64,000 nucleotides of DNA. Origin: Macrostomum lignano (taxonomy: Eukaryota). This document shows positions 1-64,000 of the stretch, in pieces. Location: contig NIVC01001370.1 in the NCBI GenBank assembly GCA_002269645.1, positions 215,297 through 279,296 on the forward strand, read 5' to 3'. The translations under genes and the position numbers were made by a program. Within the stretch, counting starts at the first letter, position 1. Every line of letters starts with the position of its first letter. The notes beneath the pieces are model-generated. The model was given only the letters and a program-made list of their open reading frames with translations. It searched no databases and was not told the origin of the DNA.

Positions 1-1187
1 CTCTGCATGCCGTGCGATCCGTCATCCCGCCGTTCTATTGGCCCGTCGGGCAGCTCAGCGGAGAAGGCGGGCCAGCCGCAGCCGGAGTTGAACTTAGCAT
101 CGGAAGAGAACAGCGGCTTTGAGCAGCAGACGCATTCGTACGTGCCCGGCTTAAAATGCTTGTCGTATTGACCGGAGTAGGCCGGCTCCGTGCCGCGTTG
201 CCTAGCAACCCGATACGCTTCCGGCGATAATTGTTGCCGCCATTCGGCGTCAGTCTTCTGCTTTGGATCGCTGCTTTTGCTTTCGGAAGAGGACATATTT
301 TGTAGCTAAGCAGAAATCGAAATATTTTGATATGGGTAAACGGCGAGAGTAACATTGAATACAATCAGATAGACAAGAGCTTCGCCAGCTTATCAGACAA
401 AAGTACTACAAATTTGATGGAACAAGAGTTTCTATTCAGGGTAAACAGCGGGAGCAACTATGACTGCAATTAGATAGTCAAGTGCTTCGGCATATAAAGA
501 GTATCAGAAAATAATTTTTTGATGTCAGGGACAAATTTTTCCCAGGGATACTCGCTATCAAATCACTTACGGCTGGGTAAACAGCGCATACAGTTAGTTC
601 ACTGACTACGCCTGTATCTAGAAAATGATTAATTAATCGAAAAAAACCCAAAAAAAGATGCTCCTAAGAGATGCACAAACTACACCAACATATATTTAAA
701 GACAGTTATAAACACGAATTAGGACACGAAAAAATTAGCTCGTAAATAAACAAATGCAGCTACTCGGCAGTAGCATGAACAGATTTTTCACTACTAATTT
801 CGACAATTACTAGAAAAAATATGTGAACACGCATAAATGTGAAATTAGTGCAATCGTGTTTCTTTTTTAGTTGGCAAAGGAAGCTTAATGCACAAAGGTT
901 ACAAATGCTTATTTACTGTGTTGCTGATTGTAGCAAAACAAAGTTAAAATGCAACTCGGAAATTATATGAAAGTAATAGTAAAAAGATATTTGTCCTTAC
1001 CGAACATCCAAAAAGTAATTCATTTTCGACGTACAATGACACAAAATACAAAAAGGAAAATTCCATACTGTATATAAAAATCAGGACTAATTAGCGACAA
1101 AACAACTCGCAACAAAAACAATATATAGCTGTTTATGAATCAACGAATAAAATTTGACAGTATTTTCCATTTCGGTTTGTCTTAGAT

Positions 1188-1890
1188 CTAGCCGCCGCCA
1201 CCACTATCAATACTGACTAGCTTTTGATCTAGCCGCTATCATTATCAATACTGGCTAGTCTTTGATCTAGCCACCCCTATCATTATCAATCTGGCTAGTC
1301 TTTGATCTAGCCGCCGCTATCATTATCAATACTGGCTAGTCTTTGATCTAGCCGCCGCTATCATTATCAATACTGGCTAGTCTTTGATCTAGCCACCCCT
1401 ATCATTATCAATCTGGCTAGTCTTTGATCTAGCCGCCGCTATCATTATCAATACTGGCTAGTCTTTGATCTAGCCGCCGCCATCGCTATCAATACTAGCT
1501 AGTATTTTGATCTAGCCGCCGCTATCACTATCAATACTGGCTAGTCTTTGATCTAGCCGCCCCTATCATTATCAATCTGGCTAGTCTTTGATCTAGCCGC
1601 TGCTGTCACTATCAATAGTGGCTAGTCCTTGATCTAGCCGCCCCTTTTATTATCAATACTGGCTAGTCTTTGATCTAGCCGCTGCTGTCACTATCAATAG
1701 CGGCTAGTCCTTGATCTAGCCGCCCCTTTTATTATCAATACTGGCTAGTCTTTGATCTAGCCGCTGCTGTCACTATCAATACTGGCTAGTCTTTGATCTA
1801 GCCGCCCCTTTTATTATCACTACTGGCTAGTCTTTGATCTAGCCGCCCCTATAATTATCAATACTGGCTAGTCTTTGATCTAGCCACTAC
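1188..1890. repeat. 40-41 bp minisatellite with palindromic core GGCTAG-TCTTTGAT-CTAGCC
   Basis: About 17 tandem units of TGATCTAGCCGCCGCTATCATTATCAATACTGGCTAGTCTT. Confidence 0.95.
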
Positions 1891-2014
1891 TACTACCATA
1901 AAATCTGCCTTTAATCTCACGGCTGCTACCATTAACTCACAAAGGGACAATCCGCGATACAATTTAAAGTACATTCAAAACTGCCAGAGTTTATAAACTC
2001 CATGCAACTCAGAG

Positions 2015-2883
2015 CTAATCAAACATGATTAAACTGCTACTATCGCTGACATTAACGTTCCCTTCTCGGTCGGTGAGGTTGGAATTGACGGACTGGTCCA
2101 TTGCGTGTTGCTCCTCAGACTCCTCAGGCTGCTGGCTGCAGCTGCTCAGCCTATCCAGGCAGTCAGTCAATCGGCCGAATTCGGCTAAATCCGCATAGTA
2201 TCGTCGAATCGTTTCATCATGCGCAGATCTCAGTTTGCGCACAACAACGCGCGCCTGCCTGCCCGAGCCGTCGGCGTCGGCAATGGCAAACTTGCCAGAA
2301 ATATCATTAACTTGTTGAGCAAAATTTTTAGCCTCAGTTTTGGCGCCAAATTGAACTTCATAGGGCTCAGACTCCGCACTGCGCAGGTAGGCTACCACAT
2401 TCTTCAGGTAAGGATTATTGTCCGGCGGCTCCGCAATCCACGGCTGATTCCAGCGAAATTCCGGCTCACCAACGCGGCACGAATTTGCTGCCTCAAGCTG
2501 GCGCCGGCGCAGCTCCAAGAGTTTGCGGCAGGCCCGACTGTCGGCCTGAAAGCCGTTGAGCAGCACCCGCTCGGCCAGGTCGCGCAGCAGATTGGAATAG
2601 GCCAGCTGGAGATGCTGGCGCTCCTCGTCGGTTGTGCCCGACCGCGACACCTGCTGGCCTAGCGAGTCGATTAGGCGATGAAATCGTTGCCAAAGCTCGT
2701 CGGATTGGACGGCGTGAAGGAAATCCACGAGTTCGATCAGATTCTCATTAGCGAATGAGCGCTGGCTAAGGTAGGACCATTTTTCCTGGGACATTGTCAG
2801 GCGGAACTCGCCTCGGCGATAACGGCTCTCCGCTGACTGCAGCAGGCTGTCCACCAGGGTGCAAAGCAGACGCCGGCCACCGC
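2015..2883 (-). CDS. 2OG-Fe(II) oxygenase-like protein, exon 6 (last)
   Basis: Acceptor CTCAAATGTCAG| in phase 1 matches the exon 5 donor; CCCTAAC branch-like site upstream; frame open to stop at 2015-2017. Confidence 0.75.
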
Positions 2884-2989
2884 CTGACATTTGAGTCGCA
2901 TGCGGATGGCAAGTGTTAGGGCATATTTGGCTAAGGCATTTCTGGTTCCGCCTCCTTACATTCCTTTTACATACCTTATGACTTCAGTC

Positions 2990-3610
2990 TTCATACTTAG
3001 CTCGCTCCCCATCTCTGCCTTCTGTTCTCACGTGTTTCCTTGTTTCTCTTCTCATGCCTCCCCACTTCCTTCCCGTGTCTCTATTCTCTATAGTATCTCT
3101 CCCTCTCTCGCTTTCCACCTCTCCCCTCTCTTGCCGTCTCTCCCCTCTCCTTCCCATCTCTCCACTCTTCCTGTCTCTCCCCTATCTCGCTTCACATCTC
3201 TCCCATCTCTTGCCATCTCTCCCCTCTCCTTCCCATCACTCCACTCTCTCGCTTCCCACCTCTCCCCTCTTCCTTTCTCTCCCCATCTCGCTTCTCATCT
3301 CTCCCATCACTTGCCATTGCTCCCCTCTCCTTCCCATCTCTCCACTCTCTTGCTTCCCACCTCTCCCCTCTCCTTCCCATCTCTCCCCTCTCTTGCCATC
3401 TTTCCCCTCTCTTGCCATCTCTCCCCTCTCTTGCCATCTTTCCCCTCTGCTTCCCATATCTCCCCTCTCTTGCCATCTTTCCCTTCTGCTTCCCATATCT
3501 ACCCTCTTTCCCCTCTCCTCCCCATCTCTTCCCTCTCTCCCCATCTCTTCCCTCTCCTTCCCATCTCTCCCCTCTCCTTCCATATCATTCCCATGTCTCT
3601 CGCCTCTTCC
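2990..3610. repeat. CT-rich low-complexity repeat (intron 5)
   Basis: Degenerate CTCTCCCCTCTCTTGCCAT-like units. Confidence 0.9.
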
Positions 3611-3624
3611 CGTTCTCAGCTTAC

Positions 3625-3935
3625 TTGACTGCCGGGACCGGCCAGCCAGAAACGATCGCAAAGTTTTAGCAATAAAACTAGCAGAGTTAGCCACGCTCAT
3701 GTTAACAAAGTCCACCAGCCTGCGACAGAGGCCCTCGTGCTCGCAGGCCAGCAGACACTGCAGGCCGAATCGGACAGTGGGATTGTCCCCCCTGCCCGCA
3801 TTGTTGTTGCCATCGCGGGCGGCCACTGCGCCGCTAGTGGCCGATTCAAGCGCTCGAATCAGCAGCACGGCCAGCGGCTGCGGCAGCGCGGTGGAACTGC
3901 AGGCGCTGACGGCAGCCTCCAGACTGGGGCACCAT
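3625..3935 (-). CDS. 2OG-Fe(II) oxygenase-like protein, exon 5
   Basis: Acceptor ACCCTCAG| (phase 2), donor TCAA|GTAAG (phase 1); peptide WCPSLEAAVSACS...FLAGRSRQS. Confidence 0.7.
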
Positions 3936-4003
3936 CTGAGGGTGATCGTTGGCTGAGCTGCTCAAGAGGCATTCGTGTGTGCGACATTGTAGCAATAGGA
4001 GTG

Positions 4004-4079
4004 ACAGACAGACACTAAGACAGACAGACAGGCACTAAGACAGACAGTAAGACAGACAGACAGACAGACAGACAGAGAA

Positions 4080-4172
<93 letters not shown>

Positions 4173-4175
4173 GAA

Positions 4176-4222
<47 letters not shown>

Positions 4223-4250
4223 CACAGACACACGGACAGGCACGCACACA
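4004..4250. repeat. (CAGA)n microsatellite (intron 4)
   Basis: Direct inspection. Confidence 0.97.
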
Positions 4251-4257
4251 AACAGAC

Positions 4258-4634
4258 CTGGCCAGGTAGGTGAGGTGGGCAGAGGGCACGGCGCGCATCA
4301 GCCTCAGCATGCTGGTCTCCATAGCGGGCCAGCCGAACCTGGCAGCCAATCCGTACAGCCGGTCAGCCGTGGTGACGTTGCGGACGCCCAGACAGACCAT
4401 CTGGCCGTGGGAGGCCGGCATCTCCCTGGCCAGGACTTCGCCAACGAATTTATTGGCCAGACTGGCGTCGTCGAGCTGGCCGAGGACGCGGAGCAGTTCA
4501 GCGTCAGCCGGCACCTTCAATGAGCGCCGCAGTCTGGGCCAGTCGGTCTCGCTGGCGAACGCGTCAAGCAGACAGCGCATCATAACTTGCAGGCCGGGAT
4601 CGCAGCGGCGACCGAAATGAAGGGTTAAGCTGAC
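4258..4634 (-). CDS. 2OG-Fe(II) oxygenase-like protein, exon 4
   Basis: Acceptor TTTTTATCGCAG| (phase 0), donor GCCAG|GTCTGT (phase 2); helical peptide [24 protein letters not shown] resembles the C-terminal extension of this family. Confidence 0.75.
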
Positions 4635-4694
4635 CTGCGATAAAAATGAGACCAGTGAGAACTTCAGGATACCAATGAGACCTTCAGGTCTATT

Positions 4695-5280
4695 CAAGGA
4701 CTACAGGATACTATCCAAGGAGTACAGGATAACTATCCAAGGAGTACAGGATAACTATCCAAGGAGTACAGGATAACTATCCAAGGACAACAGGATACTA
4801 TCCAAGGACTACAGGATACTATTTAAGGATTACAGGATACTACTCAAGGACTACAATATTCTATTCAAGGACAACAGGATACTATCCAAGGACTACAGGA
4901 CACTATCCAAGGACTACAGGATACTATCCAATGACTACAGGATACTATCCAAGGACTACAGGATAACTATCCAAGGACTACAGGATACTATTCAAGGACT
5001 ACAGGACACTATTCAAGGACTACAGGATGCTATCCAAGGACTACAGGATACTATCCAAGGACTACGGGATACTATTCAAGGACTACAGGATAACTATTCA
5101 AGGACTACAGGATAACTATTCAAGGACTACAGGATACTATTCAAGGACTACAGGACACTATTCAAGGACTACAGGATACTATTCAAGGACTACAGGACAC
5201 TATTCAAGGACTCCAGGACACTACTCAAGGACTACAGGACACTATTCAAGGACTCCAGGACACTACTCAAGGACTATAGG
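4695..5280. repeat. 20-21 bp minisatellite CAAGGACTACAGGATACTAT(C/T) (intron 3)
   Basis: Direct inspection. Confidence 0.95.
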
Positions 5281-5308
5281 ATGCCTCTGAAACCCTTAGA
5301 ACCCGCAC

Positions 5309-5876
5309 CAAAGCGCTTAGGCCGCAGCCGCGGGCCAAATCAAAGCTCCGTTCAGCCGGCCAGGCAACCAGGGCGAACTGTTTAGCGTCGGTTGCTATAG
5401 CAGCCGCGTCGGCAACCGGATCCGCGTCGGCGTTCATAAGCTCGTCGCGATCGAGCTGCAACTCGGACACTCGCATTCCGCACACGTACTCGAACAGCGC
5501 CCCGTCCAGGCTGTAGAAATGCTTGAAAGACAGGAATTCCACTGGCGGCGTTGCGCCGGCAAGCGCCGCTGAGATGCCGGCCATTGGCTGGCTGAGTGAC
5601 GCGGCGGCGTCGCGGGCGTTCAAATCGCCATCGGCTGCGGCCACTTCAACCAGCAGCGGAACTGTAGCCTGGGTGGCTGCCGATTCCGGCGCCTGCTGCG
5701 GCTGTTGCTGTTGCTGCTGCAGCTGGCGACGCCGCCGATAGGCGCTATCGCGCCGTTCGCGCCAGTCCGGCTGCAGCAAGGCGATGAAGCATTCCAGCTT
5801 CACGCGACTTGGCCATTCCTCTTGCAGTAGGCGCAACACGTAACGATCTTCCCCTTGTAGAGCGGCGGCGCCGTCC
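5309..5876 (-). CDS. 2OG-Fe(II) oxygenase-like protein, exon 3
   Basis: Acceptor CCCCAG| (phase 2); peptides AAALQGEDRYVLRLL, LSFKHFYSLDG, ALVAWPAERSF. The donor could be at 5309, 5303 or 5294 (all phase 0). Confidence 0.75.
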
Positions 5877-5880
5877 CTGG

Positions 5881-5922
5881 GGTAGTAGTAGTAGTAGTAG
5901 TAGTACTCGTAGTAGTGGTAGC

Positions 5923-5965
<43 letters not shown>

Positions 5966-6577
5966 ATAATAATAATAGTAGTAGTAGTAGTAGTAGTGTT
6001 AGTAGTAGTAGTGTTAGTAGTGTTGGTAGTAGTAGTAGTAGTAGTGGTAGCAGTAGTAGTAGTAGTAGTAGTAATAATAATAATAGTAGTAGTAGTAGTA
6101 GTAGTGTTAGTAGTGGTAGCAGTAGTAGTAGTAGTAGTAATAATAGTAGTAGTAGTAGTAGTAGTAGTGTTAGTAGAGGTAGTAGTAGTAGTAGTAGTGT
6201 TAGTAGAGGTAGTAGTAGTGGTAGCAGTAGTAGTAGTAGTGGTAGCAGTAGTAGTGGTAGCAGTAGTAGCAGTAGTAGTAATAGTAGTAGTAGTAGTAGT
6301 AATGGTAGTAGTAGTAGTAGCAGCAGCAGTTGTAGTAGCAGTAGTAGTGGTAGCAGTAGCAGTAGTAGCAGTAGTAGTAGTAGTAGTAGTAGTTGTAGCA
6401 GTAGTAGTAGTAATGGTAGTAGTAGTAGTAGCAGCAGCAGTTGTAGTAGCAGTAGTAGTGGTAGCAGTAGCAGTAGTAGCAGTAGTAGTAGTAGTAGTAG
6501 TAGTAGTAGTTGTAGCAGTAGTAGTAGTAGTAGTAGTTGTTGTTGTTGTAGCAGCAGTAGTAGTAGTAGTAGTAGTA
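5881..6577. repeat. (TAG)n trinucleotide microsatellite filling intron 2
   Basis: Direct inspection; interspersed CAG, TAA, TGG and TTG variants. Confidence 0.97.
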
Positions 6578-6589
6578 CCTGCTTCTTAC

Positions 6590-6828
6590 CTGGCCATCTG
6601 CTCAACCGTATAGCGACCTCGCAGAGCCCAAGCAATCCGAACAGCCGGAAAATCCGGTTCAGCTAGGTGCTTCAACAATTCAGCAATATCCTCTCGAGGA
6701 GACGGAGTTCCCGTTTGCTGTTGTTGCTGTTGCTGCTGCTGCTGCGTTGGCGAACTGCGGTAGCCGTCTGCGATGACAGCAAACTGTAACAGCAGCTGAC
6801 AGCCGGAGGTCATTCGCTCGAGTTTGAG
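6590..6828 (-). CDS. 2OG-Fe(II) oxygenase-like protein, exon 2
   Basis: Acceptor TTCTTATTCTGCAG| (phase 0), donor GCCAG|GTAAGA (phase 2); LKLERMTSGCQLLLQFAV corresponds to the last DSBH strands (family pattern HEVxPVTSGxRxxLxYNL). Confidence 0.8.
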
Positions 6829-6984
6829 CTGCAGAATAAGAAGGGAATTTAATTAACTGAACATTTTGCTACCTTTACATTTCTGACTGTCTTAGTAGTG
6901 CTGCTGTCCAGGTGTCTAAATATGTGTCTACATGTTTGTAAGTACCTACAAGCCTCTCTGTTTTATTGTCTGCCTGGTGTCTCT

Positions 6985-8660
6985 CTTAATGTCTGTCTTG
7001 GTGTCTGCATTGGTGTCTGTCTTGGTGTCTGCATTGGTGTCTGTCTTGGTGTCTGCATTGGTGTCTGTCTTGGTGTCTGCATTGGTGTCTGTCTTGGTGT
7101 CTGTCTTGGTGTCTGCCTTGGTGTCTGTCTTGGTGTCTGTCTTGGTGTCTGTCTTAGAATCTGTCTTGGTGTCTGCATTGGTGTCTGTCTTGGTGTCTGC
7201 ATTGGTGTCTGTCTTGGTGTCTGCATTGGTGTCTGCATTGGTGTCTGTCTTGGTGTCTGCCTTGGTGTCTGCATTGGTGTCTGTCTTGGTGTCTGTCTTA
7301 GCATCTGTCTTGGTGTCTGCATTGGTGTCTGTCTTGGTGTCTGTCTTGGTGTCTGCATTGGTGTCTGTCTTGGTGTCTGCATTGGTGTCTGTCTTGGTGT
7401 CTGTCTTAGTGTCTGTCTTAGCATCTGTCTTGGTGTCTGCATTGGTGTCTGTCTTGGGGTCTGCATTGGTGTCTGTCTTGGTGTCTGCATTGGTGTCTGT
7501 CTTGGTGTCTGCATTGGTGTCTGTCTTGGTGTCTGTCTTAGCATCTGTCTTGGTGTCTGCATTGGTGTCTGTCTTGGTGTCTGCATTGGTGTCTGTCTTG
7601 GTGTCTGTCTTAATGTCTGCATTGGTGTCTGTCTTGGTGTCTGTCTTGGTGTCTGCATTGGTGTCTGTCTTGGTGTCTGCATTGGTGTCTGTCTTGGTGT
7701 CTGCATTGGTGTCTGTCTTGGTGTCTGTCTTGGTGTCTGTCTTGGTGTCTGCATTGGTGTCTGTCTTGGTGTCTGCATTGGTGTCTGTCTTGGTGTCTGT
7801 CTTAATGTCTGCATTGGTGTCTGTCTTGGTGTCTGTCTTGGTGTCTGCATTGGTGTCTGTCTTGGTGTCTGTCTTAGCATCTGTCTTGGTGTCTGCATTG
7901 GTGTCTGTCTTGGTGTCTGTCTTGGTGTCTGCATTGGTGTCTGTCTTGGTGTCTGCATTGGTGTCTGTCTTGGTGTCTGTCTTGGTGTCTGTCTTAGCAT
8001 CTGTCTTGGTGTCTGCATTGGTGTCTGTCTTGGGGTCTGCATTGGTGTCTGTCTTGGTGTCTGCATTGGTGTCTGTCTTGGTGTCTGCATTGGTGTCTGT
8101 CTTGGTGTCTGTCTTAGCATCTGTCTTGGTGTCTGCATTGGTGTCTGTCTTGGTGTCTGTCTTGGCGTCTGTCTTGGTATCTGCATTGGTGTCTGTCTTA
8201 ATGTCTGTCCTGGTGTCTGTCTTGGTGTCTGCATTGGTGTCTGTCTTGGTGTCTGTCTTAGCATCTGTCTTGGTGTCTGCATTGGTGTCTGTCTTGGTGT
8301 CTGCATTGGTATCTGCATTGGTGTCTGCATTGGTGTCTGTCTTAATGTCTGTCCTGGTGTCTGTCTAAGCATCTGTCTTGGTGTCTGCATTGGTGTCTGC
8401 ATTGGTGTCTGTCTTGGTGTCTGTCTTAATGTCTGTCCTGGTGTCTGTCTTGGTATCTGCATTGGTGTCTGTCTTAATGTCTGTCCTGGTGTCTGTCTTA
8501 GGATCTGTCTTGGTGTCTGCATTGGTGTCTGTCTTGGTGTCTGTCTTGGTGTCTGCATTGGTGTCTGTCTTAGCATCTGTCTTGGTGTCTGCATTGGTGT
8601 CTGTCTTGGTGTCTGCCTTGGTGTCTGTCTTAATGTCTGGCCTGGTGTCTGTCTTGGTGT
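6985..8660. repeat. 12-bp minisatellite GGTGTCTGTCTT / GGTGTCTGCATT (intron 1)
   Basis: About 140 units; the source of the CLGV, VSVL and QTPR ORFs. Confidence 0.97.
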
Positions 8661-8811
8661 CTCTTAATTTGTCTTGATATCGGTTTTAGTGACGCTTTCA
8701 ATGCCTACCCTAGTGTTTTGTCTTGATGTCTGTACTAATGCAAGTCTTGGTGTTTGTCTCAATGCCTGTCTTACTGTCTTAGCGCCAGCCCGTCTGCCAC
8801 AGTTCACTCAC

Positions 8812-9801
8812 ATCAGCGCCAACTCCAGTTTGATCGCAGGGCAGGCAAACGTAGCTGCAATTGAAAGTCTCAGTAGCTGCACCAACAGACGATTCAGACG
8901 AATCATCCGCCCGAGGCTGCTCGCGGCAGTCGACAGACAGATCGGCCTGAGCGGACACCGCGGCCGCATCGTCTCCCAGCTCCAACAGGCGGCCAGCAAC
9001 GCTCAGCCGGCCGCCGGAAAACAGCGACGGCGGTCTAATCAACAAAATCGCCAACGGAGCCTGGCAAGAAAAGTTTCGCTCGTTATTGTCGCCGTTGTCA
9101 CCGCTGAGACAAGCCTCGGCCAGGTCGGTAGCTCCGCGAACGTCGCCAGCCGTCAGAGCGACCGCCGCTTGAGCCGGGTCGCAGCCGGCCTCCAGCACTA
9201 GCAGGCGGAGGAACTCGCAACGCCAACGCGGCGACAGATCGGCGATAGCATCGTCGCCGCCATATCTGACGCCGTAGATTGAGCTGGCGGCTGACGCGGC
9301 CAGAGACTGCACAGCCGGCAGGAATGCGGCATTGTTGAACTCCACACGATCCTGGCACGCCTGAGACACTCCGACGGCAGCAATGGACGACTCGACGCAT
9401 TCGGCCTCTTTGTCGAGCTGCTGCGAACTCGACAAGAATCGAATAACTACAGGCTCGCAGCAGGTTGCCAACAGTTCGAAAGTGACCGGAGACGGCACCA
9501 GCGGCAGCGGAACCGACTGATCGGAGATGGACAGGCCAGGGGCCGAGGGCACTTCGCTAGCCGAGCCAGCTTTGAATGCTTTCACCGCGCGCAATCCAAC
9601 TGAGAGTCCTTGAGCAGTCAGAGTCGGACTAGTTGTCCTGCCAGTTGGCACATGCTCCGACACACGTCTGGCCGCCCTAGCGGCGAATGCTATCGATAAT
9701 CGTTGACGAAATGCGGCGCGCTCCTCGGACGGACTGATTAAACGGGCTCTCTTCGCATCCGGAGGCGATGATGAGGAATGGTTGGTAGGCGAGTCTGGCA
9801 T
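8812..9801 (-). CDS. 2OG-Fe(II) oxygenase-like protein, exon 1 (330 codons)
   Basis: ATG at 9801, donor GAT|GTGAGT (phase 0); motifs APGLSISDQSVPLPL, DRVEFNNAAF, CEFLRLLVLEAG and LAILLIRPPSLFSGGRLSV match the 2OG-FeII_Oxy_3-type family as recalled. Confidence 0.75.
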
Positions 9802-10249
9802 TCTCTAACTGTATTGATAATTGCTGCAAATATTACAGAAAACTGATTTAAATAACTGCAAATAGAAACTGCAGACCTACGAGCTACAAAAGTAACATTA
9901 AAAAGTGCGAGATCAAAGTCCAGATAAAATGCTTCGATTTACTGCATTGCTGCTAAATATTTATATTTTAAAAGATACTTCTAACGTGGCCACGTAAAGA
10001 AGACATGAATGTTTATAAAGCAACATGTGTGTCCGCGTTTTTCTTACCAGCTAGGCTACTACAGTATGTATCTTCACGCAATTGAAAATGCTTGCAAGGA
10101 AACTTCAAGTAATTAAATCGCATTAATCACCGTAAAACTGCTGCAATGATGGCAAATCTGATGACAAGTTGCTACTACTATTAGAATTGAAGGCTATAAA
10201 AAGCATCTCATTCTTCATCCAAGCCAAGGAAGCAAACTAAGGATACCGG

Positions 10250-10960
10250 TAATCTCACCCTCTGTATTGGATAACCTCACTCGATTCTGTATATTTGATA
10301 ATCTCAGCCTGGACATCCTCCTGTATCGGGTAATCCCATTCTATAAATAAAATAATCCAATCCAGTACACCGGACAATCTCACCCTGTATACCGGAAAAT
10401 CTCACCCTGTATACCTGATAATCTCACCCTGTATACCGGATAATTTCACCCTGTACAGCGGATGATCTCACCCTGTACATCGGATAATCGCACCCTGTAT
10501 ATCGGATAATCTCACCCTATAAATCGATCAAATAGTCTCACCCTGTACATCGGATAATCTCACCCTGTATATCAGATAATCTCACCCTACAAATCTAATA
10601 GTCTCACCCTGTACATCGGATAATCGCACCCTGTATATCGGATAATCTCACCCTATAAATCGATCAAATAGTCTCACCCTGTACATCGGATAATCTCACC
10701 CTGTATATCAGATAATCTCACCCTACAAATCTAATAGTCTCACCCTGTACATCGGATAATCGCACCCTGTATATCGGATAATCTCACCCTATAAATCGAT
10801 CAAATAGTCTCACCCTGTACATCGGATAATCTCACCCTGTACATCAGAAAATCTCACCCTACAAATCGAATAGTCTCACCCTGTAAATCGGATAATCTCA
10901 CCCTGTACATCGGATAATCTCACCCTATAAACCGAATAGTCTCACACTGTATATCGGAAA
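10250..10960. repeat. ~22-bp minisatellite CTCACCCTGTACATCGGATAAT with longer variant units
   Basis: Direct inspection. Confidence 0.9.
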
Positions 10961-11114
10961 ACAAAGCTATCAAAATCCCACTGTCTATCAAAGTCAGTCA
11001 ACCATAATAACCTTCACTCTACTGCTGTTTATATTAAAGGCAGATAATTTACAAGAAAGTAAAATTTGGCAGACGAGAATAGCGAACAAAGGAAATAAAA
11101 CAAAGTACAAATCG

Positions 11115-12210
11115 CTACAACAGACAGGCCAGCGCGTGCCTATAAGCCTGGCACCGATGGCTGGCAGACACCAGCACCAGGTCCCGATCGACGCACAGAT
11201 TCAATTGATCGTGCTCGCGCCATCGAAACTTCGAACCCAATTGTAAACTGGCCAATAACTGGTGACTTTTACTATCGAACAGGTGTACGCTGCCTTCAAA
11301 GCACTCTCTGCCGGGATGGTACTGTCCGCACAGAATAGCCAGCACGCCTAATTCGTCTTCGTAGTCAACACAATGAACCGAGCGAGGATTAAAAAAGAAT
11401 CCATCGTTGTGGGCCTCCCGATGCCGCTGTCGGACCAGCCGGCCAGATCGAGTGGCAGCTTCGCCAGACCGAATCTGCTGCTCCATCTCGGCCTCGAATT
11501 GAAATTCGGTTACTAAGCAATCTTCTGTAGCTTTCAATACGCTGACAGAGTGCAGCTGAGTCAGTATGATCCTGCCAGACTCGTCTGGGTGAAATGCAAC
11601 TAGGCGATTAGTGTCGGAATCGGCGTGCTCTGGAACGGTCAGTTCGAGTCGCTTGGTAGCATTTGGGCCAGTTTTAACTAGCGGCTCAATCAAGAACAGG
11701 CCGGTATTGCCGTTGCTTCTGCTGCTACTATTGGCTGCTTTTAGTAGCAAATTATTATTACTATAGCTACAAGCAGGCGGCGAATACAGTACATGCCAAG
11801 GCGATTTGCCGAATTCGGCTTCGCTCTGATCGCAGTCCAGCTCAAACAGGCAGGGAGGCAGGCGGCTCACAAGATAGCGAGTCACTCTGAGCTGGCCATT
11901 GTCTAATTCAAATGGCGCCAAGCCATCCAGCACAGCAGCCTCGGACAGGATCTGGTCCATATTGTACATGCGCACAGACCTGCCCGAACAGTGCACTATT
12001 AGTGCGCCTTGAACGGCCCGAATGTTTTTAGTGCCGCGAGGCGCCGCCGACGCTAAGACGCTGATTAAAGTGCCGAAGGCCAGAGCCGGAACGTCTAGGA
12101 TAAGAAAGCTTTTAATGATGCTTTGCTGCCGTTGCTGCTGTTGCTGAGAGCATAGCGTGGAGTCCAGCACAACAGAATAGCCGGCATCGTACCAGTCTAG
12201 GGCCACGAAT
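11115..12210 (-). CDS. DCAF17: DDB1- and CUL4-associated factor 17, last exon
   Basis: Motifs FGKSPWH, AFHPDESGRII, TRSGRLVR, VDYEDELGVL and DRDLVL match DCAF17; acceptor TTTGCAG| (phase 2). Confidence 0.9.
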
Positions 12211-12324
12211 CTGCAAATTTATAAGCTTTATTCATTTTCAAATGCAGAAAACTATCATTCTAAAATAAATTAGCAAGTTCTCCTTCTAAGCTTTCCTTAA
12301 TATTAAATCCTCACCCTCACCCTC

Positions 12325-13470
12325 CTTTCATAGAAAAATGCTATTAAGCTTCCCCTTTCATAGAAAAATCCTATTAAGCTTCCCCTTTCATAGAAAAATC
12401 CTATTAAGCTTCCCCTTTCATAGAAAAATCCTATTAAGCTTCCCCTTTCATAGAAAAATCCTATTAAGCTTCCCCTTTCATAGAAAAATCCTATTAAGCT
12501 TCCCCTTTCATAGAAAAATCCTATTAAGCTTCCCCTTTCATAGAAAAATCCTATTAAGCTTCCCCTTTCATAGAAAAATCCTATTAAGCTTCCCCTTTCA
12601 TAGAAAAATCCTATTAAGCTTCCCCTTTCATAGAAAAATCCTATTAAGCTTCCCCTTTCATAGAAAAATCCTATTAAGCTTCCCCTTTCATAGAAAAATC
12701 CTATTAAGCTTCCCCTTTCATAGAAAAATCCTATTAAGCTTCCCCTTTCATAGAAAAATCCTATTAAGCTTCCCCTTTCATAGAAAAATCCTATTAAGCT
12801 TCCCCTTTCATAGAAAAATCCTATTAAGCTTCCCCTTTCATAGAAAAATCCTATTAAGCTTCCCCTTTCATAGAAAAATCCTATTAAGCTTTCCCTTTCA
12901 TAGAAAAATCCTATTAAGCTTCCCCTTTCATAGAAAAATCATATTAAGCTTTCCCTTCCATAGAAATGTCCCATTAAGCTTTCCCTTTCATAGAAAAATC
13001 CTATTAAGCTTTCCCTTTCATGGAAAAATCCTATTAAGCTTCCCCTTTCATAGAAAAATGCTATTAAGCTTCCCCTTTCATAGAAAAATCCTATTAAGCT
13101 TCCCCTTTCATAGAAAAATCCTATTAAGCTTTCCCTTTCATAGAAAAATCCTATTAAGCTTCCCCTTTCATAGAAAAATCATATTAAGCTTCCCCTTTCA
13201 TAGAAAAATCCTATTAAGCTTCCCCTTTCATAGAAAAATCCTATTAAGCTTTCCCTTTCATAGAAAATTCCTATTAAGCTTACCCTTTCATAGAAAAATC
13301 CTATTAAGCTTTCCCTTTCATATAAAATCCTATTAAGCTTCCCCTTTCATAGAAAAATCCTATTAAGCTTTCCCTTTCATAGAAATCCTCCCCTTGCGCT
13401 TCCCCTTCCATAGAAATGTCCCATTAAGCTTCCCCTTTCATAGAAAAATCCCATTAATCTTCCCCTTTCA
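12325..13470. repeat. 30-bp near-perfect minisatellite CTATTAAGCTTCCCCTTTCATAGAAAAATC (DCAF17 intron)
   Basis: About 37 units, homogeneous at the left and degenerate at the right. Confidence 0.97.
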
Positions 13471-13649
13471 TCCCACCCTTCAGCCTCCCCTTTCTCAGAA
13501 ATCCCACTTTTCAGCCTCCCCTTTCATATAAATCCCACCCCTCAGCCTCTCATTCAATAGAAATCTCCCCCAAGGATTCCCCTTAATAGGAATATGCCAT
13601 ATGCCATGGACAAACAACAGTATCAAGCTGCACTACCGCAACCACTCAC

Positions 13650-14071
13650 TTAATCCCTGTCCTACTAAACGACACCATCCGATCCAGCTGCAGTTGATCA
13701 GCCCAGGTGAGGCACAGCTGCAACAGGCAGTTATTTCGACTCAAAGTCAGCACGGCGGCAGAGTGGCCGCAGGCGGCCCTGTCTGGCACAGAGTAGTACA
13801 CGGTCTCGCCAGACCGGGTGGACACCATCCCTTGGCGCTGAGTGATACTGGCAGCGCCTAATCCGCCAAGGCGACGCAAAGCCAGACGACCTTGTCGCCG
13901 TTCAACAGAGCAGACTCTGACGCCGCCGTGCGGGAACACTAGGCGAGACATGAACAGCAGGGGCCGCTCTTTGTCCGAGTACAATAGTACACGACTCTGA
14001 TCAGCGGACTCCTGCTCAGCATTGTCGCACGCATGATTCCTATCCTTACTATGCAATCGGGTAGTATACAA
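13650..14071 (-). CDS. DCAF17: DCAF17, upstream exon (5' end uncertain; first in-frame ATG at 13951)
   Basis: SAAVLTLSRNNCLLQL aligns to DCAF17 SSLIALTAHNWLLRI; donor ATTAA|GTGAGT (phase 2) joins to give GIKFVALDW. Confidence 0.8.
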
Positions 14072-14170
14072 TAGTTTAATTAATTGACAACCATAATAAT
14101 TGCCAATATTCCAATTGCGATAGCGGCAACCGCGGCCTATGCGCCATTCTTCAATTAGTTTAACAGCATT

Positions 14171-14208
14171 GATTGGCCTCGCTAATAATGGAGGACGCTT
14201 CTGATTGG
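14171..14208 (-). promoter_or_regulatory. Tandem CCAAT boxes upstream of DCAF17
   Basis: GATTGG at 14171 and 14203, 32 bp apart, just upstream of the exon. Confidence 0.35.
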
Positions 14209-16449
14209 CTGACTGAAAATCATTTTAACATAGCCTTTGGTCAATGTCTAGGATCTGGGACTATTGCCCCCTTTGGCACTATATTTGGTGAGACTATTAA
14301 GTATATCAATTTCATTTCTTAACTTTTTTAGAAACAAAAACTTTCTCAAAATTCTCATAAAACACATAATTATTTATTATTCTAACTTTGCATCTTCAAA
14401 TGTTTGATTTCTGTCTTATATAGGTTTTCTAAGGTTTTATAAGAGTACACAGTCACAGAAAGTATATAAATGGTCCATAGATTTCCCCAAATAATCTTTT
14501 TGACTATGAGATAATTAAATATTCTACTAATAGCTACATATTTCAATAACCAATCAATGAAATAAGGTTATGTAAGGTTATATAAGCCTTTCTATCAATA
14601 CTAACCACATGGCCAATCATATAATATATATTAGAACAAAAAATGAAGGCTTAAACTAGGCTTATATATAGGCCTAGCTTATATTTATGTACATATAAAA
14701 AATGGCTTAATTTGTACCAAAGCAAACCAATTTATGTACATATATTATACTTATTTACCCTAAGAAATAACATTAAACAAACTATTAAATTATATTTATA
14801 AGAATATATACTTAACCTACATGTAATTAAAATATCAAATTTTCATATATAGTATAAAGTATATCTAATACTAATAACAATTAGTTTAGCTCTATAGGAG
14901 CTTTTAGAGTTCTAATTTATAATAATTTATGATCATTATAGATCAAATAACTTAAACATAATGCTGAAACAGATAATGCATTATACATACCAAAATGAAT
15001 ACCACTTTTGACCCTTTTGCAGTATACAGCTTAAGTGTGCCAGATGCCTACACTAATTAATACACACAGGACTAGGGGAAATATTGTAGAGAACAGTTAA
15101 TCATATCCTAATGCACTGCTTAAAGTAACATCTAAAAAAATCAATTTAAACTTGCAATCTATTGTTAGAATAAGTCATAATGAGTCATCTATTTTTAGAA
15201 ATCTATTTTAGAATGAGTCATATACAAACAGAAGTGACTCAGAGCCCTATGTAGGACCAACATTTATTTGATCAAGGAACTGGTTCCCAGGAGTTGTTTT
15301 TGCTTAATTCCATATATGGTAATGACCAAACATTCATGACCCCTTGAACATGTGTGACCTAAATAAATAACTGATTTTACTTGTAAACCAGTTTTTTACC
15401 AAAATTTTATATTAAATAAAAGCAAAAATCTGAGTCAAAAATTCAGACATGGAGCAGTCTTAAGGAAGACTTTGGAAGACATTAATAAAGAAGACCTCTC
15501 TGAGAGACAAAATCTAGACTGATTGGTAAGCATTTGCCAGATTTAGTTATTTGTCATAGCAATAATAAGTTGATTAATTGAGTTTATGAGAGCCACTTAT
15601 TGTTAACACATTTGAAAAAGGCCTCCATATTTCTAGACAATTTATTGATTTGATTTGAGTAACAATGATGTAACAAAGAAGACACCCTCAGGAAGACCTA
15701 TTACAGATACTTAGAGAATTCAATTGTTCATTAGGGTGCACATTCTATTATTAACTCCAAGCTTGAGGACTGTCAAGAATTCCAATTTGTTCTCATTTTG
15801 GTCAGCCCACAAATAAAGTTAAGGACTCCAGGAGACAGCAGCTATTTATTGAAACTGGCTGCCACCATTGCTCAACAAGCTAGCTAGCCTTACAACCAAC
15901 AAGACTCCAACAACTACCAACCATAAAAGGATCCACTGCAGAAGTTATTTGATTTTGCAATTTGCATATACCAAGGCACTTGTTCCCCAGTGTTTAGAAG
16001 TAGGAGTTTTCAAGTGACTGATCACCACTCTTAAACTTTTTAATATTCTTTGGTAAACTTGAGATAAGTCAAGCCTTAGCTCCACCTTTCCTTTACTTGC
16101 TGCTATGCTACACTTCTTTATGCTATATTGCACCTGATTATTGCACCTTTCTTTGGGGTTAGGCTTTTTTAGCTTATTATAATATATGGAATATTATTAT
16201 ATAAATTTGTTAAGACAATGATACATTAAATATATGCAAACTAGTATTTATCAATTAATCAAAATTATTTACATATTTGTTTATATAGTGAGCCAATGCT
16301 CACTTAGGTTAGTTTTTTTATTGTATGTTTTATAATATTTAAATTACTAATTAAAGCATAGGGACTTGACATTAGTTACCTTACAAATGCTTTGTTTTCT
16401 CTTCAATATCTACCAAATGGACAAGTATTTTTCAATTGCCATTGTATAA

Positions 16450-17700
16450 TGGCTTTCCAATTTGTAAAAGGAAAGTATGGTTTATAGCTACTATTGTATA
16501 ATAAGCATCTATATAAAATTACTAAACTAGGAGTATCTTGTATGCTGCTATACTACTTTTACTGCCAAAACACAATTAGAAAGTGGAATTATAACAATAA
16601 GTAGACAGCACAACTATAGTCCAGAGACTGATTAAAGAATAAATATGATGGCTTTGAAGTATAGGCTCTACAGTTTTAATATCAATCAACCATCAAAGCA
16701 GCTACATACATTGTTTGATGAAGTATCTAGTGGATATCTAGCTAAAAGTTTGATTGGCTTTCTACAGGTAGAATAGTGCATGTGGCACTCTAGAAGCTCT
16801 ATGCAACCAGGATTTCTGACATCAATTGATGAAGCCATTGAGTTGCTTGAAACAGAAGGCCACTTGCAACACTATGGAACAAAGATGCCAAGAAAGTATA
16901 TTAAGGTAGCATGTAGGAAACTAGCAATTTTTGCTCATCTAGATTTGCTAGTTAGATTGGAAAGAAAGGGTCAAGTCTTCATTGATAGAAGATTCTATGT
17001 AGTTTTGTAACCTTTTTATCAACTTGTCACCACTGGTATAACCAAACAAGGCTGCTTTTTTCTGACCTATTTCTACCTCTTCCTGCTAATAGGCAAGTCA
17101 AAGGCAATTTATCATTTAGTATAAACAAAGCTTTAGTAGCTATGCCCATTGTTTTAGCTACTAGAAATTATGGTCAACTTTAAGATTATATTGCGCAATT
17201 CATTCTTTTAAGACCTTTGCAGAAGCTAACTATATTTGGTTAACAATGTCACTTCTCTTAGGCCATCTTGACAAAGCTTAAAAAGCTAGGCCTTTGGGCT
17301 AACATGCTGTGCATTACTAATATCTAGCATTATACCCACCTACTTATGTGCTTACCATTGTTACTAGTTGTGAGCTACATAGATAGGCTATAATAATCTT
17401 TTTGGCCACATAAAATGTATTTATTTGTTTATATACTTAACTGTGTCTTATTGGGATCTCTGTTTAATTGATAGGTATAGATAATTTGGCATAACCCTAG
17501 TTTCTCATATTTAACTACTTTTGATGGTAAAAACCAACATAATTGACTAAAACAAGTTAGTCTATAGCAGTCAAAAGTCAAGGGGCCATTTTAAACTGCC
17601 TCTGGTTTGATCGATCAAAAGTTTCTAGTCAAAAGTTTAATAGATGGGATTTAAAAGATAGAGTTCTAAGTTCTAACTAACTAACTCCAACAAATTTCTT
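16450..17700 (+). mobile_element. Decayed Mutator-like (MULE) DDE transposase pseudogene
   Basis: Reading through stops gives VFIDRRFYVVL*PFYQLVT (DGTF...PFYQL), MVNFKI (DFE) and CHFS*AILTKLKKLGL (CxFH...KLGL), with an upstream HNY/HNH-like motif. Confidence 0.8.
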
Positions 17701-20326
17701 CCAACAAAGGAGTTGGCCTGGTTGTAAGATGGAGAGCAGGTTCAATTGGACTAAGCATTAAGTTGTCTAGACATAGGCTAAGTCATTGTTGAAATTAAAA
17801 AATTTATATTAAAAAAATAATTTAATGCAAGAAACTAGGATTATACCTGTTGATTTAAAATAAACACATCAAAAATATATTTTTAAACCTTAAACTTTAA
17901 TTAAAACTTTAATTTTTAATTATTATATAATATAAATTTTACATATCTATATGCCAATAGATATTATAATAAATGTTTATTAGAAGATAATAATGTGGCG
18001 AGTTGTTTTTACTTTTTAATTTAATAAGGGTTTACAAACTTAGAACTTCTTTGGATGGCCAAAATTGATAACAATATCACATTTAACACTATAGCTATGA
18101 GATATATATCCTACCACATAGTATAGGCCTAACTAATAAGCTACATAGCTTGTATGTAGTACATAGAATAGGAATAGACTATCTTATACTTTTCTAATAT
18201 TCTGTAACATATAATGTTGCTAATTAGCAATAGAAACAAAATGTATATTGATTATTGTGTCAATGATAAAAGAGAAATCAAGGATTCAAGTAAAGTTCAT
18301 TTCTAGTTAAATCATCTTGAAATCCAATCTAGCAATTTAAATTAAGTCAAGAACTTAAAAGTTATTAATATTTGTGTTTTATAGAATTGAGAAACATTTA
18401 AAGATTTTTATTTTTAATATAGAATAGAGGCTATAGTAGAAATTATCTGGGTTTTTTAAGGTTGAAAATCCAGTTGCCAGCTGGCCCTTGGGGCTCAAAA
18501 TCCAGTTGCCAATGGCTATTTTTGGTTGCCCATTGGCAACTAGCCAAATTCTCAAGGATGGATATTTCTAAGGCTATGTTTGAAAATCAGAAATTTGTTC
18601 TCTTAACTCTAAGATTGCTATCTATGCTTCTAATAATTAAAAACTATCAAATAATTAAATACAATAGGCCTACAAATAGAAATTGTTTGTTAAATCAAGA
18701 CATATTTTTTAATTTATATTGTTAGGCTTTTTGCCAAAATTTCTATCTCTTTTATTGCCAATATAAGAAAATATTGTCACAAAAAATTCATTTATCTCAA
18801 AATTGTTGCCAAAGTCAGTGTCTATCATTAAAATGCCCTGTCTAAAATGACTAATAGCCTTTGCTGCTACTACTAGCATAGCAGTGCTAGTGCTACTTGT
18901 AATTTCAAGATATCTATGTTGTGAAATGTTGACATTATCAAATTTTAACCTTATGACTAGATCAATAATGTGTATCATTTATTATAAAATGAAAGTGGCT
19001 ATTATTTGTTTTCTACATTTTGAAACTTTGACTTTGTTAATTTTTTTAAAGTGGCTACCATTTGAGTTTTTGATATTGTGAAATTTTGAGTTTGTGAACC
19101 TCCCCCTATCTCTAAATCAACTTTATAATTCTTCTTTCTCATCTATTTTTAAGATAGGTCCAAATAAGCTAGCAAATTCCAAATTGTTCTTTAAGGAAAG
19201 CAGAGCCTTTGAATAGGCCTAGGCTTAACTGAAAGTTTAAGCAATGTTCTATAACTGGCAGTGCCTGGCAGTTGGCACTACCTAGCTAGCCTAGCTTATA
19301 CAGTTATACAGTTAGTTATACAGCTAACTTATACAGTTACTTATCCAGCTAGGCCTAGTGCTTCCTAATACTAATCGTAGACTACTAGTACTAGTATTAG
19401 GCCTAGTATAGTATACTGGATCCTACTAGTATACTAGCTCACCTCAAACCTTTGCTTAGTTCCCTTTTGAATTGTAATATGCCTAGTTGCTACAATATCA
19501 AACAAACCCAATGTCAATTTTATCTTTCCTTAATTACCTGACTATATAAAAACTGCTGTCATAAAAATTGAATTTTTATAGATTGAATAACTCAGATAAA
19601 TAATTAGGAAAATAGGTCATTTTGCAATTTTTTCTAAGAAGTACAAGTACTAAATAAAGTCTAGTTCTCAGAAAATTTTGCCTTAAAATAGCTCTAAATG
19701 CGTTAGTAGGTCTGTTTAACTCATATATGTATTTATGTATATAAAGTTTACCATATTTTGTTTTTCTGAGATTTCACTGCATTCTCGAATACGTCGAGGG
19801 GAGCCTGCGAAACGAAGCGATGCCAGCTTGCAATTGCAAGAAAGAATGTGATTAGTCATTTCAAGTGGTCCCCGGCAGCCAAGTCGAGTAATTAAGTGGC
19901 AGTTGCCACTAGCTAGGTGGGGATACGAGGATATATATTTCCGTTTTCGGAAATTTCCTAATTGGTCCATTCATTTTTATGATAAATTATCTTAATTATT
20001 TTTTGCATTGCATTTATCTAGAATTTGTCACACGGATTTTATTGTAAATTGAAACTTTACCGGAATTTCCGGAATTTGACGTGGCCCGGCCTACGCCTAG
20101 CTATGGTTATTACCAGCCGTGCCAATTCCGACTGCGTCCGGAAGGTTTTTTTCGCCCGATACTGATCAACCGCCGTAAGCCTGGCCTGGCTCCCAAATTC
20201 AGGCCGACACTTCGGCCTTTGCTTCTTGTATGCAATGCCATTTCGAACTCTCATTCTCAAGTCCTAGCAAAAGTATGTGCATTAAGTATGACTTTTTATT
20301 TATGGCATGCGTTTCTGCATGACTTC

Positions 20327-20718
20327 ATCCCTAGAGGACATTCTGTTTCTCAAACTTAGCAGATCTTGTCTCTGTGCCATTCTTAGCAGATCTTCTCAAT
20401 CTGCTCGGTTCTTGCAGGATCTTCTAAGATATGGGAGGTACATTTGTTTTGTTGTTCATTCGGCTTAAGTGTTCTAGCTGAACTATGTTTATTTTATGAC
20501 AAAAAAGGACAATAAATTTAAGAAAATATGCGATTCGAAGCTATAAGAAGATATAAAAGCTAAGATCTTGTACGATGTAGCAAGTCGCCCAGATCTGGTA
20601 AGTTTACCTAAGTATTATTATAGCGAAGATCTTGCACGTTCTTGCAAGTACTTGCGCAGTAACCCAAGAAGATAGACAAGATCTGCTAAGAATCTACAAG
20701 TCAATGTCTTCTAGGGAT
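20327..20718. mobile_element. Possible MITE with ~45-bp imperfect terminal inverted repeats
   Basis: ATCCCTAGAGGACATT...CTTAGCAGATCTTGTCT versus its reverse complement at 20674-20718; no TSD seen. Confidence 0.4.
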
Positions 20719-21780
20719 CTGGAATAATGGCAAATGTAATTGAATTTATTATAGACTTACCAAAAGCTTTCATACCTGTACATGCATATACATGCCACAG
20801 CTTCCTGTAGCTGATCGGCGCCCTCTCCTTCGCGCTGCAGCTGTGAATTGATTGAAACTGATCAGTCTCGTACATCTACAGCTATAGACTACATGTGTAC
20901 ATGTACATGTTAAGTTACTCAATACTGTTTTTTCTAGGACTGCTATATACATGTAAGAACTGTAAAACTGTAAAAACTGTGAGAACTGTAAAATTGTACA
21001 CGTCACTACGTGTACATGTAGATGATTTAGTCGGGTTTTTTGTACTCCCATAGTTTTCATTGGCCAAAACGGATCAAAAAAGTAAAATTACGAACAGTAA
21101 AATTTAACTGTGTGTTAACGGGAAAGTTACACACTTTACTTGCATTATATTTTTTGCTTGCATTACACTGGCATGTTAAATAGACATAACACGATCTAGC
21201 CAGTAAATCTTAGCCGTGAAGTGGCAGCCCTGTCAATAGGGTGGAGTGGGGTTTCCAGGTTTGAAGAAAAATATTACAATTAAAACTTTAATTGAACAAA
21301 TGAAGAAAAAACGAACTCACAATAGAAAACAACATTTTTGGAAAAGTTAAAATCCTAAAATTTTAAAGTACCGACAATTAAACAGTTTATACAATTCACG
21401 TTTGCTGTACACCTTGCATTATTTACATTATTTAGATACACTGCGATATTTCAATATTTCAATAATATACTTTACCCGCCCGGCTGCTTCGGTCATTTTT
21501 GCAAAGCTTTGGCCAACAAATATCAAGAAGCACTGCACAGCTTGTTGGATTAAACTGGTTCGGAATGACGATTACAATAACATAAAATATTGCGATAGCG
21601 CTGAGTGAACAAGAACGATTAAAGATTAAATCAATAAGTCCCTGAAGCTGGCTCAACACTTGGTGAAGTCAAAACAGACCAGTCAACATGCTATCATTTT
21701 TCGCAAGAAATGCTTTGCAAACATCAACAAGTCAATAGAGCAGGAAAGCTATTGCGTATAAGACGCAGCATTTACATGTA

Positions 21781-21855
21781 CAGTGGCTGGTCCAAAGGAG
21801 GTCAAGGAGGTCAACTGCCCCCACCCCTTGTGGAAAGATTTTTGGATCCGCCCTG
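21781..21855. mobile_element. Possible very short non-autonomous DNA element
   Basis: CAGTGGCTGGTCCA...TGGATCCGCCCTG imperfect TIRs; no TSD. Confidence 0.3.
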
Positions 21856-21946
21856 GAGCAATTTTAGCAAGCCTTTACTAAACTCAAATTTTAGTTTCTA
21901 ACAATTTTCTCAGCAGCCAATAGTCCCTTGTTCTGTCCACATGGCC

Positions 21947-22260
21947 GGGGCTGTAGCCCAGTGCAGTGGTTGGAGCGTCGAACTCCCGACTTGAAAGGTC
22001 GGGGGTTCGATTCTCGACCTGCACTCGGAACAATTTGCATCCTTGAGCAAGACGCTAAAAACTCTCTGCATTGCTTCAGTTCACCCAGCTGTAAAATGGG
22101 TGCCAGCATTAGCTGGGGTAATTGAGGCTGTGTGTGCCGACCCCCCCCCCAGTCCTTGGACTGAACAGCCGTACGCAGCCTTCAGATGCACTGCGCAATA
22201 GCTGCAGCTAAGCTGTCGGTTGCACCCATTAGGGTAGGTGTAATCAATTATTATTATTGT
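21947..22260 (+). mobile_element. tRNA-derived SINE with CORE-like domain and (ATT)n tail
   Basis: Head GGGGCTGTAGCCCAGTG..GTGGTTGGAGCG (A box) and GGTTCGATTCT (B box); body CCTTGAGCAAG...CTGTAAAATGGG; tail ATTATTATTATT. Confidence 0.8.
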
Positions 22261-23124
22261 CCCTGGCAACTTTCAGCGATCCCAGTGTGTAACTGTAGCA
22301 GTGTTGACTCTGAAAGTGTCTATTATACTACTCAACAGCCTCTGATAAGGCGCAGAATTGCTCGACCAAACAGCAGAACGGACAGGACAAATGCAATTGA
22401 GGCCACCACTTTTGTCGGCTCCTGGATAATATTGTCCTGCAAATTAAGCATAAGGAAATAGTTTAAAAGAAAATATCTAGTATTTCTACTGTAAGTAGAG
22501 TGACCAGAAACTAATAGAAAAATATAAATTTCTCTCTCTGTAATGACTCATTGCCACCTTTTCCTTGGCCAGGGGAAGGGGCGGGGGGCTCTACAAATGA
22601 ATGTTTAAAAATAGACATTACGTACACCGCTCCTGCGCAGCATGCGAGTAGCGCCTGCGCATATTTATGTAGTCAGACATACAAGTCTACATTTTCAGCT
22701 TAAAAAAGGACTTTATGGCCAATTTCCTAGATAGCGCATTTTTTCACTTGCCTAAAGTCCCGTCTAAATCCTCTCTATGCCAGGATCTCTATCTAAATCC
22801 CCTCCTGGCCTCATCGCCAGACTCCCTATGACTTCCTTTATCTAGTTTATGCTTATACACTCGTTTAAGTGAGGTCTGGGTGCAAACATGTTAATTATTA
22901 TTACCGCGTGTACCCGTACGCTTGTAAATGTAAAGAAATTCGAGAGATGAATCATAAATGAATCATGTGATTAGTGATTAGACACTATCACACTATAGTC
23001 TAGAATTCTTTACTTTTAGGGTCGACTAAGGAAGTACAATGTGTAGTTTATTTTGGCTATAGAAACTGGCAGTGGGGGACAACTTGGCGCTACCCCTCTC
23101 GTTATTGCGTGAGTTTGCACTACC

Positions 23125-26100
23125 GCTACCCTCTCCAAAGGAATTGGCGCTACCCTCTCCAAAGGAATTGGCGCTACCCTCTCCAAAGGAATTGGCGCTA
23201 CCCTCTCCAAAGGAATTGGCGCTACCCTCTCCAAAAGAACTAGCGCTACCCTCTCCAAAGGAATTAGCGCTACCCTCTTCAAAGGAATTGGCGCTACCCT
23301 CTCCAAAGGAATTGGCGCTACCCTCTCCAAAGGAATTGGCGCTACCCTCTCCAAAAGAATTGGCGCTACCCTCTCCAAAAGAATTGGCGCTACCCTCTCC
23401 AAAGGAATTGGCGCTACCCTCTCCAAAAGAATTGGCGCTACCCTCTCCAAAGGAATTGGCGCTACCCTCTCCAAAGGAATTGGCGCTACCCTCTCCAAAA
23501 GAATTGGCGCTACCCTCTCCAAAAGAATTGGCGCTACCCTCTCCAAAGGAATTGGCGCTACCCTCTCCAAAGGAATTGGCGCTACCCTCTCCAAAAGAAC
23601 TGGCGCTACCCTCTCCAAAGGAATTGGCGCTACCCTCTCCAAAGGAATTGGCGCTACCCTCTCCAAAGGAATTGGCGCTACCCTCTCCAAAGGAATTTGC
23701 GCTACCCTCTCCAAAGGAATTGGCGCTACCCTCTCCAAAGGAATTGGCGCTACCCTCTCCAAAGGAATTGGCGCTACCCTCTCCAAAGGAATTGGCGCTA
23801 CCCTCTCCAAAGGAATTGGCGCTACCCTCTCCAAAAGAACTAGCGCTACCCTCTCCAAAGGAATTGGCGCTACCCTCTTCAAAGGAATTGGCGCTACCCT
23901 CTCCAAAGGAATTGGCGCTACCCTCTCCAAAGGAATTAGCGCTACCCTCTTCAAAGGAATTGGCGCTACCCTCTCCAAAAGAATTGGCGCTACCCTCTCC
24001 AAAAGAATTGGCGCTACCCTCTCCAAAAGAACTGGCGCTACCCTCTCCAAAGGAATTGGCGCTACCCTCTCCAAAGGAATTGGCGCTACCCTCTCCAAAA
24101 GAACTGGTGCTACCCTCTCCAAAGGAATTGGCGCTACCCTCTCCAAAGGAATTGGCGCTACCCTCTCCAAAGGAATTGGCGCTACCCTCTCCAAAGGAAT
24201 TGGCGCTACCCTCTCCAAAGGAATTGGCGCTACCCTCTCCAAAGGAATTGGCGCTACCCTCTCCAAAGGAATTGGCGCTACCCTCTCCAAAAGAACTAGC
24301 GCTACCCTCTCCAAAGGAATTGGCGCTACCCTCTCCAAAGGAATTGGCGCTACCCTCTCCAAAGGAATTGGCGCTACCCTCTCCAAAGGAATTAGCGCTA
24401 CCCTCTTCAAAGGAATTGGCGCTACCCTCTCCAAAAGAATTGGCGCTACCCTCTCCAAAAGAATTGGCGCTACCCTCTCCAAAGGAATTGGCGCTACCCT
24501 CTCCAAAAGAATTGGCGCTACCCTCTCCAAAGGAATTGGCGCTACCCTCTCCAAAGGAATTGGCGCTACCCTCTCCAAAAGAATTGGCGCTACCCTCTCC
24601 AAAAGAACTGGCGCTACCCTCTCCAAAGGAATTGGCGCTACCCTCTCCAAAAGAACTGGCGCTACCCTCTCCAAAGGAATTGGCGCTACCCTCTCCAAAG
24701 GAATTGGCGCTACCCTCTCCAAAGGAATTGGCGCTACCCTCTCCAAAAGAATTGGCGCTACCCTCTCCAAAGGAATTGGCGCTACCCTCTCCAAAGGAAT
24801 TGGCGCTACCCTCTCCAAAAGAATTGGCGCTACCCTCTCCAAAAGAATTGGCGCTACCCTCTCCAAAGGAATTGGCGCTACCCTCTCCAAAGGAATTGGC
24901 GCTACCCTCTCCAAAAGAACTGGCGCTACCCTCTCCAAAGGAATTGGCGCTACCCTCTCCAAAGGAATTGGCGCTACCCTCTCCAAAGGAATTGGCGCTA
25001 CCCTCTCCAAAGGAATTTGCGCTACCCTCTCCAAAGGAATTGGCGCTACCCTCTCCAAAGGAATTGGCGCTACCCTCTCCAAAGGAATTGGCGCTACCCT
25101 CTCCAAAGGAATTGGCGCTACCCTCTCCAAAGGAATTGGCGCTACCCTCTCCAAAAGAACTAGCGCTACCCTCTCCAAAGGAATTGGCGCTACCCTCTTC
25201 AAAGGAATTGGCGCTACCCTCTCCAAAGGAATTGGCGCTACCCTCTCCAAAGGAATTAGCGCTACCCTCTTCAAAGGAATTGGCGCTACCCTCTCCAAAA
25301 GAATTGGCGCTACCCTCTCCAAAAGAATTGGCGCTACCCTCTCCAAAAGAACTGGCGCTACCCTCTCCAAAGGAATTGGCGCTACCCTCTCCAAAGGAAT
25401 TGGCGCTACCCTCTCCAAAAGAACTGGCGCTACCCTCTCCAAAGGAATTGGCGCTACCCTCTCCAAAGGAATTGGCGCTACCCTCTCCAAAGGAATTGGC
25501 GCTACCCTCTCCAAAGGAATTGGCGCTACCCTCTCCAAAGGAATTGGCGCTACCCTCTCCAAAGGAATTGGCGCTACCCTCTCCAAAGGAATTGGCGCTA
25601 CCCTCTCCAAAGGAATTGGCGCTACCCTCTCCAAAGGAATTGGCGCTACCCTCTCCAAAGGAATTGGCGCTACCCTCTCCAAAGGAATTGGCGCTACCCT
25701 CTCCAAAAGAATTGGCGCTACCCTCTCCAAAGGAATTGGCGCTACCCTCTCCAAAGGAATTGGCGCAACCCTCTCCAAAGGAATTAGCGCTACCCTCTTC
25801 AAAGGAATTGGCGCTACCCTCTCCAAAAGAATTGGCGCTACCCTCTCCAAAAGAATTGGCGCTACCCTCTCCAAAGGAATTGGCGCTACCCTCTCCAAAA
25901 GAATTGGCGCTACCCTCTCCAAAGGAATTGGCGCTACCCTCTCCAAAGGAATTGGCGCTACCCTCTCCAAAAGAATTGGCGCTACCCTCTCCAAAAGAAC
26001 TGGCGCTACCCTCTCCAAAGGAATTGGCGCTACCCTCTCCAAAAGAACTGGCGCTACCCTCTCCAAAGGAATTGGCGCTACCCTCTCCAAAGGAATTGGC

Positions 26101-28385
26101 GCTACCCTCTCCAAAGGAATTAGCGCTATCCTCTTCAAAGGAATTGGCGCTACCCTCTCCAAAAGAATTGGCGCTACCCTCTCCAAAAGAATTGGCGCTA
26201 CCCTCTCCAAAGGAATTGGCGCTACCCTCTCCAAAAGAATTGGCGCTACCCTCTCCAAAGGAATTGGCGCTACCCTCTCCAAAGGAATTGGCGCTACCCT
26301 CTCCAAAAGAATTGGCGCTACCCTCTCCAAAAGAACTGGCGCTACCCTCTCCAAAGGAATTGGCGCTACCCTCTCCAAAAGAACTGGCGCTACCCTCTCC
26401 AAAGGAATTGGCGCTACCCTCTCCAAAGGAATTGGCGCTACCCTCTCCAAAGGAATTGGCGCTACCCTCTCCAAAAGAATTGGCGCTACCCTCTCCAAAG
26501 GAATTGGCGCTACCCTCTCCAAAGGAATTGGCGCTACCCTCTCCAAAAGAATTGGCGCTACCCTCTCCAAAAGAATTGGCGCTACCCTCTCCAAAGGAAT
26601 TGGCGCTACCCTCTCCAAAGGAATTGGCGCTACCCTCTCCAAAAGAACTGGCGCTACCCTCTCCAAAGGAATTGGCGCTACCCTCTCCAAAGGAATTGGC
26701 GCTACCCTCTCCAAAGGAATTGGCGCTACCCTCTCCAAAGGAATTTGCGCTACCCTCTCCAAAGGAATTGGCGCTACCCTCTCCAAAGGAATTGGCGCTA
26801 CCCTCTCCAAAGGAATTGGCGCTACCCTCTCCAAAGGAATTGGCGCTACCCTCTCCAAAGGAATTGGCGCTACCCTCTCCAAAAGAACTAGCGCTACCCT
26901 CTCCAAAGGAATTGGCGCTACCCTCTTCAAAGGAATTGGCGCTACCCTCTCCAAAGGAATTGGCGCTACCCTCTCCAAAGGAATTAGCGCTACCCTCTTC
27001 AAAGGAATTGGCGCTACCCTCTCCAAAAGAATTGGCGCTACCCTCTCCAAAAGAATTGGCGCTACCCTCTCCAAAAGAACTGGCGCTACCCTCTCCAAAG
27101 GAATTGGCGCTACCCTCTCCAAAGGAATTGGCGCTACCCTCTCCAAAAGAACTGGCGCTACCCTCTCCAAAGGAATTGGCGCTACCCTCTCCAAAGGAAT
27201 TGGCGCTACCCTCTCCAAAGGAATTGGCGCTACCCTCTCCAAAGGAATTGGCGCTACCCTCTCCAAAGGAATTGGCGCTACCCTCTCCAAAGGAATTGGC
27301 GCTACCCTCTCCAAAGGAATTGGCGCTACCCTCTCCAAAGGAATTGGCGCTACCCTCTCCAAAGGAATTGGCGCTACCCTCTCCAAAGGAATTGGCGCTA
27401 CCCTCTCCAAAGGAATTGGCGCTACCCTCTCCAAAAGAATTGGCGCTACCCTCTCCAAAAGAATTGGCGCTACCCTCTCCAAAGGAATTGGCGCTACCCT
27501 CTCCAAAGGAATTAGCGCTACCCTCTTCAAAGGAATTGGCGCTACCCTCTCCAAAAGAATTGGCGCTACCCTCTCCAAAAGAATTGGCGCTACCCTCTCC
27601 AAAGGAATTGGCGCTACCCTCTCCAAAAGAATTGGCGCTACCCTCTCCAAAGGAATTGGCGCTACCCTCTCCAAAGGAATTGGCGCTACCCTCTCCAAAA
27701 GAATTGGCGCTACCCTCTCCAAAAGAACTGGCGCTACCCTCTCCAAAGGAATTGGCGCTACCCTCTCCAAAAGAACTGGCGCTACCCTCTCCAAAGGAAT
27801 TGGCGCTACCCTCTCCAAAAGAACTGGCGCTACCCTCTCCAAAAGAATTGGCGCTACCCTCTCCAAAAGAACTGGCGCTACCCTCTCCAAAGGAATTGGC
27901 GCTACCCTCTCCAAAAGAATTGGCGCTACCCTCTCCAAAAGAACTGGCGCTACCCTCTCCAAAGGAATTGGCGCTACCCTCTCCAAAAGAACTGGTGCTA
28001 CCCTCTCCAAAGGAATTGGCGCTACCCTCTCCAAAGGAATTGGCGCTACCCTCTCCAAAGGAATTGGCGCTACCCTCTCCAAAGGAATTGGCGCTACCCT
28101 CTCCAAAAGAACTAGCGCTACCCTCTCCAAAGGAATTGGCGCTACCCTCTCCAAAGGAATTGGCGCTACCCTCTCTAAAGGAATTGGCGCTACCCTCTCC
28201 AAAAGAATTGGCGCTACCCTCTCCAAAAGAACTGGCGCTACCCTCTCCAAAAGAATTGGCGCTACCCTCTCCAAAAGAATTGGCGCTACCCTCTCCAAAA
28301 GAACTGGCGCTACCCTCTCCAAAGGAATTGGCGCTACCCTCTCCAAAAGAACTGGCGCTACCCTCTCCAAAGGAATTGGCGCTGT
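23125..28385. repeat. 24-bp satellite GGCGCTACCCTCTCCAAAGGAATT (~219 units) with higher-order structure
   Basis: Direct inspection. Confidence 0.98.
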
Positions 28386-29149
28386 CCCTCGGACTTTTTA
28401 ACTCGCTTTCGCACCTGAGCCAAAAATATTGATAAGAAATGTTTTGCGTGTTCAAAACCGTGCTCTTGAATTCTAATCAGAAAAGGTTTTATGCAGCTTG
28501 GCCTGCCCTTGCCCTTCCTGCGTTCACGCGAAGATATTACGGCCGCTTCTTCCATGCAGTTTTATATATAGCTTGAAAATGAAAAGTAGCCACCCTGCCA
28601 AGCGTCCAGGGACCGCGCCCATTCCTAGGGTTTAGATATTTGTTCAATTCAGATTTCGTTAAAACAAAAGCAAACATAGCGAATCACTTAGCAACTAAGG
28701 GTAAAACACAGTTTTCCACTCTAAAATCTTGTCTATATGGTCTCCATTGTTCTTTGCAGATTCTTGAAGTCCAGTGAGAGCCGGCCACCGTTGCCAAAAC
28801 GCTATCATGTAGGTCTTAATATTCATTGTATGTCGAATATAAAATGTGTTGACTAATTGTAGACATTCCATCGATCTCAGCAACTTCATAATACAACTAA
28901 ATCAAGTGAGCAGTGTGTGAGCAGATTAATGCGCGGTGGGTCACAGGATTCACATGCCAGTGTTTTTTCAATATTTGGTTTTAGGCGTAAATTTTTGAGA
29001 AATGGAAGTTTGAGCTGGACCACCTGGTCGTTTGGGTGTGGATGAAGTGTCTGCGCACGCTATTCATATGTCAGCAGCGTGCTAGACTGGGCGAATAGGA
29101 GTTGGAGACTCGGTGAAATGCGATAATTGACGGGCGCATACAGTGAGAA

Positions 29150-30345
29150 TTAGTGATAGGTGAGAATCGGGAATAGGCATGAGAGTTGGCGAAAGATTAG
29201 AATCGCGCAAGGTAAGAATGGGGTCCATGAGAATTGCCCACCGAGATTTGCCCGCCGAGATTTGCCCGCCGAGATTTGCCCGCCGAGATTTGCCCGCCGA
29301 GATTTGCCCGCAGTACATTTTGCCCGCGAGTGAACTCTGTCTGCATGCCCCCCCCCCCAAAAAATATGCATTTGATATGCAGTTACTATCAAAACGTTTG
29401 ATCGGGTAAATCTATTTATTAAGACTTACTAAGCTTTGGGGAGGCAGTGCAGACAAAATCAGCCGCGTAGCCAAAATTCGCTGCAGGAAAAAAGCATTGC
29501 GGGCAAATCTCGGCGGGCAATTCATCTGTGCGCATTTCTCGTGCTCCCGTAAGAATGGGCACAAGATGAGAATCGGCGAAAGGTGAGAATCAGGAATAAG
29601 TGATAGTGCAGGGAATAGGTCGGCGAAGGATAAGAAAAGGCAAAAGGTGAGAATCGCGCAAGGTGGGAGCCGGCGAAAGATGAGAATCGGCGAATGATAA
29701 AAATCGGTAAAATATGAGATTCGCGCAAGGTAAGATTGGGCACAAGATGAGAATCGCACAAGGTAAGACTGGGCACAAGATGAGAATCGCGCAAGGTAAG
29801 ATTGGGCACAAGATGAGAATCGCACAAGGTAAGATTGGGCACAAGATGAGAATCGCGCAAGGTAATATTGGGCAAAAGATGAGAATCGCGCAAGGTAAGA
29901 TTGGGCACAAGATGAGAATCGCACAAGGTAAGATTGGGCACAAGATGAGAATCGCACAAGGTAAGATTGGGCACAAGATGAGAATCGCACAAGGTAAGAT
30001 TGGGCACAAGATGAGAATCGCACAAGGTAATATTGGGCAAAAGATGAGAATCGCACAAGGTAAGATTGGGCACAAGATGAGAATCGCACAAGGTAAGATT
30101 GGGCACAAGATGAGAATCGCACAAGGTAAGATTGGGCACAAGATGAGAATCGCGCAAGGTAATATTGGGCAAAAGATGAGAATCGCGCAAGGTAAGATTG
30201 GGCACAAGATGAGAATCGCACAAGGTAAGATTGGGCACAAGATGAGAATCGCGCAAGGTAAGATTGGGCACAAGATGAGAATCGCACAAGGTAAGATTGG
30301 GCACAAGATGAGAATCGCGCAAGGTAAGATTGGGCAAAGATGAGA
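29150..30345. repeat. 33-bp minisatellite GATGAGAATCGCACAAGGTAAGATTGGGCACAA, interrupted by a MITE
   Basis: Homogeneous at 29715-30340, with degenerate units on both sides of the insertion. Confidence 0.93.
29221..29548. mobile_element. Mutator-like foldback MITE, 9-bp TSD GTAAGAATG
   Basis: TSD at 29212-29220 and 29549-29557; ends GGG...CCC; long imperfect inverted arms containing GAGATTTGCCCGCC repeats. Confidence 0.8.
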
Positions 30346-30441
30346 ATCAGCGATACGGTGAGAATCGATGAAATGGACAACGGCGAGAATCGCGAGCAGA
30401 AAATGAGCAGCAGGAGAAGCCGTCTGCATTCCAGGACTCAC

Positions 30442-30678
30442 CCAGCCGCCGGCTCTGACAACCCAGGCCGATGCGGTTTTGCGGAAATAATCCAGCGACC
30501 AGTTGTAGACCTGGCAGAATGCCAAGCGGTCTGAGCACTCGGCCGCCGTCAGAGCCAGCTCTGTGCAGAACAGCAGAATGCTGCAGCACTGGCCTCGGAT
30601 GTCGCCACGCCTGTGCTGCCTAGCGATCGCTTTGAGCTGATTCTCAAACTGTGGGCGGCTCATGCTGTGCAGATTCAC
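30442..30678 (-). CDS. Bax-like Bcl-2 family protein, exon 3 (BH1/BH2 region)
   Basis: Acceptor CCCGCCTCAG|, donor TGG|GTGAGT; FCQVYNWSLDYFRKTASAWVVRAGGW parallels Bax IRTIMGWTLDFLRERLLGWIQDQGGW. Confidence 0.8.
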
Positions 30679-30738
30679 CTGAGGCGGGATTGGAGCAGAT
30701 GGGATTGCTATCTCATTCTATCGAGGTCAAATAAGGAC

Positions 30739-30947
30739 GGGGGGGGGGCATCCCAAGCCGGAAAAATCACAACTCCGAAGAGCGCTTTCTTATCATAACT
30801 CTGAAAGTTCTAGCAACGCCCAACGCTATTTTGGTTTTCGGAGTTGTGCTATTTCGGGTTTGTGATATTTCAGGTTTATGATAGTTCGGGTTTGTGATGG
30901 GAAGTGATTTCGGAGTTGTGATTTTTCGGTTCATGATGGCGACCCCC
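30739..30947. mobile_element. Small foldback element with ~40-bp TIRs (GGG...CCC)
   Basis: GAAAAATCACAACTCCGAA at 30761 and its reverse complement at 30909; no clear TSD. Confidence 0.5.
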
Positions 30948-30949
30948 AC

Positions 30950-31275
30950 TATAGAACTATTCGAGAATCTGTTGAGGTCTATAAGAAAGACTATTCGAGA
31001 AGCTGTTGAGGTCAAATAAGAACTATTTGAGAAGCTGTTGAGGTCAAATAAAGACTATTCGAGATGCTGTTGAGGTCAAATAAAAACTATTCGAGATGCT
31101 GTTGAGGTCAAATATAGACTATTCGAGATGCTGTTGAGGTCAAATATAGACTATTCGAGATGCTGTTGAGGTCAAATAAGAACTATTCGAGATGCTGTTG
31201 AGGTCAAATAAGAACTATTCGAGATGCTGTTGAGGTCAAATCAGAACTATTCGAGATGCTGTTGAGGTCAAATAA
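30950..31275. repeat. 32-bp minisatellite GAACTATTCGAGATGCTGTTGAGGTCAAATAA
   Basis: About 10 units. Confidence 0.93.
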
Positions 31276-32079
31276 GGGCACAATTTGAATAGTTGTCAAA
31301 ATCATCTGAAGAATATACTCGTATAGTCAGTATTTGCTGACTATCTCGCTACTGCCAAAAATTTCAGCGCACTTTAATACGGTATAAATAACCGTGAATC
31401 GAATGTTAATATTAATACTTATCTACCGCCCAAAAGCCAGGCGGTGAGCTAAAAATATCGACAAATGTTTATGAACATCTTAATTGCCAACGGACTGAAA
31501 GTCACCTGTCGGACAGACAAATTTAAACTTTAAATTCTATTATAGAAGTTATAGAATAATAGCAATTATCGATTCGAGTTAAGAATAATTGGATTCTCTG
31601 TTTTACATCTATAAATTGTAGAAATACGGCTGGAGTAACTATACATGTGCAATTAGTATAAAATACCTCGTCATCTAGTTAGACTGACTTAGACCCTAGC
31701 GGCTCACCTCAACTCCCTTTCCTTCAAGTTAAGGGCCCCCAAACCGGGGATTGAAAGAATCGGGGGCGCCGAGATGACCTCAAACTGACCTTGACCTCAA
31801 CCTTGTCCGCTCGGGGCCAGTGGGCGGCGCCACAACAAGCATAAGCTGTGTTTGCAGATTGAATTTATTATTAATATCGTCTGACATCTTTGGCATAATT
31901 CCATGCAGTCTAATGCTCTATAGCCTCTAAGTGTAATTGCCTACTTGCACGTTGGACTGAGTATTTTCTGACGAAATGGTATGCTGTCCAATGCTGATAT
32001 GTATTAATACATGCATTGTCTGTCCCTAACTCCTGCCTCTAGACCTGGCCAAGGTCAGCCAATTTTCATAGTTCTTACC

Positions 32080-32365
32080 TCCCTATATCCTTATCTCCTC
32101 TCTCCTTATCTCCCCTCCCTCCTTATCTCCTCTCTCTCCTTATCTCCTCTCTCTCCTTATCTCTCCTCTCTCCTTATCTCCCCTCTCATTATCTCCCCTC
32201 TCTCCTTATCTCTCCTCTCTCCTTATCTCCCCTCTCCTTATCTCCCCTCATTATCTCCCCTCTCTCCTTATCTCCTCTCTCCTTATCTCCCCTCTCATTA
32301 TCTCCCCTCTCTCCTTATCTCTCCTCTCTCCTTATCTCTCCTCTCTCCTTATCTACCCTCTCTGC
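32080..32365. repeat. CT-rich repeat CTCCTCTCTCCTTAT
   Basis: Direct inspection. Confidence 0.9.
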
Positions 32366-32534
32366 CTCGCCCACTGGCTCTGTCTCCTTCACTTTTCTTC
32401 TCTTAATCTATCTATCTAATTATTCTTTCTGCGTTTTCAAATTATAATTGAATCCACAATCATACAAAATCACAAAGAATAAAAAACTAGTTGTAACTCA
32501 CTCATAACTACGAGCGTACACTGATTAAACTCAC

Positions 32535-32661
32535 CTGTCTAACCCTCCGAATAACCGCGAATCCGTGCCGAGTAGAGCGCAGCTCAGCCGTCACAGCGAA
32601 CAAGGTCGCCGCAGCTGCTAGGCACTTTTGACATCGTTCGGCTACGGCCGGACTGCTCTCA
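32535..32661 (-). CDS. Bax-like protein, exon 2 (BH3 region)
   Basis: Acceptor CGCTTTCAG| (phase 2), donor CAG|GTGAGT (phase 0); open frame ESSPAVAERCQKCLAAAATLFAVTAELRSTRHGFAVIRRVRQ. Confidence 0.7.
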
Positions 32662-32765
32662 CTGAAAGCGAATTTTGTCGTGGTAAACGGAATGAGTAAA
32701 CGGAATGAGTAATAATATGTGCGTGTAAATGGTCAGAAGCTTCGTCATCTAATTAGTAAACTCAC

Positions 32766-33205
32766 ACTCTGCCGCCACTGTTTTCGAGCACTTCGACCAT
32801 CTGAGCGGCCTGCTCAGTGCTGAGTCTGGGCCCCTCCAGCGCCAATCGGAAGCACTGTCGAACAATGAGCTGCGAATCCTGCTCAATGTTGTGCACCCGT
32901 CGAGTACTACTAGCCCGAGGGAAGTAGGGCCCCGAGTCGGCGTCGACCGTACCATCCGCTGCTACATCGCCGCCACTAATCATCGACTCGTGGGGAATCT
33001 CTAACGCCAAATCGAAGGTCACGATACTGCTGCTTGTGGACGCGGAGTTCCGACTGCGAGACCGGCGCCTGGCTAGGAGGCCACTGCCAGCGGCTGCCAG
33101 ATTAAGACTGCCAGATCGCGTCTTCATGATGGAGCGTCCAGCTGCTGTTGCTGCCGCTGTCGACGAACTGGACGGTGCTGATGGCGATGCTGGTGTAGAT
33201 GACAT
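32766..33205 (-). CDS. Bax-like protein, exon 1 (Ser-rich N-terminus + helix 1)
   Basis: ATG at 33205 just after a TTGCAG acceptor; donor AGAGT|GTGAGT (phase 2); IEQDSQLIVRQCF resembles Bax helix 1. Confidence 0.7.
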
Positions 33206-34094
33206 TTCCTCTGCAATAAGCCGAAATCAAAGCATATACCGCTAAGAAACTACGGCGGGGTGGAGGCGAGTCTTAGAAGACTTTAAGAAAGGGCCTCGGC
33301 TTAGCACTAGCAGACAGTAGGTGGGGGTTGGCTGTTTTTCAATTCAGTTTGGTTTTTCAGGCCTGTTGTTGGCGCTATATAATCGAGTCTATTTTTAGCT
33401 CAGCCCCAACTGACCAATAGGAGGAGAGTAGCAGGGAAAGGGTTTTTATGACCCGCCGGTCCCAGCGAATGGGCGATCGCGCGATCCTTAATAAGGGTAA
33501 GGGTGAGGCGTGGGAAAATAGGATCGGACTTAGTCGCGCCGACCAATAAAGAAGAGAGTTATTTGCGGCGGAGCGGAACTTGGGCTGGGTATCAAAGGGA
33601 ACCAACCAACCAGCCAGTCATCAAAAAGATAGTCAAGACAGACACCGTCACCAACCCCCCTTTCAAAGGCACCACGAGACGAAGAAAAACATCAACAGGT
33701 TCAATGCAGGACACAATATAGGAGTTTAGAGTTCAATTCTTATCGCTATATGATATTGGAGTCTGGACAGAGCTAACCCTTTGTCGAAGGAAACCGTTTG
33801 TGTGCCGCTTACATCCGGGAATTATGTATGTAAACAGAGGAGTAGAAAAATACTTGAAGCTAAAAGTTATATGGGTGGGGATGGGAAGTAAAAAGACACT
33901 TTACTTTACTTTCGTTTCAACTATCGTGCATCAGGTCAAGTTTATTTTTCTAGGTTTAAAAACCCTTTGTTAAGTCGATGTGTTATCGTATATGAATGTA
34001 AAACAGACAAGATACTATCGTAGATCATATATTAGATAAGATTAAAAAATCGAAAGCTCGCATAGCCCAGAGCCATTTTTCTCTATTTAGACAA

Positions 34095-34500
34095 GAGGGA
34101 GAGGGAGAGTGGGAGAGAGGAAGAGTGGGAGAGTGCAGGAGAGGGAGAGTAGGAGAGAAGTCAGAGAGAGGGAGAGAGGGAGAGAGGGAGAGTGGGAGAG
34201 AGGAAGAGTGGGAGAGTGGGAGAGGGAGAGTAGGAGAGAAGTCAGAGAGAGGGAGAGAGGGAGAGAGGGAGAGTGGGAAAGAGGGAGAGTGAGAGAGAGG
34301 GAGAGTGGGAGAGGGAGAGTAGGAGAGAAGTCAGAGAGAGGGAGAGAGGGAGAGAGGGAGAGTGGGAGAGAGGAAGAGTGGGAGAGTGGGAGAGTGGGAA
34401 AGTGGGAGAGTGGGAGAGGGAGAGTGGGAGAGGGAGAGTGGGAGAGGGAGAGTGGGAGAGGGAGAGTGGGAGAGGGAGAGTGGGAGAGTGGGAAAGGGAG
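34095..34500. repeat. GA-rich purine repeat (GGGAGAGTGGGAGA)
   Basis: Direct inspection. Confidence 0.93.
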
Positions 34501-35154
34501 AATGGGACGTCAACTTTTTATGAATACAAACTCCAGAGAAATCAAAGGTATATATATAGGATAAAAATGGTATTCCTCAGAGGCCACCGCAAACAAGGAC
34601 AACTGAAGTATTGAATATACACAGTGTACGTTGCTCTAGTTGTCATTTCCGCGGAACAGGGGGCAGAGTGGGCACTGTCCTCCCCCCTGACACTTGGAGT
34701 TTGGGAAGGGGATTTTTATCGACAATAAGAATAAGAATTCGAGCAATGCAGTTGTGTATTCCTTTGAAATGGGCAGTATCGCATATTATAATTGCATGCG
34801 TATTATAATTGAAGTGGAATGTATAAAGCCGTATAAATTTAAGATACTCGTATCCTACCAAGAGTTCTTTGTTATGAACTCCATTTGGGTACATGGGAGG
34901 GTTACAAATCGCGTTAGAGCCCTCACGCACAAATTGGAAATTTTTATCCGCAAAAGTCAAAACTACATGTATACTTCAAAATTAATTATTATGTATTAAT
35001 AAATTATTAAAATTAATAAAATTAATAAATTATGTATGCAAAAAAAAGTTGATTTTAAGTCGGTTGAGTGGTCTTTATATACTAGGGAGCATAATTGGGA
35101 AAAGCGAAGAGGTGTTTAGAAAAGGGACGTTATAGAACGACTTATCAGAGAATA

Positions 35155-35765
35155 GTGCTGGCGCCCCTGGTGCTGGCGCCCCTGGTGCTGGCGCTCCTGG
35201 TGCTGGCGCCCCTGGTGCTGGCGCCCCTGGTGCTAAAGCTCCTGGTGCTGGCGCCCCTGGTGCTGGCGCCCCTGGTGCTGGCGCCCCTGGTGCTGGCGCC
35301 CCTGGTGCTGGCGCCCCTGGTGCTGGCGCCCCTGGTGCTGGCGCCCCTGGTGCTGGCGCCCCTGGTGCTGGCGCCCCTGGTGCTGGCGCCCCTGGTGCTG
35401 GCGCCCCTGGTGCTGGCGCCCCTGGTGCTGGCGCCCCTGGTGCTGGCGCCCCTGGTGCTGGCGCCCCTGGTGCTGGCGCCCCTGGTGCTGGCGCCCCTGG
35501 TGCTGGCGCCCCTGGTGCTGGCGCCCCTGGTGCTGGCGCCCCTGGTGCTAAAGTCCCTGGTGCTAAAGCCCCTGGTGCTAAAGCCCCTGGTGCTAAAGCC
35601 CCTGGTGCTAAAGCCCCTGGTGCTAAAGCCCCTGGTGCTAAAGCCCCTGGTGCTAAAGCCCCTGGTGCTAAAGCCCCTGGTGCTAAAGCCACTGGTGCTA
35701 AAGCCACTGGTGCTAAAGCCCCTGGTGCTAAAGCCCCAGGTGCTAAAGCCCCTGGTGCTAAAGCC
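35155..35765. repeat. 15-bp minisatellite CTGGTGCTGGCGCCC switching to CTGGTGCTAAAGCCC
   Basis: About 40 units with a subtype switch near 35550. Confidence 0.96.
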
Positions 35766-36674
35766 TCTATTGCCCACCTTAATCAAAACCAAAAGGCATT
35801 TAAAGCATTTAGAAATCATAATTGATGCAGCGGTGCAGACTTACCTTGAAATTGAATCGCAGACAGAGGGCCAGAGCTAGTTATTATTGTGTTAAATTGC
35901 ACGCATTAGGGCGATGGCAAGTTTTAGCGCAATATCATAGATAAAAAATATTGCTTTAGCGATAATCTGCCCGTTTAATTCAATCGTGTCGCGCCAATTA
36001 ATTAATTAACGTTTGTTATAAAGCTAAGACAACGGTCTCGTCAACGGTACGCTATTTAGAGAGAAGAGCTTCTAATTCCTCTACAACCCCCTGCGTGCAC
36101 CGATTTAAATAAATTAAACCTCTCACAGACACATTCGAAACGCACACCGCACGGCAGGGGGTCTGAAGGGGGTAAGGAAAGAGCAGAATTAAGAGTTAAG
36201 TCACGTGAAAAAACTTGGATTCGCCGCCTTGTGGGGTGGGGTGGCTTTTTGGACGAGGGATTCACCGCCTGACCTCATAAACCCTTCTTTACCCTTCTAC
36301 CCCCCATGTTTATAGCCCGGCGCGTGATGAGATTGTCCTGGTAGTATGGGGGAGGTGGGGTGGGCGCGCTAGAGCCAGTCTGGGCCAATAAGAGCGCACA
36401 CGGACTGGCTGCATGTAGCGACACGCAGCGAGGCTGTGGCTGGAGGGATTTGGCTTGGAGTGGCTATATTGCTAGACGCTAGTTCTGAACTCAAAATCAC
36501 TGGCTTTGTTTACCGGCTAATAAGGACGGAAGAAAAGCAAAGTAAATATTATATACTGTTTCTTAAGCTTTATGTGCTCAAAGCTATTCAGTAATCATGC
36601 GGTATTTATGACAATGTGTAACTAAAGAAATATAACATCAAAATGTTAACTTTTTCAGTATTGAAAAGAGCAGC

Positions 36675-37935
36675 CTTTGCAGTGTCTTAGGGGCGACATT
36701 TCAGTGTCTTAGAGGCGCCATTGCAGTGTTGTAGAGGCGCTACTGGGGTACCTCTCATTTCGCCGATTCTCATTTCGCCGACATTCTCATTTCGCCGATT
36801 CTCATTTCGCAGACATTCTCATTTCGCCGATTCTCGTTTCGCCGACATTCTCATTTCGCCGATTCTCGTTTCGCCGACATTCTCATTTCGCCGATTCTCG
36901 TTTCGCCGACATTCTCATTTCGCCGATTCTCGGTTCGCCGAAATTAGTTTCATAACCATCTGGACATTAGACCATAGCCCGTAAGCCCAAATGGGCTGCA
37001 AAAAGCTATATTACCAATACAATACTTTATTTTTTCAAGCCATAGACATCTAAATCACACTTGCATTAGTGTAGTTGTCTATGGTCTGATGTACAGATGG
37101 TTATGAAACTAATTTCGGCGAACCGAGAATCGGCGAAATGAGAATGTCGGCGAAACGAGAATCGGCGAAATGAGAATGTCGGCGAAACGAGAATCGGCGA
37201 AATGAGAATGTCGGCGAACCGAGAATCGGCGAAATGAGAATGTCGGCGAACCGAGAATCGGCGAAATGAGAATGTCGGCGAAACGAGAATCGGCGAAATG
37301 AGAATGTCGGCGAAACGAGAATCGGCGAAACGAGAATCGGCGAAATGAGAGGTACCCGCGCTACTGCAGTGTCTTAGAGGCGCCATTTCAGTATCTTAGA
37401 GGCGCTATTTCAGTGTCTTAGAGGCGCCATTTCAGTGTCTTAGAAGAGCCATTGCAGTGTCTTAGGGGCGACATTTCAGTGTCTTAGAGGCGCCATTTCA
37501 GTGTCTTAGAGGCGCCATTGCAGTGTCTTAGAGGCGCCATTTCAGTGTCCTAGAGAAGCCATTGCAGTGTCTTAGGGGCGCCATTTCAGTGTCTTAGAGG
37601 CGCCATTGCAGTATCTTAGAGGCGCCATTGCAGTGTCTTAGAGGCGCCATTTCAGTGTCTTAGAGGCGTCATTGCAGTGTTGTAGAGGCGCTACTGCAGT
37701 GTCTTAGAGGCGCCACTTCAGTGTCTTAGAGGCGCCATTGCAGTGTCTTAGAGGCGCCAATGCAGTGTCTTAGAGGCGCCATTTCAGTGTCCTAGAGGAG
37801 CCATTGCAGTGTCTTAGGGGCGACATTTCAGTGTCTTAGAGGCGCCATTTCAGTGTCTTAGAGGCGCCATTGCAGTATCTTAGAGGCGCCATTGCAGTGT
37901 CTTAGAGGCGCCATTGCAGGATCATAGAGGCGCCA
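36675..37935. repeat. 22-bp minisatellite CAGTGTCTTAGAGGCGCCATT(T/G), interrupted by a MITE
   Basis: Units lie on both sides of 36746-37357. Confidence 0.93.
36746..37357. mobile_element. Mutator-like foldback MITE (~612 bp), 9-bp TSD GCGCTACTG
   Basis: TIR GGGTACCTCTCATTTCGCCGATTCTC; arms ~240-275 bp built from CTCATTTCGCCGA repeats; TSD at 36737-36745 and 37358-37366. Confidence 0.9.
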
Positions 37936-38454
37936 CTCAAGCATAAAAAAGCGCGCAACCTATTTCAGCAAATTTGGATAGCAACGTGAACGTCAACTAC
38001 TAAAAATTATAATTTACTAAACTACCGTAATCTGAAACAGCTGAACAGCAGTATTTCGTTCTATGATATATTACCCATCATGCATAGTCTGGTCTGGTAT
38101 GTTGGCAGCACCTGCAGCGTCCTGCAAGCAATGGCATCCATGAATGCCATGCAGCGTTAGCCAAACGTCAAAGTCAATTTACTCTGTATCTATTTCATTT
38201 TGAGTGGCCCTGCGGTGAAGCTCGGTTTGGTTGAAGCCATAATCCTCTCATTTATTATAGAAGAAAGTTACTTTGCTATTTTTCCCTCTGTTGCCATGTC
38301 CATAATGGTTTTCTAAGTGATTTTTAAGCTAAAACATTAAGTAAGGAAGCTCTTGTCAGTAAAATATTACTTTTTCAAATTTATGAATTATGACGTCCTG
38401 CATGTATTGAACACGAACACTCATGGATATCAAAAGCTTGCCACCGAAAGTTTC

Positions 38455-39755
38455 TCCAGTGTGTGGATCTAGTGTCTCCGGGTGTGGATCTAGTGTCTCC
38501 GGGTGTGGATCTAGTGTCTTTAGTGTGTGGATCTAGTGTCTCCAGTGTGTGGATCTAGTGTCTCCAGGGTGTGGATCTAGTGTCTCCAGTGTGTGGATCT
38601 AGTGTCTCCAGTGTGTGGATCTAGTGTCTCCAGTGTGTGGATCTAGTGTCTCCAGTGTGTGGATCTAGTGTCTCCAGTGTGTGGATCTAGTGTCTCCAGT
38701 GTGTGGATCTAGTGTCTCCGGGTGTGGATCTAGTGTCTTTAGTGTGTGGATCTAGTGTCTCCAGTGTGTGGATCTAGTGTCTTTAGTGTGTGGATCTAGT
38801 GTCTCCAGTGTGTGGATCTAGTGTCTCCAGTGTGTGGATCTAGTGTCTCCAGTGTGTGGATCTAGTGTCTTTAGTGTGTGGATCTAGTGTCTCCAGTGTG
38901 TGGATCTAGTGTCTTTAGTGTGTGGATCTAGTGTCTCCAGTGTGTGGATCTAGTGTCTTTAGTGTGTGGATCTAGTGTCTCCAGTGTGTGGATCTAGTGT
39001 CTCCAGTGTGTGGATCTAGTGTCTCCAGTGTGTGGATCTAGTGTCTCCGGGTGTGGATCTAGCTCGTACAGTGTCTCCAGTGTGTGGATCTAGTGTCTCC
39101 AGTGTGTGGATCTAGTGTCTCCAGTGTGTGGATCTAGTGTCTTTAGTGTGTGGATCTAGTGTCTCCAGGGTGTGGATCTAGTGTCTCCAGTGTGTGGATC
39201 TAGTGGTTTTAGTGTGTGGATCTAGTGTCTCCAGGGTGTGGATCTAGTGTCTCCAGTGTGTGGATCTAGTGGTTTTAGTGTGTGGATCTAGTGTCTCCAG
39301 GGTGTGGATCTAGTGTCTCCAGTGTGTGGATCTAGTGTCTCCGGGTGTGGATCTATAGCTCGTACAGTGTCTCCAGTGTGTGGATCTAGTGTCTTTAGTG
39401 TGTGGATCTAGTGTCTCCAGTGTGTGGATCTAGTGTCTTTAGTGTGTGGATCTAGTGTCTCCAGTGTGTGGATCTAGTGTCTTTAGTGTGTGGATCTAGT
39501 GTCTCCAGTGTGTGGATCTAGTGTCTCCAGTGTGTGGATCTAGTGTCTCCAGTGTGTGGATCTAGTGTCTCCGGGTGTGGGTCTAGTGTCTCCAGTGTGT
39601 GGATCTAGTGTCTCCGGGTGTGGGTCTAGTGTCTCCAGTGTGTGGATCTAGTGTCTCCAGGGTGGATCTAGTGTCTCCGGGTGTGGATCTAGCTCGTACA
39701 GTGTCTCCAGTGTGTGGATCTAGTGTCTCCATTGTGTGGATCTAGTGTCTCCAGT
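38455..39755. repeat. 22-bp minisatellite AGTGTGTGGATCTAGTGTCTCC
   Basis: About 58 units, three carrying a CTCGTAC insertion. Confidence 0.96.
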
Positions 39756-40254
39756 TTGTGAATTTACAGTCTTTCCTTCAACCTGCGCCTGCAGCGTATA
39801 TCACACACTATATTGGTGAACCTAATCACCTGACGCATCATCTAAGCGCGACCGTCTGTATATCACCCTTTAGAGGTGAATTTCTGGCTACGAAGGTACG
39901 AGCTATGTCAGATCATGAGATTAAATCAGAACTCATGCCAGACAGACGCGGTGCAAATGCACGCGTTTAAGGCTTGCTTTTAAGTGCGGAGCAGACATGA
40001 CGAAATGCTGCATGGATAGAGTTTTGTCACTGGGAATGGTGGCAATGTACTTATACCGCTGTTGCAGTACGCGCCAGGGCTAACCCCGACAGACATGCAG
40101 ATATGAGTCACCGCAAGTCAGTATTATAGCTAACCCGAGTCCTTTTGCAACCGCCCCAAAACTCCTCTCTGAGGCTGAGGCTGAGGCTTTTTCCTCTCAG
40201 TCGGCAACGAATTAGACCTGGATATATTCCTCACTTTATCAAATAAATCTCGAG

Positions 40255-40620
40255 AGAGTGTACCCATGAAGACTTCACCTCGGGAATGTACCCATGAATT
40301 AGACTGCACCTTCAGAATGAATGTACCCATAGAGACTTCACCTTCAGAATGTACCCATAGAGACTTCATCTTCAGAATGTACTCATTAGAGACTTCACCT
40401 TCAGAATGTACCCATAGAGACTTCACCTTCAGATTGTACCCATAGAGACTTCATCTTCAGAATGTACCCATAGAGACTTCATCTTCAGAATGTACCCATA
40501 GAGACTTCATCTTCAGAATGTACCCATAGAGACTTCATCTTCAGAATGTACCCATAGAGACTTCACCTTCAGAATGTACCCATAGAGACTTTACCTCAAG
40601 AATGTACTAGTAGACTTCTC
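40255..40620. repeat. 28-bp minisatellite CATAGAGACTTCA(C/T)CTTCAGAATGTACC
   Basis: Direct inspection. Confidence 0.9.
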
Positions 40621-41299
40621 GTCAAGAATTTACTAAAAAAGTCTTCACCTCAAGATTTACCTCGAGAACGTACCCTTGGAGAACTACCATTCACATAGAG
40701 AACATACTCAAGGAGAATGGATAATGTGCTTTGAAATACCTAATTAAGTTGACTACTTTGTCCGAAAATCAATGTTCAATAAGCGGATCATTCAACTAAT
40801 GCAATCATCAAATTGTCTCATTCGACTCTCGTTGCGTAAAAATTTCGACCCAAACAGCTCTAATAGTACGTTCGAGCCTCAAAAAAACTTGAGCTGCTTA
40901 CAGCCGAAGCGCTGTACATCGGCAGTGCAGAGAGGCGTCACGTGGTTTCCGCCGCTCGCCCCACACAGCTTGCACGGTGAATTCAATTGTCCCTGCCGCG
41001 ACAACTATACGAGCTATTAATAGTATAACTGTCTATCCGAAAAATCAGGGCATCATAATGCGCTATTCGCTCTACTACGAAGTAGTATGATACAAGGAAA
41101 ACGGTCGATATTTTTATTGTCAAGTATAATTATTGTTGTAACTATGCAAAAAAAGTTATGGATCTTTCCGTTGATTCCATTGGCAATTTTTTGCCACGCG
41201 GGGGGGGGGGAAGAGTCGCACTGGTCTGAATATTTTAGAGGCATTTTAGCGCCTGACTTGTCTGCCCACGTCGTCTCGTCGTGTTGGCACTCAATTCAA

Positions 41300-41380
41300 A
41301 CCGCTGAGGTTCGCCACACAGGGAATCGAACCCACGGGGATCTTTGGAGCGAGATGAGGACGCTTTGTACGCTTGCAACT
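41300..41380 (-). mobile_element. Possible degenerate tRNA-like SINE head
   Basis: Minus strand GTGGGTTCGATTCCCTGTGTGGCG (B box); no full cloverleaf. Confidence 0.3.
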
Positions 41381-42122
41381 TGCAAACATTAGGGTAAAGT
41401 TCAAGATGTCTTGGGCACAGATACTATAAACATATATACATAGTATAGTATCTATAGTATAGTGTTTTTAGTATCTGTGGTCTTGGGAGCCCTTTCAGGA
41501 GCGAGTTTTCCCCCAGTCGTTTCGGATATTCGGGGTTCGGATATCCCCAGATCAACAGCAGAATTCCTTGCCAGGAAGATCGCATGAACGGATCTCTTAA
41601 AGTGTTTGTTGTTGTATTGAAAGCAGCCTGCAGCGAATGACGGGTCCATTTGTAGAGGAGAGATGGGGAGCAGACTGTGAAACAAGCAGGGAGGAAGAGA
41701 GCTAACCAGCGAGGAAATAAGGGGAGTGGGAAGGAAAAGTGTCAAGGGGAGTTTCGTCCCTTTGGGACCAAGCAATTGGGCGGAGCTGCTGCTGCTGCTG
41801 CTGGCTTGTGCTCACGGGTCGCCGCCTCCAATATACACAGTGAAGAAAGAAGCATTAGCAAGAGCTCACAGAAACGCATATAGACTGAACATTTTTGTTT
41901 TTTTTTCCTTGCCTTTTGTAAGCAAAATTTCTAAAACTTAAAAATTCACTTTAACCAGATTCAATCATTATTGAATCCAACTGCAAAGCTTTGTACGAGT
42001 AGAAGAGGCTAGCGGCGCTGTAATGTCCTGCTCCTGCGGAATCAACACCCTGCCCAGGGCGAGTCGACGCGCATCGTACATCCCGCTGGCCCAGGCGATG
42101 CCGGTGTCAACAACTGGAGAGA

Positions 42123-42247
42123 CTAACTGCTCAACAATGCAGCAGAGGCTGAGAGCTTCATCGTCGCTGACCGGCGATACTTGTACTGAATTGTTCTGGC
42201 CGCCTGCTGGAGTCGAAAGGAACACGGTTGGTTTTTTGCAACTGAGC
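42123..42247 (-). CDS. Candidate terminal exon with IQ-like motif (unassigned)
   Basis: Acceptor CTCGAACAG|; the phase-1 frame gives QQAARTIQYKYRR; an alternative frame is open to 41968. Confidence 0.3.
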
Positions 42248-42299
42248 CTGTTCGAGAAACTGGGAAAATGACTAATGCCTTAATTGGGGGTGCTTACTG

Positions 42300-42830
42300 G
42301 TTGGGGAGTGAGGTGGCTGTCTTATTGAAGGCTGTGGCAGGCTAGGGAGTGAGGCGGCTGTCTTATTGGGGCTGTGGCAGGCTAGGTAGTGAGGTGGTTG
42401 TCTTATTGGGACTGTGGCAGGCTAGGGAGTGAGGCGGCTGTCTAATTGGGGCTGTGGCAGGCTAGGTAGTGAGGTGGTTGTCTTATTGGGACTGTGGCAG
42501 GCTAGGGAGTGAGGCAGCTGTCCTTTTGAAGGCTGTTGCAGGCTAGGGAGTGAGGCGGCTGTCTAATTGGGGCTGTGGCAGGCTAAGGAGTGAGGCGGCT
42601 GTCTTATTGGGGCTGTGACAGGCTAGGGAGTGAGGCGGCTGTCTTATTGGGGCTGTGGCAGGCTATGGAGTGAGGCGGCTGTCTTATTGGGGCTGTGGCA
42701 GGCTAGGGAGTGAGGCGGCTGTCTTATTGGGGCTGTGGCAGGCTAGGGAGTGAGGCGGCTGTCTTATTGGGGCTGTGGCAGGCTAGGGAGTGAGGCGGCT
42801 GTCCGATTGAGGGCTGTGGCTGAGGGCTGT
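42300..42830. repeat. 40-bp minisatellite GCTGTGGCAGGCTAGGGAGTGAGGCGGCTGTCTTATTGGG
   Basis: About 13 units. Confidence 0.94.
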
Positions 42831-43099
42831 GGGGAGTGAGCTGGCTGTCTTAGTAAGGGGAAGGTTAGAAATAAGGTGGCTGCCTAACAAAAAATTGGTT
42901 ATACTTATCCATCGATAAGCAATGATTAATCCATCGATTTTTTAGCTGCCATCTCTCACGTGCGGCCAGTCTAACGCGCCCATTGCTCGGCGCAATCAGG
43001 CTTGGCTTGCTAGTAGCAGCGGGTCACTTGCTGCGACAGAAAACTGGGCGGCTGCAGCCTCTGGATTTGGGGTGAGATTGGGCTGATGAGAACAATAGT

Positions 43100-43750
43100 C
43101 TCCCAGTCTCGATGTTCCCAGTCTCCCAGTCCCGATGTTCCCAGTCTCCCAGTCCCGATGTTCCCAGTCTCCCAGTCCCGATGTTCCCAGTCTCCCAGTC
43201 CCGATGTTCCCAGTCTCCCAGTCCCGATACCTTCAGTTCTTCAGTCTCGATATACCCAGTCTTTCAGTCTGGATATCCCCAGTCTCTCAGTCCGGATATC
43301 CCCAGTCCCTCAGTCCGGATATCCCCAGTCTCTCAGTCCGGATATCCTCAGTCTCTCAGTCCGGATATCCTCAGTCTCTCAGTCCGGATATCCCCAGTCT
43401 CTCTGTCCGGATATTCCCAGTCTCTCAGTCCGGATATCCTCAGTCTCTCAGTCCGGATATCCTCAGTCTCTCAGTCCGGATATCCCCAGTCTCTCAGTCC
43501 GGATATCCTCAGTCTCTCAGTCCGGATATCCCCAGTCTCTCAGTCCGGATATTCCCAGTCTCTCAGTCCGGATGTCCCCAGTCTCTCAGTCCGGATATCC
43601 TCAGTCTCTCAGTCCGGATATCCCCAGTCTTTCAGTCCGGATATCCCCAGTCTCTCAGTCCGGATATCCTCAGTCTCTCAGTCCGGATATCCCCAGTCTC
43701 TCAGTCCGGATATCCCCAGTCTTTCAGTCCGGATATCCCCAGTCTCTCTG
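43100..43750. repeat. 23-bp minisatellite, two subtypes (CCCAGTCTCCCAGTCCCGATGTT / TCAGTCCGGATATCCCCAGTCTC)
   Basis: Direct inspection. Confidence 0.94.
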
Positions 43751-44054
43751 TCCCAAAATCCCCATTCGGTTTCTTTCACAAAATTCTCGCTATAATAGAC
43801 GTGTTGCTGAAAACACTAGAGAAAGATTTACAACAGATTCCTTTGCGAACTGTCTGCCTTCCACGAGTTTGGGCATAGAAATTGTCCTGTGCTTTATACA
43901 CTGCGCTGCAGAACTTGTATCAAAATAAGTAACCACGCCATCATGCAAAGCAACTTTCTTCCGAGCAGGCGAGCAAGCCAAAATAAAACCGTGGCTGAAA
44001 CTTTGCTTCTTTTATCCTGACTTGTAAGCTACTTTGCTTGCCGCTCTCACTTAC

Positions 44055-44205
44055 TTGTGTATGAAAAAGGCGAGCCCAACCCCGTGTCAAGTCGTGTCAA
44101 GTCAAACCCTCGGGATTCGGGGGCCAGCGGGCCAGCATGGGTGATGGAAGGCCGACCAGATTTTACCCAATTAATTAGGGATTTTCGTCGGACTCGAACT
44201 CTCGG
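44055..44205 (-). CDS. Candidate internal exon (unassigned)
   Basis: Strong TTTTCTTTTCTCCAG| acceptor and A|GTAAGT donor; open frame PRVRVRRKSLINWVKSG...SPFSYT; phase-compatible with the 42247 exon. Confidence 0.3.
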
Positions 44206-44499
44206 CTGGAGAAAAGAAAACTGGGCGATTCCCCGTCAGTCGCTTTGCTGCAAAGCTCGGGTAGCTCAGGCGGAGATTAGAGAAGCGTGTTTACTAATAA
44301 TAAGATCGAACGCAGCAAGGGTGCAGGCTGGTTCTGGTAGAGTTTAATACGACCGTAAAACTTTTACGATGTCAATTTTTTCACCAAACCTGAATCTTCA
44401 CGAATCTTCAGGAAACGGTAGAATTTTCACGAACACGCCTTTTAAGAAACGTGAATCTTCAGAATCCCAAAAACGAATCGAAAACTTCCCTAACCAGAA

Positions 44500-44975
44500 T
44501 CTAAACCAAGCCCGAATCTTCACAAACCCGAATCTTCACAAACCCGAATCTTCACAAACCCGAATCTTCACAAACCCGAATCTTCACAACCTGAATCTTC
44601 ACAAACCCGAATCTTCACAAACTCGAATCTTCACAAACCCGAATCTTCACAACCTGAATCTTCACAAACCCGAATCTTCACAAACCCGAATCTTCACAAA
44701 CCCGAATCTTTACAAACCCGAATCTTCACAATTCAGAATCTTCACAATTCAGAATCTTCACAAACCCGAATCTTCACAAACCCGAATCTTCACAAACCCG
44801 AATATTCACAAACCCGAATCTTCACAAACCCGAATCTTCACAAACCCGAATCTTCACAAACCCGAATCTTCACAAACCCGAATCTTCACAAACCCGAATC
44901 TTCACAAACCCGAATCTTTGCGAACCGAAGCTTCACAAGCCCGAAATCTTCATAAATCAGAATCTTCACAAACCT
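44500..44975. repeat. 16-bp minisatellite ACAAACCCGAATCTTC
   Basis: Direct inspection. Confidence 0.93.
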
Positions 44976-45464
44976 GAAACTTTACAGACCCGAATCCTAA
45001 CCTACTCGAATCTCTCTACTCTCTCTTCGTCCCTCTACCCTCTTGCTACCATCTCTTTACCCTCTCTAAAATCTATCTCTCCTGCCTTTTCTCTAGCCTC
45101 TTTACCTAATTCCTATCTCCCCCTCGTACCTTTACCAGTGATATCATCCCTTAAATTTTCTCTCCCGAATTCAGGAGACATAGGAAAATCTGCAAAACTG
45201 AATTCCTTATTCTCTCAGGGTTTAAAAGTACAGCGCGGGGTGTAAAACTGAGGGGCCCGCAACGCGACAGTTAAGCAACCGGCGCACTACAGTATTAAGT
45301 TTCTTTCCGAGCTGTCGGGATGGGGGCACGGTTCATACCGGATTGCGCGTCTCGTCTGGTGGAGTTTGAGAGGATTAGGGATGAGCACAGCGGCTGTGGG
45401 GACGATGGCGGGTTGCTAACCTTGCTTGCTTTAAATAGAGCTTTGGGAATGTGTCAACCGACTA

Positions 45465-46737
<1,273 letters not shown>

Positions 46738-47299
46738 AATGTCGCGGATCCTACCTTATTCCCGCAGCCCCATTACATACTAACAATCTATTCCAACAAT
46801 AGTTGGCACCCATCCATTCATCAGCAGAGTTTGCGTAACGGTAGCATTTTGCCCCTATAGTGGAAGGGAAACACTTGAAGAACTTTTGAATTCAGCAGCA
46901 GCCGGCAGAAGCAGCTAGAGATTGCCAGAGCAGGAAAATCCTTGTCGGAGAGAGCCAAGCAAGGGCTCAGTCTCCTAATTTGTCATTTTGGCGTGCTTGA
47001 ATGGCGCCAGGTGCTGCAGAGCAGCTCTGAATGAATAATCAGCCTCTTCTTGCAGGATGAGCTGCGTCCGATAAGAGGGTGCAGACGCAATCCTAAGTGG
47101 AGGAGGAGCGGTGGGAGGGGCTGGCCCAGGGCGCCAAACGCACCATTGTTTTCTTGGCTTTTCAATTGTCTGCTTTTCCACCGTCTCACCGCTTGGGAGC
47201 GAAGGGCGGGGCAGGCGGACGCTGAATTGGCCTGAGCTGTCAGTCTGAGCTGGCACACGCCAATCAAGGAGTAGGGGCTGGACTTTAAGCGACTGTAGG

Positions 47300-47915
47300 T
47301 GCTGTGACCCCAGCTCACTCCAATCCGATCGGTGCTGTGACCCCAGCTCACTCCAATCCGATCGGTGCTGTGACCCCAGCTCACTCCACTCCGATCGGTG
47401 CTGTGACCCCAGCTCACTCCACTCCGATCGGTGCTGTGACCCCAGCTCACTCCACTCCGATTGGTGTTGTGACCTCAGCTCACTCCACTCCGATCGGTGC
47501 TGTGACCTCAGCTCACTCCACTCCGATCGGTGCTGTGACCCCAGCTCACTCCACTCCGATCGGTGCTGTGACCCCAGCTCACTCCACTCCGATCGGTGCT
47601 GTGACCTCAGCTCACTCCACTCCGATCGGTGCTGTGACCCCAGCTCACTCCAATCCGATCGGTGCTGTGACCCCAGCTCACTCCACTCCGATTGGTGTTG
47701 TGACCCCAGCTCACTCCACTCCGATTGGTGTTGTGACCCCAGCTCACTCCACTCCGATCGGTGTTGTGACCCCAGCTCACTCCAATCCGATCGGTGTTGT
47801 GACCCCAGCTCACTCCACTCCGATCGGTGTTGTGACCCCAGCTCACTCCCACTCCGATCGGTGTTGTGACCTCAGCTCACTGCAACCCAATCGGTGATGG
47901 AACTCCAGCTCACTG
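47300..47915. repeat. 33-bp minisatellite GTGCTGTGACCCCAGCTCACTCCACTCCGATCG
   Basis: About 18 units; bounded by GTAGGT (47295) and CCCACAG (47946), so possibly a 5' intron of the neprilysin-like gene. Confidence 0.94.
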
Positions 47916-47922
47916 CAACCCA

Positions 47923-48842
47923 ATGGTGCACTCGCTGAACCCACAGACGCAAGCCCGGAACTTCCCTCCAGTACCTCTCGGACTTCGTCGCCAGTTTGGC
48001 ACCTCGCCAGCCATCGCGTCCTTGGCGACGACCTCTGGCAGCATGACAACGGCCGCTACGTCGCTTCGAGGACCAGACGAGCGTCTACTGATACCGTCGC
48101 TGACTGCCGAGAGGCAACGTCGGGCGCGTCTGCAACGTGGCACCAACGCTCCTAGTAACGATGAGGAGTGCTGGCCTCTTCTGGCAGTCAGCTTGACGCT
48201 TTGTGCCGTCTCCCTGCTGCTGCTGGCCATCGGAGGCCTTTTTCTTGGCGTCCACCTTCGACAGCGATCTCGCGGGTCCCCACCTTCTCCAAACGAATCA
48301 ACCGTCTCGCCAGAAGCGGCGGCTGCAGCGGCGGCGGAGGCTGAAACAGCTGATTCATCAACTGCGGTCACTTGGCAGCCGGCATCTACAAGCCAACCTC
48401 CTGGATCGACATCAGCTGACATCAAGGATTCGTACAGTAGAAAATTCGAATACGGCTTTGACTATGACGTCATGGGAGCGAGGATTCGAGCTCTAATAGA
48501 CAGGCGCGTCAGGCCTTGCGACAATTTTCATAATTTCGCGTGCGGTCGCCTCGGTGAGTACCTGGACGACTCTGCCCACCGATTTCAGCTGCCACGGGCC
48601 AGCGACCTGCTCCAGCTGGCCGGAGTTCGGCTTCGTTCCGAGGTAAAGATTGCCATGGAAACCGGCGCCGCGCCGCCGAGTCTGATGACGGCTTATCAAC
48701 GCTGCATAATCTCTGGCAGCTCAACTGGCGCCTGCTTGCGCGCCCTGATCTGGTCAGCGCCGGAAGCGGTCAAGTCATTGACGCAAGCTCACCAGCTCAA
48801 TGTGACCGCGCTCCATATGTCGTTGTCAGATCTGTTCGCCAG
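47923..48842 (+). CDS. Neprilysin/ECE (M13)-like type II membrane protein, exon 1 (start at 47923 or 48043)
   Basis: TM helix LLAVSLTLCAVSLLLLAIGGLFLGVHL; M13 motif VRPCDNFHNFACG; donor GCCAG|GTGAGT (phase 2). Confidence 0.8.
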
Positions 48843-49188
48843 GTGAGTGAGAACGGCAGCTACCTCTGTAGCAACAGCTCCTATAACCTGACGCTGCACA
48901 ACTCACTTAATTCACTTCCTTGGGCCATCCTAATTCCAACAAGTTTGTACTTAATCACGGAGCGAGGATGGAGGAACGGTAAGGCGTCCTTATCCTCGCA
49001 CCTAAGCTCTAGGGCTCGGTTCTGACTCTGTCAAAGCATAAGGCTAGAAAACCAAACAAGAGCATGCCATCAACTGAATGCCACGAGCCACGAGTCATCA
49101 AACTGAAACAACCTACCTCCAGCTCTCCAGCCCCCAAGCCCTCAGCAATTCACCCGACTCATTTTTTATGCTGCCGCAAAACATGCAG

Positions 49189-50005
49189 AGTAGTTTCGGA
49201 GCTCCGCAACCTGGTCGCCGCTTCACCCTCGCTGACCGGCCACACCCGCCGCTGGATGGACTCGCGCCTATCCCGCCTCTACCTGTACGTGGACTCTGTC
49301 GGCAATGGCGGCGCAGCGCCCGCGTCTCTGTCCGCCAGAATTTTATTCGCCATCAGAGGCGCAAGCGCAGACGAAAGCATCAGCAACGAAACTCATAGCC
49401 GATGTCGCAGCGAGTCCTGCAGAACCAGCTCGCCAGACTGGTCGTTCGGCTCCGCGTGCATCTGCCTGAGCAATTCCAGCGAAGCGGACATCGCCGTGTC
49501 CCTGTCCGCCCTCCGGCCGGAGCTCTACTCGCCCGGCCTGCCGTCGTCTCTGGCGCACGCCTTCATGGGCGCCAGGCTGGCCGAGGCGGCGTTCGGCGCC
49601 GTCGGGCCCGCGCACCGGCGCCGGTACTACTCTACGGAGAGCGAGGCGCGCGCCTCGGCCGCCGTCGGCTGTCTCAACCGGCAACTCCGGCTGCCATCGG
49701 GTGGCCGATCGTTGACCAGGAGCGTCGCCAGCCTCGCCGGCCTGAGAGCGGCGCTGGCGGCTTTTCTGCGGCCTGATGGTGGCCGCCGCCAGGCTGAGCC
49801 AATAGAGCTGGCCGAGTTCTTCATCAACTGGGCGCAGACTCAGTGCTCGCTGGCCGACGCCTCCGCAGTAGAGAAGTTGATCAACTGGGCTGTCGTCGAA
49901 TCGTCCGATTTGGCAGCTGACGCGTTTGCGAGAGCTTTCAACTGCAGCAGTGAGGACGCTATGACGCCTGCGGCTGGTCGGGAAGAGCTTTGCCGATTTC
50001 CCTGA
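49189..50005 (+). CDS. M13-like protein, exon 2 (degenerate catalytic domain)
   Basis: Acceptor CATGCAG| (phase 2); ALRPELYS, SVASLAGLRAALAAF, FFINWAQTQC and FARAFNC..MTP..C follow the M13 C-domain; HExxH absent. Confidence 0.8.
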
Positions 50006-50684
50006 CAGATTCTATTAATTGTAGATTCCTCTCTAACGAGTAGCTCAACGGTTACCCCGCCAAAGTGCACTTGGCCGACCGAAAAGATGACGAAAAAGCC
50101 AGGGCCGCTGCACACCTTGCGTGTGAATACGTTCCTGCGTACGAATCCGTGCTCAGGGGTCAGCCTCGAGTTTAAGTTCTCCAGGAAAGCATAACAGCTT
50201 TTCAATATCCGATTCTCCAGTTTAACTAGAACCTTGCAGAGCCACTTTCTGAGGTGTCAAAATTTACATCGTCAGCCTGAAGGACGTTCGGGATAATTCA
50301 AAACAATGATTGTATAGCTGTACTAATTATATTTAGTTTTAGATTAACATTTTTTGCCTCCCTTCATCATTTATCAGCCTGATCGCGCCTAACTTCATAT
50401 CAAGTATGTGACCAGTTTTTTTCATGAGAGAATATAAGCTATCTTCCGTCCATCAAGTCCTGAGCATTCAAATTTATTCTGTATATTCAAATCTCATCTC
50501 ATAATCGTACACCGATAAGTATATTACTCCTAATTGTTTGGTGCGTGCACTCGTAAGTTTTGTGTGGTATTACAGTTGTAATCAATATCTGCATTGTAAA
50601 TTGAACAATTTATGACTTTTATACAATTACAAGCTTTGAATACTGTGTACCAGAGTTGACGTACGCAGCCCCTCTCACATGTAG

Positions 50685-51793
50685 GTGGTTAGGTGGGCGC
50701 CCCTGTCTCTTAGGTGGGCGCCCCTGTCTCTTAGGTGGTTAGATGGGAGCCCCTGTCTCTTAGGTGGTTAGATGGGAGCCCCTGTCTCTTAGGTGGTTAG
50801 GTGTGAGCCCCTGTCTCTTAGGTGGTTAGATGGGAGCCCCTGTCTCTTAGGTGGTTAGATGGGAGCCCCTGTCTCTTAGGTGGTTAGGTGTGAGCCCCTG
50901 TCTCTTAGGTGGTTAGATGGGAGCCCCTGTCTCTTAGGTGGGCGCCCCTGTCTCTTAGGTGGTTAGATGGGAGCCCCTGTCTCTTAGGTGGTTAGATAGG
51001 AGCCCCTGTCTCTTAGGTGGTTAGGTGTGAGCCCCTGTCTCTTAGGTGGTTAGATGGGAGCCCCTGTCTCTTAGGTGGGCGCCCCTGTCTCTTAGGTGGT
51101 TAGATGGGAGCCCCTGTCTCTTAGGTGGTTAGATGGGAGCCCCTGTCTCTTAGGTGGTTAGGTGTGAGCCCCTGTCTCTTAGGTGGTTAGATGGGAGCCC
51201 CTGTCTCTTAGGTGGGCGCCCCTGTCTCTTAGGTGGGCGCCCCTGTCTCTTAGGTGGTTAGATGGGAGCCCCTGTCTCTTAGGTGGTTAGATGGGAGCCC
51301 CTGTCTCTTAGGTGGTTAGGTGTGAGCCCCTGTCTCTTAGGTGCTCTTAGGTGGTTAGATGGGAGCCCCTGTCTCTTAGGTGGTTAGGTGGGAGCCCCTG
51401 TCTCTTAGGTGGGCGCCCCTGTCTCTTAGGTGGTTAGATGGGAGCCCCTGTCTCTTAGGTGGTTAGGTGGGAGCCCCTGTCTCTTAGGTGGTTAGATGGG
51501 AGCCCCTGTCTCTTAGGTGGTTAGGTGGGAGCCCCTGTCTCTTAGGTGGTTAGATGGGAGCCCCTGTCTCTTAGGTGGTTAGGTGGGAGCCCCTGTCTCT
51601 TAGGTGGTTAGATGGGAGCCCCTGTCTCTTAGGTGGTTAGATGGGAGCCCCTGTCTCTTAGGTGGTTAGGTGGGAGCCCCTGTTTCTTAGGTGTTTAGGT
51701 GGGCGCCCCTGTCTCTTAGGTGGACGCCCCTGTCTTTTAGGTGGGCGCCCCTGTCTCTTAGGTGGGCGCCCCTGTCTCTTAGGTGGGCGCCCC
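50685..51793. repeat. Mixed 29-bp / 21-bp minisatellite CCCCTGTCTCTTAGGTG(GTTAGATGGGAG or GGCG)
   Basis: Direct inspection. Confidence 0.95.
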
Positions 51794-52586
51794 TACTCCC
51801 GTATTCCAGTCTGGTGGATGCCACGCCCAAGAGTTGAAAAACGTTGAGCTGCTGTCTTTCATCGAGCTGGGTTACCTGGGTTTAAGCGGAGTGCAATTTT
51901 AATAGGGGGCGATTATGAAGGGGGGCCCGGCTCCCCTTTGTCTTGTTGACGCGCTAGAATGCTTAGTTTCCAATTCCTCAACTAATCATTTATTATAGCT
52001 TCCTGGCCAATGTGAGCGAAATTCTCATTACCTAATTAAGCGCTACCATTTTTAACCCACAGTCAGTAAGAATTGTCATTAGTACAACAGCTTTTATGGT
52101 CTTTTTATAGGCTTAGTCTGATCCTATACATTTTTTCACTCGCAGTAATCCATTTTGTCTCATCAGTCAGTCAACAGCAAGAGGAGAATATTGATCAGCT
52201 CTGCGGGTGGTGCTGATACGAGTAACTGACGCTAATGGAAGCAGCTTGTTACACCATTGTGCTCCGTCTCATTCCGAGAGAAGAAAGAACGTTCCATGAT
52301 TTTTGCTAGCTGCCTCACATGACAAAGTTTTTTATAAAGAAAACTAAGATTCCAGACTTTTCAAGCATTTTACATACTACTATCTAGCAAAACAAGTAGA
52401 CAGTTTCGATGCATGAATTGAAATTTAGAAGAAATCAGTCTTGCATGTAGTATCAGAGTCGAGACTTGATTCCATTGGTTGGTTACTCAGTCGACTGGCG
52501 TCTATAAAGCGATGATAACTCACTCAAACCAAGCTACCCCAAGCCCAGAACGTTTGTGGTCCCTACTCAGTTAATCAGCTGATAAG

Positions 52587-53345
52587 ATGAAGCTGCTCAG
52601 CTTCCTGATTGTCGCTCTGTCGCAGACTCCTCTGATCTGCAGCAGCAAATGCAGAGTTCAGTTCCATGCTGTCACGGCTCTCAACTGTGTGAGAAGCGAG
52701 TTCGTGCGAACTCACCCGGAGGTCACCACCCTCAAGGCGTGCTCGATGCTCTGCGCCAATGTCGCGCACTGCCAGGCGTTCAGCATGTCCGACGGTCCGT
52801 GCCAGCTGTTCGTGTTTCACAGGTGCAGCAAGAACGTGAGAGACTGCAGCTGCAATCGCACAGCGCAGCTGTTTGTGAGGCAGCAGCCGGGACTGCCGAT
52901 GGGAGCCCTGTGTCCTGCTGGCTACGCTGACGACCTGTGCGGCACCAAGTACAAGTTCATGAGCTGTGCGGGAAACTGGACCAGGTGCAAGGAGATGTGC
53001 GACGCGGAGGCTGGACTCGTCATCATGGCCGAGCTGAGTGATGCAGCGGCGCGAGACAAAGTCGGAAAGCTGGCGGCCGAGCAACTGGCTGGCGTGGCGG
53101 CCGTCAACACAGTTTACGTGGGAGGCTGGCAGCTGCTGGGCAGCTCGGAGCCGTCAGGAGGCTGGCAGTGGGCCAGCTGCGGTCTCAACATCTCGGCTGC
53201 ACTGTGGAGCAGCGGAGAGCCGAACAACCATGAAGGTGTGGAAGATAGAGCTGGGGTCTACCTTAACGGAGGCTTGCTTGACCTGCCTACAAACTATGAG
53301 TACTCAGGCGGAGGCTACTGCCAGTGCGTGTCACCGTTTGACTGA
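52587..53345 (+). CDS. Secreted PAN/apple-like + C-type lectin domain protein (252 aa, single exon)
   Basis: Signal peptide MKLLSFLIVALS; ACSMLC...CQAFS..GPCQLF (PAN-like); YVGG, WQW and WSSGEPNN (CTLD); AATAAA at ~53562. Confidence 0.88.
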   Translation: MKLLSFLIVALSQTPLICSSKCRVQFHAVTALNCVRSEFVRTHPEVTTLKACSMLCANVAHCQAFSMSDGPCQLFVFHRCSKNVRDCSCNRTAQLFVRQQPGLPMGALCPAGYADDLCGTKYKFMSCAGNWTRCKEMCDAEAGLVIMAELSDAAARDKVGKLAAEQLAGVAAVNTVYVGGWQLLGSSEPSGGWQWASCGLNISAALWSSGEPNNHEGVEDRAGVYLNGGLLDLPTNYEYSGGGYCQCVSPFD

Positions 53346-54334
53346 GTCGCAAAACATGGCAAAACAGCGAAAAATATTGCTTGCTTATGATAATAATTCT
53401 TATTTTTCGTCGAATATTTTTTCGATATTGTTTATTGTCAATTGCGGTAGCAGTTTCTGAGCCTGCCATACAACAACAGCACCCCGATGTCATAAACTTT
53501 TTTTATCTTCTTGCCTAGTCAAGAGGCATCATCTATGCTGGTGGAGTTTAAATTTTGAGAATAATAAAGCCTTGAATAAAGTTGTAAATTTTTCATGGCC
53601 ATGTTGCAATAGAAAAGGCAAGCCCGATACTAAACTCTGCACAAGCGGATTGAGCGTTTTAGTGATAAAATTTTGCATTCTGTGTATAGGGGAGATTTTA
53701 CGTGTCGCTCCGACATGGACAAGGCTTGCTACGTTTACGAGGCTACTTGTAATGTATTATTCTCTAAGTCTCTGTTGTCTTGCGTCAAGTATTGTGCTGT
53801 TGAATATCTACAGTATACTGGTTTAAGCAAGGACCACTAGAAACACAACGGTAACTTCTAGTGGTTCTTGTGTTTAGAGGTTTGGGTACTTACCTAGACA
53901 GTTCAAGGTTTGGGTAATCAGTAATCACCTAGATAGGTTCATTGGTAAAACAGTTAAGCATTTTACAAATCTGGAGTAAGAACGCAAGGCATTGACGCGG
54001 AAACATTTATGCAGTGCAAAAAAGTACTATAACTCCTTAATGACGTTTCGAGGTAGCGTGGCTTGTGTACTTTTACATGTCTAAATGTACAGGTACATTT
54101 ATAATGATAGAGTTTTGCGATATTTACTACAAAAAGTTGACACTGTGAGCAAAAGGATGCACACCTGTGTGCATTGAGATGGTTTTTCAGCAGTTCAGTA
54201 ATCTAGAACTATTAGCTACTCTACGTGTAGGCAGATGCGATGGCTTACTGTGAGTAGGATGAGTAGCGTACGAATATTTGAGATCTTCCAATCTCATGAT
54301 CGGTACTATACAAAAAGAATAGCTTAGCTCTGCA

Positions 54335-54639
54335 TTAAGCCTTTCCCCGCCGCCTGTTTCTAATATAGTAATTATAGTAGTCTCCTCGGTCGGCCAGGGT
54401 GCCTCTCAGACGGACGAGCAGCTGGCACAGATAGTGATGTCCGCCCGAATGCCGACGGCCGCGTCGACCGCGTCGACCACGCCTGCTGGCAGTTTGATGG
54501 CAGTTGGCCGGCTTGAACCAGCGATTGCGGAAGACAAAAGCGCAGTTGCCGGCTTTTCTGGATCTCGGCCACCAGGGCTGGTAGGCCGCCGGCTGACCAC
54601 TGGGCTGAAGCCAGGCTCCGCTGCTGGCTCGGTGTAGCC
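54335..54639 (-). CDS. FREM1: FREM1-like, last exon (second half of CTLD)
   Basis: Acceptor GATCTCAG| (phase 1); GLHRASSGAWL..NCAFV..RWFKPANC..HYLC. Confidence 0.8.
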
Positions 54640-55143
54640 CTGAGATCAATTGAAAAACCGATTCATGGAATTTACTGTTACCGAACTATCGTTAACAAAG
54701 AATTTTTTAATAGAAGTAAAAATAGTTTTTAAGAACTACGGATAAATTTTGTTAGTTGAAACCATCTTCGTTTTCTTATATTTTGTTTATCACTTACTTT
54801 ATATGCTACTTTCCAAATTATAATATTTTTCAACTATTATATTTGTCAGTTTTCAATAGAATTTTGCCAAAAATTGATTGTAAAAATTACAAACCGTAAA
54901 TTCAAAACTCGCAACAATCATAAATGACATTGGCAAGTTTTCCCAGTTTTCGTACCGAAATTTCTCTGTATGCTAACTTAAACGATTGCTTAAACGATTT
55001 TTTCCTATCCACGCAGTTTATTTTTTACTCGGAAATTGGCCTCCAAAAGTTACACGATCTTTGAGTTTTACGTTCCGTTATACTGCAGTGGTCCTTGGTA
55101 CTGTGCTATTTAAATACTTCAGACATTCAAGCACAGGCCTCAC

Positions 55144-55317
55144 CAATCCAATAGCGCTTCCGACTGCGCAGATGCTGTTTGATCCAGCGCAGCTCTTTGT
55201 AGCTTCGGATTTCGGCCAGTCTGGCGCCAAATTTTGAGCACTCGGTCCTGGCCTCGCTTCCGGTTAGGCGGTTACGGAAATACTTCACGCAGGAGACGCC
55301 TGACATTGCCGTCCAGC
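55144..55317 (-). CDS. FREM1: FREM1-like, CTLD first half
   Basis: CCCAACAG| and G|GTGAGG (phase 1/1); GWTAMSGVSCVKYF..EARTECSKFGARLAEI..YWIG. Confidence 0.85.
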
Positions 55318-56366
55318 CTGTTGGGAAGATTAGAGGAAGAAAAGAGGAGCTTTTGCTCTGCTTATCAAAACTGTCGTGTGGGGGGGTAGTTTATGGGGCT
55401 CTCGTGCCATGACTCCTAGTTAGCTTTCGTGGGATTTACATCCATACGGGCGGCCAACCTCCAGGGAACAGAGAGTGTACATTGCCTGAAAGTCAGTGCG
55501 TGCCTTAGTACAGTACATGGCGCGCTTGTATTTGCTCAGGGGCAAGTGGGATGGGACGATGCCACGTGCAAAAGGTGTTGCGCCAAAGTGCTCACAACCA
55601 TTCAACGAATTATTATTTATTGAGAGCCCTCAACAATAAGCTTGCCAGCCTCCCAGTTTATGGGTTCTCCCAGTCGCAATATAATAAACAAGCGGCCGGT
55701 ACACTCTACTGCTCTCAGCTGCAACCCAGCGCTACAGTATTTACAATTTGCAGTATATTTACAGTATTTTTTACAATCGGCAGACGATGTATTTTATTGA
55801 AACGAACTGGCCAGGTACCAACAAAACACTGGCACTCTCTACCTTATTAGTTTTGTAATTAAGCCCTATAAAGAAAAAGTGAGAAACGCATAAAGCAGGG
55901 GGAGCCACCACCGCCAACCCCTCAGCGTGCGGCTAATTGCGTGCTATTTGCTTTGTAAGTCTGTCGCTCTCTTCTGCCCTTCCCGCAGGCTATGCCGATG
56001 AATTGAGTGTCGTTGCTTTTTAACGATGCAATTTGAACCAAAACTGAAGAATTGAATGCCGAAAAATGAAGCCGAAGACAGGCTTCTTGCTTTTTCAGTT
56101 AGTTAGTCGCACTTGCCCCCCCCCCCCCCCCTGATATAGCGCGCCTCGTGCCAATGCAGTTCCACACTGCAAGGCAAGCTCCCCATTCATGTCGATGCTG
56201 TTTATTTTACGAGATGAAATGCCAATTCAAGCATAGTTACTTTCTACACAAATTTTTGTTTACTTATCGCACATCAAGCTATCGCCAGACGCGGACATGC
56301 CAAGCTATGAAGCGAAGTTCGGAAGAAGTTTAATTAAGAAAGGTTGATTGGTGGAGAGAGCCTTAC

Positions 56367-56544
56367 CAGCCGGACAAGAGATCGGCTTGTCTCTATACCG
56401 CTGCTGGACCTCCGGACTGCCGCCAGTCTGACTCGCTAGCACACTCTCAAGCGTGACCCATAGAGCTCCGTTGCAGATGTACTTTCTCCCACTGCCGGGA
56501 TCCGATCGCTGCTCGCCGCTCAGGTAGATTGTGCAGCGTGGAAA
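56367..56544 (-). CDS. FREM1: FREM1-like exon ending SCPA(G)
   Basis: CATGCAG| (phase 0), G|GTAAGG (phase 1); gives SCPAGW as in FREM1. Confidence 0.8.
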
Positions 56545-56622
56545 CTGCATGTGCAAGGTTTACCAATACGATGGTGCTTTAGTAAGTCATCCAAGTTTAC
56601 ATGAAGACTAAAATAGACTTAC

Positions 56623-56826
56623 CCCTCTGCTATCTTTGTGGTTGCCTCGAAGTTCCTCTTCGTGTAACCGTTTCAGCTCTTCACCCGATGGCACGAGAAC
56701 TTCCGACCTTTCCAGTGAGCCACCGTTCGCAGCCACCGTCGGCACCACTGGTCGTTTAACTGGAAGCGGCTTGACTGGTTTGGGCGGCCGCGGCTGACCG
56801 AGCGGCTCCTGTGGCTGATCGCTGAG
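56623..56826 (-). CDS. FREM1: FREM1-like Pro-rich linker exon
   Basis: TTTAACAG| and GGG|GTAAGT (phase 0/0); 68 open codons. Confidence 0.75.
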
Positions 56827-56913
56827 CTGTTAAAATAATTAACTCTCTGTGGTTTATGTTAAGGTTTAAAAGAACACATTTTTGGGAATCATTTTTGGTA
56901 AGTCAACGCCCAC

Positions 56914-57181
56914 CTGTCTGTTCCTGGCAAAGTACTGCAGGTAGTGTCTGAACAGCGCCATATCATTTGATCTTGACGGCTCAAAACGATCGCTAGAGAT
57001 GCCGCAGCCGTCATCCATTCTTTTGCGCCTTCGGCTGTTGGGATTCAGCAGAACCACAACGGTGCTGGAGTTTCTGCCGACTAGACAGTTGCCGGCGACA
57101 CGAGGCTGATGCGCAGCTTGGCGCGCTTGGTGTCGTTGCGTCGTTGGGCAATATGGATTTTGATCTGAGCTGCTCTCTCGC
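56914..57181 (-). CDS. FREM1: FREM1-like exon, second half of Calx-beta (frameshift near 57090)
   Basis: GERAAQIKIHI..LRISLVSP / NCLVGRNSSTVVVL; acceptor phase 1, donor phase 0. Confidence 0.72.
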
Positions 57182-57567
57182 CTATGCGTTCCGAATGAAA
57201 AATGGAGATGTGTGTGTTTGTTAGACTTCTCTTGCGCAGACCTACGTCATGCCTAGAGAGTTGCTTCTCTTAAGGACAGTTTTTCGGTCCCGGTCACGAC
57301 TCATTTAAAGCGAATCTGATTCCGAGTGTGAATTGTAAGTCTGTCCTCTCTTCACTTTGTTGCGCAGGATCATGCATACATATTAGGTCTTTCGTTGGGA
57401 AACAGCAGAAAATTCTAAAAGTCTCGTAATTTTGATACATTAATAAAATCGTTTGCGTATAATTCGTATAATTACGAGCTAGTTCCAACTAAAATTAATT
57501 CTAAATATTTGTTTTTTGAGTACTTTCGTTTCACTTTCCAGCATCTTTACATCATGCAGAAACTAAC

Positions 57568-59796
57568 CCGGATTGAAGTTGAGTATGCTGCCGGAGATTA
57601 AGGAGAAGTGGGCTCGGTCGTCTGGGCTGCCAGGTGACGTTTCAAAGCGTACGAAAGCAGGCCGATTCAGGGCTCCTTTGCGAAAGACGTCTAGCTTGAG
57701 GGTGCCCGAGCTGAGACAGCGGATCCGATATCGACGCTGTTCGAACCCCACTACTGACCAGGTCAGGTGGACTCGCTTTCTGTCTGACACTTGTCGGCCA
57801 TCTCGACCGTTGCTAGCAACAATTTCGAATGCGTCTTCGATCTCATCTGAACTGCGACGGGGATTATTGAAACGGTATGTCAGACGACCGGAGTTAATGT
57901 CAGTCTGTGCGAACCCAACAGCACCAGGCGAATCTCCCAGCCAAAGATGCCCGAGGGCTGGCTGGGCGGCGACGCGGAACACCGCCGTTTGTGGCACAGC
58001 CAGGATTGACCGGTTGTCAAACCGGAAGCCGGCTCCGCTGGCGCTGAATCCTGCCAACTCGCTGGGACATGCCGCGCGCAGAATTGTCACATTACTGTCG
58101 TCACCACTGTTGGAAGGCGATCTAACAACGATGCTAAACGTATGGGTTCGATCGGTCGCCTGTCGCATTACTGCCGGGTCGTCGATTACAAATAGGAAAC
58201 TATCTCGACCGCTTGGTGAAACATTGGTGCTTCGATATTCCACCATGCTGGAATTCAAATCGGTTTGGCTGAAGGTGTCGTCAGGTCTGAGGCCGACGGA
58301 TCTGGAGTGCACACAATATGCCATGCTTGGGCAAAGAAATCAAACGGTAGTGCGGTTCTGGACGGGTGGTAACAGCACTGCGCCCGGTCGTCATCAATAA
58401 ATTTTCTGGTCCTATGTTGGCCGCCGAATGAGCCGCGAGAGACAATGGAACCGATTTCAGAAGCCGAGGAGGTGGCACAGATGGAGACAGGGGTAGAAGT
58501 CGAACGAACCAGCTGCTGGAAGCTACTTGGTTGTCCCAAGCAGCATTGAGTTGTATCAAAATGTCAACCGGTTCGCTACAGCAACTAGCATTAAACACTA
58601 TAAGCCCAGTCGCTATGTCTGATGCTAGCAACTCCGTCGCCACAGCCGACGAATTTTGTTCGCCTTTCTTACAGAGCTTCCAGCAACTGCCATTCGGACG
58701 AATCGCCTGAAGACTGGCTGAAGGAGGCTGCGTACCAAATACGCGAACCTTGACATCAGTCTCCGCTATGCTGACAGTTGATCCAACCTCTAATTCAGTC
58801 GGGTTCGTTATCAACTGAAGCGGAGAATGTGGACTTGAAGAACTAGGCAGAACTTGAATTTCCAAGCGAGCCAACGAAGCCGAGAATTTTCCATCTTCTG
58901 GGACGAACTGAGCTTGCTCAACAGAAACTCCTGAGTTACCTTCCTCTAAGTTGCCAGTGAGAGGTGGCACATGGACAAACAGTCGGTTGAGTTGCACATC
59001 CCGTTGCGTGATTTTCTCGCCGAGCCTAAGCGGTGTCAAATTCAAGCGGGTGTGCCGCGACCAACTCAGCAATGTCGAAGCCACAAGCAGTTGAGCTCTG
59101 CTAGGAAGCTGTACAAGCGATAGTGTCAAGTTATCCTTTGGCGTATCTCGATCTCTAATTAGCAAGTGGCGCTCGGTTACGGGCACTGTCTCTCCTGGTC
59201 TTAGTTGCAGTCTGTCTGTTGGCTCTACTAGCCTAGGCGGTAAATCGTTGGTTGTAATGATGGAGATGCGGCATTTTCGGACTACACGATACACTGGGTC
59301 CCTGGCCTCGATAACAAAGCTATCAGAAAGTGAGGTCACGTCCTGATCCTGCTTATAAACCAGGCTCATGTTTCCTGCAAGTTCGCTCATGGTGAAGTCA
59401 CGATTTGCATTCAAAGTCACCTGCTCAGCGGTTTCTGTGCTCAGCCAATGACGGTACAGCGTGCCAATTTCCGGCAGGTCGACGATCTTCAGTTTAATAT
59501 CTTCTTCGGGTTTGTCGGCGTCGCTCACAGACAGAATCAAAGTGTCGAGGATGCGTGTTTCACCTTTTTGAATTGAGAAATCAGACAGGAAAAGACACGG
59601 TGGCTCATCTGTCACGGGGTAGATAACAACCCTGACGGGCACAGAAGTAGAGTCTCGGCGACCATCAGATGCGCGAATTCCAAATGTGTCATTGGTGTGC
59701 TCAACGCCGCAATGCTGCGTATGAACGAAGAAAACGTGGCCGTCTGTTAGCTGCCGTTTGGTGAACTCGAGCACCGTAGTCTCGCTCCCGCTATGG
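57568..59796 (-). CDS. FREM1: FREM1-like exon: CSPG repeats + first half of Calx-beta (frameshift near 58300)
   Basis: Repeated CSPG motifs (FTKRQLTDGHVFFVH, SDADKPEED, FSQTDINSGRLTY); WSVVGFEQRRY marks the Calx-beta start. Confidence 0.85.
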
Positions 59797-59875
59797 CTGT
59801 AAATTATTTTAGAGCGCAAATTAAGAACCATTGATCAATATGAAAGAAAGGAATACGAGATAAAGTTAATCTTAC

Positions 59876-60584
59876 GGCTGCTTCAATCGGATTTCCCCGT
59901 ATCGGGGTGGCTGCGACACAGACAGCTGCAGATCTTCCGCCGGCGTGTCTGGATCAGTCGCTCGATCAGGTTGCCAGTAAGTACCGAGCGGCCGCCCTCC
60001 GGTACCAGCAGGTGAATGCCCTCGGACACCATGGGTCCCTTGTTGTCCACAGGCAGAATCGATATGTTCAAGCTGTGCGTTAGCCATTCGCCGTTGTTAT
60101 ATATGTACAGTTGACAAGTGTCCGTCACCGAATCGGGACCGATTTCCCCGCCTGTGTGTTGGTAGATAACCCGGCCAGAGCTGAGATCTTCGTGACTAAA
60201 CTGACTGACGCTGCTAGTCGAAATGGTGCCCCAGCCAGGGCAATTTCACCGCGGGTTGGATGTGTCCCAACCAGGTAAGCTGTTGATCCGACGCTGACGC
60301 GACCTTGTATAGCCCTTGGCAGCATTTCAGGCGACAAGCGAACTTGACCACCTTCCGGTACGAGCACCGTGTTGTTGACGAACCCGGCCACAGTTTCGCT
60401 GGTCTCCTCCAGTTGCGGCTGCTCCTGTTCTCGTTGATGCTGAGATGGGGCATTTTGTACTGGCATTGGCTCCAGTGGCTCGCTGACGTTGATGCTAATA
60501 GTACAGTTTGGACCGAAATTTTTGCCATCAGTTGCTTGCACGGAGAAGGAATCTTGACTCACAGTTGAACCGTTATGTCGATAC
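59876..60584 (-). CDS. FREM1: FREM1-like exon, CSPG repeats (frameshifts near 60228 and 59965)
   Basis: YRHNGSTVSQDSFSVQATDG, FSHEDLSSGRVIYQH, VPEGG, ATDPDTP; phase 2/2. Confidence 0.82.
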
Positions 60585-61504
60585 CTGAGATTGAAGCAAT
60601 GACAAGTTGAGTGCTGATTAAGAGTTTTGCTTAGATTTTATTATTGAGACCGGCATCTGATGGACAAGAAGCAGACTGCTAATTATTTCTGGATTTTTAT
60701 GGTCTGAAAGAAAACAGAAGAGCAAAGCACTTGGTGCAGTGGATCCTAATTTAGCATCACATAGTTACGCAACCACTCAATAGAGGTTTGAGTATTTTTA
60801 TCGCTGCTTGGCATCAAATTCTTAGGTTTGCTCCTTAGCAAGGCGCACATGCTATTTCTGCTGTGAATCGTTTTTTTGCCTTCCTCATAATTTAGTTGCT
60901 CGACAGTAGCTGACCCAACTGGGCAAACAGGGTCAGCTTCGCTTAGACTTAAGTCTGCCAGCAGTCCACGCCCCTCCCACGATATTATTTGAGCCATACC
61001 AGATTGAGCTTGAGTAATTCTGAGTGTGTTTGCGCACCATTGAGTGTGCCTGGCTCAAGTGGTCCCTACTCAAGTGGTCTATAGCGACCGCTTTCATATT
61101 TTCTTTCCCACTGTCTACAAGCCTCATGAGGCTTGAGGAGACGTACTTGGCTCATGACAGCAGGTGATCTCTTCTGCCACTCGTCTTACCTCGAATACTT
61201 CATTTTTGGGGCGGGCAATCCGAGAGGCAACTGGAGAATAGCGAAAGAAATATTCAAGCTAATGAAATTCAGCTACTTGGCAAGCAGTGAAAGGAAAGCG
61301 CACGCAAAGGCTTGCAGAATTGCTGGGAAACTAGGAGACGATGAGTTTTTAATTCTATGCTGTTGTTTCGGCATAACGGTCTCGGTTGAATTAGCATGGT
61401 GCGTTTGTTTCGAATTAAGCAATGACTCAATTCCATGTCTTGGTCTTTTATTAAAAATGATCAAACTACCATTAAATTTGTTTTCAACCATGCACAGTAC
61501 TTAC

Positions 61505-64000
61505 TGGATGCTGCGTTGTCGAACACGGCTAACATTGAAGCGTTGTCCGACTTTCAACACCGTCCCCTCTTGAACTAGTTGGCCATAGCGAGGGCCTCTG
61601 ACCAGTATCAGTTCGAGTCGCTCCGGCCCAGCATCACTGTCCGTCGCAATCAACTGATGCCCATCTAATGAAGTATGACTGTTTCGTGTTACGGAGGCAA
61701 CCGCACCAAAGGCGCTGCTGTTGCTACAGATTCGAAGTCTCGGCTTCATATCATCGACCGCTCGAACAAAAAACGACAGCTTGTGCGGCAGTGCGCGATT
61801 CCGATTGAAGTCGAGCGGCTGTAGCAACATTTCAACAGGCCTGCCCGAAGAACCAACGTCTTCTAACGGTGGTACATACCTCACATAGCCATTGTTAATG
61901 TCTTCCTGGCTGAACCAAGTCAGTGTTGCGATCTCCTGAATCTTTGTCGAGGACGAAGACAATCGTCGAGCATCAATCAGACGTCCGGCATCTAGGCTAA
62001 GGTTGGCTCCGATAGTAGTGAAATGCGGCTGGAGCAGCACCTCGTATCCGATTTGACTTGGCGACAAGCCGACTGTCTCATAGTTGAGAATGCTTCTATT
62101 GATTCGAAGACCCTCTCGTTGCGTTTCTGGCAGGGAAAGAATCACACGATGACGAATAGACTTATTTTCCAAGGTGGCCTTGGGCTGAATAACGATTTGT
62201 ATCACTAATTCAGTTAAATCGGATTGACCGATCTGGCGGATTTTCAATGAATCCATTTTAGTTATTGAATCTCCATGATTAACGTAGCAAATTGTTCTGG
62301 TGAACAAATCTGCAAGTGTGAACTGCTCGACAGAACCAACTCTTCCCGATGGTGTTGACTTGGTTGTTAGCTCAGACATGATAAGACCACCTGCGACTGG
62401 CTGTTGTGTAACTCTGTACTGCAGCTGCACCCCATCTGCCAATAGATATTTTAGGACACTCTCATTAATTGCTTCCTCTCCAATGCAAAGCGTTCCAGAT
62501 GGCGTCAACCGGTATCTTATTCGAGATTTTAGTGAAGACGCAGCGTCCCAGTTTCGAACAACACGGATTGGAAACTGAAAGGAGACACGGATGCCTCGAA
62601 AGACGGCGCGCAATCCGATGCTATCGTGTCTTGGCAAGTTGCCGTTGTGTATATAGGCGATGCGAAACTTCCAGAAGCGAGCCAGCCTTCTAGAGTTAAA
62701 AGAACGCAGTGGCGCGCCGTTTATTGTAAGACGACCGCTGTAGGGATCGCGTTTAACACGAAAACGTACAGTTTCGGACCAGCTGGCGCTTTGCAGATTG
62801 TGCGGTCGGAGCAAAGCAGTTCCGCCTGTACAGACTCGCATGGGGCTCGTGAACAGCTGCAGGCGCCTGTGCTGCACTCTGCTGACCAGCTGCAGTGTTA
62901 CTTCAGGACCCACTCGCAACAGGGTGTCAATAGGTCTGAGTCGAAGATGAAATTGAATCCTGTCAGCTGAAGTGACGCCAAGTACTTGAAGAGCGATATG
63001 GCCAGAGCGGAGGTCTGCCAGCTCGAAGCCATCCAGAGGGATGGATCCGGCTCTCTGATATCAACGAGGGTAACGTTAAGACCTGTAGATGCAACGACTG
63101 TGAACTCCAGTAGCTGCACAACTAGATTAGTGACGTTAGCTAAAACTAAATTTTTCGGCAGAGTGGCTGGCAGACCGCCTGAGTACGAAATATCAAAATA
63201 CCGGTGTGGGAGCGCAAAGTCGGTAAAGGCAGCGAAGCCGCATCCCTGGTTGGTGTCAAACGGATGCTCAGATAGATGTTTTCATACAGCGTCTCCGATG
63301 CGCTGGCACCGAACCGCAGCACTTTCACAGATACCGGCAGATAGTCGAACTCAAGTCCTACTTTGGTGCCGATCCTTTCATATTTGTACGCCGACAGTAG
63401 GAACAGGTGACAGTCAAGCCGGAACTCCTGCATCACTTGTTCGCGATCATTCAGCAGCCGACCAGCCAGTGGCCAATGCCTGAAGGTGCGCCATTCCGTC
63501 GATGCTCAATTGTACACCTCTCAGTCTGGGGATCGTAGGCAAATCTGATCGCATTAGAACTGATCGGCTGTGTGCGGCCTCTGGAGCCGTGAACGGCGAG
63601 GGGCTCAGGCCCAGCCAGCACGAGTCTACGACCTTCAGATGCACTTTTAGAGAGATTTACTCGAACCTCCAGCCTCAGTGGCAATACTATTGTGTTGTTC
63701 TTTCCAAAGAAATACTGCACTTGTAGGCGCACAGAGTCACGGACGCTGAACGGTGATCCTTCGTGCTCGTAATAGACATCACCGTCTCCGAAGAAGCAGT
63801 CGAATACCTGAAAGTTATGCCGCATTTTGAATTTGAGACACAGGATTGCTTTAAATCAGGGGTCGGCGAGCTCCTGCCGCGGGCCACATGCGTCCCGCGA
63901 AGCCTCTCTATCCGGCCTATGGGACCTTTAAATTTCACAATGCGCTCGTAGCAATCCGGCCTGCTCAATGTTTATATCTCTTCCAGCGCTCTTCTTTCTA
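61505..64000 (-). CDS. FREM1: FREM1-like large 5' exon: NV-like domain + CSPG repeats (several frameshifts; continues beyond the window)
   Basis: QVFDCFF..VYYEH, LDCHLFL..YKYE, FTLADL, FSQEDINNGYVRY, ATDSDAG; donor CA|GTAAGT. Confidence 0.8.

Follow-up and report, generated by a model that had tools for sequence, protein, structure and literature searches.

Prolyl hydroxylases of the P4H/HIF type (PHD2/EGLN1, Chlorella virus vCPH, Chlamydomonas P4H and Bacillus P4H) are built on domains of ~200–250 aa that belong to Pfam family PF13640. A prolyl-hydroxylase-like 2OG/Fe(II) oxygenase domain of the same Pfam family forms the N-terminus of a family of much longer proteins, which is distributed among many bacteria (Planctomycetota, Bacteroidota, Chloroflexota and Proteobacteria), fungi and oomycetes. 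In these proteins the oxygenase is followed by C-terminal modules that P4H-type enzymes lack: in order, a module with the motifs LxHxYT...LKGxDR, an acidic linker, a TGNxG...WYHRAAVVLWP module, a long helical region and a C-terminal domain with the signature CxCxxC...RRQHLH...TERKGSPxTLVCTK. Examples are the ~790-aa ORFs of Schlesneria sp. T3-172 and of Planctomycetaceae MAGs and, in fungi, entries named 'Prolyl 4-hydroxylase alpha subunit Fe(2+) 2OG dioxygenase domain-containing protein' (P0005–P0124). The family is uncharacterised; we found no literature on it and, in bacteria, no conserved gene neighbourhood. Members were collected with a bait, and 43 full-length bacterial ORFs (~750–900 aa) were extracted. 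Bacterial relatives score 31.8–31.9 bits against PF13640 (gathering threshold 27 bits). All 43 bacterial members carry the HxD motif, the distal His and TGNxG, 42 carry the 2OG-binding Arg and 36 CxCxxC, and the two His and the Arg are at least 90% invariant in a 44-sequence family alignment. An oxygenase fold retained after loss of the metal ligands is exemplified by JARID2, an inactive member of the 2OG-oxygenase/JmjC superfamily without iron-binding residues that serves as a PRC2 cofactor. The flatworm protein described here would resemble JARID2 in concept alone, as a fold turned to binding or regulation; JARID2 is a JmjC protein from a subfamily unrelated to the P4H-like PF13640 proteins, with no detectable sequence relationship.

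The window analysed is a stretch of 64,000 nucleotides from contig NIVC01001370.1 of Macrostomum lignano. ORFs and splice sites define a spliced gene of six exons on its minus strand (9801–2015; Table 1). All five introns are of the GT..AG type, and the joined CDS of 3354 nt, including the TAG stop, encodes 1117 aa with zero internal stops and begins at the first in-frame ATG after an upstream stop codon. The product is identical over its full length (100%) to PAA68815.1 (hypothetical protein BOX15_Mlig032258g2, M. lignano), a GenBank annotation from a genome-guided transcriptome assembly (PMC5730564). The splice sites and this identity confirm the uninterrupted six-exon frame that an earlier note had read from the sequence; the gene is real and spliced. 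A second genomic copy (contig NIVC01001003.1) shares the six exons and their splice-site dinucleotides but not the intron lengths, and the animal gene DCAF17 adjoins the locus in both copies.

Table 1. Features of the M. lignano gene and its product (positions are those of the window)
Feature	Position	Strand	Residues	Description	Evidence
Exon 1	8812–9801	-	1–330	Disordered Ser/Pro/basic N-terminus followed by the greater part of the degenerate DSBH-like oxygenase domain	ORF, splice sites, PAA68815.1 identity, family alignment
Exon 2	6590–6828	-	331–410	MTSGCQ; polyQ (6715–6744); start of post-DSBH module, LRGRYT	Family alignments
Exon 3	5309–5876	-	410–599	LQGEDR, ECFIALL, low-complexity linker, remnant of TGNxG...WP module	hmmsearch piece 1, hhalign, motif counts
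Exon 4	4258–4634	-	600–725	Helical region begins	hmmsearch piece 2, hhalign
Exon 5	3625–3935	-	725–829	Helical region continues	hmmsearch, hhalign
Exon 6	2015–2883	-	829–1117 + TAG	End of helical region, C-terminal domain, acidic tail	hmmsearch piece 3, hhalign alternative alignment, motif counts
Intron 1	6829–8811	-		Nearly all 24/36-bp minisatellite (6975–8665)	
Intron 2	5877–6589	-		(GTA)n-type array, ~232 copies (5882–6577)	
Intron 3	4635–5308	-		21-bp minisatellite (4690–5282)	
Intron 4	3936–4257	-		(GACA)n-type array (4003–4257)	
Intron 5	2884–3624	-		CT-rich 19/101-bp minisatellite (3095–3611)	
PGLSISDQSVPLPL	9499–9540	-	88–101	Counterpart of family PGLxVxGxGxIxLPL	Alignments
EFLRLLVLEAG	9184–9216	-	196–206	Counterpart of family strand ELYKLLLYExG, which precedes the HxD iron ligands	Alignments
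Former FxPHxDxEK site	9052–9183	-	207–250	44-aa His-free stretch with ~22–28-aa insertion	Alignments; low model pLDDT
PPSLFSGG	9010–9033	-	257–264	Counterpart of family LPSxHxGG	Alignments
CSYVCLPCDQTGVGAD	8812–8859	-	315–330	Family strand (W/F)Y(S/A)D(V/C)xHE; distal His lost, C-x3-C-x2-C cluster instead	Alignments
MTSGCQ	6796–6813	-	336–341	Family VTSGYR	Alignments
LQGEDR	Exon 3	-	416–421	Family LKGxDR; ECFIALL corresponds to family FLAxLE	hmmsearch, hhalign
ALVAWP	5357–5374	-	578–583	Kept strand of TGNxG...WP module	hhalign
22-aa segment	4431–4496	-		Exon 4, conserved with bacterial members	
15-aa segment	4296–4340	-		Exon 4, conserved with bacterial members	
C-terminal domain	2156–2473	-	966–1071	Aligned with the bacterial domain, whose Cys and His residues it lacks	HMM 672–781 on residues 957–1071

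Judged by profile comparison, the flatworm protein is a full-length, extremely diverged member of the long PF13640 family. The HMM of the 43 bacterial members matches it in three collinear pieces at 34.8 bits (E = 3.8e-13; hmmsearch), with piece 2 contributing 16.9 bits over HMM positions 459–632 and piece 3 covering positions 590–781; the maximum among 2000 composition-matched shuffles was 7.7 bits and the reversed sequence scored −0.8. With hhalign, the local alignment to the family (residues 51–956) has a probability of 95.4% (E = 1.9e-8) and the global alignment 98.6% (E = 8e-15). The N-terminal part matches a mainly fungal profile with P values of 0.0011 and 0.0005 and with all motifs aligned in order. 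The oxygenase core alone is weakly similar (hhalign probability 5–30%), scoring 26.1 against a mean of 14.3 (s.d. 2.6, maximum 24.6) for shuffles. Pfam gave no family at E ≤ 10, PF13640 included, whose gathering threshold (27 bits) was not reached; a PDB sequence search gave no match, and phmmer against 1.84 billion representative proteins recovered the M. lignano copies alone, with no relative outside the species. As Pfam and phmmer are silent, the case for the family is carried by the profiles built in this analysis.

At ~20% identity, the flatworm protein and the long PF13640 proteins share a module order that runs through their whole length: PGL..LPL, NPAW, LYKLLLYE, LPSxHxGG, VTSGYR, LxHxYT..LKGxDR, FLAxLE, AVVLWP, LLxxLxDxxLvxrFlxxVl, hGW..fe and an alignable C-terminal domain. 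In the flatworm protein, eight or more short motifs follow the family order across a span exceeding 900 residues. The earlier note had proposed the family and listed motifs from PGL..V..PLPL to ALV.WP; the significant full-length profile match upholds the assignment, and the motifs are all present in the order claimed, each with a genuine conserved counterpart in the family. The best-kept parts of the protein are the non-catalytic modules. The post-DSBH module (LxHxYT...LKGxDR...FLAxLE) is present in the alignments as LRGRYTVEQMARDGAAALQGEDRYVLRLL...ECFIALL, the hydrophobic-VxWP strand is present as KQFALVAWPAERSFDL, which hhalign places against RAAVVLWPxxxHFxVL, and exon 4 is the part best conserved with the bacterial members. 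The flatworm protein differs from its relatives in an 84-aa N-terminal extension, three disordered insertions in the oxygenase core and polyQ runs, reaching 1117 aa compared with ~800 aa, and its gene has five spliceosomal introns and lies in an animal genome.

The catalytic residues of the family are not retained. No His occurs between H50 and H384, and since this gap (residues 51–383) covers the whole homologous domain, a metal-binding triad is impossible whatever the alignment. Depending on the alignment, the first family His is aligned with A224 or G234, neither of them His, and the distal His position with G326 or L331, while the 2OG-binding Arg is replaced by Gln341 (MTSGCQ) in all three alignments. 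The iron-ligand aspartate is doubtful. TGN.G is absent, its region being deleted in the hhalign alignment, and CxCxxC is absent from a C-terminal domain without the family Cys and His residues. The losses of HxD, the distal His, the Arg (to Gln) and TGNxG, all read from the sequence in the earlier note, thus stand, and they affect features conserved in 42–43 of the 43 bacterial members. With its Fe/2OG ligands lost, which sets it apart from the P4H-type enzymes as do its 700-aa C-terminal modules, the flatworm protein is predicted from its sequence to be incapable of hydroxylation by 2OG/Fe(II) chemistry.

An AlphaFold model from the single sequence was unusable (pLDDT 37.6). With the family alignment, the pLDDT rose to 71.1 and a β-rich core was obtained; this model borrows the family alignment and is not independent of it, so that its support for the fold is partly circular. 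Nearly all of its best Foldseek matches are prolyl hydroxylases, with P4H/PHD structures first, at levels that are not significant (best E = 0.056, TM 0.24/0.42; no match at E ≤ 0.001). Alongside the homology, the model weakly suggests a DSBH fold for the core.

Three copies of the gene, 98–99% identical, all keep the frame. Two of them differ at 16 synonymous and 18 non-synonymous sites, giving a dN/dS of 0.37 (binomial P = 0.0044), an estimate based on 34 differences in all between copies that are 98–99% identical. This ratio indicates purifying selection on the open frame. The gene is very probably a maintained, catalytically dead member of the long PF13640 family, that is, a pseudoenzyme.

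How the gene came to be in a flatworm is a separate matter. Horizontal acquisition by the flatworm lineage from a bacterial or fungal donor, followed by gain of introns and loss of catalysis, is a tentative proposal, to which we give less than even weight; a possible horizontal origin had been raised in the earlier note, and marked there as inference. In its favour, every named relative that was recovered comes from bacteria, fungi or oomycetes, and phmmer saw no animal relative. However, phmmer missed even the bacterial and fungal members, so that its lack of animal matches carries no information. The five introns and the animal genes nearby also speak against transfer, and the N-terminal part is a similarly poor fit to the fungal-type profile (score 35.1) and to the bacterial one (29.3). 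Furthermore, fungi are opisthokonts, and the presence of the family there leaves room for vertical descent with loss.

A relic in decay, once an oxygenase gene and now drifting neutrally, still transcribed but without a role, could also be expected to have lost every catalytic residue along with several family motifs and to carry large disordered insertions and polyQ runs in the core. We consider this reading improbable. The intact frame in all three copies is itself weak evidence against it, because the copies are so alike, but the 3351-nt frame is uninterrupted across six exons and the differences between copies show a synonymous excess. Moreover, the non-catalytic modules are still recognisable against bacterial proteins at ~20% identity (hmmsearch and hhalign), which argues for long-term constraint after the catalytic loss. 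It is very improbable that a rebuilt site keeps the protein working as an enzyme or metal protein, with C315-x3-C319-x2-C322, C340 and C207 binding another metal or a cluster. The C-x3-C-x2-C cluster and further Cys do lie exactly at the family distal-His and Arg strands; nevertheless, this is a pure sequence pattern next to a part of the model that has low confidence, and the three copies are too similar to show conservation of the Cys. We know of no DSBH enzyme that works with such a Cys site. That the protein is a lineage-specific orphan resembling the oxygenase family by chance, as the silence of Pfam and phmmer and an Ala-rich composition with low-complexity stretches able to create spurious similarity might suggest, is hardly credible, being contradicted by the profile score relative to shuffles, the hhalign probabilities (95–99%), the three HMM pieces and the order of the motifs.

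As a pseudoenzyme, the flatworm protein would most plausibly act through its non-catalytic modules in a binding or adaptor role, close to the scaffold or binding protein suggested in the earlier note. It would retain the surfaces by which its enzymatic ancestors recognised partners or substrates and leave the partner unmodified. This proposal, an indirect one, draws on the recognisable conservation of those modules and on the intactness of the gene in several copies; we regard it as about evenly balanced. A combined reading, which we think unlikely, would have the gene acquired horizontally, gaining five introns and losing all Fe/2OG ligands, and then domesticated as a non-catalytic adaptor whose helical and C-terminal modules still recognise the family target and whose former active-site strands may carry a new site built on Cys. 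If that reading is true, the flatworm protein would be a natural 'catalysis-off' version from which to learn what this widespread, unstudied family binds.

The minus-strand locus is a gene of the free-living flatworm Macrostomum lignano. Its product is a highly diverged animal representative of an uncharacterised family with an oxygenase domain; the protein is catalytically dead, and the gene has been maintained. Six open segments are joined through five GT..AG introns into a coding sequence of 3354 nt, including the TAG stop, that specifies a product of 1117 residues with zero internal stops and reproduces exactly the uninterrupted model of the earlier note. The product is identical over its full length (100%) to GenBank PAA68815.1 ('hypothetical protein BOX15_Mlig032258g2'); 'hypothetical' is its only annotation and the family placement is new from the present analysis. 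The GenBank annotation of the assembly was built from a genome-guided transcriptome assembly (PMC5730564), so that the five junctions have indirect RNA support and the model is that of an expressed gene.

In M. lignano the gene exists in at least three copies (P0001, P0003 and P0004) that share 98–99% identity, and no paralogue of the gene was found elsewhere in the window. The genomic locus of P0003 (L001, contig NIVC01001003.1) matches the six exons of the window without gaps at 98.7–100% identity and shares their splice-site dinucleotides. Comparison of the two coding sequences shows 16 synonymous and 18 non-synonymous differences, and the dN/dS comparison suggested earlier gives a Nei–Gojobori ratio of 0.37 with a binomial P of 0.0044 for the synonymous excess; the gene is under purifying selection. 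A homologue of DCAF17 (DDB1- and CUL4-associated factor 17) lies directly upstream in both copies. The exons and splice sites common to the two loci, the synonymous excess, the DCAF17 neighbour in both and the other genes of the window mark the locus as an integrated animal gene and speak against contamination. Three long open exons with Cadherin_3 repeats probably come from a single large gene for an extracellular-matrix protein of the FRAS/FREM or CSPG4 type, and the weak Bcl-2 and Peptidase_M13 matches may be exons of other animal genes. A Cupin_8/JmjC-type gene lies ∼9.6 kb downstream in L001, at a position that falls beyond the window.

Each of the five introns (2884–8811) is nearly filled by a different minisatellite or tandem array. 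Intron lengths are 661, 572, 563, 930 and 1033 bp in L001 and 1983, 713, 674, 322 and 741 bp in the window, a difference of up to threefold, yet the exons are 98.7–100% identical. At least 12 further large minisatellites are located between positions 12 and 52 kb of the window, for example (CTAT)n with 319 copies at 45462–46737. A 5.3 kb array at 23124–28383 consists of 219 copies of a 24 bp unit (95% matches); on each strand more than one of its frames is open, which gives artefactual ORFs of ∼1800 residues.

Features of the gene, its product and its neighbours (window nucleotides unless marked aa)
Feature	Position	Strand or location	Basis
Exon 1	9801–8812	−	ORF and splice sites
Exon 2	6828–6590	−	ORF and splice sites
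Exon 3	5876–5309	−	ORF and splice sites
Exon 4	4634–4258	−	ORF and splice sites
Exon 5	3935–3625	−	ORF and splice sites
Exon 6	2883–2015	−	ORF and splice sites; TAG stop
24/36 bp unit array	6975–8665	intron of gene	tandem-array analysis
(GTA)n-type array, 232 copies	5882–6577	intron of gene	tandem-array analysis
21 bp unit array	4690–5282	intron of gene	tandem-array analysis
(GACA)n-type array	4003–4257	intron of gene	tandem-array analysis
CT-rich 19/101 bp unit array	3095–3611	intron of gene	tandem-array analysis
DCAF17 homologue	11115–12206; L001 6266–8648	− (window)	Pfam E 1.7e-26
Bcl-2 match, weak, below threshold	29590–30678	−	E 1.8e-4; N-terminal part of ORF, beside 33 bp array
Peptidase_M13 match, weak, below threshold	47866–50005	+	E 2.3e-3
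Cadherin_3 (CSPG-type) repeats, three long open exons	57563–62919	−	E down to 8.5e-24
Family HMM piece, positions 219–326	aa 359–466	product	HMM match
Family HMM piece, positions 459–632	aa 619–806	product	HMM match
Family HMM piece, positions 590–781	aa 854–1071	product	HMM match

Direct searches recovered M. lignano sequences at most. The Pfam scan of the flatworm protein gave no family even at an E value of 10, and an NCBIfam match to TssL (E 0.063) was dismissed as spurious and weak. The PDB sequence search returned nothing useful (only GAPDH, at E ∼1), and the word-indexed homologue search, with the full protein or with polyQ masked at E ≤ 10, found only the M. lignano copies; polyQ words probably swamped the search with the full protein. 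Run exhaustively on 1.84 billion representatives, phmmer gave as its only match a 553-residue M. lignano fragment that belongs to this gene (P0002, UniRef A0A1I8HXL1). The source name of this entry, 'FH2 domain-containing protein', is unrelated; it has a short stretch frame-shifted with respect to the window protein and probably reflects an earlier, erroneous gene model.

The family was therefore assembled from database sequences. The motifs first read in the protein agree with those of fungal PF13640 proteins; a bait composed on that pattern and verified to match PF13640 was used solely to retrieve database sequences and carries no evidential weight. It retrieved 485 hits, many with PF13640, and every named one is fungal or oomycete. 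The consensus of a 44-sequence alignment begins PGLxVxGxGxIxLPL ... NPAW ... ELYKLLLYExGxxFKPHxDTEK.PGMFGTLVVCLPSxHxGG and continues AWYSDVxHEVxPVTSGYRLVLTYNL ... LxHxYT...LKGxDR. One genome per bacterial species, queried with the bacterial-looking subset of the retrieved sequences, yielded at least 584 confirmed family stretches (Planctomycetota, Bacteroidota, Chloroflexota, Proteobacteria and others). Bacterial members are uninterrupted ORFs of ∼750–900 residues, covered by Pfam only at residues ∼120–217 (PF13640); a PDB sequence search with one of them found no relative. Among 43 full-length bacterial ORFs the HxD motif, the distal His and TGNxG are each present in all, the Arg in 42 and the C-terminal CxCxxC in 36. 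Bacterial neighbourhoods have no recurrent gene (the largest cluster covers 3 of 49 loci) and so give no functional hint. Scattered neighbours, identified by reading sequences at several bacterial loci (L009, L014, L071 and others), include a serine recombinase-like ORF, SEC-C-motif proteins and a pRiA4b ORF-3-like ORF, and hint at variable genomic regions. The family also occurs in many fungi, and the fungal loci checked contain both its N-terminal and C-terminal parts. In Chaetomium strumarium (L082 6001–8550) and Aspergillus brunneoviolaceus (L083 6001–9726) two separate short genes are annotated, one for the oxygenase part at the N-terminus and one for the domain at the C-terminus, with the N-terminal part of L082 scattered across several frames; the gene models may have been split wrongly, or the copies may be decaying.

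Searched with an HMM built from the 43 full-length bacterial proteins, the flatworm protein scores 34.8 bits (E 3.8e-13 in a one-sequence search) in three collinear pieces, compared with a top score of 7.7 bits for 1000 global and 1000 window-wise shuffles and −0.8 for the reversed sequence. Aligned by hhalign to the same 43-member alignment, it gives a probability of 95.4% (E 1.9e-8, residues 51–956) in local mode and 98.6% (E 8e-15) in global mode. The N-terminal third fits a mainly fungal profile with P values of 0.0011 and 0.0005 and all motifs in order, and its placement by MAFFT agrees with that alignment. Homology of the whole protein to the family is therefore well supported by these comparisons, which bear out the family proposed in the earlier note. 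The best piece recognised by HMMER is the helical region (16.9 bits), and every recognised piece is non-catalytic. The oxygenase core alone (residues 78–356) is weakly similar, scoring 26.1 against shuffles with a mean of 14.3, a standard deviation of 2.6 and a maximum of 24.6; the argument for its homology comes mainly from its place within the collinear full-length match.

Between H50 and H384 the flatworm protein lacks histidine altogether. This stretch spans the whole domain homologous to the oxygenases, which rules out a 2-His-1-carboxylate site, at shifted positions as well, and independently of any alignment. In the alignments, the counterpart of the family FxPHxDxEK motif is a His-free, insertion-bearing stretch (residues 207–250), the distal-His strand reads CLPCDQTGVGAD, VTSGYR has become MTSGCQ with the 2-oxoglutarate (2OG)-binding Arg replaced by Gln341, and TGNxG is deleted, although the strand that follows it is kept as ALVAWP. 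All four losses had been read from the sequence beforehand. DNNPYLKN stands in place of the C-terminal CxCxxC. A C-x3-C-x2-C pattern (CSYVCLPC; C315-x3-C319-x2-C322) with C340 (residues 315–341; window 8812–8859 and 6796–6813) occupies the strands where the family has the distal His and the Arg. This pattern could be due to chance or could form a new metal or disulfide site; that a Cys-based site was rebuilt in the former active-site strands is speculative.

A single-sequence AlphaFold model of residues 60–356 was unusable (pLDDT 37.6). With the family alignment, the prediction (pLDDT 71.1, pTM 0.63) has a β-rich core with three low-confidence insertions. Foldseek found no match in the PDB at E ≤ 0.001 for this model; its top matches are nearly all prolyl hydroxylases, led by Chlorella virus vCPH (E 0.056) and followed by PHD2 and the Bacillus and Chlamydomonas prolyl 4-hydroxylases. 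The model is thus weakly consistent with a prolyl 4-hydroxylase-like double-stranded β-helix (DSBH), the fold anticipated at the outset, and part of this support is circular, since the family's alignment went into the model.

The family match, the lost ligands and the intact, constrained frame make the original reading of a pseudoenzyme essentially right: the flatworm protein belongs to the family by descent and has lost its catalytic apparatus, which makes it a pseudoenzyme within the 2OG-oxygenase superfamily. It would work without catalysis: the conserved post-DSBH, helical and C-terminal modules would serve for binding or make it an adaptor.

Horizontal transfer into the flatworm lineage, also raised in the earlier note, is a possibility, less likely than not. 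Each named relative comes from a bacterium, a fungus or an oomycete, but the silence of phmmer on animals is uninformative because the same search missed these relatives in bacteria and fungi. Fungal-type and bacterial profiles score the N-terminal region at 35.1 and 29.3, too close to choose an affinity, and since fungal loci contain both the N- and C-terminal modules the architecture indicates no donor. If the gene was acquired horizontally, it would be a domesticated pseudoenzyme, one more of the few foreign genes with a function in flatworms; otherwise it would represent an old opisthokont gene that most animals have lost.

The literature on the gene identifiers and on long PF13640 proteins held nothing relevant, and by these and the PDB sequence searches the family has no studied member and no solved structure. 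That an animal member is naturally inactivated indicates that the non-catalytic two-thirds of these proteins can be useful alone, and provides a handle on the recognition target of the family.
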